Part shown: in pieces, positions 1 to 46,624 of the stretch
Position numbering within the stretch: position 1 is the stretch's first letter
Layout of the letters: each line of letters opens with the position of its first letter
Source: Hyphomicrobiales bacterium
GTDB lineage: Bacteria > Pseudomonadota > Alphaproteobacteria > Rhizobiales > Xanthobacteraceae
DNA: 46,624 nucleotides
Direction of reading: 5' to 3'
NCBI GenBank assembly: GCA_016210825.1
Contig: JACQTM010000354.1
Span: 1 to 46,624 of the forward strand
The notes under the pieces: model-generated
Told to the model about the DNA's origin: nothing
Seen by the model: the letters and a program-made list of their open reading frames with translations, nothing else
Databases searched by the model: none
Translations under genes and position numbers: made by a program

Positions 1-2
1 CC

Positions 3-1316
3 TTAAGCGGCATCGCGCGTGCCGGCGCGCTTTTGCTCGATCATCTGAAAATAACTTTCGAGCCGGTTCTTGATGTTGGCCGCGGAGAAATAGCGCGGAT
101 CGACGAGGTCGGATTCCACGAACGCCGCCGGCTTGCCCGTGCGCTTTTCCACTTCGCGCATGATGAGCAATTGGCCGGCCGAGAAGCTGTTGCAGCTCTT
201 GATCGAATTAATCAGCAGTCCGTCCGCTTGATACTCGTTGATGTAATTCGTCAGCATCTCGATGCGCATCGGCAGATTGCGGTTGGTGTAGACGCCGAGG
301 CAATATTCGGCGAGCGTCTCTAGCGGTTTACTCGGATCGTGACGGAAGCCAAAATCGTAGACGCCGCCGACTTTGGTGTAGCTTGATGCGACGACCACTG
401 CACCTTCGTCGTAGAACATTTTCCAGAACTGGCGAAAGTTCGTATAGTTGGGTGGCCCCTCGACAACGAGGCGATATTTTTCCTTGCCCATGTCGCCGTC
501 CGGCGTCACCGGGCCTTGACCCTTGGCGAGGCGATCTTCCACTTCGGCGAGCAAGAAGTTGTAATACTCGATGGCGTCGTCGGTGCCGCGGAAAGCGCCG
601 AAGATCGGCCCGATGTAATAGATGCCGCCGAAATAGGCGTCGATCGGCGATGGCTTGTTCTTCGCCGTCTGCAGCACGCGGACGAGATTGTCCTCGGCCT
701 TGGCCGATTTCTTCAGATATTCACGCAACCGGTCGATGTCGAACTTTACACCGGAGATACGCTCGAGTTTCGGAATCACCTCTTCCTTGAGTTGCTTGAC
801 CATGTACTCGATCATGTTCGGCGTGATCTTGCCGTCGCCCATGTAGGGCGTGTGCAGCATGATGGTCTCGCACTTGTATTGTTCGCGCAGTAGCTCAAAC
901 CATTTCATGAAGGTGAAGCAGCCGGTATAGGAGAGCAACAGCACGTCAGGATCGGGCATGCGCTTGCCGTTCGGCCCGATATTGCCTTTCGCCATCATGC
1001 CGATGTCGGACTTAACGTAGGTGCAGACGTCCTCGGAATGGCCGATCTTTTCCGCTTCGAGAACGTAGGCGCCGGATTGGCGGCGCAGCCCGCTCTGGAT
1101 GGCGTTGACCTCGGGCAAGTTGTTGGCGAGGTCGAAGCACATAATGAGTTCGTTGAGATTGCCGGGAACGAAGGTGTTGCACACCTTCTCGCCGGTCTTC
1201 GGCGCGTTGGTCAGCCGGTCGTAATGCGCCGCCATCATTTCCTTCTGCTTCACCATGGAAGCGTCTTTTTCAATTTCCTTGGCGGCCACTTTGGGTGTGA
1301 CGATGACTGTCGTCAT
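3..1316 (-). CDS. bcrB: Benzoyl-CoA reductase (class I, ATP-dependent) subunit B, BcrB/BadE type
   Basis: Track ORF 3..1478 starts at a TTG; I trimmed it to the first ATG at 1316 (437 aa, MTTVIVTPKV...). The sequence looks like the BcrB/BadE/HgdB family. A 4-nt ATGA stop/start overlap with bcrC lies at 1313-1316. It lies downstream of dch/oah/had. Stop is TAA at 3-5. bcrA/bcrD should lie past the left edge. Confidence 0.85.
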   Translation of the reverse strand: MTTVIVTPKVAAKEIEKDASMVKQKEMMAAHYDRLTNAPKTGEKVCNTFVPGNLNELIMCFDLANNLPEVNAIQSGLRRQSGAYVLEAEKIGHSEDVCTYVKSDIGMMAKGNIGPNGKRMPDPDVLLLSYTGCFTFMKWFELLREQYKCETIMLHTPYMGDGKITPNMIEYMVKQLKEEVIPKLERISGVKFDIDRLREYLKKSAKAEDNLVRVLQTAKNKPSPIDAYFGGIYYIGPIFGAFRGTDDAIEYYNFLLAEVEDRLAKGQGPVTPDGDMGKEKYRLVVEGPPNYTNFRQFWKMFYDEGAVVVASSYTKVGGVYDFGFRHDPSKPLETLAEYCLGVYTNRNLPMRIEMLTNYINEYQADGLLINSIKSCNSFSAGQLLIMREVEKRTGKPAAFVESDLVDPRYFSAANIKNRLESYFQMIEQKRAGTRDAA

Positions 1317-2482
1317 GTTCCGCTCCACAGTTTGATGGAATCCGCAAAAGTGCCGGCCTGCTCGCGGATCGGCTGCATCTGGCCGGAATTTTCGGCGTAC
1401 TTGAAGGCAATGTAGGGGATGCCGGCATCTTTCAGAACATGTTGAAGGATCGGCCGGTCGAGGAGCGCGGGGTCGCAAAAGCTCGGGCAGGCGAAGATGA
1501 CACCCTCGGCGCCGGTGCGCTTGACCGCGCGCACAAGATGCTGGCCCTTTTCCTTCTGGTCCGGCTCGTATTTCGCCGCCGTCGATTCGGAATGATGCAG
1601 AAAGGCGAGCGCCAAATTCTTCATTGGGTCGCCATCGACTGGCACTTCGGCGGTGAGCCAGCGCGTTACCAGCAGGAGATCGTCATCCACCACATAGCAG
1701 CCGGCGAGTTCCAGCGACTTGATGAGGTTGAGCGGCGGCTGCTCGCAAAAGACACCGGTGAGCACGACGCGGCAGTTGTCGCGCTTGGGCCGTTCCTCGG
1801 CGCGCGCAGCGGCAAGATAATCGCGTAGCATCTCGGTGTGCTGCTCGACCGGAAGCACAAAACCGGCGCGGAGAAGGAGATAGACTTCCGCCGCCGGCGC
1901 CTGCCAGGGCTTCTCAGCCCGGAAGGCGTAAAGCTCGCGCACTAGGCGGCGGTTCTCGTTGTAGAGCTTGATCGAATTGCGCAGTTCGTCGTCGGTAATC
2001 GGCTTACCGCGCAACTTGCCGAGATCCTCGCGCAGTTCGGCTAGCTCGTTAATGTAGTAATTGCCGCCGATGTCGTCGCGGTAGTTCTGCGGCACATCGA
2101 AATAGCGCGAATAGACGCCGGGAAACATCAGCTTCCACATTCCGGAGAGGTTGCGGATCACGTCGCAGATCGACGGGAAGAGCATGCCCTCGACAAAATC
2201 TAGCCGGCCCGACACGCCAAGCTCGATGGTCGAGCGCGGGATGCGGCAAATGTAGCTCTGGTAATAGGCGTCGCCGTGGATGACTTCGAGTTGGTCGCCG
2301 CCGCCGACGATGCCAAGCGGCAGCATGTCCGCGGCGTGGATGATTTCGCGCGGCACATAGATCGGCATGAACCCCACAACCTTGCGGCCGGACTTGGCCG
2401 CCTTCCATTCGCGGGCGGCGCTGAAATTCAGATCGTCGAAGAGTTGTGTTGCGCGGGCAACGATGTCGGCTGTGGTGGGCAT
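1313..2482 (-). CDS. bcrC: Benzoyl-CoA reductase subunit C, BcrC/BadD type
   Basis: 389 aa from ATG 2482 (MPTTADIV...), which is 2 nt after the dch stop; an alternative ATG lies at 2500. It looks like the HgdB/BcrC family and its size fits BcrC. It is translationally coupled to bcrB. Confidence 0.8.
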   Translation of the reverse strand: MPTTADIVARATQLFDDLNFSAAREWKAAKSGRKVVGFMPIYVPREIIHAADMLPLGIVGGGDQLEVIHGDAYYQSYICRIPRSTIELGVSGRLDFVEGMLFPSICDVIRNLSGMWKLMFPGVYSRYFDVPQNYRDDIGGNYYINELAELREDLGKLRGKPITDDELRNSIKLYNENRRLVRELYAFRAEKPWQAPAAEVYLLLRAGFVLPVEQHTEMLRDYLAAARAEERPKRDNCRVVLTGVFCEQPPLNLIKSLELAGCYVVDDDLLLVTRWLTAEVPVDGDPMKNLALAFLHHSESTAAKYEPDQKEKGQHLVRAVKRTGAEGVIFACPSFCDPALLDRPILQHVLKDAGIPYIAFKYAENSGQMQPIREQAGTFADSIKLWSGT

Positions 2483-2484
2483 GG

Positions 2485-3252
2485 TCAGCGGTGCTCCCAT
2501 TTTGCCGGTCGTTTGGCGATGAAGGCTTCAAGCCCTTCCACCGCGTCGTGCGTGGCCATCAATTCGTTGAGATAAAGCCGCTCCACGCTGGCGATCTTCG
2601 CCTTTACGCGGGCGACGTAATCGCCGCGCGCGGCGTGCACCGCGTGGCGCAGCGAGCTCGCGCTCTTCGGCTTGAGATGCTCGTCGAAGTAGGCAAGCGC
2701 CGCGCGCTCGGGATCGGGTGTTGCTTCCTTGGCGATGCCGAGCGTTGTGGCCTCCTGGCCGTTGATGCTGCGGCCGGAGATCAGCAGATCAAAAGCGCGC
2801 ATCGGCCCGATCAACTCCGGCAACAGGCAGGAGGCGGCCGGCGCGAAGACGCCGAGTTTCATTTCCGGCTGGCCGAGGGTGGCGTCGGGGGCGACAAACA
2901 TCAGATGCCCGGCGAGAGCGACTTCGAGGCCGCCACCGAGGCATTGGCCGCGCGCCGCGACCAGGATTGCCACCGGCGACTCGACCATGCGCAGCATTAG
3001 GCGATGCAGACCCGCAATCATGACCGCACATTGATCAGGCAAGTGCTCCTCGACGCTGGCGCCGAAGGAGAAGTGCGGCCCCTCCGCATCGAGCAGCACG
3101 GCGCCGAGATGGGCGTTGCTGAGATGCTCGGCAAGCGCGCGGTCGAGCGCCGCAATCATTCCGGCATCGATCAGGTTCGCCTTCGGCTTGCTCAACCGCA
3201 GCCGTAGCAGGCGGCCTTCCGCCTCGATCCAGACCTTGAGCGGGGAGGTCAT
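2485..3252 (-). CDS. dch: Crotonase-family hydratase, probably cyclohexa-1,5-diene-1-carbonyl-CoA hydratase
   Basis: 255 aa from ATG 3252; the track ORF is extended to a GTG at 3300. Enoyl-CoA hydratase fold (FSFGASVEEH, GGGLEVALAGH). ATGA overlap with the oah stop at 3249-3252. The substrate is inferred from its position between oah and bcrC. Confidence 0.7.
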   Translation of the reverse strand: MTSPLKVWIEAEGRLLRLRLSKPKANLIDAGMIAALDRALAEHLSNAHLGAVLLDAEGPHFSFGASVEEHLPDQCAVMIAGLHRLMLRMVESPVAILVAARGQCLGGGLEVALAGHLMFVAPDATLGQPEMKLGVFAPAASCLLPELIGPMRAFDLLISGRSINGQEATTLGIAKEATPDPERAALAYFDEHLKPKSASSLRHAVHAARGDYVARVKAKIASVERLYLNELMATHDAVEGLEAFIAKRPAKWEHR

Positions 3253-4394
3253 GGCTTTTTCGCCCGCGGCTGGATGCTGTCGGTGAGCGCGTCGCTCCAC
3301 GGCGTATTATCGGCCAACGCGCGCCGCAGCGCGATGAAGTCGACTTCGCGCCCGGTTTCCCTGGTGCCTTCATTGAAGGCGCGGAACCCCGCGCGCGCTT
3401 CGGTCATCATGTTGAGCGCGAGCCAGGCGCGTGAATTTTCCTTGTTGCGATTCCAGGCATCAAGCTTCGGCTTGCGCAGTTCCTCGACGGTCTTGGTGGT
3501 GCAATCGGGGAAGGTGTAGAGCAGCTTGGTGCACAGCGACTCGACCTTCTCGTCGAGCGCGGACAAATCGACGCTCCCGCGCTTGATCAAATCCTGGCCC
3601 GCCTTCAGCGCGTCGCCTGTCTTCGGCTTCCCAAAAACCAATCGGCCGAATTCGTCGGTGACACGGCTTATCTCCACCAGCGGATTGGCGACGAATTTTC
3701 CGTCGATCTTGAGCGCCGGGGCGATGTCGGTGATCATGCCGGTGAAATACGCCTCGTGTGCGGAGAATGGCTCGCACAGTACGCACGCTGCCATGGCACG
3801 TTCGGCTCCGATGGCGACGGGAAGGAAGTCGGTTGCGCCGCCGATCGGAGCCGATCCGTGCTTCGGCCCAGCCTGGCCGAAACGGGCAAGGTCCTGCGCG
3901 AGGGAGAAATCGCAGGCCATGCCGATTTCCTGCCCGCCGCCGATGCGCATGCCGTTGACACGGCAAACGACCGGCTTGTCGCAGGCGAGGATGGTTGAGA
4001 CCATGTCGTTGAAGAGCCGCATGTATCCGCGATATTCCTGCGGATTGCCGGCGTAATATTCGGCATATTCCTTGGTGTTGCCGCCAGTGCAGAACGCCTT
4101 GTCGCCGGATCCGGTGAAAACGACGGCGACGACATCGCGCGCGGCGCTCGCCGCGCGGAAGGCGAGAATGATCGCCTTCACCATGTCGGTGGTGTAGGAA
4201 TTAAACTGCGAGGGATTGTCGAGGATGATCCATGCATTGTAGAGGCCGGCGATCGGCTTGCCATCCTCGCCCTTGACCGGCCGTTTCTGGTAAACGACGC
4301 CTTTGCTGATGCTTTCGCGCGCTGCGTCGGCGACGAGATTGTGATCCTTCGCCTCGATCTGGCGGCGGGACGCATGAACGGCGGTGACGGACAT
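3249..4394 (-). CDS. oah: 6-oxocyclohex-1-ene-1-carbonyl-CoA hydrolase (ring-cleaving, BamA/Oah type)
   Basis: 381 aa from ATG 4394; the track ORF 3249..4721 carries a 109-aa Arg-rich false extension. It is a long crotonase-superfamily protein (FCTGGNTKEYAEYY, RIGGGQEIGMACDF) with the C-terminal extension typical of Oah. GGAG lies upstream of the ATG. Confidence 0.8.
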   Translation of the reverse strand: MSVTAVHASRRQIEAKDHNLVADAARESISKGVVYQKRPVKGEDGKPIAGLYNAWIILDNPSQFNSYTTDMVKAIILAFRAASAARDVVAVVFTGSGDKAFCTGGNTKEYAEYYAGNPQEYRGYMRLFNDMVSTILACDKPVVCRVNGMRIGGGQEIGMACDFSLAQDLARFGQAGPKHGSAPIGGATDFLPVAIGAERAMAACVLCEPFSAHEAYFTGMITDIAPALKIDGKFVANPLVEISRVTDEFGRLVFGKPKTGDALKAGQDLIKRGSVDLSALDEKVESLCTKLLYTFPDCTTKTVEELRKPKLDAWNRNKENSRAWLALNMMTEARAGFRAFNEGTRETGREVDFIALRRALADNTPWSDALTDSIQPRAKKP

Positions 4395-4405
4395 GGCGCG
4401 GCTCC

Positions 4406-5479
4406 TCAGGCGCTCGGGACAAGGACGGCGCGGCGTTTGATCTCGCCGTGATGTACTGCCTCGAAGATGCGATTTATTTCGCTCAACGGATGTTGCTCGA
4501 CGAAGGGTGTGACCTTCACACGGCCTTGCAGAACGAGATCGAGGGCCGCCGGATAGAGCTCCGGTGGGCAGCCCCAATTTCCGAGCGCGCGCGCGTGATA
4601 TGCCATCAGGTTGGATAACCGCACCTCGACCTTGTCCATTGTGAAGCCGACGATGCAAAGCGTCGCGCCATGATTGATAAGGCTGAAGGCTGTTTCCTGT
4701 CCGGCCTTGGTGCCCGAGCATTCAAAGATGATCCACTCCGTCTGCCGCAGTCCGTGCTCCTTGGCGAAAGTCTGGATTGCCGCTTTTAGGTCGCGGGGCT
4801 GAATTTCGCGCGCGTTGAGCGTGAGTGCCGCGGTCTCGCCGGCGAGCGCCGCGAGTTTTTCCGCACTAACATCGATCGCGACGACGGTACCGCCGAAGGC
4901 TTTGGCGATCTGCGCGCAATAGCCGCCGACGCCGCCGACGCCATTGACGACGACAAGATCACCTTCGTGCACGCCTGATTGCAGCACGGCCTGGTAGGGC
5001 GTCGTGACCGCATCGGCGATGACGGAAACATCGGCGAGGCTGATGCCGGCGGCTTTCAGTTTCGCTTCGTCGATCGGGCACAGACCGGTCGCCGGCACGA
5101 CGATATGGCTGGCAAAGCCGCCATGAATGTCATTGCCCGGCATTTTCTGATTGGGGCAGATCGTCGCTTTGCCGCGACGGCAAGCATCGCATTTTCCGCA
5201 TGGGATAACGGCAGGAACAATGACTGTCCTGCCCATCCAATTTTCCGCACCGGCGCCGGCCGCCACGACGTGACCGCTGATTTCGTGACCGAGGCAAAGC
5301 GGCAAGGCGTGTTTAGTGCGCACGCCATCGTAGAAATATCCGAGATCCGTGTGGCAGACGCCGCAGCCGGCGACCTTGACGACGACTTCGCCGGGAGGCG
5401 GGGGGAATGGATCGAAGCCAACCGCGACCAGGGGTTCGCCCTTACCGCGCATGACCCACCGAAAGGCCTGCTCGCTCAT
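4406..5479 (-). CDS. had: 6-hydroxycyclohex-1-ene-1-carbonyl-CoA dehydrogenase (Zn-dependent MDR family)
   Basis: 357 aa from ATG 5479 ([12 protein letters not shown]...). Zn-ADH motifs are present: [15 protein letters not shown], structural-Zn [15 protein letters not shown] and the NAD site GVGGVGG. It is the first gene of the had-oah-dch-bcrCB string. Confidence 0.75.
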
Positions 5480-5602
5480 TACTTTTGCTCTCCCCAGTAG
5501 GTGCGGTTGTTTCGAACCGCCCAATTCCGGCGGCGAGGGCTTTCTGGCTGAACCCTGTTTCCGCTTGAAGAGCACAAATAGCGTAATTCCGTACTTCAAT
5601 AC

Positions 5603-5616
5603 TTGATTTATATCAA
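5603..5616. promoter_or_regulatory. Perfect FNR/FixK-type box TTGATttatATCAA in the had / korA divergent intergenic region
   Basis: Read directly: TTGAT 5603-5607, N4, ATCAA 5612-5616. The centre is 82 bp upstream of the korA ATG (5692) and 130 bp upstream of the had ATG (5479). Confidence 0.6.
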
Positions 5617-5691
5617 CTTGGATTCCCGCATTTTCAGCCAGACTTGCTGCTGTCGGGACATGCATCCGATCCGATAGCGGTGAGGCAAGTC

Positions 5692-7422
5692 ATGGGCGGA
5701 CGAACAAGCATTTCCGTTGCAATCGTCGGCAGCGGTGGCGCCGGCACATTGACCGCCGGCGGCTTGTTGCTCGAAGCGGCGAACGCGGCAGGATGGTACG
5801 GGATTTTGACCCGCAGCGTCGGGCCGCAGATCAGGGGCGGCGAGGCAGCGGCGTTACTGCGCATCGCCACCGAGCCGGTGGATTGTATCGCCGATCGTTA
5901 CGATCTTCTGGTCGCGATTGATTGGCTCAACGCTCACCGTTTTGACGCCGAGATTACGCTCGCGCCCACTACGCTCGTGATTGGCGATCCGCGTGGCGGC
6001 GACGCGCCGCCGAGCGTTACCGCGGCGATGGCCGCGGGCGCGCGGCTGATCGATATTCCGATGAAGGAAATGGCCAAGGCGATGCCGAACGGCCGCGCCA
6101 ACATGATCGCGCTCGGCGTCACGGCGAAGCTGCTTGGCATCGACAGGAACGTGTTGTCGGACCTGCTGCGCGCGCGCTTCGGCGCGAAAGGCAAGGCGGC
6201 GGTGGAAGCCAATCGGATTGCCGTCGATGCGGGCTATGGCGCCGCCGCGCAGATCGATCTGGGTGCTCGTCTTGATAAGCCCAAGAAAAGCACGAGCAAG
6301 CGCTGGCTCATATCCGGGAACGAGGCGACAGCGCTCGGCGCCGTGCGCGGCGGCATTCGCTTCGCGGCGGCTTACCCGATAACGCCGGCGACCGAAATTC
6401 TCGAATGGCTCGCGCCCAACCTGCAACAGCTCGGCGGTACATTGTTGCAGGCCGAGGACGAGCTGGCCTCCATCAATATGATCATCGGCGCGTCCTTCGG
6501 CGGCGTACCCGCACTGACGGCGACGTCGGGTCCGGGGTTGTCGCTGATGATCGAGGCGCTGGGCCTTGCCACTGCGGCGGAAATTCCCATCGTTGTAATC
6601 GACGTGATGCGCGGCGGCCCGTCGACCGGCATCCCAACAAAATCCGAGCAGGCCGATCTCAACGTCGCCATCCATGGATTGCACGGCGATGCGCCGCATC
6701 TCGTGCTCGCACCGCAATCGGTCGCTGATTGTCTGTTCACGACGCAATGGACGGTGTTCCTTGCGGAGGCACTACAGGTGCCGGCTATCGTGCTTTCGGA
6801 TCAATTCATGGGGCAGGCGCGTGTCGCCATAGAACGGCCGGCGGACGTGGCTTTCATTGGACGGCGACTGACGGCAACTGAAATTGCCGCGCCTTACAAG
6901 CGCTACGCGCTTGGAGGCGCCAGCGTGTCGCCAATAGCTATCCCCGGCACGCTCGGCGGCCAATATACCGCCGAAGGCCTGACGCATACCGAACGCGGCG
7001 TGCCGACCAGCGGCGCCGCTGACCATCGCGCGCAACTCGACAAACGCCGCGACAAGCTTGACCGTTTTGATTACGGCAACCATTGGGCGACGATCGAGGG
7101 CGATGGCGAAATCGCCGTCGTCGTTTGGGGATCGCTCACCGGCGCGGCGCGCGAGGCGGTTACGCAGGCGCACGCCGATGGCGCGAACGTAAAGCTCGTC
7201 GCACCGCGGCTGCTTTGGCCGGTGCGACCCGAGCAATTCGCCGCAGCACTCAAGGGTGTCAAACGGGTGCTCGTCGTCGAACAAACCCACAGTGCGCAAT
7301 TTCATCGCTATCTGCGCGCGCATTATGACTTACCAAAAGATGTACACGTGCTGCACCGGCCTGGACCATTGACAATCGGGCCGGCTGAGATTCACCGCGC
7401 GATCATGGATTGGAGCTCCTGA
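5692..7422 (+). CDS. korA: 2-oxoacid:ferredoxin oxidoreductase alpha subunit (fused gamma+alpha domains), KorA-like
   Basis: 576 aa from ATG 5692 (MGGRTSISVAIVGSGGAGT...). An N-terminal gamma-type domain is followed by the alpha domain (ISGNEA..LGA..GG..F.AAYPITPATEI). The two-subunit organisation resembles Thauera KorAB, which re-reduces ferredoxin for Bcr. Confidence 0.75.
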   Translation: MGGRTSISVAIVGSGGAGTLTAGGLLLEAANAAGWYGILTRSVGPQIRGGEAAALLRIATEPVDCIADRYDLLVAIDWLNAHRFDAEITLAPTTLVIGDPRGGDAPPSVTAAMAAGARLIDIPMKEMAKAMPNGRANMIALGVTAKLLGIDRNVLSDLLRARFGAKGKAAVEANRIAVDAGYGAAAQIDLGARLDKPKKSTSKRWLISGNEATALGAVRGGIRFAAAYPITPATEILEWLAPNLQQLGGTLLQAEDELASINMIIGASFGGVPALTATSGPGLSLMIEALGLATAAEIPIVVIDVMRGGPSTGIPTKSEQADLNVAIHGLHGDAPHLVLAPQSVADCLFTTQWTVFLAEALQVPAIVLSDQFMGQARVAIERPADVAFIGRRLTATEIAAPYKRYALGGASVSPIAIPGTLGGQYTAEGLTHTERGVPTSGAADHRAQLDKRRDKLDRFDYGNHWATIEGDGEIAVVVWGSLTGAAREAVTQAHADGANVKLVAPRLLWPVRPEQFAAALKGVKRVLVVEQTHSAQFHRYLRAHYDLPKDVHVLHRPGPLTIGPAEIHRAIMDWSS

Positions 7423-7424
7423 CA

Positions 7425-8258
7425 ATGACCGCCGAAGTCCGCCCGCTTTGCAAACCCGCCGAATATAAATCCGACATCAAGCCGGTCTGGTGCCCGGGCT
7501 GTGGCGATTATCACGTCTTGATGTCATTCACGCGAGCCTTTGCCGAGCTTGGTCTGCCGCCGGAACAGATTGCGGTTATTTCCGGGATCGGATGCTCCTC
7601 ACGCATCCCCGCTTATACGAGCTGCTACGGTTTTCACGGTGTGCACGGACGCTCATTGGCGTTGGCGGCCGGTCTGAAAGTCGCCCGCTCCGACCTGACA
7701 GTGGTGGTGGCGAGCGGTGATGGTGACGGCTACTCGATCGGTGGCAATCATTTTATTCATGCCTGTCGGCGCAACATCGACATGACCTATGTGGTTATGG
7801 ACAACCATATCTACGGCATGACCAAGGGCCAGCCGTCGCCGACGACCGAGCCGGAATTCGACACCGCGCTGTCGCCCGGGGGCACCGGCTTGCGGCCGTT
7901 TCATCCACTCGTCATCGCGCTTGCATCCGGCGCCAATTTCGTCGCCCGCGCTTTTTCCGGAAATCCAAACGAGACCGCGAGCATCATTGTCGAAGCGATT
8001 CGTCATCCCGGGTTTTCGTTCATCGAAATCCTCAGTCCATGTGTCACCTTCCGGCCCGACGAGAAGGCGTGGAAGGACCTCGTGCATCCGGCGCCGGTAG
8101 AGGCGACCAACGATCCGGGAAAGGCGTCACGGCGCATCATGACCGATGACGGTTTCAACATCGGCATTCTCTATCGCGGCGACCGCAGGCCGTATCAACT
8201 CCACATGGGGCAGGCTTCGGCCGAACTCGCCGAACTGGAGAGGGAGTTCGAGACATGA
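7425..8258 (+). CDS. korB: 2-oxoacid:ferredoxin oxidoreductase beta subunit (TPP/FeS), KorB-like
   Basis: 277 aa from ATG 7425, which is 2 nt after the korA stop, with GGAG 9 nt upstream; the track start at 7410 is a TTG. Beta-subunit motifs are present: WCPGCGD, GIGCSSR and the TPP-binding GDGDGYSIGGNH. Confidence 0.8.
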   Translation: MTAEVRPLCKPAEYKSDIKPVWCPGCGDYHVLMSFTRAFAELGLPPEQIAVISGIGCSSRIPAYTSCYGFHGVHGRSLALAAGLKVARSDLTVVVASGDGDGYSIGGNHFIHACRRNIDMTYVVMDNHIYGMTKGQPSPTTEPEFDTALSPGGTGLRPFHPLVIALASGANFVARAFSGNPNETASIIVEAIRHPGFSFIEILSPCVTFRPDEKAWKDLVHPAPVEATNDPGKASRRIMTDDGFNIGILYRGDRRPYQLHMGQASAELAELEREFET

Positions 8259-8782
8259 CGGTCGCGGACGGGCCGAAGATCGCAAGCCTCGCCGATCTTT
8301 TCGCCATCGCCTATCAGATCGAAGCCGACGCGGTGGAGCGTTACACATTGCTCGCCGAGCAGATGCAGACGCACAACAATCCCGATCTGGTGAAAGTCTT
8401 CCGCGATCTTGCCCGTGCCGAAGGCATTCACGCCGAGGAAATCCGCCGGCAGGCCGGCGATATCGATGTTGTCGTCCACGCACGCAAAATGGCGAAATGG
8501 AAGAAGGGCGAAAGTCCCGAGGAAGCCGATCTCGGCGCGGCGCATTATCTGATGACTCCTTGGCACGCGCTGCGATTGGCATTGACTAGCGAGGAGCAGG
8601 CACTCGCCTTCTTCGCTCATGTGGTCGAAACGACGAAGGACGTGAAGGTCAAGGATATGGCCAAAGAGTTCGTCGAGGAGGAGGCCGAGCACGTCAATCT
8701 CGTCCACCGGCTGCTGAAGAAATATCCGCGGCCGCCGGAATCTTGGTCGCAGGATTCCGATCTTGCAATCCCACAAGAATAG
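8255..8782 (+). CDS. Ferritin-like / rubrerythrin-type di-iron four-helix-bundle protein
   Basis: 175 aa. Two ExxH motifs (AEGIH, EAEH) plus paired Glu in the helices (IEADAVERY, SEEQALAFF). ATGA overlap with the korB stop at 8255-8258. Confidence 0.6.
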   Translation: MTVADGPKIASLADLFAIAYQIEADAVERYTLLAEQMQTHNNPDLVKVFRDLARAEGIHAEEIRRQAGDIDVVVHARKMAKWKKGESPEEADLGAAHYLMTPWHALRLALTSEEQALAFFAHVVETTKDVKVKDMAKEFVEEEAEHVNLVHRLLKKYPRPPESWSQDSDLAIPQE

Positions 8783-8818
8783 CGGCGTTCGATAACGGCG
8801 CAGTTACTGCCGATACCG

Positions 8819-10159
8819 TCAGGGCGTACGCTTGCGCATATCTTTCACGCGCACGGCCTTGCCCTGTGAGCGCGGGATTTCACCCGGCATCTTGATGTCG
8901 ACGTCACAGGTCACCCCAACCAGCGATTTGATGTGGTGGCGAACCTCGCTTGCCTTGTTCTTGTGATCAGCTTCGCTGCCGGTGAATTCAGGCATTGCTT
9001 CCACTTCCACGGTCATGTGATCGAGCGCACCTTCACGCGTAAGCATGATCTGATAATGCGGGGAAAGGCCGGGGAAGCCGACGAGAACGGCTTCCACTTG
9101 CGACGGATAGACGTTGACGCCGCGGATGATCAGCATGTCGTCGTTACGGCCGGTGACGCGCATGATGCGCATATGTGTTCGCCCGCAGGCGCAAGGTTCG
9201 TCGCTGAGCGTGGTGATGTCCCGAGTGCGGTAGCGGATCATCGGTAACGCTTCCTTGCTCAGCGTTGTGATCACGAGCTCTCCCGCTTCGCCCATTGGCT
9301 TTGGCTCGAATGTTTCCGGATCAACGATCTCGAACAGGAAATGATCCTCCCAGCCATGCAAACCATGCTGTGCCACATGGCATTCGCTGGCGACGCCGGG
9401 ACCGAGGATTTCGGAAAGGCCGTAGATATCCACCGCTTTGATGCCCATCCGCTGTTGGATGTCGGTGCGCATCGCTTCGCTCCATGGTTCGGCGCCGAAG
9501 ATGCCAGTGCGCAACGGCAGGCCGCGAACATCGACCCCCATTCCTGCGGCCACTTCCGCGATATTGAGCGCATAGGAGGGTGTTGCGCACAGGACTTGCG
9601 CGCCGAAATCCTGCAGCAACGCAACTTGCCGCTCGGTGCCGCCGCCTGAAATCGGCACCACGGTGCAGCCCAGGCGCTCGGCGCCGTAATGCGCGCCGAG
9701 GCCGCCGGTGAACAGCCCGTAACCATATGCGTTGTGAACGATGTCGCCGGGCCGGGCGCCCGTGCAGGCCATGGAGCGCGCCATCAAATCGGCCCAGGTG
9801 CCGAGATCGCCCTTGGTGTAGCCGACCACGGTCGGCTTGCCGGTCGTGCCCGACGATGCATGCAGGCGCAGGATCTGCTCTCGCGGCACCGCGAACAAGC
9901 CGAAGGGATAATTTTCGCGCAGGTTCGATTTCACCGTGAACGGGAAGCGGGCGATGTCGGAAAGAGTTTTGAGATCGTCCGGCTTGACGTTCGCTGCGTC
10001 GAACTTCCGCTTTACCGCCGGAACCTTGGCATAGGTGCGCTCCAGCGTTTTCTTCAGCCGGTCGAATTGCAATGCGGCGAGCTTGACCCGCGGCATCGTC
10101 TCGATCTCGTGTTGGAACATGAAGACATCGTTATTGAGGGCCGCGCGTTGTGTGTTCAT
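8819..10159 (-). CDS. paaK: Phenylacetate-CoA ligase family (PaaK type)
   Basis: 446 aa with the PaaK-family layout: SSGTTGKPTVVGYT (AMP motif), YGLSEILGPGV, RYRTRDI, DDMLIIRGVNVYPSQVE. GGGAGGAAAG lies upstream of the ATG at 10159. It is the last gene of the pad-like string. Confidence 0.85.
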   Translation of the reverse strand: MNTQRAALNNDVFMFQHEIETMPRVKLAALQFDRLKKTLERTYAKVPAVKRKFDAANVKPDDLKTLSDIARFPFTVKSNLRENYPFGLFAVPREQILRLHASSGTTGKPTVVGYTKGDLGTWADLMARSMACTGARPGDIVHNAYGYGLFTGGLGAHYGAERLGCTVVPISGGGTERQVALLQDFGAQVLCATPSYALNIAEVAAGMGVDVRGLPLRTGIFGAEPWSEAMRTDIQQRMGIKAVDIYGLSEILGPGVASECHVAQHGLHGWEDHFLFEIVDPETFEPKPMGEAGELVITTLSKEALPMIRYRTRDITTLSDEPCACGRTHMRIMRVTGRNDDMLIIRGVNVYPSQVEAVLVGFPGLSPHYQIMLTREGALDHMTVEVEAMPEFTGSEADHKNKASEVRHHIKSLVGVTCDVDIKMPGEIPRSQGKAVRVKDMRKRTP

Positions 10160-10239
10160 GCTCTTTCCTCCCGGTCAAAGGCCGTTGGCGCCATCGGCAA
10201 TCCGTTGCTTGTCCTGAAATCAACCTCGCGCATGCGCCG

Positions 10240-11850
10240 TTATCCTGCTTGCGACACCGTCCAGCCCGGTTTGACGGGTGGACCCGCGACACCTGCGCCG
10301 CGCCGCGGCGTGTGCGCCAGTGCAAAGCCCTGATTGTAGCCCGCGCGCGTGATGAGGATGAATTTCATCGCCCAACCGCCGGCAAAGGCCGACAATCCGG
10401 CAACGATAAAGAGTGGCGAACTGGCTGGCGGGAAGTAAAACGCGGCAATCGCCGCCAGCGCGGGGATCAGGAGCCCGAACGCGAAGAACCACGGGCGCAG
10501 ATAAATCAACGTCTCAATGGTGCGCGTCGGCGCTCCAGTCGTTATCAGCGCATTGAGGTAGGCTCGCCAAATTCCCGTTCTGGCGACGACCAGGATTAGA
10601 AGAGCGACCGCCGTGCCATGCGCCAATGGAGCGAGCGGCGCAAGACCCTGAGTCGCTGCGAGGAAAAGACCCGCGCCTTCCGCAAGCCCGGTTATGACGA
10701 TGAGGGGAACGATGAGCGGTGCGCGCCACGCCGGGATTCCCTTGGCTTCCTTCAGGATCATTGCCTGCGAGAACAGGAAGGGCAGGCTCAGCAGCATCGC
10801 GACAGCGAGTAGCACATTCGATTGGAACCACAACGCAATCAGTGCGGCTGGAAAGAATACGCCTACGATCCACGCCTCACGCGACATCCAGGAGCGTTGT
10901 GGTTGCCGCAAGACATAGATGAAGCGCAGCGGCCGGCCGATCTTGAACAACAACAGCAGCAGTCCAATCGCGATGATGCCGAGCGCCGCCAATGCAAGCA
11001 TGGCGGTCGGATAGCCGTCCAGCGCCGCGGCCGCGGCGCTGATGTAGAGGCCGCTGCCGGCCCCACCGCAGAGAAAATTCCCCGCCGCCTTCCAGTCCCA
11101 GTGTTGCTGATGCCAGGGTTCGACGCCGCGGGTGCGAACGCGCCCGGCGACGGGATCGGCTGCCGCTGCCGTGTCCGCCCCGCGCCCGGAATGCGCCGCA
11201 TGATCGGCCGCGTCATAGAGATAATAGAAGCCCGGCTCGGTCGCTACCTCCTCATGCATGCGGAAATTCTTATATTCCCGCAGCAACCGCGAGACGTTGC
11301 TGCCCGGGTCGTCGATATCCCCGAAATGCAGGGCGGTTGCGATGCAGGCGTTGACGCAAGCCGGCGTCGCGCGCGGGTCGATACCCGGCGTCACGCCGTT
11401 TTCGAGCCCGAAATCGATGCGGTCGGAGCAGAACGTGCATTTCTGCGCGACGCTGAGGCGGCGGGGGTCTTCGCGCTCGATCTCGTTCTGCATCGCGCTG
11501 TCGCCGTAGGCGAAATGTGGTGCATCGATTTTAAAGCGCGCCTGATAAGGGCAGGCCACGTCGCAATAGGCGCAACCGATGCAAATGTCGTAATCGATTG
11601 TGACGATGCCGTCATCGCGCTGGCGCGTCGCCGTGGTCGGACAGACATGCATGCACGGCGGATCGGCGCAATGCTGGCAGCCGACGGGAACGAAGGTGCG
11701 TTTCACCTGCGGAAAAGAACCGGCCTCGATGTCGAGAACCTTGCGCCACTGCACCGCGGGCGAGGTCGCGTTGGCGTGGCGGCAAGCGGCGGTGCAGGTC
11801 TGGCACCCGACGCAGCGTTCCAGATCGGCGACCATCGCCCAGCGGGTCAT
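10240..11850 (-). CDS. Fused four-cluster [4Fe-4S] ferredoxin subunit (DmsB/PsrB/PadC-like) and NrfD/DmsC/PadD-like polytopic membrane anchor
   Basis: 536 aa from ATG 11850; the track ORF runs to 11988. ATGA overlap with the large-subunit stop at 11847-11850. Four Cys groups are present: CVGCQTCTAAC, CQHCADPPCMHVCP, CIGCAYCDVACP, CTFC...CVNAC. An Ala/Gly/Asp-rich linker follows at about 11116-11214, then about 8 TM helices. Confidence 0.65.
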   Translation of the reverse strand: MTRWAMVADLERCVGCQTCTAACRHANATSPAVQWRKVLDIEAGSFPQVKRTFVPVGCQHCADPPCMHVCPTTATRQRDDGIVTIDYDICIGCAYCDVACPYQARFKIDAPHFAYGDSAMQNEIEREDPRRLSVAQKCTFCSDRIDFGLENGVTPGIDPRATPACVNACIATALHFGDIDDPGSNVSRLLREYKNFRMHEEVATEPGFYYLYDAADHAAHSGRGADTAAAADPVAGRVRTRGVEPWHQQHWDWKAAGNFLCGGAGSGLYISAAAAALDGYPTAMLALAALGIIAIGLLLLLFKIGRPLRFIYVLRQPQRSWMSREAWIVGVFFPAALIALWFQSNVLLAVAMLLSLPFLFSQAMILKEAKGIPAWRAPLIVPLIVITGLAEGAGLFLAATQGLAPLAPLAHGTAVALLILVVARTGIWRAYLNALITTGAPTRTIETLIYLRPWFFAFGLLIPALAAIAAFYFPPASSPLFIVAGLSAFAGGWAMKFILITRAGYNQGFALAHTPRRGAGVAGPPVKPGWTVSQAG

Positions 11851-14585
11851 GCCGCTACCTCCCGCCGCGCGATGCGAACCTTGACGAGATCGGCGCTCGA
11901 ACCGGTCGCGTCGGTAAGATCGAGCAGCATGGGCATGAGCGCGTTCATGCTGGGCGTATGAAAATCCTTTGCGAAGGGCGTGGCCCAATGGTCGAATTGA
12001 CCGATCATCAGCAGCGTGTCGGGACGTATGCCCTCGGACAATAAGACCTTGCCGCGCGTGCTGTTCAGGGGCGAGGCGACCTCAACAATATCGCCATCGC
12101 CGATGCCGAGTTTGGCCGCGGCGCTCTCGTTCATCACCACGCTGCCGTGTCCGATGACGTTATCGGCGACTTCCTTGATAAGCTGGATGCCGACATTACC
12201 GCCCCACGAATATTGCATGCTGCGCGCGGTGATCAGCCAGAACGGATAATCCGCGATGTTGACCTTGAAATGCTCGGCGAGCGCGCGTTCCCAGAGTTCG
12301 CCAAGGTCCCGCCAATGCGGCAGCGGTTCGTATTCCGAAAGCTGTTTGTCCCACCAATGGATGTCGTGTTCGTGCAGCCGCTGTTCGAGCTCCTTGCCGA
12401 TCCGGAATAACCGCTCCTGATACGGCTGCTCGAAACGAAGTCCGCTTTCGACCAGCTTGGGATAGAGATACCACTGCAATCGTGAGAATGGCTTCACGCG
12501 AAAGCCATGCTCGCGGAACCAGTCAAGTCCCTGGCTTTCCGCGCCGTCGGTAATCTCCGCACTCGCGGCGCGACAGGTCGCATCCCAGATCGCTTCGACG
12601 TCGTGGACTTTGGCCGGATCGAGAGAGAAATCGTAATTCTGACCGTTCAGCCGTACGCCATGCGCGCCACGGTTGATGGCGCCGTTATAGGCCTCCAGCA
12701 GTCCCGTCCGCCGCGCAAGATCGGTGGTGATGAATGTGAAATCCTTGGCCTCGCCCTGGGGCGGTACTGCCTGGTCGCGCAGCGCAAAGCCCTGGTAGTC
12801 CCAGAATTGCTCGACATACTTTGTGCCGCCGATGCGCAGAAGCTGCAATCCTTCAAGGTCAGTGCAGTCTGGCAGCAGAACATCGGCCATGTGATTGGTT
12901 TCGTCGCGGGTGAAGGCGAAGCACACCGTGAATGGAAACTTAGCCATTGCCTCGCCGACAGCCCTGGTGTCCCAGAACGAAATCGCCGGGTTGGTGCGAT
13001 AGACAAACCACACGTCCGGCGGATCGGCGTGGGGGATATGCTCGAAGTCCTCGTTCTGCATCATCCAGGCGAGATGTGTCGGCCCCAGCGCCTGGCTCCA
13101 GGCGGAATTTGCGACCAGCGGCACCAGCGTGCGGTGAATGCTCCGCGCCGGCGGCTGCGCGATCCATTGATCGCGACTGGTCGGATTCATCGGATAGTCC
13201 ATGAAGCCGTCCGGCCCGGGCTTGACGCTCGACCAGCGATTGTCCGCCGGCCGGTTGAGCCGAACCGTGGTGCCGAGCGTGCCGCCCGGGACTTCCAGCG
13301 CGCCGACGAGACAGGGAAGCAGCGTGCGCGCCCAGCAACATTCGTAGCCGCCCCAGCCGTTGTTCACGGTCTTGCCGAGCGCGATCGCGACCGGGCGGAA
13401 GGGAAGCGTGACGCCTTCGATATCGATCGTTTCACCGACGCGGGCGTGATCGAGATACTCGTTGGCAATTCGACGGATTGTCGGCGCGGAAACGTCACAA
13501 ATCTGCGCCGCCCATTCCGGCGTGTACTCCTTCACATGCGCCACGAGATGCGCGAAGGCGGGCATCGCCGTCACATCACGATGGATGGTCTCTTCGTTGT
13601 CGGGACCTGCCTCGATGCCGTCGACAGCGAAGTCTCCCTCGATTGCCGGGTCAATGCCGCTTGTATCGAACGGCACGGGGTGCCGCGCTTTGGTATTAAA
13701 AACCAGGGGCTTTCGCGTCGCCGGGTCGCGCAGGAAATAACCATGCGGACCGATGAGATAAGTTGCTGAAGTGCGCTCTTTGAGGAACGCAAGATCGAGC
13801 CGCGTGCGCGGCTGCTCATGCAACAGCACATGGATCATCGCAAACAGGAAAGCCGCATCGGTTTTCGGCTTGATCGGGATCCATTCCGCGGAACATGCGC
13901 CCGTAATGGACAAATGCGGCTCGATCTGCACGCGCTTCATGCCGCGTGCGCGCGCATCGGCATGGCGTTTCACCCCGCAGACGCCGCCGGAGGCTTCGAC
14001 ATTGGCGCCGAACGAAACGAGATATTCGCAGAGCGGCGTGTCGGGAGAGACGGTGAACGCGCGGTGCCATAATTCGCCGTAGAGATGCTCTGAGTGGTAG
14101 CACTTCACGCCCTGGCCCGAACCGAAGCTCATGTCCACCGGGCCCCAGGCGGCGAGGAAGGCCGGCAGCGTGCCCATATAGGCGGTCGGCGTACCACCGC
14201 CGCCAAAACTCGCGGCGACGCGCGGATAACCTTGCGCGTTGAGCAGACCGGCAGCGCGCGCGCCATTGAGTTTCTCGGCGACGAGCGCGAGCGCCTCGTC
14301 CCAGGAAATTTCAACAAAACCGGGATCCTGATCGCGGCCCTTTTTCGGATTGGTCCGCTTCATCGGATGCAGGATACGATTTGGGCTATAGGCCTTCTGG
14401 ATCAAGCCATAGGCCTTAACGCAGACACGGCCGCCGGCTGGATGAATCTGTGCGGCATCGAAGTTCGGATTTATCTCGGTCGCCGCGCCGTCCTGGATGC
14501 GGACCTTCAGCAGATCGGGCCCGGCCACGCATTGATAGCAATATGTCGAAATCGTACGGTCGCTATTGCTCTTGCGTGCGCTCAT
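11847..14585 (-). CDS. Molybdopterin (DMSO-reductase family) oxidoreductase large subunit without Tat signal; PadB-like (phenylacetyl-CoA:acceptor oxidoreductase candidate)
   Basis: 912 aa with a bis-MGD family layout. There is no twin-arginine leader (MSARKSNSDRTISTYCYQCVAGPD...). The N-terminal Cys motif is incomplete (C16-x2-C19, Pro at the third position, C55). It is flanked by a paaK homologue and a CoA thioesterase. Confidence 0.6.
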   Translation of the reverse strand: MSARKSNSDRTISTYCYQCVAGPDLLKVRIQDGAATEINPNFDAAQIHPAGGRVCVKAYGLIQKAYSPNRILHPMKRTNPKKGRDQDPGFVEISWDEALALVAEKLNGARAAGLLNAQGYPRVAASFGGGGTPTAYMGTLPAFLAAWGPVDMSFGSGQGVKCYHSEHLYGELWHRAFTVSPDTPLCEYLVSFGANVEASGGVCGVKRHADARARGMKRVQIEPHLSITGACSAEWIPIKPKTDAAFLFAMIHVLLHEQPRTRLDLAFLKERTSATYLIGPHGYFLRDPATRKPLVFNTKARHPVPFDTSGIDPAIEGDFAVDGIEAGPDNEETIHRDVTAMPAFAHLVAHVKEYTPEWAAQICDVSAPTIRRIANEYLDHARVGETIDIEGVTLPFRPVAIALGKTVNNGWGGYECCWARTLLPCLVGALEVPGGTLGTTVRLNRPADNRWSSVKPGPDGFMDYPMNPTSRDQWIAQPPARSIHRTLVPLVANSAWSQALGPTHLAWMMQNEDFEHIPHADPPDVWFVYRTNPAISFWDTRAVGEAMAKFPFTVCFAFTRDETNHMADVLLPDCTDLEGLQLLRIGGTKYVEQFWDYQGFALRDQAVPPQGEAKDFTFITTDLARRTGLLEAYNGAINRGAHGVRLNGQNYDFSLDPAKVHDVEAIWDATCRAASAEITDGAESQGLDWFREHGFRVKPFSRLQWYLYPKLVESGLRFEQPYQERLFRIGKELEQRLHEHDIHWWDKQLSEYEPLPHWRDLGELWERALAEHFKVNIADYPFWLITARSMQYSWGGNVGIQLIKEVADNVIGHGSVVMNESAAAKLGIGDGDIVEVASPLNSTRGKVLLSEGIRPDTLLMIGQFDHWATPFAKDFHTPSMNALMPMLLDLTDATGSSADLVKVRIARREVAA

Positions 14586-14597
14586 GATGGTTGATCC

Positions 14598-15014
14598 TCA
14601 GGCCGGCTTGGTCGCCACGCGCTTGGCGGCCTTCGCCTTTAATCGCTCGATTGTCTTTGCGACGTCGACGACAAAACGTGAATGACTTCCAGCGCCGATC
14701 TGTTCCAGTTCGTCCTTCGCGGTGACGTTGAAAGATACCTTGCGTCCTTCGACTGCGGCGACGGTGACAGTAATTTCCACCGCCATGCCGAGTAGCGTCG
14801 GCGCGAGGTGTTTAATGGCAATTTCCATCCCCACGGAATCTTCACCGGTGTCGCCGTGTGCGAGGATGAGGTCGCGACAGGTATGTTCGATATCGCGGAC
14901 GAGATAAGGTGTGCCGTAGACGCGTCCCTCTTCGCCCATGAAACTGATTGTGCGTTCGCGGTCGATGGTAAACCGGCTCGTGTGTGAAATTCCCGTACGC
15001 AAACTCGCCTTCAT
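14598..15014 (-). CDS. Hotdog-fold acyl-CoA thioesterase, FlK (fluoroacetyl-CoA thioesterase)-like family
   Basis: 138 aa. The pattern GTPYLVRDIEHTC...GMAVEITVTVAAVEGRKVSFNVTAKDELEQIGAGSHSRFVV parallels the FlK-type hotdog core. It lies 12 nt upstream of the Mo-enzyme gene. Confidence 0.7.
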   Translation of the reverse strand: MKASLRTGISHTSRFTIDRERTISFMGEEGRVYGTPYLVRDIEHTCRDLILAHGDTGEDSVGMEIAIKHLAPTLLGMAVEITVTVAAVEGRKVSFNVTAKDELEQIGAGSHSRFVVDVAKTIERLKAKAAKRVATKPA

Positions 15015-15112
15015 GTCGCGTTTCCCCTTGCTATTCCAGACCGTTGGCTGCCGCCGGCCATGATTTTTCGCCCTTCTCCAAGAATACCTAGGGCCTTCAT
15101 ATTCTTGCCGCT

Positions 15113-15126
15113 TTGACTGACATCAA
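15113..15126. promoter_or_regulatory. FNR/FixK-like box TTGACtgacATCAA (9/10) upstream of the thioesterase-padB-like string
   Basis: Read directly. The centre is 105 bp upstream of the thioesterase ATG (15014), in the 155-bp gap after livF. Confidence 0.45.
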
Positions 15127-15169
15127 GCGGAGGCATGACGTGGGCATTAATGTCACAGTGCTTCTCCTT

Positions 15170-15871
15170 TCACACGCCGAGATAGGCGGCTTGTACGCGG
15201 CTGTCGGAGAGAAGTTCTTGCGCCGTACCCGTGGCGGTGATTTGTCCGGTCTCGATTACATAACCGCGGTCCGCGATTGCGAGCGCTGCGCGCGCATTTT
15301 GTTCGACCAATAATATCGTGAGGCCACGCCGCTTGAGCTCGCGAACCACGAGGAGAATCTGATCGACTAGGATTGGCGCCAATCCCATCGAGGGTTCATC
15401 GAGCAGCAGGAGGCGCGGTTTCGCCATCAGGGCGCGGGCGATGGCGAGCATCTGCTGCTGGCCGCCGGACAGCATGCCAGCCGGCGTCCGGCGCATCTCC
15501 GACAGCATGGGGAAATGCTCGTAGACATAGGAAAGCTCGGCCGCGACGTCCGTATTTCGGCGCGACCACGCCCCAAGCGCGAGGTTATCCTCGACCGTGA
15601 GCGGGGCGAACAATTGCCGGCCCTCGGGCACCTGCGCGATGCCGCGCGCGACCCGCGAATGGGCGGCGCTGCGCTCGATGCGCGCGTCCTCGAAGCGAAT
15701 TTCCCCAGCCGTGATCGGCTGCACCCCGGAAATCGCCCGCAGCAGCGTGGTCTTGCCGGCGCCGTTGCCTCCCACGAGGGTCACGATTTCACTGGCCTCA
15801 ACCTCGATCGAAACGCCATGCAGCGCTTCGATCCGCCCGTAACCGCTGCGCAGGTCCTTAACCGACAGCAC
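15170..15871 (-). CDS. livF: Branched-chain-type (HAAT family) ABC transporter ATP-binding protein, LivF-like
   Basis: Walker A GGNGAGKTT, signature LSGGQQQ, Walker B LLLLDEPS. The likely start is GTG 15871, preceded by a perfect AGGAGG 6 nt upstream; the track's ATG at 15892 lacks an SD. It overlaps the livG 3' end. Confidence 0.85.
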   Translation of the reverse strand: MLSVKDLRSGYGRIEALHGVSIEVEASEIVTLVGGNGAGKTTLLRAISGVQPITAGEIRFEDARIERSAAHSRVARGIAQVPEGRQLFAPLTVEDNLALGAWSRRNTDVAAELSYVYEHFPMLSEMRRTPAGMLSGGQQQMLAIARALMAKPRLLLLDEPSMGLAPILVDQILLVVRELKRRGLTILLVEQNARAALAIADRGYVIETGQITATGTAQELLSDSRVQAAYLGV

Positions 15872-16646
15872 GCGCGGCCTCCTGCGAACCATGAACGCCG
15901 AGATAGGCTTCGATCACCGCCGGATCGGCACGCACTTGCGCGGCCGTTCCTTCGGCGAGGGTACGTCCGTTTGCCAGTACATGGATGCGATCGGATATCC
16001 GCATCACCAGCCGCATATCGTGTTCGACGAGAACGACTGTGATACCGTCATCGGCGATGCCGCGAACGATGCCGGCAAGCTCCCCAGTCTCCACCGCGTT
16101 GCAGCCGGCCGCAGGCTCATCGAGCAGCAACACCTTCGGCTCAGTTGCAAGCGCGCGCGCGATTTCAAGGCGCTTGAGGTCGCCGAAGGACAGATTTCCG
16201 GCGGGCTTGTCCGCCGCAGCAGAAAGATCGACGCGATCGAGCGCGCCCGCTGCCGCCGCCCGCGTGCGCGCATTCTGCCGCCCGACCGCAGGCAGATGGA
16301 GCAGGCTTGGAAAAATTCCGACCGTTTCGTGGCGGTGGCAGCCGACCATGACATTTTCCAGCGCGGTCATGCGGAAGAAGATTTGCAGGTTCTGGAAGGT
16401 GCGCGACAATCCGCGTCGCGCCAGTTGTTCCGGGGGCAGCCCGGTCACATCCTCACCCCGCATGCGGACGCGGCCGTCCTGCGGCACATAGAGGCCGGAG
16501 ATCAGGTTGAACAATGTCGTCTTGCCGGCGCCGTTCGGCCCAATGATGGAAAAGACAAGACCTTCGTCGATCGACACGCTCACATTGTCGACGGCGCGCA
16601 CGCCGCCGAAAGCGATGGAGAGACGCTCGATGGCAAGGATGGTCAT
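15858..16646 (-). CDS. livG: HAAT-family ABC transporter ATP-binding protein, LivG-like
   Basis: 262 aa. GPNGAGKTT, FGDLKRLEIARAL, LLLDEPAAG. ATGA overlap with the livM stop at 16643-16646. Confidence 0.85.
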   Translation of the reverse strand: MTILAIERLSIAFGGVRAVDNVSVSIDEGLVFSIIGPNGAGKTTLFNLISGLYVPQDGRVRMRGEDVTGLPPEQLARRGLSRTFQNLQIFFRMTALENVMVGCHRHETVGIFPSLLHLPAVGRQNARTRAAAAGALDRVDLSAAADKPAGNLSFGDLKRLEIARALATEPKVLLLDEPAAGCNAVETGELAGIVRGIADDGITVVLVEHDMRLVMRISDRIHVLANGRTLAEGTAAQVRADPAVIEAYLGVHGSQEAARAVG

Positions 16647-17623
16647 GCGCGCCGCCTCGATAACGCCGCCGCAATGCTGGGTACGATGCCGGCCCTCAGA
16701 AAGATCATGACGCCCATCACCACGAGCCCAAGCACCATTTGCTCATAGTCGTGGAGAAAGGTGAGAACCTGCGGCAGCATGACCAGCAGAGCCGCGCCGA
16801 CCAGCGATCCGGCGATCGAGCCGATGCCGCCGAGCACGACCATCGCGACAAGCTCGATGGAGCGCAGGAAACCCGAGACGTCCGGCGTGATGTGGCCGTT
16901 GAAAGCCGCGAGATACGAGCCGGCGACGGAGGCATAGACCGCGGAGATGATGAAAATGACAAGTTTTTGTTTCGCCACATCGACGCCGAGAACGCGCGCA
17001 GCGACTTCGCTGTCATGGATGGCGCGCAGCGCACGACCGGTCGGGCTGTCGATGAGATTGGCTGCGAGCGCCGCACCGAAGACGAAACTGATCGCCGCGA
17101 TCCAGTACCAGGTTTCGGTTCCGCGCACCGACCAGCCGAACAATACGGGGCGGGGAACTAGCATGCCGTCGGGGCCGCCGGTCAGTCGCGCTTCGTTGAC
17201 GAAGACGATGGCGAGCAGCAATCCGAAGCCGAGTGTGGCGACAGCGAGATAGTGGCCTTTGAGCCGAAGAATGGGCCTTCCAACAATAAATGCCACGAAC
17301 GCGGAAAGCGCAGCGCCGATGAGAAAAGACAACCACGATGGAATGTTGAAATGGGTCGGACCGATGGCGACGGCATACGCGCCAATACCCATGAAGCCGG
17401 CATGACCGAGGCTGACCTGGCCCGCGAATCCCATCAACAGGTTGAGCCCGATCGCGGCAATGGCGAAAACAAACACCAGCGCGGCGACCCGGTAATAATA
17501 AGTGGAGGGAAAGAATGCCGGTATAACGATCGCAATAACTGCGATGACAGCGATCGCGCTCAACCGTTGCACGAACGGCCGGCGTAGAACTGCCGGGATC
17601 CGGTCGGCGGTATGCCTGAGCAT
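16643..17623 (-). CDS. livM: HAAT-family ABC transporter permease, LivM-like
   Basis: 326 aa from ATG 17623 (MLRHTADRIP...), 2 nt after the livH stop. The track ORF 16643..18037 is a false 138-aa extension running through livH. Polytopic, with LGHAGFMGIGAY. Confidence 0.85.
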   Translation of the reverse strand: MLRHTADRIPAVLRRPFVQRLSAIAVIAVIAIVIPAFFPSTYYYRVAALVFVFAIAAIGLNLLMGFAGQVSLGHAGFMGIGAYAVAIGPTHFNIPSWLSFLIGAALSAFVAFIVGRPILRLKGHYLAVATLGFGLLLAIVFVNEARLTGGPDGMLVPRPVLFGWSVRGTETWYWIAAISFVFGAALAANLIDSPTGRALRAIHDSEVAARVLGVDVAKQKLVIFIISAVYASVAGSYLAAFNGHITPDVSGFLRSIELVAMVVLGGIGSIAGSLVGAALLVMLPQVLTFLHDYEQMVLGLVVMGVMIFLRAGIVPSIAAALSRRRA

Positions 17624-17625
17624 GG

Positions 17626-18498
17626 TCAAACGCGCTCGACTTTCGCCCTGCCAAGCAGACCCTGCGGCATGACGAAGAGCACCGTGAGGATTACAAGGAA
17701 AGCAACGGCGTCCTTGTATTGCGAGGACAGATAGCCCGCGGCGAAAGCTTCCAACAACCCGAGTACCAAACCACCGATAACCGCACCCGCTGCGATCCCC
17801 ATGCCGCCCAGCATTGCAGCTGCGAAGCCCTTGAGTGCCAGTAACGTGCCGACATCGTAGTTGGTGAGCGTGATCGGGGTGATAAGAATTCCGGCGACCG
17901 CGCCAATCGCCGCAGAGATCGCAAACGAGAAGCCAACGATGCGCCGCGTGTCGATGCCGACCAAACGCGCCGCGAGCCGGTTTACCGCCGTTGCGATTAC
18001 CGCCTTGCCGAGCAAGGTGCGATCGATGAAGGTCCACAGTAACACGACAATCACGACCGCGCCGGCAAGCACCACGAGGCTTTGCGGCAGGATTGCTGCA
18101 CCGACGAAGCGAATGGGCTCGCTGCCGAAAAATGCGGGCAGGGTGTGGAATTGCTTGTCGAAAAAAACCTGCGCGGCGCCGCGAAGAAAAATCGAAGCGC
18201 CGATGGTTATCATGATCAATGAGACTGCGTTCGCGCCGCGTGCCGTCTCGATGGCGAAGCGATGGAGCGCCAATCCGACCGCCATGGCGAAGATAACGGC
18301 CAGCAATGCAGCGAGCGGCAAGGGAATTCCTGCAAGGCCGAGAAAAACGGTGGTCATGCCGCCGAGCATGACGAATTCGCCTTGGGCGAAATTGATGACG
18401 TCCGAGGCGTTATAAATCAGTGTGAATCCAAGGGCGACGAGGGCATAGACGGCGCCGACAGTAAGCCCGGAAAACAGGAACTGGACGAATTCGGCCAT
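17626..18498 (-). CDS. livH: HAAT-family ABC transporter permease, LivH-like
   Basis: 290 aa (MAEFVQFLFSGLTVGAVYALVALGFTLIYN...). This is the canonical LivH N-terminus and topology. Confidence 0.85.
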   Translation of the reverse strand: MAEFVQFLFSGLTVGAVYALVALGFTLIYNASDVINFAQGEFVMLGGMTTVFLGLAGIPLPLAALLAVIFAMAVGLALHRFAIETARGANAVSLIMITIGASIFLRGAAQVFFDKQFHTLPAFFGSEPIRFVGAAILPQSLVVLAGAVVIVVLLWTFIDRTLLGKAVIATAVNRLAARLVGIDTRRIVGFSFAISAAIGAVAGILITPITLTNYDVGTLLALKGFAAAMLGGMGIAAGAVIGGLVLGLLEAFAAGYLSSQYKDAVAFLVILTVLFVMPQGLLGRAKVERV

Positions 18499-18542
18499 CG
18501 TTCGATTGCCTCACGCCTGACCCGCGACATTAAACACTAATG

Positions 18543-18568
18543 GGGCGGGCCCCGCGAAGGGCCCGCCC
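18543..18568 (-). terminator. GC-rich intercistronic hairpin between the binding-protein gene and livH (partial terminator or mRNA stabiliser)
   Basis: Perfect 10-bp stem: GGGCGGGCCC (18543-18552), loop cgcgaa, GGGCCCGCCC (18559-18568). It sits in the 89-nt gap between the SBP stop (18588) and the livH start (18498). Confidence 0.45.
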
Positions 18569-18587
18569 GCGCAACATTTCACATGCC

Positions 18588-19748
18588 TTACGAGCCGGAA
18601 TCGCTGACCAGCGTCCAATCGCCCTTCTTGATTTCGAGCATGCGGAACGCCGTAAGGTCGAGACCCAAATGGTCCGTCGGCGACATGTTGACGATGCCGC
18701 CGGTTCCGACGAAGCCCTTGGTCTTCTCGATTTCGTCGCGCACCTTGGCCTTATCCCAGCTTCCCGCGCGCTTGGCTGCCTCGACCAAAATCATCAATCC
18801 GTCGTAGGCGTGGCCACCAAACGTCGAAACCGGCTGACCGGATTTCTGCTCGTAGGTCTTTTTGTAAGCTTCGACGACCGGCTTCTGCTTGTCATTTGCC
18901 GACAATTTATCGGCGACCAGCAAAGCCGCGGCCGGTAGGCGTACGCCTTCTGCGGCGGGGCCGGCAAGATTGATGTACTGCTTCGAAGCCACGCCGTGGC
19001 TTTGATAAAATGGCAGCTTGATGCCAAGCTGTTGATAGTTGCGCGTCACGATTGCCGGACCTTGGCCAAAGTCCGTGTTGATGACCGCCTGCACACCCGC
19101 CTTTCCCTTGATGTTGGTGAGTTGCGGCGTCATGTCGGTGTCGCCGGGGCCGTAGCTCTCTTCGTGGACGACGGTGATCCCGGCCTTGGGTGCGACCGCC
19201 ACGCATTGGTCGCGCATTGACTTGCCAAAAGCAGCCGTACCCGAGATCAACGCGACCTTGGTGAGGTTACGCCGCTTGAGATCGGCGAATATCTTCTCGC
19301 ACGCCATCGTGTCGGTGTGCGGGGTCTTAAACACCCACTTGCGAACCGGCTGGATGATCTGAATAGCGCCGGCGAGCGAGATAAACGGAATCTGCGCTTC
19401 CTCGAAGATCGGGATGATCGCCAGCGTTACGCCGGTGGTGCTGCCGCCAACCATGGCGGTGATCTTATCCTCGTCGACTAGGCGTTTGGCGAATGTGAGC
19501 GCTTCGTTGGGTTTGCCGCCATCATCGTAGACAACGAGTTCAAGTTTTTTACCGTTGACGCCGCCCTTGGCATTGATATCGGCGACGTACATCTCCAGCG
19601 TCTTCTTCTCGGGGTCGCCGAGGAAGGAAGCAGGCCCCGTCACCGACAGGATCGCGCCAATCTTGACTTGGGCCGAGGCGCTGCCCACCGCGAGACATGC
19701 GGCGAATATGCTTGCTGCGGCGATTTTCATGTATTTTTGCATCATCAT
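18588..19748 (-). CDS. Periplasmic substrate-binding protein, LivK/Peripla_BP_6 type (aromatic-acid binder suspected from context)
   Basis: 386 aa. Signal peptide MMMQKYMKIAAASIFAACLAVGSASA|Q, followed by VKIGAILSVTGPASFLG, typical of this family. Confidence 0.85.
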   Translation of the reverse strand: MMMQKYMKIAAASIFAACLAVGSASAQVKIGAILSVTGPASFLGDPEKKTLEMYVADINAKGGVNGKKLELVVYDDGGKPNEALTFAKRLVDEDKITAMVGGSTTGVTLAIIPIFEEAQIPFISLAGAIQIIQPVRKWVFKTPHTDTMACEKIFADLKRRNLTKVALISGTAAFGKSMRDQCVAVAPKAGITVVHEESYGPGDTDMTPQLTNIKGKAGVQAVINTDFGQGPAIVTRNYQQLGIKLPFYQSHGVASKQYINLAGPAAEGVRLPAAALLVADKLSANDKQKPVVEAYKKTYEQKSGQPVSTFGGHAYDGLMILVEAAKRAGSWDKAKVRDEIEKTKGFVGTGGIVNMSPTDHLGLDLTAFRMLEIKKGDWTLVSDSGS

Positions 19749-19760
19749 TTCCTCCTGGCG

Positions 19761-20990
19761 TTAGCGGTCTTGCGAATGCGGCGCTTCCCTGCGGGAAAGC
19801 CGCGAAAAAGCCTGCCAGCCTCGACCAACAGCGGAGCAGCTGCCGCCGGGATTGGCTTGGCACGTGTCATGGAATCTTGTCGCGATCATCGCGCTTACCT
19901 TTTTTCGCGCCGACGCAAAAGCAAGCGTTGTGGCAAAAAGAGCGAGCGCGACAATCGTCAGCGCGCCGCTGAAGGCGCGCGGTCCCGGCCATTCAAGGAT
20001 ATCGGAGGCAATGCGGACTGCAAGGGAGCCATGCAACAGGGCGAGAGGAAGATAGAGCGCGGGGCTGTAATGCAGGGTTAGTTTCAGCACTGCCGGCAAA
20101 ATAATGAGCGCGTGCCCGAACACCATCGAAAGAACAAAACCGATGGCGATTGTATGCACTGCGGCATCGTAGCCAAAAGCGGTTGTTTGCGGCTGGAACG
20201 CTAGCAGCAATAGGCCGCAAATGCCGAGCCAGACATAACCTGCCAGCATTGCTGCTGAGCAAAACCGAATCTGGCCAGGATGCATCACGGTGCGTCGTGC
20301 GGCATCGTAAACGAGCAGCCAGACCGAGCATGCGATCAGCCCAAGACCCAGCAAGGGCGCGGCATCGCCGTTCAGCTCACCGCGCACGGTGCCGGCGAAA
20401 ACAAGACCCACGGCGATCACGAATGCGACTTGCGCCGCCGGCGAGGGGGCGAACACACGGCTGAGTTCAAGGCGCTCGGCGGCGATGGTGAGAACGAGGA
20501 ACGACAGCCACCAGCCGGTCACAAGCGGTATCGTATTGCCGGCGAACCAGATCGCCGTGCCCACGCCCCATGACGCCGCGGCAATTGTCATCACGACGGT
20601 AATGAGCAGCGGCTGACGATTGACCACCACGATCGAAGTTAGCGTGAGAATGACGCTGGCCGCAATGAAGAGAAGGGGAGCCGTGGCGGCCGTCATCGGC
20701 GAGAGCAGGCCAAGCGCACCGGCAGCGGAAAACGCAGGCGCCATATAGATCCACCGCCTGCCAAGCGCCACCGCGCGTTCCAGGGAAATCAATGTGCCGA
20801 AAAAACCGGAAATCAATAGTGCACCGTGCATGTCCGTAAATTGCGGCTGGCCGCCCGGCATGACGATGCCGAGACGCCACAATCCGCTCCACAGACCCGC
20901 TATGAGCGCGGCGGCGGCAAACGCCATCGGCACCACACGGAGGCTGCGCTGCCCAGCGATCGCATGGCGTTCAGACATCGCCGTTGCCAT
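19761..20990 (-). CDS. Polytopic (about 12 TM) membrane protein of unknown family
   Basis: 409 aa, hydrophobic throughout. Recurrent His and Glu-Arg motifs lie in the helices (MHGALLISGFFGTLISLERA, LTIAAERLELSR, HTIAIGFVLSMVFGHALII). The C-terminal 45 aa are hydrophilic. It starts 4 nt after the DUF59 stop. Confidence 0.6.
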   Translation of the reverse strand: MATAMSERHAIAGQRSLRVVPMAFAAAALIAGLWSGLWRLGIVMPGGQPQFTDMHGALLISGFFGTLISLERAVALGRRWIYMAPAFSAAGALGLLSPMTAATAPLLFIAASVILTLTSIVVVNRQPLLITVVMTIAAASWGVGTAIWFAGNTIPLVTGWWLSFLVLTIAAERLELSRVFAPSPAAQVAFVIAVGLVFAGTVRGELNGDAAPLLGLGLIACSVWLLVYDAARRTVMHPGQIRFCSAAMLAGYVWLGICGLLLLAFQPQTTAFGYDAAVHTIAIGFVLSMVFGHALIILPAVLKLTLHYSPALYLPLALLHGSLAVRIASDILEWPGPRAFSGALTIVALALFATTLAFASARKKVSAMIATRFHDTCQANPGGSCSAVGRGWQAFSRLSRREAPHSQDR

Positions 20991-20993
20991 CGC

Positions 20994-21365
20994 TCAGTGC
21001 TCCCAGCGATGCGTAGCCGACATGGCGCCGGGCGTGGCGAATTTACTTGACGCCTTCTCCGACGGCTGCGCCCAGCCAAGCTGGTAGCGCCCGGCATCTG
21101 TCATGCGCGCCGGCGACCAGGGAGGATCCCAGACGAGATCGACCGTTATCGATCGTGCTTCCGCGAAATGACGGCGCAATGTGGATTCAACGCAATCAGC
21201 GAGTTCATAACGGACGGGGCAAGAGGGAGAGGTCATGGTTATCGATACAGCGATGCCGCATGCCGTCCAGTCGGCACGATAGACGAGGCCGAGATCGACG
21301 ATGTTGAGGCCGAGCTCGGGATCAATGACTTCGGACAGAGCCGACAGGATTTCACGATTTGTCAT
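20994..21365 (-). CDS. DUF59 / PaaD-SufT-like Fe-S assembly domain protein
   Basis: 123 aa from ATG 21365 (MTNREILSALSEVIDPELGLNIVDLGLVY...MTSPSCP). This is the classic DUF59 signature. The track start at 21401 is an alternative. Confidence 0.7.
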   Translation of the reverse strand: MTNREILSALSEVIDPELGLNIVDLGLVYRADWTACGIAVSITMTSPSCPVRYELADCVESTLRRHFAEARSITVDLVWDPPWSPARMTDAGRYQLGWAQPSEKASSKFATPGAMSATHRWEH

Positions 21366-21529
21366 ACGTGGTTCGATATGCGCTTTGCGTTCCGCACACA
21401 CGCGATGCCGTCACGAACCGACTGGCATCACGATCCTTTCCGCCTGTTAATCAATTTCCGCCACCGACTAGGGGTAAATTGGCGGAACTAATCATTGAAT
21501 ATTATCCTCGACTCTCAGATCTGTTCTCC

Positions 21530-21543
21530 TTGATCCTTGTCAA
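21530..21543. promoter_or_regulatory. FixK/FNR-type box TTGATccttGTCAA (TTGA-N6-TCAA core intact)
   Basis: Read directly, in the divergent gap between the DUF59 gene (ATG 21365) and the CRP/FNR regulator gene (ATG 21733). It is 171 bp and 196 bp from the two ATGs. Confidence 0.45.
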
Positions 21544-21732
21544 GAAACTCACGATCAGGGATAGGGCGGACATCAGGATGGACGAATATTTGCAGGTACC
21601 AAGAGAGATCCATGCCTGGAGGACAGGGCATGCCACAATCTATAAGCTGTCTTTATTCTAACGATTGCATCACGATACGACAGGCCGCCAGGGGTGCGGC
21701 GTGAGTTGAAAATCACGGAAAGTCGTAAGGCG

Positions 21733-22458
21733 ATGACGTCGGCACTTACATCCGCTGATCTTGATATCGTGAAACGGATCGCCGTTTTTCGCGGACTGAA
21801 CCCGCTGATGCTCGATCGGCTTATCGCGCCGGCTGTCGCCCATACACTGGCGGTCGGAGACGTGGTCTTTCGTCAGGGCGACCCGGCAATGGCGTTCTTC
21901 ATTCTGGTCGATGGCTGGGTCAAGCTGTACCGCGTCACCATATCCGGCGATGAAGCCGTGATCCACGTCTTCGCCAAGGGCGACAGCTTCGCTGAAGCGG
22001 TGGCGTTCACTGGACATGCTTATCCGGCGACCGCGGAAGTCGTCAGCGAAGCCCGGGTGGTTCGCATCCCCGCCGAGCACGTTGTCAACTGTATACGCCG
22101 GATGCCGGAGATCGCACTGGCGATGATCGCCTCGACGTCGCAGCATCTGCATCACCTGGTGCAGCAGGTTGAGCAACTCAAGGCGCAGACCGGGGTGCAG
22201 CGGGTCGCCGAATTTCTGGTATCGCTGTGCGAGGCCGAGCGCGGCAAATGCAACATCGCGCTGCCCTACGACAAGGTGCTGATCGCGGGGCGTCTGGGGA
22301 TCAAGCCGGAATCGCTATCGCGGGCGTTTGCCAAGCTGCGCTCGGTCGGGGTCGAGGTGCGCGCGGCGCATGTCGTCATCGGCGACATCGCACGGCTGCG
22401 CGACCTTGCGATGGGGGACCGTGGCGCGACACGCGAATCCTTACGCGAGGCACGCTGA
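21733..22458 (+). CDS. CRP/FNR-family transcription factor without the FNR N-terminal Cys cluster (FixK/NnrR/AadR-like)
   Basis: 241 aa from ATG 21733; an alternative GTG lies at 21694. It has a cNMP-binding-like beta-roll (FRGL...GDVVFRQGD...FFILVDGWVKLY) and a C-terminal HTH with the E--SR recognition motif (PESLSRAF). There is no Cys in the first 130 aa. Confidence 0.85.
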   Translation: MTSALTSADLDIVKRIAVFRGLNPLMLDRLIAPAVAHTLAVGDVVFRQGDPAMAFFILVDGWVKLYRVTISGDEAVIHVFAKGDSFAEAVAFTGHAYPATAEVVSEARVVRIPAEHVVNCIRRMPEIALAMIASTSQHLHHLVQQVEQLKAQTGVQRVAEFLVSLCEAERGKCNIALPYDKVLIAGRLGIKPESLSRAFAKLRSVGVEVRAAHVVIGDIARLRDLAMGDRGATRESLREAR

Positions 22459-22551
22459 AGCGACATCGAAATGGCATGCCGCCGGAGGGCGGTGGATGTG
22501 AACAAGCTGCGATCGCGGTAGGATCACAATCCCCATCGCGGTGAAATCATC

Positions 22552-22565
22552 TTGATGATGATCAA
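22552..22565. promoter_or_regulatory. Perfect FNR/FixK-type box TTGATgatgATCAA upstream of gcdH
   Basis: Read directly. The centre is 136 bp upstream of the gcdH ATG (22695). Confidence 0.6.
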
Positions 22566-22694
22566 TTCAACCCCGGCAAATCGTCTTTATTATATTCAGT
22601 GAATATCCATGGTTAGTTCATGGCAGTCCGGGGTTCCGGGCGGTCAAGAATCCATTCGATCCGGTACGCGCGTCATTGCTATGGAGATTTTGCA

Positions 22695-23915
22695 ATGGGT
22701 CTTGTGGCAAACAGAATTGTCAAGAAAGCCGCAGTATCGATCAACGACGCCGCCTTCAACTGGGAAGACCCGTTGGATTTGGAGGGGTCGCTTTCGGAAG
22801 AGGAGCGCATGGTTCGCGACACCGCGCGCGGCTATGCGCAGGACAAGCTTTTTCCGCGCGTGCTATCGGCCAATCGCAACGAGGAGTTTGATCGCGCCAT
22901 CATCAGCGAGATGGGGGCGCTGGGATTGCTCGGGCCGACGATCCCGGAAGCCTATGGCGGGGCGGGGCTTGGCTATGTCGCCTATGGGCTGATCGCGCGC
23001 GAGATCGAGCGGGTGGATTCGGGCTATCGCTCGGCGATGTCGGTGCAGTCCTCGCTGGTGATGCATCCGATCCATGTTTACGGCAGCGAGGCGCAGCGCA
23101 AGCAATACCTGCCGCGGCTGGCCACGGGGGAGATCGTCGGCTGTTTTGGGCTGACCGAGCCCGATCACGGCTCCGATCCCGGCTCGATGACGACGCGGGC
23201 GGAGAAGACCGCCAAGGGCTATCGGCTGACCGGCAACAAGATGTGGATTACCAATGCGCCGATTGCCGACATCGCCATTGTCTGGGCGAAGCTCGATCAG
23301 GTGATCCGCGGCTTCATCGTTGCGCGCGGGACCAAGGGGTTTTCGACGCCGAAGATCGAGGGCAAGCTGTCGTTACGCGCCTCGGTCACCGGCGAAATCG
23401 TGCTCGATGGCGCGGAAGTGCCCGAGGAGAGCCTTCTGCCCAACGCCAAGGGGCTGGCCGGGCCGTTCGGCTGCCTCAATGTGGCGCGCGCCGGGATTGC
23501 CTGGGGCGCGCTCGGCGCCGCCGAGTTCTGCTGGCACGCGGCGCGGCAATACGTCATCGACCGCAAGCAATTCGGCCGCCCGCTCGCCGCCAATCAGCTG
23601 ATCCAGAAGAAGCTCGCCGACATGCAGACCGAGATCACGCTCGGCCTGCACGCGGTGCTCCGCCTTGGCCGCCTGCTCGAGGCGGGCCGCGCCGCGCCGC
23701 CGGCGGTGTCGCTGCTCAAGCGCAACAATTGCGGCAAGGCGCTCGACATCGCGCGCATGGCGCGCGACATGCACGGCGGCAACGGCATCTCCGACGAGTT
23801 CCACGTCATGCGCGTGCTCGCCAACCTCGAAACCGTGAACACCTACGAAGGCACCCACGATATCCACGCCCTTATCCTCGGCCGCGCCATGACCGGAATC
23901 CAGGCGTTCCGCTGA
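22695..23915 (+). CDS. gcdH: Glutaryl-CoA dehydrogenase
   Basis: 406 aa from ATG 22695 (MGLVANRIV...). Acyl-CoA dehydrogenase fold with the GCDH-typical C-terminus [22 protein letters not shown], plus [14 protein letters not shown]. It fits the lower benzoyl-CoA pathway. Confidence 0.9.
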
Positions 23916-23948
23916 AATTGTAAAAAGGCAGGTATCCTGTGGGGTCAA

Positions 23949-24383
23949 TCAGCGCGGGACAACCGCCGTTGCCTCGATCTCGACCATGGCGCCGGGTACG
24001 TCAAGCCTATTGATCTCGACCACAGACATCGCCGGAAAATTTCGCCCGATCACTTCACGATATGTCTTGCCGAGTGCGGGCAAATCGGCCTGATAAATAT
24101 CCATGTCGGTAACAAACCAAGTCATGCGCACGATGTGTTCGGCACCGGCGTTACCGGCTGCGAGAATGGCGAGGATATTTTCGAGGGCCTGGCGCACTTG
24201 CGCGACGAATCCCGAGGGCAACGCCCCTTGCGTATCCCATCCGATTTGCCCGGCGATAAAAATTAAATCGCCGCGCGCCATAACGCCGTTGGCATAGCCT
24301 TTGGGACGTGGCCAGCCGCTGGGTTGAAGCGTCTGGTAAGACGCTGCATGGGTGTCGCGGGCCACTGAGCTACCTTCGGACAT
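23949..24383 (-). CDS. ridA: RidA/YjgF/L-PSP family reactive-intermediate deaminase
   Basis: 144 aa with the family pattern: YANGVMARGDLIFIAGQIG...VRMTWFVTDM...PAMSVVEINRLDVPGAMVEIEATAV. Confidence 0.85.
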   Translation of the reverse strand: MSEGSSVARDTHAASYQTLQPSGWPRPKGYANGVMARGDLIFIAGQIGWDTQGALPSGFVAQVRQALENILAILAAGNAGAEHIVRMTWFVTDMDIYQADLPALGKTYREVIGRNFPAMSVVEINRLDVPGAMVEIEATAVVPR

Positions 24384-24562
24384 CGGTGCTCTCCTTAGTT
24401 ATTTGGATGAAGTGAATTGGGAAATCTAAAGTTAATTTTGTCACCTCAAGAGTCAAACGGCTTTGATAAATGACAAGTAACAAAATCTTGGAATTCACTT
24501 CGCGAACGTGCCGCATTGCTTACGCAAGTACGGCCCGCAAGCCGACTGGCCACGCGCCACAC

Positions 24563-25225
24563 TCAACCGGCCATACTGAAAAGCTTACCAAAGAATCCGG
24601 TTCCATTTTGGACAGCCGTCACATGGCGGCGAAGCCAAGCATCAAATCCCAAACTCCGGCCCGCGGAATGCAGCGCAAACAGAAACATCAGCATCGCCAA
24701 AAAGATGTAGGACCACGACCATTCGGCGGGCTCACCGGGAAGATAAATACCGAGCCACAGGTGCAGAACGAAGAACACGGCAAGCACCCCGGCGAGGCGC
24801 ACTCCGAGCCCTAGGATCATCGAGACGGCAAAGGTGAGTTCGGCAAGAAGAACTATTGGGCCGAATAGTTTAATATTGGGAAGTAGAAATCCGGTCACGA
24901 GATCGCGGTGAAATTCGAACGCCGCGCGCGTGCCCATTTGAATGGTCCAGTAAGTTAATCCATCGGACGCCGGCGGCGGCAGCTTCCACAACATTCCCTC
25001 GAACCACATGCAGCCGATTAAAACACGGATGATCCAGGTTGCGAGATGTGCCCCGGTCCGCTGGCTTTCGTCTTCCTGCCAATTGCGCCACGCGATGAAG
25101 ATGCTCGCAACGAGCAGCGCCCAAAAAAGCGCGACCAGCAGATATCGCCAGCCGCCAAGCTGCATGAAGTCGCCGGTCGCGCCGGTGAGGAATTGCCAGA
25201 TATCAGTGAACGGATTCTTCAGCAT
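24563..25225 (-). CDS. DoxX/DoxD-like integral membrane protein
   Basis: 220 aa from ATG 25225, with 4-5 TM helices. DoxX-like segment IIRVLIGCMWFEGMLWKL and ELTFAVSMILGLGVRLAGVLAV. It overlaps the 3' end of the SelD-fusion gene by 23 nt. Confidence 0.55.
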   Translation of the reverse strand: MLKNPFTDIWQFLTGATGDFMQLGGWRYLLVALFWALLVASIFIAWRNWQEDESQRTGAHLATWIIRVLIGCMWFEGMLWKLPPPASDGLTYWTIQMGTRAAFEFHRDLVTGFLLPNIKLFGPIVLLAELTFAVSMILGLGVRLAGVLAVFFVLHLWLGIYLPGEPAEWSWSYIFLAMLMFLFALHSAGRSLGFDAWLRRHVTAVQNGTGFFGKLFSMAG

Positions 25226-27563
25226 GAGACTTCTCCGGCAATGGTTTCTTGCGTCGCTCGCCCTTGCGCGGCCGCTCCAGTACTTCGGCCACCAGCGTTC
25301 CATCTAGATCGATTGCGACCGGTTCGATTGCGGTATTTCGTGGAGACACGAAACCGACAACGGCCGCATTGGGATAACCCCCGGCGCGCAGTGCAACAAC
25401 GCATCGTTCCGCTTCCGCCAACGGAACTGACGCCAGCAATCCGCCGGCCGTCTGCGGGTCGAACAGAAGCGAATAAAGCGGATGCTTGCCCGCCGTGTCG
25501 AGATTCTTGATGGCACGGCGAAGCCGTACATTCTGCGGTTGCAGCGATGAGAAGATTCCGCGCGCAACACTTTCGTGCGCGCCATCGAGAAGGGGGACTC
25601 GGTCGATTGCGAGGGTGACGTCGACGTTCGAAGCACGCACCATTTCGATCAGATGACCGAGAAGTCCAAACCCCGTGATGTCGGTTGCGGCGTGGACGCC
25701 ATGTGAACGCAGGATTTCGGCTGCATTTTTGTTCGAATGGATCATGTGGGCAATCGCGGCCATCACCCAGCGTGCCTTGGCCTTTCCGTGCATATCCGCT
25801 GCGAGCAGTGTTCCTGTCCCAATGGGCTTAGTAATAATGAGTGCGTCGCCGGGCTTGAGCCCGCCCTTGCGCAAGGCGGCGGATCGCGAAACCAATCCAT
25901 TAACGGCGAAGCCGAGCGATAACTCGGCTCCCTCGCTGGTGTGACCGCCGACAAGCGCACAACCGGCCTCGCGCAATATTTCGTTCGCTCCATTCATCAT
26001 CGCCGAGAGATCCGCCTCGACCTTGGCCTCGAGGCCATAAGGCACGGTGGCGATGGCAAGCGCCGATTGTGGTTCGCCACCCATGGCAAAAATGTCGCCA
26101 AGCGAATGGTTCGCGGCGATTTTTCCGAACAGATAGGGATCGTCGACGATGGCACGAAAATAATCGACGGTCTGCAGCGAGAGCCGATCGCCGCCTGTAT
26201 CGACAATGGCGGCATCGTCGGGGGCGTCGAGGCCGACGATCACGTCAGTACGTGGCATAGGCTCAATCGCACCGAGTGCGCGCGACAACACGGTTGCGCC
26301 CACCTTGGCGCCGCAGCCGCCGCAACGCATGGCGATGGCGGAAATCTCCTTGAGCGCCTGCCGATCGGCCAACGGTGATGCCGTTGCTTCCTCTGCCGCC
26401 ATCTCCGGCAAGTCATTGAACTTCCGCATGAAGCGGCGATCGATCCAATCTTTCCAGCGCCAGACCCAGCGGCCGGAAAAAACCAGGCCGTTGCGCGTGC
26501 CGACCGCATAGGGTTCACCGGTCGAAACGAGATAAAGCGCGTCGCGCTGCGGGCGAAAAGTTCGAAGCCGACGGCCCGTCAATGTACGACGGATATTGCC
26601 GGCGAGCACCGGACCGGCGCGCACGGCATAGACGCCGGATTTCGGCAAGGCACGCGGCCCGAATGAAACGGTGTCGCCCGCGGCGAAAATATCATCATGA
26701 CCGACAACACGGAGTGTGTCGTCGACCTTGAGAAATCCACGATCGTCGAGCGGTAAGCCTGTCGCTGCGAGCCAGCGCGCCGGTGCTGCTTGTGTTGTCC
26801 ATAGAATCTCATCGGCTTCGATCGTCGCCCCATTTTCAAGTACGAGCCGGCCGCTTTCTACCCGAACCACCGGCGTGCCAGCCATGACCGCAATGCCTCG
26901 TTCGGCGAGCGTGGCGTGAAAGCGTTTCCGGAATGCCGCCGGAAATGTCGGCAATATGTCGGCTTCTTCGGTGATGAGACAGAAAGACAAACCCGTCGTT
27001 GAGAGGCCGGAACTCGCCAATTCGTGGCGCAGCCGGCGTTCGACCGAGAGCAGCAGTTCGACACCACCGGCGCCGGCTCCCACGAGGGCAATTTGCGCCC
27101 GCCCCTGGCGCGCAAGGACGCGGGCCATGAGCGCCTCAAAGCGGTGAAGAAAACCGTCGATCGGCTTGACGGGGATGGCATGCTCGCTCGCTCCGGGCAC
27201 GGATGCAGTGTTCGGCGTCGAGCCAATATTGAATGACAGTAAATCATATGGCACCGGCGGACGATCGCGGCAGATCAAGCTGCGATTGGCCAAATCGATA
27301 CCGGAAACCTCATCCTGATATAACCTTGCACCGGTGAAACGCGCCAGCGGACCGGTATCGATATGGGCATCGTCGACGCCGTAGAGCCCGGCAATCAATC
27401 CGGGCAACATTCCGGAATAGGGCGTGTGCACCTCACGGCTGATCAAGGTGAAACGCACGCCCGGAATCGGCTCCATGCCGAACCTGCGCAGCACAGCGAC
27501 GTGTGCGTGGCCGGCGCCGACCAGCACCACGTCCTTGATAACCGGCTGAACCGTGCTCTTCAT
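25203..27563 (-). CDS. selD: Fusion of an FAD/NAD(P) pyridine-nucleotide-disulfide oxidoreductase domain (NDH-2/SQR-like) with selenide,water dikinase (SelD)
   Basis: 786 aa. The N-terminus has two Rossmann motifs (VVLVGAGHAHV, IALVGAGAGGVE) and FAAGD. From about residue 405 it is SelD/AIR-synthase-like: MRCGGCGAKVG (Cys414 and Lys420 at 26304-26324, codon TGC and not TGA), DDAAIV, HSLGDIFAMGG, GGHTSEG, TDITGFGLLGHL. ATGA overlap with the phnE-like stop at 27560-27563. Confidence 0.85.
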   Translation of the reverse strand: MKSTVQPVIKDVVLVGAGHAHVAVLRRFGMEPIPGVRFTLISREVHTPYSGMLPGLIAGLYGVDDAHIDTGPLARFTGARLYQDEVSGIDLANRSLICRDRPPVPYDLLSFNIGSTPNTASVPGASEHAIPVKPIDGFLHRFEALMARVLARQGRAQIALVGAGAGGVELLLSVERRLRHELASSGLSTTGLSFCLITEEADILPTFPAAFRKRFHATLAERGIAVMAGTPVVRVESGRLVLENGATIEADEILWTTQAAPARWLAATGLPLDDRGFLKVDDTLRVVGHDDIFAAGDTVSFGPRALPKSGVYAVRAGPVLAGNIRRTLTGRRLRTFRPQRDALYLVSTGEPYAVGTRNGLVFSGRWVWRWKDWIDRRFMRKFNDLPEMAAEEATASPLADRQALKEISAIAMRCGGCGAKVGATVLSRALGAIEPMPRTDVIVGLDAPDDAAIVDTGGDRLSLQTVDYFRAIVDDPYLFGKIAANHSLGDIFAMGGEPQSALAIATVPYGLEAKVEADLSAMMNGANEILREAGCALVGGHTSEGAELSLGFAVNGLVSRSAALRKGGLKPGDALIITKPIGTGTLLAADMHGKAKARWVMAAIAHMIHSNKNAAEILRSHGVHAATDITGFGLLGHLIEMVRASNVDVTLAIDRVPLLDGAHESVARGIFSSLQPQNVRLRRAIKNLDTAGKHPLYSLLFDPQTAGGLLASVPLAEAERCVVALRAGGYPNAAVVGFVSPRNTAIEPVAIDLDGTLVAEVLERPRKGERRKKPLPEKSHAEESVH

Positions 27564-29125
27564 GCGGCCTTCTCCGCAGCAAGTGTGCCGCCCAGCCGCG
27601 TTTCGCTCGGCGCCTCGGACAGCCTAGTCGGCATCGTCTCGATTCGAAGTCGCCGCCTCAGACCGCGAGAGAATGCATCGACCGCCATCGATAGCAGCGC
27701 AGTCGCGACAATTAACATCACCGCAACGTCGAGTTTGATCTCGGAGATGGCCGCGTCAACGTAGTAACCAAGCGTCACAACGCCAAGGATACCGAATATC
27801 GCGCTTTCGCGCAGGATGATCTCCCATCGATAGAGAACATAGGCGAGAAACTGACCATAGAGTCGCGGCACCGTCTCGTAGCAATAGAGATTGATCCCTC
27901 GGGGCGCGTCGGGCCGATACTCAAGCGCATCGGCATGGCGACCCATGAGGTAGCCGACGATCGCCCCATTATGCAGTGATAGCGCGATGATGGCCGGGAG
28001 CATCGACGGCCCAAGCAATTGTAGCAGGACGTAGACCAGCATGTATTCCGGCGTTGAGCGCACCACAACCAGCGCCACGCGACCCAATGGCTGACCGATG
28101 CGGCCGGCAAATCGGCGGCAAATGAATGGGAATGCCAACAATGCGATCGCCGCCATCGCCACGAGGGCAATCTGCGAAAGAACGAGCGTTTGAATCACGC
28201 CCGGGACGATCTGCTTTGCAAAAATCGGCCAGAACCATGTGCCGAGATTGGTCATAGTCGCCGCTGCAAAAAGGTCGGCGTCGCGTAGCGGCGTGGGGAC
28301 GATATCGTGAGTGACGAAGCGAATGAGGTTTGTCAGTGTCGACGCGTTGCCCACCGATTCAGGCAGAATGAAAATGCTTGCAACGATGAGTAACGGTACT
28401 GTCGCCGGACGCGCCCACAGCCGTCGCGTCCCTATCAGCACGTAGAAGCAAAAGAGCAGCGCGGCGGCTTCCGCGAAATGCCCCTGCTTGAAAAAGGAAT
28501 CGAGATGAAAACCGATCGTCGGCAAGCCGACAAAGCCGAGGACGAGAGTGGAACGCATGCCGCATTCGAGACGGTAAAGGGTGTACGTCCAGAATTGCGG
28601 TGCCAATTCCGGGATGCGCACAAAGGCAAAGCGCGCGAGAAGCGACGTGCCCGCTGGTAGAACGCGCTCGGCGGAAAGATCCGCCTCCTCGATGATTTCA
28701 GAAAATACCTTGGCGAAAATTCCGGAATAGGGGATGGCAACCGCGAGTATCCCGGTGGTGGATGAAATTCCGGCAATCTGGATAAGTAACAACGCCCAGA
28801 ATAATTCATGCACGGAACGCAGGAATGCGGCGAGCACGCGGATCGCACGTAAGCGCGCGAAAACAAGCGCCATGAGAAACCCGGCCGTTGCGCCGAGGGC
28901 TACGCCAAGGACGGCAAAGGCGACGGTCCATACGACGCTCATTACTTCAATCGAAAAGAAATCCGGCTGCAACAGACCGGCGACCAATCGGCGCATTTCG
29001 GCCCACGGGTTAAGCGCACTCACCGTCAAGTCCGCGACGGCGACTGCTGCAATCGCGGTCAAAAGGAACAGGTTGCTCGTGGACAGATATCCGAGCTTTG
29101 GAAGTCTCAGGCCATATACGGTCAT
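27560..29125 (-). CDS. Double-length PhnE-type ABC permease (two fused permease modules)
   Basis: 521 aa from ATG 29125 (MTVYGLRLPKL...); the track start at 29197 overlaps the ATPase gene. It contains two PhnE-like halves, each with an EAA-type loop region. Confidence 0.75.
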   Translation of the reverse strand: MTVYGLRLPKLGYLSTSNLFLLTAIAAVAVADLTVSALNPWAEMRRLVAGLLQPDFFSIEVMSVVWTVAFAVLGVALGATAGFLMALVFARLRAIRVLAAFLRSVHELFWALLLIQIAGISSTTGILAVAIPYSGIFAKVFSEIIEEADLSAERVLPAGTSLLARFAFVRIPELAPQFWTYTLYRLECGMRSTLVLGFVGLPTIGFHLDSFFKQGHFAEAAALLFCFYVLIGTRRLWARPATVPLLIVASIFILPESVGNASTLTNLIRFVTHDIVPTPLRDADLFAAATMTNLGTWFWPIFAKQIVPGVIQTLVLSQIALVAMAAIALLAFPFICRRFAGRIGQPLGRVALVVVRSTPEYMLVYVLLQLLGPSMLPAIIALSLHNGAIVGYLMGRHADALEYRPDAPRGINLYCYETVPRLYGQFLAYVLYRWEIILRESAIFGILGVVTLGYYVDAAISEIKLDVAVMLIVATALLSMAVDAFSRGLRRRLRIETMPTRLSEAPSETRLGGTLAAEKAA

Positions 29126-29132
29126 CGGCCGA

Positions 29133-29804
29133 CTAACCCCCGTAGTACGGTACGAGGTCGCCGGCGCTGAGCTCGCGCGCGGGATGATCGAGTACAATGC
29201 GTCCGGCTTCGATCACGACAATTCGCCCGACATGAGAAAGCGCAAGCGGGATGTCGTGCATGGCGAGAATCGTCGTTTCATGACGGGCGCACAATGTTCC
29301 GAGGATTTCCCCACCCTGGATGCGATCGAGCGAAGAGACGGGCTCATCGCCAATAACAATTGGCCGGCCGTTATAGAGCGCGCGCGCAACCGACGTGCGC
29401 TGCTGTTGACCACCGGACAGGGCACCGGCCGCGGCGAATAGCTTGTCGCTTAGACCAACGAGATCGAGCACGCCTTCAATCTCGGCAACGTCGCGTCGCG
29501 CAGGCCACGCCAGATTGCGCAGATTGTACCAAGTCGGATGGCGATCCAGGCGGCCCATATAGACATTGTGAAAGACCGACAGCGTCTTCACCAATGCCGC
29601 CGCCTGTGGAATGAGTGCGACGCGTTCGGTCAGCCGTTCGTGAATGAGGCTGAGCAACGTCGACTTCCCGGCGCCAGAACGGCCCATGATGGCGACGCGC
29701 TCGCCGACATGGATCGTGAGATCGATATCATGAAGAACGGCGTGGCCGGCATAGCCGGCCGACGCCTTGGTGAGTTGAAGTAAGACCTGCACGCTCGCCT
29801 TCAA
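29133..29804 (-). CDS. PhnC-type ABC transporter ATP-binding protein
   Basis: 223 aa. GRSGAGKSTLL, LSGGQQQRTSVARAL, IVIGDEPVSSLD. The start is uncertain: TTG 29804 (TTGA overlap with the binding-protein stop) or GTG 29792. Confidence 0.85.
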   Translation of the reverse strand: MKASVQVLLQLTKASAGYAGHAVLHDIDLTIHVGERVAIMGRSGAGKSTLLSLIHERLTERVALIPQAAALVKTLSVFHNVYMGRLDRHPTWYNLRNLAWPARRDVAEIEGVLDLVGLSDKLFAAAGALSGGQQQRTSVARALYNGRPIVIGDEPVSSLDRIQGGEILGTLCARHETTILAMHDIPLALSHVGRIVVIEAGRIVLDHPARELSAGDLVPYYGG

Positions 29805-30670
29805 TTTAGTAGATTCGTGACCTTCGCGACTTCTTCAATCGGCTTGTAGTCGTCGTTCTTGGCCGGGATGAATTTCGTACGTGCGAATTGGTCAAGAATG
29901 GCTTTATCGTCGATTGCAAGCAGCGCGGCTCTGAGTTTTTCTTTGAAGCCAGCGCCGTAGACCTTGTCGACGTCGCCCCGCACCGTCCATTGATAATCCG
30001 GATAGGACGGGGTCTCCCAAATCACAACGACCTGCGAGGCGTCGACCTTGCCGGCTTTATTGTCAAGTTCCCAGACTGAGTAGTCGAGCACGCCGACCTC
30101 GTATGCGCCAGACTGCACGAGCTGAATTGTACGGCTGTGATCGCCTGAAAAACCGACGCGGGAGAACACCTCTTCGGGCGATTTACCGCCGAATTGCTGA
30201 CGCAAATAAAATTCCGGCATCAGCCGCCCCGAGGTCGAGGCGCGCGAACCGAAGGTAAATGACTTGCCGGCGATGGCTTTGGGAAACTCCTTCGATGGTT
30301 TGAGGCCAGTTTTGACATTGGCGATCAAGAAGCTCTTGAAGGCAACGTCTTCAACACCCTGCGCGATAGCCACGGACTCCGGCACCTGCCGTCGCGCCTG
30401 CACACCGGTAAAGCCACCGAACCAGGCCAGTTGGACCTGATTGTTGGTGAAGGCGGTCACCGCGGCCGGATATGTCTTCACCGGGAGATATTTCACCGAT
30501 ACGCCGAGCTTGCCTTCCAGGTACGTGGCAACACGCGTGAAACGCTCGACAAGGCGAGTCTCGTCTTGGTCGGGGATGGCGGTAAAGACAAATACGGGCT
30601 TGTCCTGGGCAAACGCGGAACCGCCCCACAACGGGCCAAGCAGCGCCAATACGCAAAGAATTCGCTTCAT
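29801..30670 (-). CDS. PhnD-family periplasmic oxyanion-binding protein (possible selenium-oxyanion binder)
   Basis: 289 aa from ATG 30670, with GGAGGAA 6 nt upstream. Signal peptide MKRILCVLALLGPLWGGSAFA. PhnD-like FTAIPDQD...YLPVKTYPAAVTAF...LAWFGG...GSRASTSGRLMPEFYL. The track ORF to 30928 is a false extension. Confidence 0.8.
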   Translation of the reverse strand: MKRILCVLALLGPLWGGSAFAQDKPVFVFTAIPDQDETRLVERFTRVATYLEGKLGVSVKYLPVKTYPAAVTAFTNNQVQLAWFGGFTGVQARRQVPESVAIAQGVEDVAFKSFLIANVKTGLKPSKEFPKAIAGKSFTFGSRASTSGRLMPEFYLRQQFGGKSPEEVFSRVGFSGDHSRTIQLVQSGAYEVGVLDYSVWELDNKAGKVDASQVVVIWETPSYPDYQWTVRGDVDKVYGAGFKEKLRAALLAIDDKAILDQFARTKFIPAKNDDYKPIEEVAKVTNLLN

Positions 30671-30800
30671 CGAACTTTCCTCCATCTCTTGGGCAGGATA
30701 CCGATAAAGGTCCCACACAGAATTGGCGGTCAAATAACTAGCAGACCTCATCACCTGTTTGTGAATGTTGGCACTACTTAAGTTGTGGGTTTGGGCGAAT

Positions 30801-31634
30801 TCAGCTCGGTTTTTGAGCAATGGCCGTATGGGCGACCGCGGAGAGCGCAATCTCACCACAGCCGTAATCGCGCTCAATCGCGGTGACAAAGGCATCGAGT
30901 ATAGCGGCGCGGTCGGCACCAAGCGCACCGACCCACGCGGTCATTCCCGGCGCGAAGGCAATACGGTCGGCAATCCATTGCGCCGAGGGCAGCCTCCATT
31001 TCTCCTGCAATACGACGATGTCATCGATCGTAAGCCCCGCCTGCACGAAAAGGTTGCGGAATGTTGGCTCGTCGCGAAATCGCAACTGCGCCGGCATGGA
31101 AGCCGGGGGCGGTTGCGGACCGCGCACCGCCGCGATGGCGGCCATGAGCCGTGAAGCAAGCTCGTAGCGTTCGATCTGCGTCCATGTCACCACTGCCGCG
31201 CGGCCGCCGGGCTTCAAGACGCGGGCAATCTCGCGCATCCCAAGTTCCGCGTCCGGAAACAGAATAACGCCGAAGACCGAAACCGCCGCATCGAAACATG
31301 CGTCGGACAAGGTGAGCGCCATGCCATCCATCACTTCGGCGCGAATACGGTTTGGGGGCTGTAGGCTATTTGCGCGTTGCCGAATCCGCGCGATCATAGC
31401 GTGCGAGGCATCGATGGCGAGCACATCGGCGCCGTTCCTTGCGGCCATCAAGGCAACCCCGCCGCTGCCGGCGCCAATATCAATTAACCGCGCGCCTGCT
31501 TTAAGGTCGAGTTTTTCCAACGCGCAGCGGCCAAACGCATTGGTAAGCGGCTCAAACACGGCCTCATACACGGCAACGTGATCGTTCCAGCGGTTCGGTT
31601 GCTGGTCGGGTTGAGGTTCGGCTGATAATTTCAT
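30801..31634 (-). CDS. Class I SAM-dependent methyltransferase
   Basis: 277 aa from ATG 31634. SAM motif I LIDIGAGSGGVAL, then DASHAMI, and motif III VLKPGGRAAVVTW. It has a 120-aa C-terminal domain of unknown function. Confidence 0.8.
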   Translation of the reverse strand: MKLSAEPQPDQQPNRWNDHVAVYEAVFEPLTNAFGRCALEKLDLKAGARLIDIGAGSGGVALMAARNGADVLAIDASHAMIARIRQRANSLQPPNRIRAEVMDGMALTLSDACFDAAVSVFGVILFPDAELGMREIARVLKPGGRAAVVTWTQIERYELASRLMAAIAAVRGPQPPPASMPAQLRFRDEPTFRNLFVQAGLTIDDIVVLQEKWRLPSAQWIADRIAFAPGMTAWVGALGADRAAILDAFVTAIERDYGCGEIALSAVAHTAIAQKPS

Positions 31635-31693
31635 CGGATCCAACAATATATGAACTTCGCCAGCGTTTCAGTCAGCCGAGATATGCCGCAAAA

Positions 31694-32743
31694 ATGACCG
31701 TGACCGAGTCACATTCAAGCGAACGTTCCGCCGAAACCGAGCGGACATTTGCGCTCGGGCTCGGATTGACCAACGAGTGCAACCTTGCGTGTTCGTTCTG
31801 CTACCGCGATCCGACGCGTGTCGATCGCCTTTCACTCGAGCAGATCCGAGCCGTGATGCAGACCCTTCCGGTACGCTCGGTCAATCTCGGGACCGGTGAA
31901 AACGGCATGCATCCGGAGTTTTCACGGCTGCTCGACTATCTGCGCCATGAACCGATCAAATTGACGATCACCTCCAATGGCTATTCGATCGAGGTTCTCG
32001 AAGATGCCCAGGTCAGGGCATTCAAAGACGTGGAATTCTCCCTCGACTATCCCAACGAAGCCGAGCAGGACACGCAGCGCGGTGCTGGAAATTGGCGCCT
32101 CGTTCACGAACAGGCCGCACGATGCCGCTCGCTTGGTATTCCTGTCACCTTTATCGCAGTCATGATGCGCTCGAATTACGACCGGCTCGCGGATATTGCC
32201 GAGGTGGCGAAGACATACGATGCTCCTTTGCGGATCAATGTCTATCAGTCGGTACGCTCCGATACATTTGCGTTGACGTATGATGAGTATTGGCGCGGCT
32301 TTGAGGCACTGTTTGCTCGCACGGACGTGATCGCGATTGGCGAGCCGTTGGTACGGGCAATGGCTGGCTTGCCGCCGCGGCGCGGCGGCTGCGGGGTAGC
32401 AACGGTGCGCGTAACGCCGCGCGCAACCGTACAACCATGCGTTTATTGGCCGGGCGGCGGAGCGCCGCTCGACTTGTTACTCAATCAAGGGGCCAACATT
32501 ACCGGCACCGATTCCTTCACCGCTGTGCGTTCTGTGCCGAAAGCGTGTTCGAGCTGTCATTATCTCAAAACATGCGGCGGCGGCTGCGCGGGCCGGCGGC
32601 GGTTGATCGATGCCCTCGATAGTCCCGATCCGTATTGCCCGATTATTCGCGGTAAGGCTCGGACGCTGCAAATTCGTATGGCCGAGAGCCGCGAACTTCC
32701 AAAGCTTGAAAGCGCGTGTACGACGATCGTCACTGCGCGTTAA
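31694..32743 (+). CDS. Radical SAM enzyme with a complete C-terminal SPASM domain
   Basis: 349 aa. CNLACSFC (CxxxCxxC) near the N-terminus. A seven-Cys SPASM pattern is present: GGCGV...QPC...CSSCHYLKTCGGGC...YCP. It is divergent from the methyltransferase across a 59-bp gap. Confidence 0.85.
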   Translation: MTVTESHSSERSAETERTFALGLGLTNECNLACSFCYRDPTRVDRLSLEQIRAVMQTLPVRSVNLGTGENGMHPEFSRLLDYLRHEPIKLTITSNGYSIEVLEDAQVRAFKDVEFSLDYPNEAEQDTQRGAGNWRLVHEQAARCRSLGIPVTFIAVMMRSNYDRLADIAEVAKTYDAPLRINVYQSVRSDTFALTYDEYWRGFEALFARTDVIAIGEPLVRAMAGLPPRRGGCGVATVRVTPRATVQPCVYWPGGGAPLDLLLNQGANITGTDSFTAVRSVPKACSSCHYLKTCGGGCAGRRRLIDALDSPDPYCPIIRGKARTLQIRMAESRELPKLESACTTIVTAR

Positions 32744-32792
32744 GCGACCTCGGTCGCGATTAAGCCACCCAAGCTACTCGGCATCCGACATA

Positions 32793-32822
32793 TAAGACGT
32801 AGCCAAGTAAGACGTAGCCAAG
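32793..32822. repeat. Perfect tandem duplication of a 15-mer, TAAGACGTAGCCAAG x2
   Basis: Read directly: 32793-32807 and 32808-32822. Related TAAGC-starting words occur at 32741 and 32761. Confidence 0.9.
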
Positions 32823-32930
32823 ATCGAAAACGCGGCGATGGCGTATGTCATGGTGTTGCCAAGTGTTGGCCCGCCGATCGGCTCGGTTCGTAAACAGCTA
32901 CCTTCTGCACCGCCGCCTAGATCATATGCG

Positions 32931-32965
32931 ATTTATTTATACAATATTTACGTGTGTAAATAAAT
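32931..32965. repeat. AT-only inverted repeat ATTTATTTA-N17-TAAATAAAT in the AT-rich gap upstream of the PAS regulator gene
   Basis: Read directly: arms at 32931-32939 and 32957-32965. Local composition is very different from the rest of the window. Confidence 0.5.
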
Positions 32966-33105
32966 ACATTCTATTTTAAGATGTGTAGGCTTCGCAAGCC
33001 GAATATTGAAATGCCGGCGGGAGCCAACTGTTACAACGATGGCAGAATTCGTGAAATTGCTAAACTCAATAAAGGTCAATCGATTCGGTCTGGGGATTTC
33101 GGGCA

Positions 33106-34125
33106 ATGCTGCTCCTTTTCGAAGGTGAGCACGGACCGAGGAACACTCTGAAGTTCATCGAGGAAAAGCTCGGCATTGGCTTGTGGAGTTGGGATATACG
33201 TTCGAACAAGATGCATTGGTCGCGGGGGGTTTATCATCTCCTGGGGCATGAGCCGGGCAGCGTTAAACCTTCCATCGAATTAATCAGGGGGATGGTTCAT
33301 CCGAGCGACCGCCTGGCGGCCGCGGAACTATCCCGTCTATTGCACGAAGGTCTTCCGATCGATCGTGAGTTTCGCATCATTCGTATGGACGGCCGAATCC
33401 GATGGCTTCGCAATCACGGCGAGGTCGTTATGGATCAGGCTGGTCGGCCGCAAAGAGCGATTGGTGTCATGTCCGACATCACCCGACGGCATGAGGCGCA
33501 GACGGCGCTCCGCGCAAGCGAGGAACGCTACCGGGTTCTTGCCGCCGCAACATCCGCGATTGTCTGGAAAGCGCTTGCGGACGGAAACGTCGCCGATATT
33601 CCGGAATGGCGCGAAGTCACCGGTCAATCGGTTGACGAGATCAAGGGAACCGGATGGCTCGATGCCATCCACGGGGACGATCGTAGCGCCGTATCGAAGG
33701 CATGGCGGAATGCACTGGAAAGCGCCTCGGCTTTCAACAAGGAATTTCGCGTTCGCATCTACGACGGCGGCTATCGTTGTTTCAGCTGCCACGCCGTCCC
33801 GATTTTCAATTCCGATGGCTCGGTTCGCGAATGGGTTGGTGTTTTGACCGATCTATCCAATCGCCCATCGGACAAGTCCGTCAATGGTGAAGCGATCACC
33901 GGCGCCCAGGTGCGTGGAGCACGCGCCATCTTGAATTGGTCGGTCAAGGATGTCGCCGACGCCGCGCAGGTATCGGTGTCGACAGTCCGCCGCATCGAGG
34001 AGCACGACGGGCCCGCGACGACGCGTGCGGTAGGAATTGCGGCAATTAAGCAAGCGCTGGAATCTGGGGGCGTTGAATTTATTCAAATGTTGTCGGGCCG
34101 GCCGGGCGTGCGCCCGCGCGGCTGA
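33106..34125 (+). CDS. PAS-PAS sensor with C-terminal XRE-type helix-turn-helix (one-component regulator)
   Basis: 339 aa with two PAS folds: WSWDIRSNKMHWS...HPSDR...EFRIIRMDGRIRWL...GVMSDIT, and AIVWKALADG...IHGDDR...EFRVRIYDGGYRCF...GVLTDLS. These are followed by LNWSVKDVADAAQVSVSTVRRIEEHDG. Confidence 0.75.
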   Translation: MLLLFEGEHGPRNTLKFIEEKLGIGLWSWDIRSNKMHWSRGVYHLLGHEPGSVKPSIELIRGMVHPSDRLAAAELSRLLHEGLPIDREFRIIRMDGRIRWLRNHGEVVMDQAGRPQRAIGVMSDITRRHEAQTALRASEERYRVLAAATSAIVWKALADGNVADIPEWREVTGQSVDEIKGTGWLDAIHGDDRSAVSKAWRNALESASAFNKEFRVRIYDGGYRCFSCHAVPIFNSDGSVREWVGVLTDLSNRPSDKSVNGEAITGAQVRGARAILNWSVKDVADAAQVSVSTVRRIEEHDGPATTRAVGIAAIKQALESGGVEFIQMLSGRPGVRPRG

Positions 34126-34159
34126 CCGCAACTCACAAGCGGTTCAATCGGGGTAGTGA

Positions 34160-34187
34160 CGTTCGAATTAACCGAACGCCTTTTCGG
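34160..34187. terminator. Weak bidirectional terminator candidate between the convergent PAS-regulator and fliM genes
   Basis: CGTTCG-aattaac-CGAACG (34160-34178) is followed by CCTTTT. An overlapping CCGAA-cgcctt-TTCGG hairpin is read on the other strand, followed by TTAATT. The stems are short. Confidence 0.3.
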
Positions 34188-34214
34188 AAAATCGCCAGAC
34201 TGCGAATATAAACC

Positions 34215-35225
34215 CTAGTCTTGTCGCCGCGTCCCTGTAACCGGACTTGCGAGCTTGATCGCAAGATGCTCGCGCACGTGACCGAGCTGACCGTGCGAGA
34301 CGCTAATGTCATGGCATTTCAAGGTTACGGGTGAATTCGGCTTAATGTCGAGATTGATAGTGTCGCCAATCTCAAGCGTCATAATTCTTTTCAGCGGCAG
34401 AGGCTGATTGAAAAGCACGGCTGCGATCTCGACCTCTGCGGACATAATTTCTTGCGCCAAATGCTGTTCCCAAAGCGGATCGCGACCGAATTTTTCCCCG
34501 AGAAAGCCCTGGCGGAGAAGGTCGTGAATTGGCTCAAGCGTCGCATATGGAAGAAGAACCTCGATCGTACCTCCCTTATTATCGACCTCGACTCGAAGCT
34601 TGGCGATGATTGCGGCATTTCCCGCACGCGAGATTGCGACAAATCGCGGATTGGTCTCGATGCGGTCGATGGAAAAGACAACCGGCACCAACGGACCGAA
34701 CGCGCGCTGCAGATCGGCCAGGAAGATATTCATGAGATTTTCGATAATGCCGCGCTCAATCGTCGTATAGGGCCGGCCTTCGATCGGGGTGGGACGCGAT
34801 CCTTTGTTCCCGAGCAGCACGTCGATCATCGTATAGGCGAGGCCGGAATTCACCGTTAGCAACGCGTAATTGTCCCAAGGATCAGCCTTGAAGATTGCCA
34901 CCAAGGCGGGCAGTGGAATCGAATCCAGATAATCGCCGAAGCGTATTGAGGTAAACGTATCGAGCGAGACTTCCACATGGTCGGACGTGAAATTCCGAAG
35001 CGACGTTGTAAGCAGCCGCACCATGCGGTCGAGCGCGACCTCCAGCATCGGCAGCCGTTCGTGCGAAATCAGTCCTGAATCGATGATTGCGCGGATGCCG
35101 CTACGCGCGTCGGCGTGATTGCTGTTATTGTTGAGGCCAAGCAGTTCATCAATCTTGGCCTGATCGAATTCAGTGTCTCCCGACTCGCTGCCGTCGATCA
35201 GCGTCGCTGATGTGTCACTATCCAT
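34215..35225 (-). CDS. fliM: Flagellar motor switch protein FliM family (stand-alone copy)
   Basis: 336 aa. N-terminal CheY-P-binding-like motif FDQAKIDELLGL, a FliM middle domain and a C-terminal SpoA/FliN-like domain (LEIGDTINLD...). No other flagellar genes flank it. Confidence 0.85.
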   Translation of the reverse strand: MDSDTSATLIDGSESGDTEFDQAKIDELLGLNNNSNHADARSGIRAIIDSGLISHERLPMLEVALDRMVRLLTTSLRNFTSDHVEVSLDTFTSIRFGDYLDSIPLPALVAIFKADPWDNYALLTVNSGLAYTMIDVLLGNKGSRPTPIEGRPYTTIERGIIENLMNIFLADLQRAFGPLVPVVFSIDRIETNPRFVAISRAGNAAIIAKLRVEVDNKGGTIEVLLPYATLEPIHDLLRQGFLGEKFGRDPLWEQHLAQEIMSAEVEIAAVLFNQPLPLKRIMTLEIGDTINLDIKPNSPVTLKCHDISVSHGQLGHVREHLAIKLASPVTGTRRQD

Positions 35226-35638
35226 TGCGTGTCACCGGACAAGCGTACTGGCTGCTTGTGGTCATAAGGATATGCGCTCCGTTCCCGCGCGTATTTCAAC
35301 GATGCCACGGTGAAACGGGGGAGGTAGCCCTTGCACTTTGGAACCGGTGATTCGAAGTTCTGTCATCTTGCTTAACTAGTGCGCAATTTCCGTTAACGAA
35401 TGATAATTTTCTGTTGCTCTTTGCGGTCACTTGAGCCGGCAAATAGTCGCCATTGGTCTGCTTGAATATCGGCTGGATACTCTTCAGCGTGCCCCGGCCA
35501 AGCCGCTTCGACCGAAATTGTTCTTCTTTTTGTATGGGCAAATATAATCAGAGCATTTCTTGCGCTTTAGATGCCGGCGGATGCGAGAAAATTGTCAATT
35601 TCATCGAGATGCGCGGTATTAAAAAAATATCATTCAGG

Positions 35639-35670
35639 ATCAAAATTGAGCACAAAACGCTCATTTTGAT
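35639..35670. repeat. Imperfect inverted repeat ATCAAAA(T)TGAGC-acaaaac-GCTCATTTTGAT in the 627-bp fliM/MCP gap
   Basis: Read directly: a 12-bp stem with one bulge. Its function is unknown (operator or small hairpin). Confidence 0.4.
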
Positions 35671-35852
35671 AGCCACGGGTGTCCACCCACTGCATTGCGG
35701 TTGGCCACTCCATCTCCAAAGAACAGAAAATTTTAACAAGCCCTTCAACCAGCATGGGCAATTAATAAGCGCAGGGAATCATTTCTTCCACGCCAGAATG
35801 GCGGTCGGGCTTCGCTCCGAACCCAGGCGCTGGGAAATTTTCGGGGGCCCGG

Positions 35853-38054
35853 ATGTCTAGCATGCTGAGTCTTTCCAGCACTGCCGCGGCAGGCACGTCC
35901 AACACTAAATTTAGCCACTGGTTTGCACAGCTGCGCAGTCGCGGTCTCGGCTGGCGGCTTGCACTGCCCATTCCAGTTGCACTTGCATTCGCGATTTTGA
36001 TGATTTGGCTTCTGGTTCCCCAAATGATCGCAAGTAATGCGACAGACGATGCCATTCGCGCCAGCGAACAGATGGGGGCACAATTCAAACTCATCCGTGC
36101 CTATTACACGGAAAATGTCATCAACAAGATTGTGAAAGAGGGAACGATAAAGCCATCGTCCGATCATCAGTCAAATGCCAAGGCTATTCCCCTGCCGGCG
36201 ACGATGATTCACGATTTGAGCGCGCAATTAGCCCAGAAAGACACAAACGTTAGTCTCTACAGTAAGTTTCCTTTTCCCAATCGTAAGACGCGCCAACTCG
36301 ATACATTTCAGGAGCAGGCATGGGATTTTTTAACTGCAAACCCGAGTGCAACGTTTTCACGTAATGAAGTTCGTAATGGGCGGCAAGTGGTTCGCGTTGC
36401 CATCGCCGATACGATGGTCGCGCAGACCTGCGTTAATTGTCACAACTCAAATGCGGCTTCCCCCAAAACCGATTGGAAGCTCGGTGACGTTAGAGGAGTG
36501 CTCGAGGTCACCTCAGCGATCGATACCCAATTGGCGCATGGAGCGAAGCTCAGCAATTTAATCATCATTGGCGCCATTCTCATTGGCCTCATCCTTTTGG
36601 GTTTATCACTGATATTTGCGCGCAGCGTCACACGACCGCTACGTAGTCTTGCCGATGACTTGGCTGCACTTTCGCAAAACAACAACGACATCGAAATTCA
36701 AGGTACAGCCCGGCGCGACGAGATTGGGCAAATGGCTCGATCGGTTGTTGTCCTTCGCGATGCAGCAATGGAGAAACTGCGTCTTGAAGGTTTGACGGCG
36801 GAGCAGCGAAAGACGGCGGAGGAGGAACGGCTGCGCAACGCGGAAGCCGCCAAGAAAGCCACGGAAGAGCAGGCGGCGATTGTAGGCGCCATCGGCGCGG
36901 GCCTCGCAAAGCTCTCGCATGGCGACCTGACTTCACGTGTCGAGGCGGCGTTCCCACCGGCTTATCAACAGCTCAAGGACGACTTTAACGCCGCCATGGG
37001 GCAGTTGCAGGAGACGATGCTGACCATTGTGCACGCGGTGAATGAGATCCACTCGGGAACGTCCGAGTTCTCTCAGGCGACCGATAACCTTTCCAAGCGC
37101 ACCGAACAGCAGGCCGCGAGTCTAGAAGAGACGGCGGCGGCGGTGGACGAGATCACGGCGACGGTGCGCAAGACGGCAGACGGCGCCAACCACGCCAAGG
37201 CGATCGTATCGAAGGCAAAGGTCGACGCCGAGCAAAGCGGCGGCGTGGTGCGTCGCGCGGTCGAAGCGATGACGGCGATCGAAAGCTCCGCTAAGCAGAT
37301 CTCGCAGATCATCGGTGTGATCGATGAAATAGCATTCCAGACCAATCTCCTTGCGCTAAACGCAGGCGTTGAGGCTGCACGGGCGGGCGATGCCGGCAAA
37401 GGATTTGCGGTTGTCGCGAGCGAGGTGCGCTCGTTGGCTCAGCGTTCCGCCGAAGCCGCCAAGGAAATTAAAGGTCTGATTTCCGCGAGTTCGACGCAGG
37501 TGAATAGCGGCGTCAATCTTGTCGATCAAACTGGCAAGGCGCTCGATCAAATCGTGACGCAGGTCACCGACATCAACAGCGCGGTGCTTGAGATCGCCTC
37601 ATCGGCTCACGAGCAGGCAACAGGTCTTACGCAAGTCAACACCGCAATCAATCAGATGGATCAGGTTACGCAGCAGAATGCGGCGATGGTCGAGGAGAGC
37701 ACGGCAGCGAGCCATTCGCTGGCCGCCGAGGCGCAAAAGCTGGTGCGGTTGGTCAGCCGGTTCCAGGTCGGCATTGACGTGACGGCCGAAAACACGGCCG
37801 GCATGTATGCCGAACCGGAAAACACGAAAATCCATGCACGAGCGGCCGCACCGCGCACGAAGCCCAATGGTATCGGTGATGGTCTTCGTTCGCTTATCCG
37901 GCGTGGCGATACGCAGGCTGAACCGAAGCACGCTCCCGCAAAGCCCGCGCGGGTTCCGCACCCGGCGGTTATCCGTGAGAAGACCAACGGATCCAGTGCG
38001 CTCGCGATCGGTTCGCAAAAGGCTCCTGCCGAAGAAGGCTGGGAAGAGTTCTGA
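35853..38054 (+). CDS. Methyl-accepting chemotaxis protein with a periplasmic c-type-heme (CxxCH) Tll0287/DUF3365-like sensor domain and a C-terminal GWEEF tether
   Basis: 733 aa. TM1 lies at about residues 35-57 and TM2 at about 233-256. The periplasmic domain carries CVNCH (36429-36443) and IPLPATMIHD. HAMP and MCP signalling domains follow ([40 protein letters not shown]). A roughly 100-aa linker ends in GWEEF (38037-38051). Confidence 0.9.
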   Translation: MSSMLSLSSTAAAGTSNTKFSHWFAQLRSRGLGWRLALPIPVALAFAILMIWLLVPQMIASNATDDAIRASEQMGAQFKLIRAYYTENVINKIVKEGTIKPSSDHQSNAKAIPLPATMIHDLSAQLAQKDTNVSLYSKFPFPNRKTRQLDTFQEQAWDFLTANPSATFSRNEVRNGRQVVRVAIADTMVAQTCVNCHNSNAASPKTDWKLGDVRGVLEVTSAIDTQLAHGAKLSNLIIIGAILIGLILLGLSLIFARSVTRPLRSLADDLAALSQNNNDIEIQGTARRDEIGQMARSVVVLRDAAMEKLRLEGLTAEQRKTAEEERLRNAEAAKKATEEQAAIVGAIGAGLAKLSHGDLTSRVEAAFPPAYQQLKDDFNAAMGQLQETMLTIVHAVNEIHSGTSEFSQATDNLSKRTEQQAASLEETAAAVDEITATVRKTADGANHAKAIVSKAKVDAEQSGGVVRRAVEAMTAIESSAKQISQIIGVIDEIAFQTNLLALNAGVEAARAGDAGKGFAVVASEVRSLAQRSAEAAKEIKGLISASSTQVNSGVNLVDQTGKALDQIVTQVTDINSAVLEIASSAHEQATGLTQVNTAINQMDQVTQQNAAMVEESTAASHSLAAEAQKLVRLVSRFQVGIDVTAENTAGMYAEPENTKIHARAAAPRTKPNGIGDGLRSLIRRGDTQAEPKHAPAKPARVPHPAVIREKTNGSSALAIGSQKAPAEEGWEEF
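36900..37503 (+). repeat. Paralogous MCP signalling-domain segment (copy 1), roughly four-fifths nucleotide-identical by eye to 46022-46624
   Basis: Long shared nucleotide runs, for example cgcaccgaacagcaggc.gcgag...gagacggcggcggcggtggacgagatcacggcgacggtgcgcaa. The antisense shadow ORFs of the two copies also share sequence. Confidence 0.8.
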
Positions 38055-38062
38055 GGTTTTCC

Positions 38063-38407
38063 ATGCCGAGTAATCCTGCAAATCCGGAAATGACGGCGCT
38101 GCTGCAGAGCTGGGGCATGATTGATCCGCCGGGCAGCGGTCCTGCGCGCCTGCAACTTCCCGAGATTTTGGATTTGAAAGCCGCCGCACCGCTCGCAAGC
38201 CAATTGCTGTCGCTGCGGGGCTGTGAAGTGAAGATTGACGCCTCGCGCGTGCAGCGCTTCGGCGGTCTGTGCCTGCAGGTCTTATTGTCCGCGTGTTGCA
38301 CATGGCGGACCGACGGCGTGCTGCTCTCGATCGTCAGTCCATCGGCCCGCTTTGCCGAATGCCTTGCGCTTCTCGGCGCCTCGTCCGCCCTGTCTCTTCA
38401 AGCATAG
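38063..38407 (+). CDS. STAS-domain protein in the cheS/orf2 position of alphaproteobacterial che operons
   Basis: 114 aa with a STAS-like pattern: LQLPEILDLKAAAPLASQLL...VKIDASRVQRFGGLCLQVLLSA...LSIVSPSARFAECLALLG. GAGG lies 7 nt upstream of the ATG. Confidence 0.65.
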   Translation: MPSNPANPEMTALLQSWGMIDPPGSGPARLQLPEILDLKAAAPLASQLLSLRGCEVKIDASRVQRFGGLCLQVLLSACCTWRTDGVLLSIVSPSARFAECLALLGASSALSLQA

Positions 38408-38419
38408 GAGTTTAAGTCA

Positions 38420-38785
38420 ATGAGCAAAGTCGTGCTCACCGTCGATGACTCGCGCACCATGCGGGACATGCTGATGTTGGCGCTTGCCGATGCTGGTTAT
38501 CGCGTCGTCCAGGCCGACGACGGCGTTCAGGGTCTCGAAGTACTGCAGAACGAAAGCCCGGATGTGATCATTACCGATATTAACATGCCGCGTCTCGACG
38601 GCTTCGGATTCATCGAGGGTGTCCGTAAGATCGAACGTCACCGCGCCACGCCTATTCTCGTGCTGACGACGGAAAGCGATGACGCAAAAAAGCAGCAAGC
38701 GCGCAAGGCGGGCGCCACGGGCTGGATCGTCAAGCCTTTTGATCCCGACAAACTGCTCGACGCAGTACGGCGTGTGGCGGCGTAA
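38420..38785 (+). CDS. cheY: Chemotaxis response regulator CheY
   Basis: 121 aa, single receiver domain: DDS acidic pocket, DINMP phospho-Asp, T...KP. Confidence 0.9.
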   Translation: MSKVVLTVDDSRTMRDMLMLALADAGYRVVQADDGVQGLEVLQNESPDVIITDINMPRLDGFGFIEGVRKIERHRATPILVLTTESDDAKKQQARKAGATGWIVKPFDPDKLLDAVRRVAA

Positions 38786-38794
38786 CGGTCCTTA

Positions 38795-40972
38795 TTGGGA
38801 AGACATCGATCCGTGGATCCGTTAGCAGCAATCAAAGCGACGTACTTTCAAGAGTGCGACGAACAGCTTGCCGAACTGGAGACCGGTCTCTCCGCCATGA
38901 AGGATGGCGAGGGGGATGACGAGACGGTCAATGCCGTTTTTCGTGCCGCGCATTCGATTAAAGGTGGTGCGGGCGCGTTCGGTCTCGAGAATCTTGTGCA
39001 ATTCGCACATGTGCTGGAAACGACGCTTGACGATGTACGCGCGGGACGGCTCGCGCCCGACGGCGATCTTGTGAATCTCATGTTGCGGGCATCGGATATG
39101 TTATCAGATCACGTTAATGCCGCGCGTGATGGAAATCCCGTGGACCAAGCGCGAAGCGAAACGATCGCGCGCGAACTCGAAAATTACAACGAAGCGACCA
39201 AGTCCGGCAGTGCAGAATCTGACGACGAATTTGATATCGATTTCGCGCCGATTGCAGTGACGATGTCGGAGGGGGATGCGGCGGCAGAGGCGGCGGCTTT
39301 AGGCGTGCGAGAATGGGAAATTCAATTTCGCCCTAGAACGTCGCTTTACGCCCATGCCAACGAAGTCACTTTATTGCTGCGAGAACTGCAGCGCCTTGGC
39401 ACATTGAGTGTCGATCTCATCTACGGCGATCTTCCCTCGCTTCAGGATCTTGTGCCGGAAGAATCATATTTAGCGTGGATTATCCGCTTACAGGCGGACT
39501 GCGATGAATCGAGAATTCGCGAAGTCTTTGAATTCGTCGAAGACGATTGTGACATCCATATCCAATGCATTTCAACCTGCGCCGGCGAAATCGAGGTCAG
39601 TCATGCGCAGCCCGAACCCAAGGAGGTCATTGTGCCGCAAGTTCCTGGCATATCGACGGCGCAAGCGGACGAGCCCGCGCCGGCAAAGGCGACAATGCCA
39701 ATGCCTTTGCCCGCCAATTCGGCCAATGCTCCGGCCGAGGAGGAAAAGCATGCGCCCGCCGTCGTCTCGCCGCAAACCATTCGCGTCGATGTCGACCGTC
39801 TCGAGCGCCTTGTGGATCTCGTTGGCGAACTGGTCATCAACCAAGCGATGCTCGCGCAGCGATCGATGGAATCAGGTTTATCGCGCGCGTCATCCTTCGC
39901 CAATGGCCTTGAAGATCTCGAGCATCTAACGCGTGACATCCAGGACAGCGTCATGTCCATTCGCGCACAGCCGGTGAAATCGGTATTCCAGCGAATGACG
40001 CGGCTTGTGCGTGAAGTCAGCGCCGCCACTGGTAAGCGAGTTCGGCTTGTCACCGACGGTGAAAACACCGAAGTCGACAAAACAGTCATCGAGCGGATCG
40101 CCGATCCGATTACGCATTTACTGCGTAACGCGATCGACCACGGCATTGAGAAACCGGATATTCGGATTGCCGCTGGGAAGCCCGCCGAGGGCGTAGTCCG
40201 CTTGTCGGCGCTGCATCGCAGCGGCCGAATTGTCATCGAAGTCGTTGACGACGGCGCCGGGATCGACCGCAAGCGCGTCAAAGCCATTGCAGTGGAAAAA
40301 AATCTTATTTCGGCCGATGTGAATTTAAGCGATGAGGAAATCGACAATCTGATTTTCATGCCGGGATTTTCCACCGCGTCGTCGGTGTCCGAAGTCTCCG
40401 GCCGCGGCGTTGGGATGGACGTCGTGCGCCGCAACATTCAGTCACTCGGCGGCCGTATCACAATCTCCTCTCGTCCCGGTCTCGGCTCCACATTCAGTTT
40501 GAGTTTGCCGCTTACGCTCGCGGTCCTCGACGGCATGGTGATTTCAGTATGCAACCAGACGCTCGTTATTCCGCTCTCGGCCGTTGTTGAGACACTACGC
40601 CCGAAGGAAGGTGATCTGCACGAGCTCAAGGGAAGCGCGCCCCTCATCCGCATTCGCGATTTGTATGTTCCGATCATCGATGTTGGCCGCAAGCTTGGAC
40701 ATCGCACTGAACCGTTGGTGCCTGCCGCGGGTGTTGCATTATTCGTCGAAAGCGAAGGCGGCGGCCGCGCTGCTTTACTTGTCGACGCGATTCAAGGCCA
40801 GCGGCAAGTCGTCATCAAAAGTATGGAGGCGAATTATCGCAAGGTCGATGGCATCGCCGCCGCCACCATTCTCGGGGATGGACGGGTGGCGTTGATCGTC
40901 GATGTGGAATCAATGTTAGCCGGTCAAAGCGTCGACATGTTCCGTTCTGAAAAACGCGCAGCAGCAGGTTAG
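38795..40972 (+). CDS. cheA: Chemotaxis histidine kinase CheA
   Basis: HPt (FRAAHSIKGGAGAF), then dimerisation, HATPase (HLLRNAIDHGIE, DDGAGID, GRGVGMDVV) and a CheW-like P5 domain. The start is either TTG 38795 or, more likely, GTG 38813 (VDPLAAIKATYFQECDEQL...). Confidence 0.9.
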   Translation: MGRHRSVDPLAAIKATYFQECDEQLAELETGLSAMKDGEGDDETVNAVFRAAHSIKGGAGAFGLENLVQFAHVLETTLDDVRAGRLAPDGDLVNLMLRASDMLSDHVNAARDGNPVDQARSETIARELENYNEATKSGSAESDDEFDIDFAPIAVTMSEGDAAAEAAALGVREWEIQFRPRTSLYAHANEVTLLLRELQRLGTLSVDLIYGDLPSLQDLVPEESYLAWIIRLQADCDESRIREVFEFVEDDCDIHIQCISTCAGEIEVSHAQPEPKEVIVPQVPGISTAQADEPAPAKATMPMPLPANSANAPAEEEKHAPAVVSPQTIRVDVDRLERLVDLVGELVINQAMLAQRSMESGLSRASSFANGLEDLEHLTRDIQDSVMSIRAQPVKSVFQRMTRLVREVSAATGKRVRLVTDGENTEVDKTVIERIADPITHLLRNAIDHGIEKPDIRIAAGKPAEGVVRLSALHRSGRIVIEVVDDGAGIDRKRVKAIAVEKNLISADVNLSDEEIDNLIFMPGFSTASSVSEVSGRGVGMDVVRRNIQSLGGRITISSRPGLGSTFSLSLPLTLAVLDGMVISVCNQTLVIPLSAVVETLRPKEGDLHELKGSAPLIRIRDLYVPIIDVGRKLGHRTEPLVPAAGVALFVESEGGGRAALLVDAIQGQRQVVIKSMEANYRKVDGIAAATILGDGRVALIVDVESMLAGQSVDMFRSEKRAAAG

Positions 40973-40976
40973 AGCC

Positions 40977-41441
40977 ATGAGCGAAGCATTTACCAATCAA
41001 GAAAACAGCCGAACCGAGTTGATCTCGTTTCGAATCGGTGCGCAAGAATTTTGCGTCGATGTGATGTCGGTTCGCGAGATCCGCGGCTGGACTGCAACGA
41101 CGCCGCTTCCGCACGCGCCGAATTATGTGCGCGGCGTCATCAATTTGCGCGGCGTGGTCCTGCCCGTCATCGATCTTGGCGGCCGCCTTGGATTGAGCAT
41201 GACCGACCCGACGGCACGGCACGTCATCATCGTCACGCGCATCGGCAATCAGATTGTTGGTCTCCTCGTGGACGCCGTCTGCGACATCCTGACGGTTTCC
41301 CAAAACGCCATCCAGACGACGCCGGATCTCGAATACGACACCAACAAGACCTTCGTGAGGGGATTGTTGCCGATCGACGGCCGGATGATCAGTCTGATCA
41401 CGCTTGAGAATGTGTTGCCAGCCGAGGCGAAAGCGGCATGA
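40977..41441 (+). CDS. cheW: Chemotaxis coupling protein CheW
   Basis: 154 aa: LISFRIGAQEFCVDVMSVREI...PHAPNYVRGVINLRG. Confidence 0.9.
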   Translation: MSEAFTNQENSRTELISFRIGAQEFCVDVMSVREIRGWTATTPLPHAPNYVRGVINLRGVVLPVIDLGGRLGLSMTDPTARHVIIVTRIGNQIVGLLVDAVCDILTVSQNAIQTTPDLEYDTNKTFVRGLLPIDGRMISLITLENVLPAEAKAA

Positions 41442-42322
41442 ATGCACGGGCTGAACAAACCGTGACGAGTAAGCACGCGCCGATCGTGGAGGGCGAATTC
41501 CTCTTCACTTTCGACGACTTCCGGCAGATTGCCGCGATGCTTCATTCCGACGCCGGCATCGCGCTGCCTGAATCGAAGGCAACGCTCGTCTATTCACGGC
41601 TCGCCAAGCGCTTGCGGTCGATCGGACTGCGCAACTTTCGCGATTATTGCCAGATCGTCCAAGGTCACGAAGGCATCGATGAACGCAAGCGGATGCTGGC
41701 CGCGCTGACGACAAACGTGACGCGATTTTTTCGCGAGCCGCATCATTTCGATCATTTGGCGGAGAAAGTACTTCCCGATTTGCTAAAGGCGGCGCGCAAC
41801 GGCGGGCGCGTGCGTATTTGGTCGGCCGGCTGCTCGAACGGTCCGGAACCTTATTCCATCGCATTGACGATCCTGTCTTTCATGCCGAATGCGGCGAATT
41901 ACGACATTCGCATTCTTGCAACCGACATCGATCACAATGTCGTCGCCGAGGCTCGGCGCGGCGTTTTCAGCGAAGAGATGATTTCGATTATTCCGCCGGA
42001 GATACGCCTGCGCTGGCTTACTGCCGACGAACCGGGGAAATGGCGCGTCGCGGAACCGTTAGTGCGCCTCGTCGTATTCCGGGAACTGAATCTTATCGGC
42101 GATTGGCCGATGAAGGGGCGCTTCCAGGTTATTTTCTGCCGCAACGTTGTGATCTATTTCGAAGAGGAGACCCAGACGCAAATTTGGAACCGCTTCAAGG
42201 GTCTGCTCTCGCCCGGAGGATATCTCTATATCGGCCATTCCGAGCGCATGGGCGCGGCGGAGGACGGTTTTGAGAACGATGGTCTTACGACCTACCGCTT
42301 CCTCGGAAAGGCGCACTCATGA
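41438..42322 (+). CDS. cheR: Chemotaxis methyltransferase CheR
   Basis: 294 aa: [44 protein letters not shown] overlap with cheW. Confidence 0.9.
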
Positions 42323-43380
42323 AAAAGACGCGTGTTCTGATCGTCGACGATTCACCAACGATGCGCGCGCTTGTCGCGGCCACGCTACGACGCGACCCGG
42401 AGATCGAGGTTATCGGTTCCGCCGGTGATCCGCTGGAGGCGCGCGAAGCAATCAAGGCACTCAATCCGGATGTTTTGACGCTCGACATCGAGATGCCGAA
42501 GATGGATGGCCTCGCCTTCCTCGAAAAAATCATGCGGCTTCGCCCAATGCCGGTGATCATGGTTTCGACGCTGACGCATCACGGCGCCGAGGCGAGCATC
42601 AGGGCACTGGAGATCGGAGCGTTCGACTGTATTGGAAAGCCGCTTGAGCGACACGAGATGTCCGAAGCGTTCGCGGACCTGCCGGAGAAGGTCAAAGCGG
42701 CCGGGCGAGCGTCAATTCGCTCTAATGGGTTGACGGAACACGCAGGTTTAACGCCATCCAAGGATTTTCGAGCCAACGGACGGGTTGTCGCCATCGGATC
42801 ATCGACCGGGGGCGTGGAAGCATTGCTCACCGTCATTGCGCGATTTCCCGAGAATTGCCCACCGACGGTGATCACCCAACATATGCCCGCAGCATTCACG
42901 CCGAGTTTTGCCGCGCGCCTCGACCGCTGCGGTGCGGCGCAGGTATCGGAGGCCTATGACGGCGCGCCGCTTCAGCCCGGTCAGGTCTATCTTGCGCCCG
43001 GCGGTGCCGCGCATCTCGAGGTTGTAGGGTCCAAGGAACTGCATTGCCGCCTGCGTGCGGACGATCTTGTCAACGGCCATCGCCCGTCCGTCGATGTATT
43101 GCTTGGCTCCGTCGCGCGCACAGCCGGAGCCAATGCAATTGGCGTCATCCTCACCGGTATGGGAAAGGACGGCGCGAGGGGATTGCTTGAGATGCGACAG
43201 GCCGGGTCGATGACGTTCGGCCAGGATGAAGCAAGCTGTGTTGTTTACGGGATGCCAAAAGCCGCGTTCGAACTCGGTGCGGTCACCCGTCAATTGCCGA
43301 TCGAAACGATCGGCACCGAAATCATAAAATTGTGCGACGCCAACCAGCGAGACAGCCATGCCAGCAGCACGCTCAATTAG
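42319..43380 (+). CDS. cheB: Chemotaxis methylesterase/deamidase CheB (receiver + esterase)
   Basis: 353 aa with a receiver domain ([17 protein letters not shown]) and the catalytic domain (IGSSTGG, QHMP, GMGKDGA). ATGA overlap with cheR. Confidence 0.9.
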
Positions 43381-43747
43381 CGTCATGATCGTGGATGATC
43401 AGATGACGATGCGGTCCCTCGTTCGCAGTGGACTGCAACAGGTCGGGTTTACAGATATCCGGGAGGCTCCGGACGGAAAGGATGCGTTGGACACGCTCAT
43501 GACGCGGCCGGCGCAATTGGTAATTTCCGACTTCAACATGCCGAATCTCGACGGCATTGGACTCTTAAAGTCCATTCGCAGCACTCCTGCGATGAGCAAA
43601 ACGGCATTCATTATGCTTACCGGCCGCGCCGACGGCCAGCTTTTGCGCACGGCCAAGGAATTCGGCGTGAACAACTACGTCATGAAGCCGTTCACCGTCG
43701 CGACGCTCAAGGAACGGATCGAGGCTGTTTTCGGTAAACTCTCCTGA
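43358..43747 (+). CDS. cheY: Second CheY-type response regulator
   Basis: 129 aa from ATG 43358 (alternative ATG 43385, MIVDDQ...). [22 protein letters not shown]. It sits in the cheY2 position of the alphaproteobacterial operon. Confidence 0.85.
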
Positions 43748-43759
43748 AAGATAAAATTG

Positions 43760-44320
43760 ATGACGTCGTATGTGGCGCAAGAACAAAAATCGCAGGATAT
43801 GCAGCGCGTGCATGTTGTGCAGGGTCAATATCACGTCACGGGGGATCCAAACGTGATGCTGACGACACTGCTTGGCTCATGTGTCTCCGCTTGCATGCGT
43901 GACCCAATTACTCGCGTTGGCGGCATGAATCATTTCCTGCTGCCTGATGGAAATAATGCATCCGATGACGACAAGTTACGTTACGGCGTGCACGCGATGG
44001 AACTTCTAGTGAATGCGATCTTGCAAATTGGCGGCCAGCGCGACCGGCTTGAAGTATCGCTGTTCGGCGGCGCGAATGTGACGACGAATTTCACCAACCT
44101 TGGCGGCGCGAATGCCGACTTTGCCGAGAATTTCGTACGGCGCGAGGGCCTCGCCTTCAAGGGTGGCAGTCTGCGGGGTGAGAAGCCTCGGCGGGTTCAG
44201 TTTTGGCCTGCATTGGGGCGCGTTCGCCAACAGCTGCTCATCGATGATCCGCAAACACAGGTTGACCTGCGAATCGATATCACAAAACTTCCACAAGGAA
44301 ATGCGGTGGAATTTTTCTAG
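43760..44320 (+). CDS. cheD: Chemoreceptor glutamine deamidase CheD
   Basis: 186 aa from ATG 43760; the track start at 43757 is a TTG. LLGSCVSACMRD, GGMNHFLLP, FGGANV. Confidence 0.85.
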   Translation: MTSYVAQEQKSQDMQRVHVVQGQYHVTGDPNVMLTTLLGSCVSACMRDPITRVGGMNHFLLPDGNNASDDDKLRYGVHAMELLVNAILQIGGQRDRLEVSLFGGANVTTNFTNLGGANADFAENFVRREGLAFKGGSLRGEKPRRVQFWPALGRVRQQLLIDDPQTQVDLRIDITKLPQGNAVEFF

Positions 44321-44328
44321 GGTGATCA

Positions 44329-44712
44329 ATGAAAAATGCCGTGAAAAGAATGAATGGTGCCTCGGAAGCGGTTTCGGTGGCCGGAATCCTCGGACGCCTG
44401 GAATCAGAATTGACCAACCTCGCGCGTCTCGCCGATCAGTTACAGGAAGCGATCGGCGAGCTGATCGCGCAGGCGCCGCCCGCGCCGCGCCATTCGTTTT
44501 TATCTAAGGTGCAGAATCTCGATCTTCTCGTGCAGAGTCTGCACGGGATTGCAACCTATCTTTCGATTTTATCGCGTGCGGTGCCGGCTGGCTGGACGCT
44601 CGATCCAGGCGCTGCCGCCAGCGCGGTGAAATTGTCGAATCTTGCTCAACGTCTACTCGACGATGCCGCGCGTGGCGCGGATGACGGGCAGGGGGACTGC
44701 GTCCTCTTCTGA
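44329..44712 (+). CDS. Small helical protein of unknown function in the orf10/cheT position
   Basis: 127 aa with no recognisable catalytic motif. It is tightly packed between cheD (8-nt gap) and the next MCP (16-nt gap). Coding status is supported by operon packing and codon bias only. Confidence 0.5.
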
Positions 44713-44728
44713 CCGGAGGTCAACGATC

Positions 44729-46624
44729 ATGATCGATACGTCTCAGCACATGAAATCTGAGTCTAAGCTGGTGCCGGCGTTGAACGCTAAGCGCACCGCC
44801 AGCGTATTTAATGATCGAATCTTGGCTGTGTTGAAATGGCATCCCCGCATCGTCCACAAGGTTATCGCGATCGGCGCCATCGGCATTATTGGGCTTGTTC
44901 TGATTGGCGGAATCTACCTGAGGGGAACAATTTCTCAAGACCGATACCGAAAAGTCGCCAATGAGGTGCGAGAAATCTACGTAATCACAAATAACGCGCT
45001 ATTGCAGATTCTCGAAGCGCGCAGTGTCGATAAGGAATTTCTACTGCGCGGTGATGATAAGAATTTGAAACGCCATGCCGACTTGGCCAAGGAGGTCGAT
45101 GGCAATCTCGAACTCCTTCAGAATTGGGTTCAGGCATCGGGCAATGCCGATCTTTACGATAATGCCGAGACAACCCGCACTGGGTTTGCCAATTACGTTA
45201 GAAATTTCAACGGACTCGCGGACAGTCGAATCAAGCTCGGGCTCAACGAGAATTCAGGGCTCGAAGGCGCCTTGCGAAAGTCGGTGCACGACATCGAAAC
45301 GAAGCTCAGGGACATTGATCAACCGCAGTTGATGGCCACGATGTTGATGATGCGCAGGCATGAGAAGGACTTCATGATGCGCCGGAATCCAAAATACGGC
45401 GACGACATGAAGAAACGCGCTGCTGAATTTATGTCCACTCTTTCGGCAATGGACATTCCCCCCGCCGCCAAAGACGAGATATCGCAGAAACTTTCCGCCT
45501 ACCAACGCGATTTCTCCGCGTGGGCGGAAGAAGCAAAGAGTATCGAACGCCGGCATCAAACGACATCGGCTGAATATGCAACCATCGATCCGGCGATCGA
45601 AGCGGTCAAGAGCGCCGTTGATAAGATTCGTAGCGGCGCTGAGGCCGCCGCCGCCAAGACTCAAGCCGAGACGACGCTGGTCATGCAGGTTTCCATCATC
45701 GCTATTATTTTCGGCGTGGCTTTGCTCGCATTTTTTATCGGACGCGCCATATCGAAGCCGCTGTCGGGCATGACCGGCGTCATGCACAAACTCGCCTCTG
45801 GTGACAATTCGATCGAAGTGCCAAGTCTCGATCGAGGGGATGAAATCGGACAAATGGCGAAGGCTGTATTGTCGTTTAAGGAGGCGGCAATCGAAAGGCT
45901 GCGGCTTGAGGATGAGGCGGTTGAGCAACGCAAGGTGGCGCGAGATGAGCGCATGCGCAACGAGGATGCGCGCAATAGCGCCGCTGAAGAGCTGGCGAAG
46001 ATCGTCAGCCAAGTCGCCGAGGGTCTTGGCAAGCTCTCGCATGGTGATCTGACGTTCCGGGTGGCGGCTGTGTTTCCGCCGGCCTATCAGCAGCTCAAGG
46101 ACGACTTCAATGCCGCCATGGGGCAGCTGCAGGAGACGATGGTGACCATCGTGCGCGCGGCCGACGAGATGCGGTCGGGCACCACCGAGTTCACGCAGGC
46201 GACGGAGGATCTCTCGCGGCGCACCGAACAGCAGGCGGCGAGCCTGGAGGAGACGGCGGCGGCGGTGGACGAGATCACGGCGACGGTGCGCAAAACGGCG
46301 GACGGCGCCAATCATGCGAAAACCGTCGTGTCGAAGGCCAAGGGGGACGCCGAACATGGCGGCGACGTGGTGCGGCGCGCGGTCGAGGCAATGGCGGTGA
46401 TCGAGGGCTCGGCCAAAAAGATTTCGCAGATCATCGGGGTGATCGACGAGATCGCGTTCCAGACGAACCTTTTGGCGCTCAATGCCGGCGTTGAAGCCGC
46501 CCGCGCGGGCGATGCCGGTAGGGGTTTTGCGGTGGTGGCGAGCGAGGTGCGTTCGCTGGCGCAACGCTCGGCGGAAGCGGCGAAAGAGATCAAGGGGCTG
46601 ATCTCGGCGAGTTCGGCGCAGGTC
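44729..46624 (+). CDS. Methyl-accepting chemotaxis protein with a helical-bundle periplasmic domain; 3'-truncated by the window edge
   Basis: This ORF is not in the supplied track because it runs off the end. I read it open from ATG 44729 (GGAGG 9 nt upstream) for 632 codons to 46624. TM1 is [20 protein letters not shown]. The periplasmic domain has [16 protein letters not shown]2, HAMP and an MCP core nearly identical to the first MCP follow. Confidence 0.9.
46022..46624 (+). repeat. Paralogous MCP signalling-domain segment (copy 2)
   Basis: See copy 1. The similarity continues to the window edge. Confidence 0.8.

Follow-up and report, generated by a model that had tools for sequence, protein, structure and literature searches.

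The stretch of DNA analysed here (the window, 46,624 nt) comes from a MAG, 80% complete and consisting of 401 contigs, of a Xanthobacteraceae/Pseudolabrys-type alphaproteobacterium. It contains four tightly packed minus-strand genes (Table 1), which an earlier note, made from the sequence alone, had described as a module for anaerobic phenylacetate alpha-oxidation. The ORF coordinates agree with that description: the thioesterase gene is separated by 12 nt from the gene of the Mo subunit, which overlaps the FeS/anchor gene by 4 nt (ATGA), and a gap of 80 nt precedes the ligase gene. The note had also placed the module next to a benzoyl-CoA reductase cluster, as is indeed the case, with BcrB, BcrC, Dch, Oah and Had all scoring above the curated NCBIfam cut-offs.

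Table 1. Features of the module, of its surroundings and of contig C19
Feature	Position	Strand	Description
bcrB, bcrC, dch, oah, had	3..5665	-	Thauera-type benzoyl-CoA pathway
KorAB-type two-subunit 2-oxoacid:ferredoxin oxidoreductase and rubrerythrin-like protein	5644..8782	+	convergent with the ligase gene
Phenylacetate-CoA ligase, PaaK/PadJ type	8819..10159	-	446 aa; TIGR02155
Fused PadC-PadD	10240..11850	-	536 aa, 57.7 kDa; ATG at 11850
PadB, Mo-bisPGD catalytic subunit	11847..14585	-	912 aa, 101 kDa; PF00384 and PF01568
FlK-fold hotdog thioesterase	14598..15014	-	138 aa, 15.0 kDa; PF22636
Putative FNR/FixK-type box	15113..15126	-	TTGATGTCAGTCAA; ~100 nt 5' of the thioesterase start
Five-gene Liv/Peripla_BP_6-type ABC importer	15170..19748	-	Pfam matches; 5' of the module, same strand
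Binding protein of the importer	18588..19748	-	
FtrB/Crp-Fnr-family regulator	21694..22458	+	NF006901 (FtrB), 127 bits, under the 211-bit cut-off
padEFGHI	C19, 9774..14496	-	NCBIfam matches in the same MAG

Over residues 11-907, the 912-aa protein shares 69% identity with the PadB that heads the padBCDEFGHIJ cluster of Thauera aromatica LG356 (the strain studied biochemically is K172), and many of its 80%-identical homologues carry the JGI label phenylacetyl-CoA:acceptor oxidoreductase. In the phylogenetic tree, the window protein falls within a PadB clade of 84 members (SH-aLRT 100, stem length 0.54) which includes all the canonical pad clusters recovered (L039, L054, L062, L082, L085, L087, L091 and L098) and is far from Psr, Phs and Arr. 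Orthology to PadB of padBCDEFGHIJ is thus supported, in line with the Pad-type system that the earlier note had proposed; the outcome that the note had named as refuting, a large subunit grouped with polysulfide, thiosulfate or tetrathionate reductases, did not occur, and there was no grouping with Arr either. The rival view, that a Psr/Phs/Ttr/Arr-type respiratory reductase came to lie beside aromatic-degradation genes by chance, draws on the three-part design that is common to these enzymes (a Mo subunit, a four-cluster protein and an NrfD-type anchor) and on the nearest named NCBIfam and PDB relatives, which are PhsA, ArrA and PsrA. However, PhsA, the top named NCBIfam match, scores 163 bits against a cut-off of 694, followed by ArrA with 109 (cut-off 1600) and TtrA with 38 (cut-off 1750), and the PDB matches, ArrA with 101 bits and PsrA with 67, cover approximately the first 250 residues. 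Distant outgroups carry a Tat signal, whereas the window PadB has no RR motif; inspection of the sequences revealed no twin-arginine signal in either the Mo subunit or the FeS protein, nor any Sec signal in PadB or PadC-PadD. Given also that the neighbouring CoA ligase and thioesterase genes are conserved and that the protein falls within the PadB clade, the chance-neighbour reading, already disfavoured, retains a negligible probability.

The window PadB has distant sequence similarity to PsrABC (PDB 2VPW-2VPZ) and ArrAB (6CZ7), which belong to the same Mo-bisPGD DMSO-reductase family. The Mo-ligand Cys173 of PsrA aligns with Cys162, and the four-cluster ferredoxin and the 8-TM PsrC-fold anchor are shared. 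By contrast, the window PadB, with FS0 cysteines Cys16, Cys19 and Cys55, lacks the third FS0 cysteine, and, whereas PsrABC and ArrAB are periplasmic Tat-exported reductases, the window enzyme would face the cytoplasm and act as a CoA-thioester dehydrogenase.

The electron-transfer and anchor parts are encoded, as the earlier note had read it, in a single ORF. Residues 1-215 (23.8 kDa) hold 16 Cys in four [4Fe-4S] ferredoxin-type motifs, residues ~216-244 form a low-complexity linker, and residues ~245-536 comprise, by hydropathy, an 8-TM quinone anchor of the PsrC/NrfD type. The Pfam matches are to several Fer4 families and, weakly, to NrfD (21.5 bits, under the cut-off of 25.8), and the two parts are 71% and 40% identical, respectively, to the separate PadC and PadD of T. 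aromatica. In the AF2 model, which is unreliable in the FeS domain, the anchor domain reaches a pLDDT of ~90 and has PsrC (2vpw_C, E 3.7e-5, TMt 0.64) as the best PDB fold match, with ActC of ACIII next. The PadC-PadD fusion, found as an ORF of 523-549 aa in ~26 alphaproteobacterial loci, is real and specific to an alphaproteobacterial clade; two Hyphomicrobiaceae MAGs carry an in-frame PadC-PadD-ligase fusion. With PadC and PadD in one ORF, the enzyme would have two subunits. The FeS domain is joined to the N-terminal side of the 8-TM domain, the K/R-rich loops of which fit, by the positive-inside rule, an N-in orientation; with export signals lacking as well, the PadB/PadC-PadD enzyme is probably membrane-bound with its active site facing the cytoplasm.

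The ligase, with AMP-binding and AMP-binding_C_2 domains, aligns with all 422 positions of the PaaK model, and its score of 613.7 bits is just under the equivalog cut-off of 646.3. The protein shares 74% identity with the ligase at the end of a padBCDEFGHIJ cluster (L054) and 54% with PadJ of T. aromatica, and such a ligase comes after PadC/D in 41 of the 64 loci; the synteny and the 74% identity to the cluster-terminal PadJ favour membership in the PaaK/PadJ group. A second ligase paralogue, 52.5% identical, is encoded on contig C320.

The small protein in front of PadB is an FlK-type thioesterase, as had been suggested (110.7 bits, cut-off 27, E 4.5e-32). When aligned to the structures of FlK from Streptomyces cattleya (PDB 3KUV, 3P2Q), its Thr35, Glu43 and His69 coincide with Thr42, Glu50 and His76, the catalytic triad of this hotdog-fold enzyme, and Arg113 coincides with Arg120. 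At the place of Phe36, the gate residue tied to fluoroacetyl-CoA selectivity, the window protein has Glu29. Hence, the fold is common with FlK and the substrate-selectivity feature is not, which speaks against a fluoroacetyl-CoA-specific function. Whereas FlK serves fluorometabolite self-resistance, the window thioesterase belongs to a pad operon, and its proposed substrate is phenylglyoxylyl-CoA: its gene immediately precedes that of PadB in 49 of the 73 loci, and a copy with 50% identity is part of the pad cluster of T. aromatica. It is this synteny that makes the protein a good candidate for the phenylglyoxylyl-CoA hydrolase.

[quoted passage not shown] The earlier note had found no padEFGHI within the window, which is correct, and had left the last step unassigned, which no longer holds: the MAG has the set on another contig, C19, with PadG (755.7 bits, cut-off 700), PadH (607, cut-off 475) and PadI (778.9, cut-off 700) above, and PadE (293, cut-off 300) and PadF (148, cut-off 150) marginally under their NCBIfam cut-offs. 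The contig is a compositional outlier (GC 57.7% vs 60.7%; tetranucleotide correlation 0.955, the lowest among the long contigs of the bin), and because of that its membership in the genome of the window organism is likely rather than certain. If C19 were mis-binned, benzoyl-CoA could be made from phenylglyoxylate by KorAB instead. This enzyme (TIGR03710, 543 bits, above the cut-off of 482.75) has homologues that, together with the rubrerythrin-like gene, adjoin pad modules in many loci and precede padB in T. aromatica; moreover, Sulfitobacter, a Rhodobiaceae MAG and a betaproteobacterial MAG have the module and no PadG above the cut-off. Yet the closest complete relative (G044) has PadEFGHI proteins with 87-94% identity to those of C19, the level expected within one lineage, and its two modules share a single 2.7-Mb contig, on which they are ~2.4 Mb apart, so that padEFGHI is unlinked there too. 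KorAB, furthermore, co-occurs with full padEFGHI clusters (L085, L098). In Thauera, KorAB is a 2-oxoglutarate:ferredoxin oxidoreductase that recharges ferredoxin for Bcr, a role that likewise speaks against its action on phenylglyoxylate. We therefore regard the involvement of KorAB in this step as quite improbable; with padEFGHI on C19, the last step is assignable and KorAB need not be invoked.

A more serious alternative is that the same chemistry serves another substrate, such as 4-hydroxyphenylacetyl-CoA, indoleacetyl-CoA or another arylacetyl-CoA, with a ligase and an importer to match. T. aromatica possesses three PadB paralogues of 63-69% identity, only one of which belongs to the canonical cluster, so that clade membership alone is insufficient to fix the substrate. 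The ligase score just under the PaaK cut-off, a second PadG-like OFOR that adjoins padEFGHI on C19 together with a GltD-like partner, and the several arylpyruvates accepted by IorA, the arylpyruvate oxidoreductase that is inserted inside the module in four close relatives, point in the same direction. The genome of the window organism, however, encodes a single PadB, which the tree places beside the canonical copy of T. aromatica and not beside the L099 paralogue, and the close similarity of the ligase to a cluster-terminal PadJ, as well as the presence of the PadEFGHI set, also argue for phenylacetate. A different substrate thus seems unlikely, though less so than a role of KorAB in benzoyl-CoA formation.

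The surroundings of the module are consistent with uptake and anaerobic use of an arylacetate. The order thioesterase-PadB-PadC/D-ligase is the commonest among 80 related loci, and in many loci of Alpha- and Betaproteobacteria the five importer genes (for the binding protein, two permeases and two ATPases) directly precede thioesterase-PadB; the importer is likely to be an arylacetate uptake system. The putative FNR-type box upstream of the thioesterase gene has one mismatch to TTGAT-N4-ATCAA, and the window contains five matches to this pattern vs 1.17 expected, a number reached in one of 100 shuffles. In all 12 closest relatives (L015-L027), TTGA-N6-TCAA is found 59-82 nt 5' of the thioesterase gene, which suggests that the module may be induced under low oxygen. 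The FtrB/Crp-Fnr-family regulator is a candidate reader of these boxes.

Taken together, these data support the view that the four genes represent a genuine, if ordinary, copy of the known Mo-enzyme route from phenylacetate to phenylglyoxylate that operates without oxygen. The sequences show the gene order, orthology, domain content, conserved synteny, lack of export signals and presence of padEFGHI, from which the substrate, the role of the thioesterase, the acceptor and the regulation are inferred. In the overall scheme, which we consider highly probable, the four genes would account for the first steps of anaerobic phenylacetate use by the Pad pathway. The substrate, probably imported by the upstream ABC system, would be activated by the PaaK/PadJ ligase to phenylacetyl-CoA, the alpha-methylene group of which would be oxidized to phenylglyoxylyl-CoA, with release of four electrons and with the oxygen coming from water, by membrane-bound, cytoplasm-facing PadB together with fused PadC-PadD. 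The electrons may pass from Mo-bisPGD (with Cys162 as the probable ligand) via FS0 to the PadC domain with its four [4Fe-4S] clusters, and further to a quinone for which the PsrC-like 8-TM domain, PadD, offers the binding site. Phenylglyoxylyl-CoA would be hydrolyzed to phenylglyoxylate by the FlK-fold thioesterase, PadEFGHI would convert the latter to benzoyl-CoA, and benzoyl-CoA would be passed on to the Bcr/Dch/Had/Oah enzymes, the genes of which adjoin the module. Descriptions of the Pad pathway, with phenylglyoxylyl-CoA hydrolysis as one of its steps, are available (PMC9765128, PMC13416013), as they are for padBCD, padEFGHI and padJ (PMC4453571, PMC5109826).

Hence, the pathway itself is already known, and the architecture is modestly new. 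As compared to PadBCD (EC 1.17.5.1) of Thauera aromatica, Aromatoleum evansii and A. aromaticum EbN1, the window enzyme has an orthologous catalytic subunit and homologous PadC and PadD; the PadBCD proteins of padBCDEFGHIJ are likewise devoid of Tat signals and linked to a phenylacetate-CoA ligase, and the T. aromatica cluster also has the KorB/rubrerythrin neighbour and the FlK-type thioesterase. The differences concern the arrangement: three subunits, with PadC of ~27 kDa and separate PadD of ~26 kDa, are replaced by two, with one PadC-PadD polypeptide; padEFGHI, which is inside the known cluster, is on another contig, unlinked to the window module; the thioesterase gene, found 3' of padJ in the known cluster, comes first, before padB; the ligase gene directly follows that of the anchor; and the ABC importer is located 5'. 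The hosts differ as well, the known ones being Rhodocyclaceae.

The module does not overturn the current understanding. Of the 80 closest PadB loci that were recovered, more have the compact order thioesterase-PadB-PadC/D-ligase with the ABC importer than have the textbook padBCDEFGHIJ, a particular gene is nominated for the thioesterase step of the pathway, and the natural PadC-PadD fusion provides genetic evidence for an electron-transfer subunit on the cytoplasmic side. We lean slightly towards a broader proposal, namely that the FlK-fold thioesterase is the phenylglyoxylyl-CoA hydrolase of the pathway from Thauera to Alphaproteobacteria and, at the same time, that the fusions mark a membrane channelling complex of ligase, oxidoreductase and anchor on the cytoplasmic face. 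The module extends the Mo-dependent anaerobic route for phenylacetate and phenylalanine, biochemically known only in denitrifying Rhodocyclaceae, to soil and groundwater Alphaproteobacteria, as represented by the Xanthobacteraceae/Pseudolabrys-like MAGs.

The four minus-strand genes of the module occupy the positions proposed for them, with the predicted spacing: 12 nt separate the thioesterase gene from padB, padB and padCD share an ATGA overlap, and 80 nt lie between padCD and the ligase gene. Family searches returned for all four proteins the labels that the earlier note had given them, with the NrfD match of the 536-aa protein falling under its cut-off (21.5 bits against 25.8), and with the ligase aligned to the full TIGR02155 model at a score slightly below the cut-off of 646.3. 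Neither the Mo subunit, as had been noted, nor the FeS protein carries a twin-arginine (Tat) leader. Elsewhere, on a 2.9-kb contig of uninformative context, the metagenome-assembled genome (MAG) encodes a further PaaK-type ligase, which shares 52.5% identity with that of the window.

Features of the pad module, its surroundings and related loci (unprefixed coordinates, window; C, other contigs of the same MAG; L, homologous loci of other genomes; G001, T. aromatica)
Feature	Position	Strand	Match or remark
KorAB with rubrerythrin-like protein	5644-8782	+	
Rubrerythrin/ferritin-like protein	8255-8782		ATGA overlap with korB
PaaK-type ligase, 446 aa	8819-10159	-	TIGR02155, 613.7 bits
Fused PadC-PadD, 536 aa from ATG at 11850	10240-11850	-	several 4Fe-4S dicluster families; NrfD weakly
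Mo subunit (PadB), 912 aa	11847-14585	-	Molybdopterin and Molydop_binding matches
FS0 motif of PadB, residues 1-55	14421-14585		
FlK-type thioesterase, 138 aa	14598-15014	-	PF22636, 110.7 bits
FNR/FixK-type box	15113-15126		
Five-gene ABC importer (binding protein, 18588-19748)	15170-19748		
409-aa membrane protein and DUF59/SufT-like protein	19761-21401		
FtrB-like Crp/Fnr regulator	21694-22458		
Transposase fragment, IS481/IS3-type	C19:7238-7921		3' of padI
padEFGHI	C19:9774-14496	-	bits (cut-off): PadE 293 (300), PadF 148 (150), PadG 755.7 (700), PadH 607 (475), PadI 778.9 (700)
PorCAB-like oxidoreductase and GltD-like protein	C19:15472-19998 (L014)		PadG model, 278 bits
NarG N-terminal fragment	C117:3-245		139 bits, E 4.8e-40
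Second PaaK-type ligase	C320:612-1925		
Another Mo subunit, DMSO-reductase family	C401:2094-5276		
IorA insertion	L015:4611-9946		IorA 699.5 bits (cut-off 650.9)
PadC-PadD-ligase ORF, 980 aa	L021:12733-15672		
PadC-PadD-ligase ORF, 997 aa	L029:12739-15729		
Solitary PadB, T. aromatica	L040 (G001:C23:74044-76764)		
Rubrerythrin-like protein, T. aromatica	L098:12321-12860		

The question is whether the 912-aa protein is PadB or belongs with the respiratory reductases of the Psr, Phs and Ttr clades. Proteins with 79-90% identity to it occur in large numbers among MAGs of Xanthobacteraceae, Pseudolabrys, Undibacter and Hyphomicrobiales, and many of them are labelled phenylacetyl-CoA:acceptor oxidoreductase by the JGI pipeline; since this label is automatic, a named reference PadB was sought, and a scan of species-representative genomes yielded 80 loci, one of them from Thauera aromatica LG356. 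A maximum-likelihood tree built from 103 sequences places the window protein within an 84-member clade (SH-aLRT 100; stem of 0.54 substitutions per site) that includes all canonical padBCDEFGHI loci recovered (L039, L054, L062, L082, L085, L087, L091 and the T. aromatica cluster), and the sister group of its alphaproteobacterial subclade contains the canonical T. aromatica PadB. The nearest relatives outside the clade, some of them with Tat leaders, are 38-49% identical. The scores against reductase models are far below the cut-offs (PhsA, 163 bits against 694; ArrA, 109 against 1600), and the top PDB matches are low as well (ArrA, 101 bits; PsrA, 67 bits), a PDB search having returned no PadB structure. 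Thus, tree placement and scores alike speak against a grouping with the respiratory reductases. The FS0 motif of PadB retains only Cys16, Cys19 and Cys55; the third cysteine is replaced by a conserved Gly-Pro-Asp in the whole PadB clade and in the outgroups nearest to it, while distant outgroups retain it, and Asp24 may be the fourth ligand. The MAG encodes another Mo subunit of the DMSO-reductase family, 28% identical to PadB, partnered by a four-cluster FeS protein 37% identical to PadC.

A whole-genome search of T. aromatica LG356 revealed three PadB homologues: one, 69% identical to the window protein, is the first gene of a complete padB-C-D-E-F-G-H-I-J string (contig C20), another belongs to a padBCD set without padEFGHI (L099, contig C66), and the third, L040 (68% identical), is solitary, with DUF2889, an MFS transporter, MaoC, a 4HBT thioesterase and FdhE as neighbours and neither PadC nor PadD at its locus. 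The context of L040 briefly suggested that the window PadB is not an orthologue, a reading ruled out by the canonical-cluster paralogue in the same genome. Given these three paralogues, the substrate cannot be read from membership in the PadB clade alone.

The fused protein combines an FeS domain (residues 1-215; 16 cysteines in four ferredoxin-type motifs), a variable low-complexity linker (216-244) and a membrane domain (245-536) of eight hydrophobic helices; the placing of its K/R-rich loops is consistent with an N-in, C-in topology. About 26 alphaproteobacterial loci, among them that of the completely sequenced Sulfitobacter sp. JB4-11, have a single fused ORF of 523-549 aa, whereas in beta- and gammaproteobacterial loci PadC and PadD are two genes, mostly in different frames; judged from these sequences, the fusion is real and restricted to this alphaproteobacterial clade. 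Left out of the count were L069 and L077, where tblastn read through a stop codon, and L078, which looks like a frameshift artefact with non-homologous inter-domain sequence. Literature searches found no description of a fused padCD. The AlphaFold2 model is interpreted for the membrane domain only, which reaches a pLDDT of about 90 against about 30 for the FeS domain; a fold comparison of the membrane domain with the PDB ranks PsrC of polysulfide reductase first (2vpw_C; E 3.7e-5, TMt 0.64) and ActC of alternative complex III second. As an FeS domain depends on a Tat signal for export and this one has none, the fusion provides independent genetic evidence that PadC, and PadB with it, would lie on the cytoplasmic face, as fits a CoA-ester substrate. 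Two Hyphomicrobiaceae MAGs (L021, L029) encode PadC, PadD and a PaaK-type ligase in one in-frame ORF which, if real, would tether the ligase to the membrane anchor.

Residues T35, E43, H69 and R113 of the thioesterase align, in a comparison with FlK structures, with FlK Thr42, Glu50 and His76, the catalytic residues, and Arg120; the FlK gate residue Phe36 is replaced by Glu29. Of the 73 related loci whose sequence extends far enough upstream, the thioesterase gene is present in 54 and stands immediately 5' of padB, on the same strand, in 49. In T. aromatica, the sole FlK-type thioesterase of the genome (50% identical) is encoded about 2.2 kb 3' of padJ, on the same strand. This conserved gene position makes the enzyme the obvious candidate for phenylglyoxylyl-CoA hydrolysis. 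In 1999, Rhee and Fuchs reportedly described the subunit masses of phenylacetyl-CoA:acceptor oxidoreductase and a thioesterase activity in its preparations. Hydrolysis of phenylglyoxylyl-CoA is required by the pathway (PMC9765128), and a 2026 paper names just a "thioesterase" for this step (PMC13416013); literature searches found no gene name for it.

The earlier note had left the last step unassigned, which no longer holds: a search of the MAG (401 contigs, 80% complete) located padEFGHI on contig C19, with a caveat as to binning. Both the GC content of C19 (57.7%) and its tetranucleotide correlation with the bin (0.955) are lower than those of any other long contig, and a transposase fragment lies nearby, so that C19 is either a mobile region or of uncertain binning. 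The five Pad proteins of C19 share 87-94% identity with their counterparts in a close relative (G044), where padEFGHI and the compact module lie about 2.4 Mb apart on one 2.7-Mb contig; gene placement in these genomes thus indicates that unlinked padEFGHI is the normal state in this lineage. With padEFGHI found, KorAB was ranked low as the phenylglyoxylate-oxidising enzyme. Divergent from padEFGHI lies a second, PorCAB-like 2-oxoacid:ferredoxin oxidoreductase (OFOR), and next after it the gene of a GltD-like NAD(P)-binding protein (NF009410, 732 bits); together they may form a paralogous arylglyoxylate or 2-oxoacid:NAD(P)+ oxidoreductase. Sulfitobacter and a betaproteobacterial MAG, both with the pad module, have no PadG relatives other than PadG-like OFORs of this kind.

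The surroundings are conserved in part. The gene right after PadC/D encodes the ligase in 41 of the 64 loci with enough downstream sequence (padE in only 6), and many loci of alpha- and betaproteobacteria have the ABC importer immediately 5' of the thioesterase gene. In T. aromatica, KorB (65%) and a rubrerythrin-like protein (37%) are paired 5' of padB; the latter, which follows korB in many other pad loci as well, might shield the OFOR from oxygen. In four close relatives (L015, L019, L022, L025), IorA, an indolepyruvate/arylpyruvate:ferredoxin oxidoreductase, stands between the thioesterase gene and padB, accompanied by a probable IorB and a three-subunit OFOR; as IorA converts arylpyruvate to arylacetyl-CoA, the insertion fits an aromatic amino acid context. 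A genome search found no close IorA orthologue in the window's MAG. The two proteins at the head of the transporter string, a 409-aa membrane protein without a family match and a DUF59/SufT-like protein, have homologues in just a handful of related loci (L020, L055, L071, L078, L084).

Taken together, orthology to T. aromatica PadB, clade membership and synteny support the Pad-type interpretation, with the module probably representing the known Pad system in a modestly different architecture: PadC and PadD are fused, the thioesterase gene comes first, the ligase directly follows the anchor, an importer lies 5' and padEFGHI is unlinked. The FNR/FixK-type box stands about 100 nt 5' of the thioesterase start, and TTGA-N6-TCAA recurs 59-82 nt 5' of this gene in all 12 closest relatives examined. 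The benzoyl-CoA reductase cluster does adjoin the module, with BcrB, BcrC, Dch, Oah and Had, at the left end of the window, each above its cut-off. The NarG fragment, at a contig edge, suggests a respiratory nitrate reductase truncated by assembly. The box, the Crp/Fnr regulator, the Bcr genes and the NarG fragment are in keeping with a facultatively anaerobic life and the breakdown of aromatics via benzoyl-CoA, and the patchy occurrence of PadB, in 2 of 41 genomes sampled from the family and order, points to an accessory trait.

Follow-up and report, generated by a model that had tools for sequence, protein, structure and literature searches.

A predicted selenium acquisition and activation cassette nested within a methyltransferase, radical SAM and DoxX gene unit in a Hyphomicrobiales bacterium

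The window analysed here, 46,624 nucleotides in length, represents an entire 46.6-kb contig. Direct reading of the sequence confirmed six open reading frames on the minus strand between positions 24563 and 31634, together with their overlaps, and a radical SAM gene that is transcribed divergently from them. The features of this locus are as follows.

31694-32743, plus strand: radical SAM/SPASM protein (rSAM), 349 aa, divergent from the operon
31635-31693, no strand: MT/rSAM divergent intergenic region, 59 bp, presumed promoters
30801-31634, minus strand: class I SAM-dependent methyltransferase (MT), 277 aa, leading the row of minus-strand genes
30671-30800, minus strand: MT-SBP spacer, 130 nt, holding a TCAC-N6-GTGA palindrome
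29801-30670, minus strand: periplasmic substrate-binding protein (SBP) with signal peptide, TIGR04553/PhnD1-type
29133-29804, minus strand: PhnC-like ABC ATPase (ABC_tran, 79 bits)
27560-29125, minus strand: duplicated PhnE-like permease, 521 aa, matching TIGR01097 (PhnE) in two stretches
25203-27563, minus strand: fusion protein, 786 aa (Pyr_redox_2, AIRS and AIRS_C)
26394-27563, minus strand: FAD oxidoreductase domain at the N-terminus of the fusion (residues about 1-390), NDH-2/FSP1-like
25329-26330, minus strand: selenophosphate synthetase domain (SelD; AIRS and AIRS_C), spanning residues about 412-745 of the fusion
26304-26324, minus strand: SelD active-site loop, CGGCGAK in translation (CxxC plus Lys)
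24563-25225, minus strand: DoxX/DoxD-like membrane protein (DoxX), 220 aa, Pfam DoxD

The stop codon of SBP overlaps the start codon of the ATPase in a TTGA (29801-29804), 8 nt separate the ATPase stop from the permease start, the stop of the permease and the start of the fusion overlap in an ATGA (27560-27563), and the 3' end of the fusion gene overlaps the DoxX gene by 23 nt. The TTGA, the ATGA and the 23-nt overlap provide translational coupling. An initial annotation of this DNA had described a run of six genes on the same strand; all of its frames and overlaps hold, but tight coupling is limited to the genes from SBP through DoxX, with MT set apart by 130 nt. The SBP start lies at 30670 and not at the listed ORF start of 30928, with a Shine-Dalgarno sequence (GGAGGAAAG) and a signal peptide (MKRILCVLALLGPLWGGSAFA|QD), and the MT frame reaches 31646 if a TTG start is used. 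Neither sequence nor fold is conserved in the MT-SBP spacer (41% column identity, z = -0.08). Its palindrome (30751-30764) is the sole copy in the window and was otherwise found only in related loci L014, L015 and L088. In the 59-bp intergenic region we observed no nucleotide conservation with respect to relatives and could call no consensus promoter.

The fusion protein is a genuine SelD, as initially annotated, since it passes the SelD equivalog model TIGR00476 (307 > 125) and retains the Cys/Lys active site CGGCGAK. It also passes TIGR03169 ("Nterm_to_SelD"; 454.1 > 310), and fails the model "fusion_not_SelD" (475.6 < 700). Cys414 and Cys417 are invariant in 59 homologues, and Cys98 of the FAD domain is kept in 97% of homologues. 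This N-terminal domain, which is closed by a Trp-rich segment (WVWRWKDWIDRRF), is an NDH-2/FSP1-like flavoprotein, in agreement with the FAD domain proposed earlier; its neighbours in the PDB are YjlD, C. thermarum NDH-2, S. aureus NDH-2 and FSP1. All Ndh-SelD fusions have been reported to carry a CxxC motif (Zhang et al. 2008, PMC2398784), and fusions with this motif were described as probable selenophosphate synthetases (PMC2398784; PMC4561486). At the protein level the window protein is the same as these NADH-dehydrogenase::SelD fusions, meeting both domain models and the motif, and it differs only in its genomic setting, nested in the MT/DoxX/rSAM unit.

The SBP matches Pfam Phosphonate-bd (202.6 bits) and passes NCBIfam TIGR04553, named "putative selenate ABC transporter SBP" (363.6 bits, cutoff 250), which is the "putative selenate transporter" model that the initial annotation had mentioned. 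It also passes TIGR01098 (168.3 > 112), and the importer shares this SBP superfamily and its ABC architecture with PtxABC, HtxBCD and PhnCDE. In contrast to PhnCDE, the window proteins fail the equivalog models for PhnD (124 < 261), PhnC (TIGR02315, 142.6 < 266) and PhnE (TIGR01097, 172.5 bits against a cutoff of 216.7), the permease having multiple hydrophobic segments in each half. The SBP is 27-28% identical to PtxB proteins, which have Gln at the family's Asp203, and unlike phosphite, hypophosphite and phosphonate importer loci the window contains no ptxD, C-P lyase or phnYZ genes. Its closest match in the PDB is 7S6G (45% identity, E 1.4e-64), followed by 5LQ5 (42%). Both are picocyanobacterial PhnD1 proteins that themselves score above the TIGR04553 cutoff, and all seven PhnD1 ligand contacts (Y44, S124, T125, S126, H156, D203 and Y204) are identical in the SBP. 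The SBP is therefore in the same family as characterised phosphite/phosphate binders and has its contacts intact, which formally counts against the initial annotation on its own terms. The picocyanobacterial PhnD1C1E1 system (7S6G, 5LQ5/5LQ8) also has the same SBP-ATPase-double-permease order, but its operon is flanked by aminotransferase and GDSL lipase genes, whereas that of the window is flanked by SelD.

The PhnD1 pocket prefers the three-oxygen anion phosphite, with the Asp acting as hydrogen-bond acceptor. Selenate as the ligand is unsupported, because SBP and the phosphite-binding PhnD1 have the same pocket, and fully ionised selenate is disfavoured by the conserved Asp acceptor. Selenite is our best guess for a ligand that would reconcile the pocket with the selD context; selenium as the transported element is itself an inference. 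Against this, the characterised members of the TIGR04553 family bind phosphite, phosphate and methylphosphonate (Shah et al. 2023, PMC10284923), and none is known as a selenium binder or transporter.

Among 82 related loci, 37, spread over Alpha-, Beta- and Gammaproteobacteria, have the SBP-ATPase-permease-fusion cassette close to the fusion, and the adjacency of transporter and SelD on which the initial annotation relied is thus conserved. Selenoneine genes (senA/senB) are also present in 23 of these 37 loci, and the relatives' cassette usually belongs to senA/senB clusters. For example, the cassette lies directly downstream of senB in L002, L006, L008, L022 and L087-L103, and the L002 neighbours pass the models for SenA (498.8 > 420) and SenB (350.6 > 300). 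In sen clusters, for which the models are NF041186 (SenA) and TIGR04348 (SenB), SenC is a SelD homologue, and a "putative selenate transporter" has been noted near many of them (Kayrouz et al. 2022, bioRxiv 10.1101/2022.04.13.486033). The sen clusters contain the same SBP-ATPase-permease-Ndh::SelD cassette at 55-82% identity; the window, in contrast, lacks senA/senB and has MT and the divergent radical SAM/SPASM gene in their place, with DoxX after the fusion. The idea of import coupled to activation already exists in databases and in the literature (TIGR04553; PMC2398784; bioRxiv 10.1101/2022.04.13.486033), and is not new at the level of annotation.

A Pfam search of the 37 ORFs chosen as likely genes found no selA, selB, selU, yqeB/C, senA or senB in the window, tblastn of the window likewise gave no match to SenA or SenB, and no tRNA or Rfam match turned up in the remainder of the window; selA, selU and senAB are missing from this contig but may lie elsewhere in the genome. 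The initial annotation saw no consumer for the selenophosphate. That goes too far, since a candidate consumer is visible: the MT/rSAM/DoxX unit surrounding the cassette recurs by SelD, fused or stand-alone, in six of the seven multi-member rSAM sequence clades.

The rSAM protein passes TIGR04085 for the SPASM domain (28.7 > 27) and matches Radical_SAM in Pfam (62.7 bits), and contains CxxxCxxC at residues 29-36 and a full 7-Cys SPASM motif. Its C-terminal KLESACTTIV is invariant, and across 90 loci the protein shows 67-85% identity. It passed no NCBIfam equivalog and matched no characterised family. MT matches Methyltransf_11/25 (68 bits), its best NCBIfam matches being UbiE/MenG-like and all far under cutoff, and has no conserved Cys. 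No chemistry can be assigned to the unit, because MT lacks conserved cysteines and rSAM matches no characterised family. MT orthologues (45-73% identity) adjoin rSAM in 31 of 80 rSAM-centred loci. DoxX, with about 4-5 hydrophobic segments, passes Pfam DoxD marginally (25.9 bits against 22.7).

In L085, L086, L104 and L113, MT is followed directly by DoxX, with rSAM divergent, and the unit stands alone without the cassette. The cassette is inserted exactly between MT and DoxX in the window, and the same order is found in L001, L014 (Bosea vaviloviae SD260), L015, L017, L019, L020, L092 and L101, so that at least nine loci from several orders possess it. Because the gene order recurs in this way, the arrangement in the window is not due to chance. 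rSAM is found beside a stand-alone SelD in L118, L122, L125, L126, L142, L148 and L151. Among the 15 loci that extend for 5 kb or more on both sides of rSAM, 8 carry SelD. In one large rSAM clade (n = 25) no SelD lies nearby, and rSAM occurs there with GT2, TIGR04282 and GT87 genes.

The initial interpretation is partly supported overall. The most likely function of the cluster, judged by its protein families, the residues of its active site and pocket, its overlapping genes and its recurrent synteny, is the import of a selenium oxyanion and its conversion to selenophosphate. We consider it somewhat better than an even chance that the locus is composite, with a four-gene selenium acquisition and activation cassette (SBP, ATPase, double permease and NDH-2-like::SelD fusion) inserted into a candidate unit of MT, DoxX and divergent rSAM that is the likely partner or consumer. 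The ABC importer would take up a small protonatable oxyanion, selenite/biselenite being a better guess than selenate, and the flavoprotein domain would reduce it with NAD(P)H; Cys98 and the CxxC loop may carry selenium, and the SelD domain would phosphorylate selenide to selenophosphate. The MT/rSAM/DoxX unit would then be the most likely local user of this product, whereas in most relatives the cassette would feed selenoneine synthesis instead.

It is possible, although we think it rather unlikely, that the cassette is a general selenium supply for pathways elsewhere (selenocysteine, 2-selenouridine or selenoneine) and that MT, rSAM and DoxX are unrelated or only co-regulated. None of these neighbours is by the fusion in 23 of 82 loci, and Sec machinery was found in genomes with extended SelD in earlier surveys (PMC4561486). 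The rSAM clade without SelD, the distance between MT and SBP and the possibility of selA, selU or senAB elsewhere in the genome likewise weigh against the composite reading. Arguing for a functional connection, however, are the precise insertion of the cassette within the MT-DoxX operon, the independent linkage of rSAM to both fused and stand-alone SelD, and an MT-SBP gap of just ~30-60 nt in some relatives.

It is improbable that the importer is a phosphite/phosphate transporter with an indirect link to SelD, even though its characterised relatives 7S6G and 5LQ5, with the same first-shell residues, have affinities of 0.05-4 µM for phosphite and 7-180 µM for phosphate (PMC10284923). Picocyanobacterial PhnD1 orthologues are universal (97/97 strains; PMC10284923) and do not adjoin selD; that of CC9311, for example, has none within 10 kb. 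These proteins are themselves paradoxical as P-transporters, given their lack of induction under P starvation and the inability of the strains to use phosphite (PMC10284923), and that study does not mention selenium compounds or oxyanions. Embedding among SelD and sen genes, with translational coupling to them, would also have no evident rationale for a P-transporter, yet it is found in 37 of 82 loci spanning three proteobacterial classes. Pho-box regulation, which the initial annotation regarded as incompatible with its selenium reading, did not appear, a search near the operon finding no Pho box.

Least probable is the original proposal of a self-contained line in which DoxX passes quinol electrons to the FAD domain, MT is accessory and the destination of the product is left open: the domain's closest structural relatives are NAD(P)H:quinone oxidoreductases, the two genes overlap, and DoxX accompanies the fusion without rSAM in L002/L021, L006 and L018, but DoxX orthologues adjoin the fusion in only 12 of 82 loci (being absent from the other 70) and rSAM far more regularly (23 of 80, plus 18 more with a DoxX-like gene), including loci where SelD has no FAD domain (L126 and L148; the recovered contigs of L138 and L143 do not include the SelD gene) or where there is no SelD nearby. 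In the SelD-less clade, rSAM is followed by a distant DoxX-like protein.

Returning to the composite locus, the unit can be compared with the arsenosugar cassette (the methyltransferase ArsM, the radical SAM protein ArsS and transferases of TIGR04282 and TIGR04283). The rSAM protein differs from ArsS in failing TIGR04167 (28.7 < 300) and in having a SPASM domain, MT differs from ArsM in its lack of conserved cysteines, and the window is without the GT2, TIGR04282 and GT87 genes. In relatives, rSAM is flanked by a methyltransferase, a GT2 glycosyltransferase that fails TIGR04283 (50-57 < 182) and a true TIGR04282 protein (151.5 > 134), which together make up an analogous "metalloid organification" gene set.

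All six minus-strand open reading frames described in the initial annotation were recovered when the open reading frames were listed and the sequence inspected, and their domain calls are all backed by Pfam and NCBIfam.

31634 down to 24563, minus strand: methyltransferase (MT), substrate-binding protein (SBP), ATPase, double PhnE-like permease, 786-aa fusion of an NDH-2-like FAD oxidoreductase to SelD, and DoxX protein
31694..32743, plus strand: radical SAM/SPASM protein (rSAM), divergent from the MT gene

Inspection places the start of the SBP gene at 30670 rather than 30928, with the ribosome-binding site GGAGGAAAG 5' of it, and a classical signal peptide results. Tight coupling extends from the SBP to DoxX. 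TTGA (29801-29804) serves both the stop of the SBP gene and the start of the ATPase gene, and ATGA (27560-27563) does so for the permease and the fusion; the permease begins 8 nt past the ATPase stop, and DoxX starts 23 nt ahead of the fusion stop. The MT gene is set off by 130 nt and so lies outside the tightly coupled block.

The fusion protein scores above the cutoffs of both TIGR03169, which describes a pyridine nucleotide-disulfide oxidoreductase N-terminal to SelD (454.1 bits, cutoff 310), and the SelD equivalog TIGR00476 (selenide, water dikinase; 307 bits, cutoff 125). Its SelD active-site loop reads CGGCGAK, with the Cys and the Lys of the glycine-rich loop present, and C414 and C417 are retained without exception in 59 homologues. 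The CxxC within this loop is the motif that Zhang et al. reported in all NADH-dehydrogenase::SelD fusions (PMC2398784). It is highly probable that the fusion possesses SelD activity. Among solved structures, the N-terminal domain is closest to type II NADH:quinone oxidoreductases and FSP1; its one conserved cysteine is C98, and it ends in a Trp-rich segment. Assignment to TIGR04369, an oxidoreductase/SelD-related fusion that is not SelD, was rejected (475.6 bits, cutoff 700).

The SBP exceeds the cutoff of TIGR04553 (putative selenate ABC transporter SBP; 363.6 bits, cutoff 250). This is the database model for a putative selenate transporter to which the initial annotation had referred, and the idea of import plus activation thus already exists at the annotation level. 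The nearest PDB entry is the picocyanobacterial phosphite/phosphate binder PhnD1 of Synechococcus MITS9220 (7S6G; E ~1e-64), and the identity to PhnD1 of Prochlorococcus MIT9301 (5LQ5) is 42%; both crystallised proteins also pass the TIGR04553 cutoff (329.1 and 298.6 bits, respectively). Since the window SBP is nearer to cyanobacterial PhnD1 (45% identity to 7S6G) than to a Burkholderiales SBP linked to selenoneine (sen) genes (39%), PhnD1 falls inside the diversity of this family. The seven PhnD1 ligand contacts (Y44, S124, T125, S126, H156, D203 and Y204 in 7S6G numbering) are all identical in the window SBP and in every aligned selenium-linked SBP, save the Y44 column of locus L020, where the open reading frame call is misaligned. 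Differences from PhnD1 are observed in the second shell (S123 to A, N174 to D), and the pocket alignment revealed no first-shell residues separating the selenium-linked SBPs from cyanobacterial PhnD1. The initial annotation had named a place of the binding protein among characterised phosphonate or phosphite binders, with intact contact residues, as evidence against its proposal, and the kinship to PhnD1 with the pocket intact is formally evidence of this kind. Identification as a PhnD phosphonate binder was rejected (TIGR03431 equivalog, 124.3 bits, cutoff 261.1; E. coli PhnD 3P7I is matched at E 2e-6 only), as was identification as a PtxB phosphite binder (27-28% identity), PtxB proteins having Gln at position 203 where the window SBP and PhnD1 have Asp. 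In Bosea vaviloviae SD260 (L014, NZ_LGSZ01000008.1) the orthologue of the window SBP is encoded at 6909-7778. This strain also has, 5 kb from its selenium cassette, another PhnD-like SBP/ATPase pair that is only distantly related (1472-2341; 28% identity), and in this SBP Asn replaces Asp at ligand position 203.

Among TIGR04553 members, ligands have been measured only for PhnD1, which binds methylphosphonate as well as phosphite (0.05-4 µM) and phosphate (7-180 µM); the authors termed the affinity for phosphite paradoxical, as the strains are unable to use it, and selenium is not mentioned anywhere in this study by Shah et al. (PMC10284923). The CC9311 PhnD1 that they studied is named “putative selenate ABC transporter substrate-binding protein” in GenBank/RefSeq (Synechococcus sp. 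CC9311, CP000435.1 1515675-1536589), with no connection between the annotation and the biochemical literature. Our literature searches found no paper combining selenite with phnD, no relevant paper on TIGR04553 and no experimental selenium-binding data for its members. The “selenate” label of the family has no support. Selenite is a three-oxygen anion, as is phosphite. We infer that the Asp hydrogen-bond acceptor in the pocket would favour a protonatable anion, and that selenite or biselenite may be the ligand that best reconciles PhnD1 biochemistry with the genomic context. Selenium is probably the physiological cargo of the putative importer and, if it is, selenite appears a somewhat better choice than selenate.

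A search of genome contigs with the fusion as query returned 80 loci (54-78% identity) from Alpha-, Beta- and Gammaproteobacteria and Binatia. These scan loci were combined with two related loci, L001 and L002, and one duplicate was removed, giving the set of 82.

Genes found near the fusion gene in the 82 loci
transporter: 37/82
SenA/SenB-like genes: 43/82
transporter and SenA/SenB-like genes together: 23/82
radical SAM gene: 10/82
DoxX gene: 12/82
no transporter, SenA/SenB-like or radical SAM gene: 23/82

Adjacency of the transporter to SelD is thus conserved in related genomes. Together with the neighbours of the fusion in L002, which score above the SenA and SenB model cutoffs, these counts indicate that the four-gene cassette (SBP, ATPase, permease and fusion) is a recurrent module that is mostly attached to selenoneine biosynthesis, and this context provides strong evidence for a role in selenium metabolism. 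A putative selenate transporter beside many selenoneine clusters has been noted previously by Kayrouz et al. (bioRxiv 10.1101/2022.04.13.486033).

In the mechanism that we consider most likely, the importer would bring in a small selenium oxyanion that can be protonated, the fusion would reduce it through its NAD(P)H-dependent flavoprotein domain and the SelD domain would form selenophosphate, which might then pass to the unit formed by MT, rSAM and DoxX, to pathways encoded elsewhere, or to both. Alternatively, the cassette may be purely a supply line for distant consumers. Pfam searches of 37 open reading frames chosen as likely genes, together with tblastn, found no selA, selB, selU, yqeB/C, senA or senB in the window, which is the entire 46.6-kb contig to which these absences apply; the window is therefore not itself a sen cluster, in which senA (EgtB-like) and senB (TIGR04348) would accompany SelD. 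The reported lack of known selenium-consumer genes accordingly stands, but the further statement that no consumer is visible is too strong, as the MT/rSAM/DoxX unit is the best local candidate for using selenophosphate. A second alternative is that the importer carries phosphorus oxyanions and is linked to SelD merely indirectly. This accords with the ligands measured for PhnD1, and with the CC9311 PhnD1 operon, where selD is not adjacent, unlike in the window. Against it stand the recurrence of the cassette with selenoneine genes and the finding that the PhnD1 operon is not induced upon phosphate starvation (PMC10284923). A scan with the E. coli-type Pho box consensus (CTGTCAT-N4-CTGTCAT, up to three mismatches), which may not be that of the host lineage, found no site at the operon; its one match, at 19010, lies outside the locus, and this is fewer than expected by chance. 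The earlier proposal that DoxX donates electrons to the FAD domain is weakened, because DoxX travels with the rSAM gene even where SelD lacks a flavoprotein domain.

As regards the MT/rSAM/DoxX unit, the rSAM proteins in our alignment A1 share a mean identity of 79%, a complete set of SPASM cysteines (the SPASM domain of the rSAM protein scores 28.7 bits, cutoff 27) and an invariant C-terminal KLESACTTIV. A search of metagenomes with A1 as query added 80 further rSAM loci.

Contexts of the rSAM gene
(i) arrangement as in the window
(ii) DoxX-(MT) divergent from rSAM, directly beside complete sen-plus-cassette clusters
(iii) rSAM-MT-SBP-ATPase-permease beside a stand-alone SelD
(iv) a clade with no SelD in reach, where the genes around rSAM encode a different methyltransferase, a distant DoxX-like protein and GT2; further neighbours are a true TIGR04282 member (151.5 bits, cutoff 134), which occurs alongside the GT2 and GT87/MptA-like genes, a GT87-like membrane glycosyltransferase and a secreted protein

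The contexts of group (ii) indicate that the unit is an add-on to senAB and not a replacement for it. In four loci (L085, L086, L104 and L113) the DoxX gene comes immediately after MT, with the rSAM gene running divergently; the window and eight further loci have the cassette placed exactly between MT and DoxX. Stand-alone SelD proteins, which share about 35% identity with the SelD half of the fusion (for example L148, 766-1863; also L118, L122, L125, L126, L142 and L151), adjoin the rSAM-MT-SBP-ATPase-permease row, convergently in several loci, and represent an independent second architecture of the rSAM-SelD association. Six of the seven multi-member rSAM sequence clades are selenium-linked, and SelD is carried by 8 of the 15 rSAM loci that have at least 5 kb on both sides. 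The chances of a functional link between the unit and selenium metabolism in most lineages seem about even, and it is doubtful that it consumes selenophosphate directly.

Other functions were considered for these proteins. The rSAM protein does not qualify as a peptide-modifying maturase of the MftC, PqqE or SkfB type (MftC 77.4 bits, cutoff 265); there is no conserved small open reading frame adjacent and no nucleotide conservation downstream, and no RRE, for which the CxxxCxxC motif, starting at residue 29, leaves no N-terminal space. Metalloid methylation or adenosylation of the ArsM/ArsS type was likewise rejected, as rSAM fails the arsenosugar enzyme model ArsS (TIGR04167; 28.7 bits, cutoff 300), GT2 fails TIGR04283 and MT lacks conserved Cys residues, so that this system offers at most a loose analogy to the MT/rSAM set. 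PDB sequence searches gave no informative solved relative of rSAM or DoxX and only generic class I methyltransferases for MT, and a literature search found no relevant paper on DUF2064 with radical SAM. DoxX passes Pfam PF04173 (DoxD) marginally (25.9 bits, cutoff 22.7), with no NCBIfam match (thiosulfate:quinone oxidoreductase DoxD equivalog NF041179), no PDB relative and no doxA partner present.

Additional genes recur beside the selenium-linked unit. A second radical SAM/SPASM gene, whose best match is to a tungsten-cofactor maturase family but below cutoff, is found in L001 (1-2957), L014 (12976-16090) and L129 (8361-14500), as are GT2 (dolichyl-phosphate-hexose-transferase-like) and GT87/MptA-like membrane glycosyltransferase genes; none of these, nor a TIGR04282 gene, is present in the window. 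A nucleoside-phosphorylase-like gene with weak matches to uridine/purine phosphorylases adjoins rSAM/DoxX in L014 (4035-4829), L015 (4022-4816), L020 (3998-4813) and L143 (5816-6799), and could salvage 5'-deoxyadenosine, a radical SAM by-product. A double cupin-like protein (245 aa) is encoded between the rSAM gene and senA in L124 (946-1683) and seven other loci with both sen and rSAM genes, and is conserved in selenium islands of the Xanthobacteraceae type.

The initial observation is confirmed and its interpretation in part supported; as first stated, the finding is essentially known at the annotation level. Three points are new: the “selenate SBP” family is tied to the phosphite-binding PhnD1 proteins of known crystal structure, the cassette is viewed as a module, and a candidate selenium-dependent pathway is recognised in the recurrent MT/rSAM/DoxX unit. 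According to reviews from 2022 and 2026, a specific transporter with high affinity for selenium has yet to be identified in prokaryotes (PMC9312934, PMC13188914). The TIGR04553 family is the leading candidate for this role, and crystal structures and purified proteins already exist in the form of PhnD1. It is rather improbable that both TIGR04553/PhnD1-type importers are dedicated high-affinity selenite importers and MT/rSAM-SPASM/DoxX is an unrecognised selenophosphate-dependent pathway. If the former were true, it could bear on why picocyanobacterial PhnD1 binds an anion that is unusable by those cells; most picocyanobacteria lack SelD. If the latter were true, the unit could make a small molecule or cofactor that contains selenium by a route independent of oxygen, distinct from Sec, SeU, the Mo-hydroxylase cofactor, selenoneine and ovoselenol. 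It is a concrete, recurrent gene set linked to two SelD architectures, and its presence in the cultured Bosea vaviloviae SD260 means that a possible further selenium-utilisation trait can be sought and tested directly.

The spacer between MT and SBP contains a TCAC-N6-GTGA palindrome (30751-30764), the sole copy in the window, where 0.49 would be expected, so that alone it is not significant. The corresponding spacers of L014, L015 and L088 share this palindrome, which may be an operator. A regulatory RNA or conserved leader in this spacer was rejected (no Rfam match, 41% column identity, fold z = -0.08), and the window as a whole contains no tRNA and no Rfam family. A PAS-PAS-HTH protein (33106-34125), with no match in related loci, is encoded directly downstream of the rSAM gene, and a Crp/Fnr-type regulator (21694-22458) lies about 2 kb beyond DoxX.

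The closest relatives are Xanthobacteraceae/Hyphomicrobiales MAGs (identity no higher than 81%). The remainder of the contig encodes acyl-CoA/anaerobic-type catabolic enzymes, a molybdopterin oxidoreductase, a branched-chain amino-acid ABC transporter and a chemotaxis operon, as well as two long open reading frames with no Pfam match at E <= 1e-5 (19761-20990, 409 aa; 45254-46564, 436 aa). The 912-aa molybdopterin oxidoreductase follows a 582-aa 4Fe-4S ferredoxin-like protein (10240-14585), and its uninterrupted frame indicates that it is not a Sec-containing formate dehydrogenase. Positions 3-10159 encode two HGD-D (2-hydroxyglutaryl-CoA dehydratase/benzoyl-CoA reductase-type) subunits, two enoyl-CoA hydratases, a Zn-alcohol dehydrogenase, a 2-oxoacid:ferredoxin oxidoreductase pair, rubrerythrin and a phenylacetate-CoA-ligase-like AMP ligase; this cluster resembles an anaerobic island for the catabolism of acyl-CoA or aromatic compounds and suggests a host that is facultatively anaerobic.
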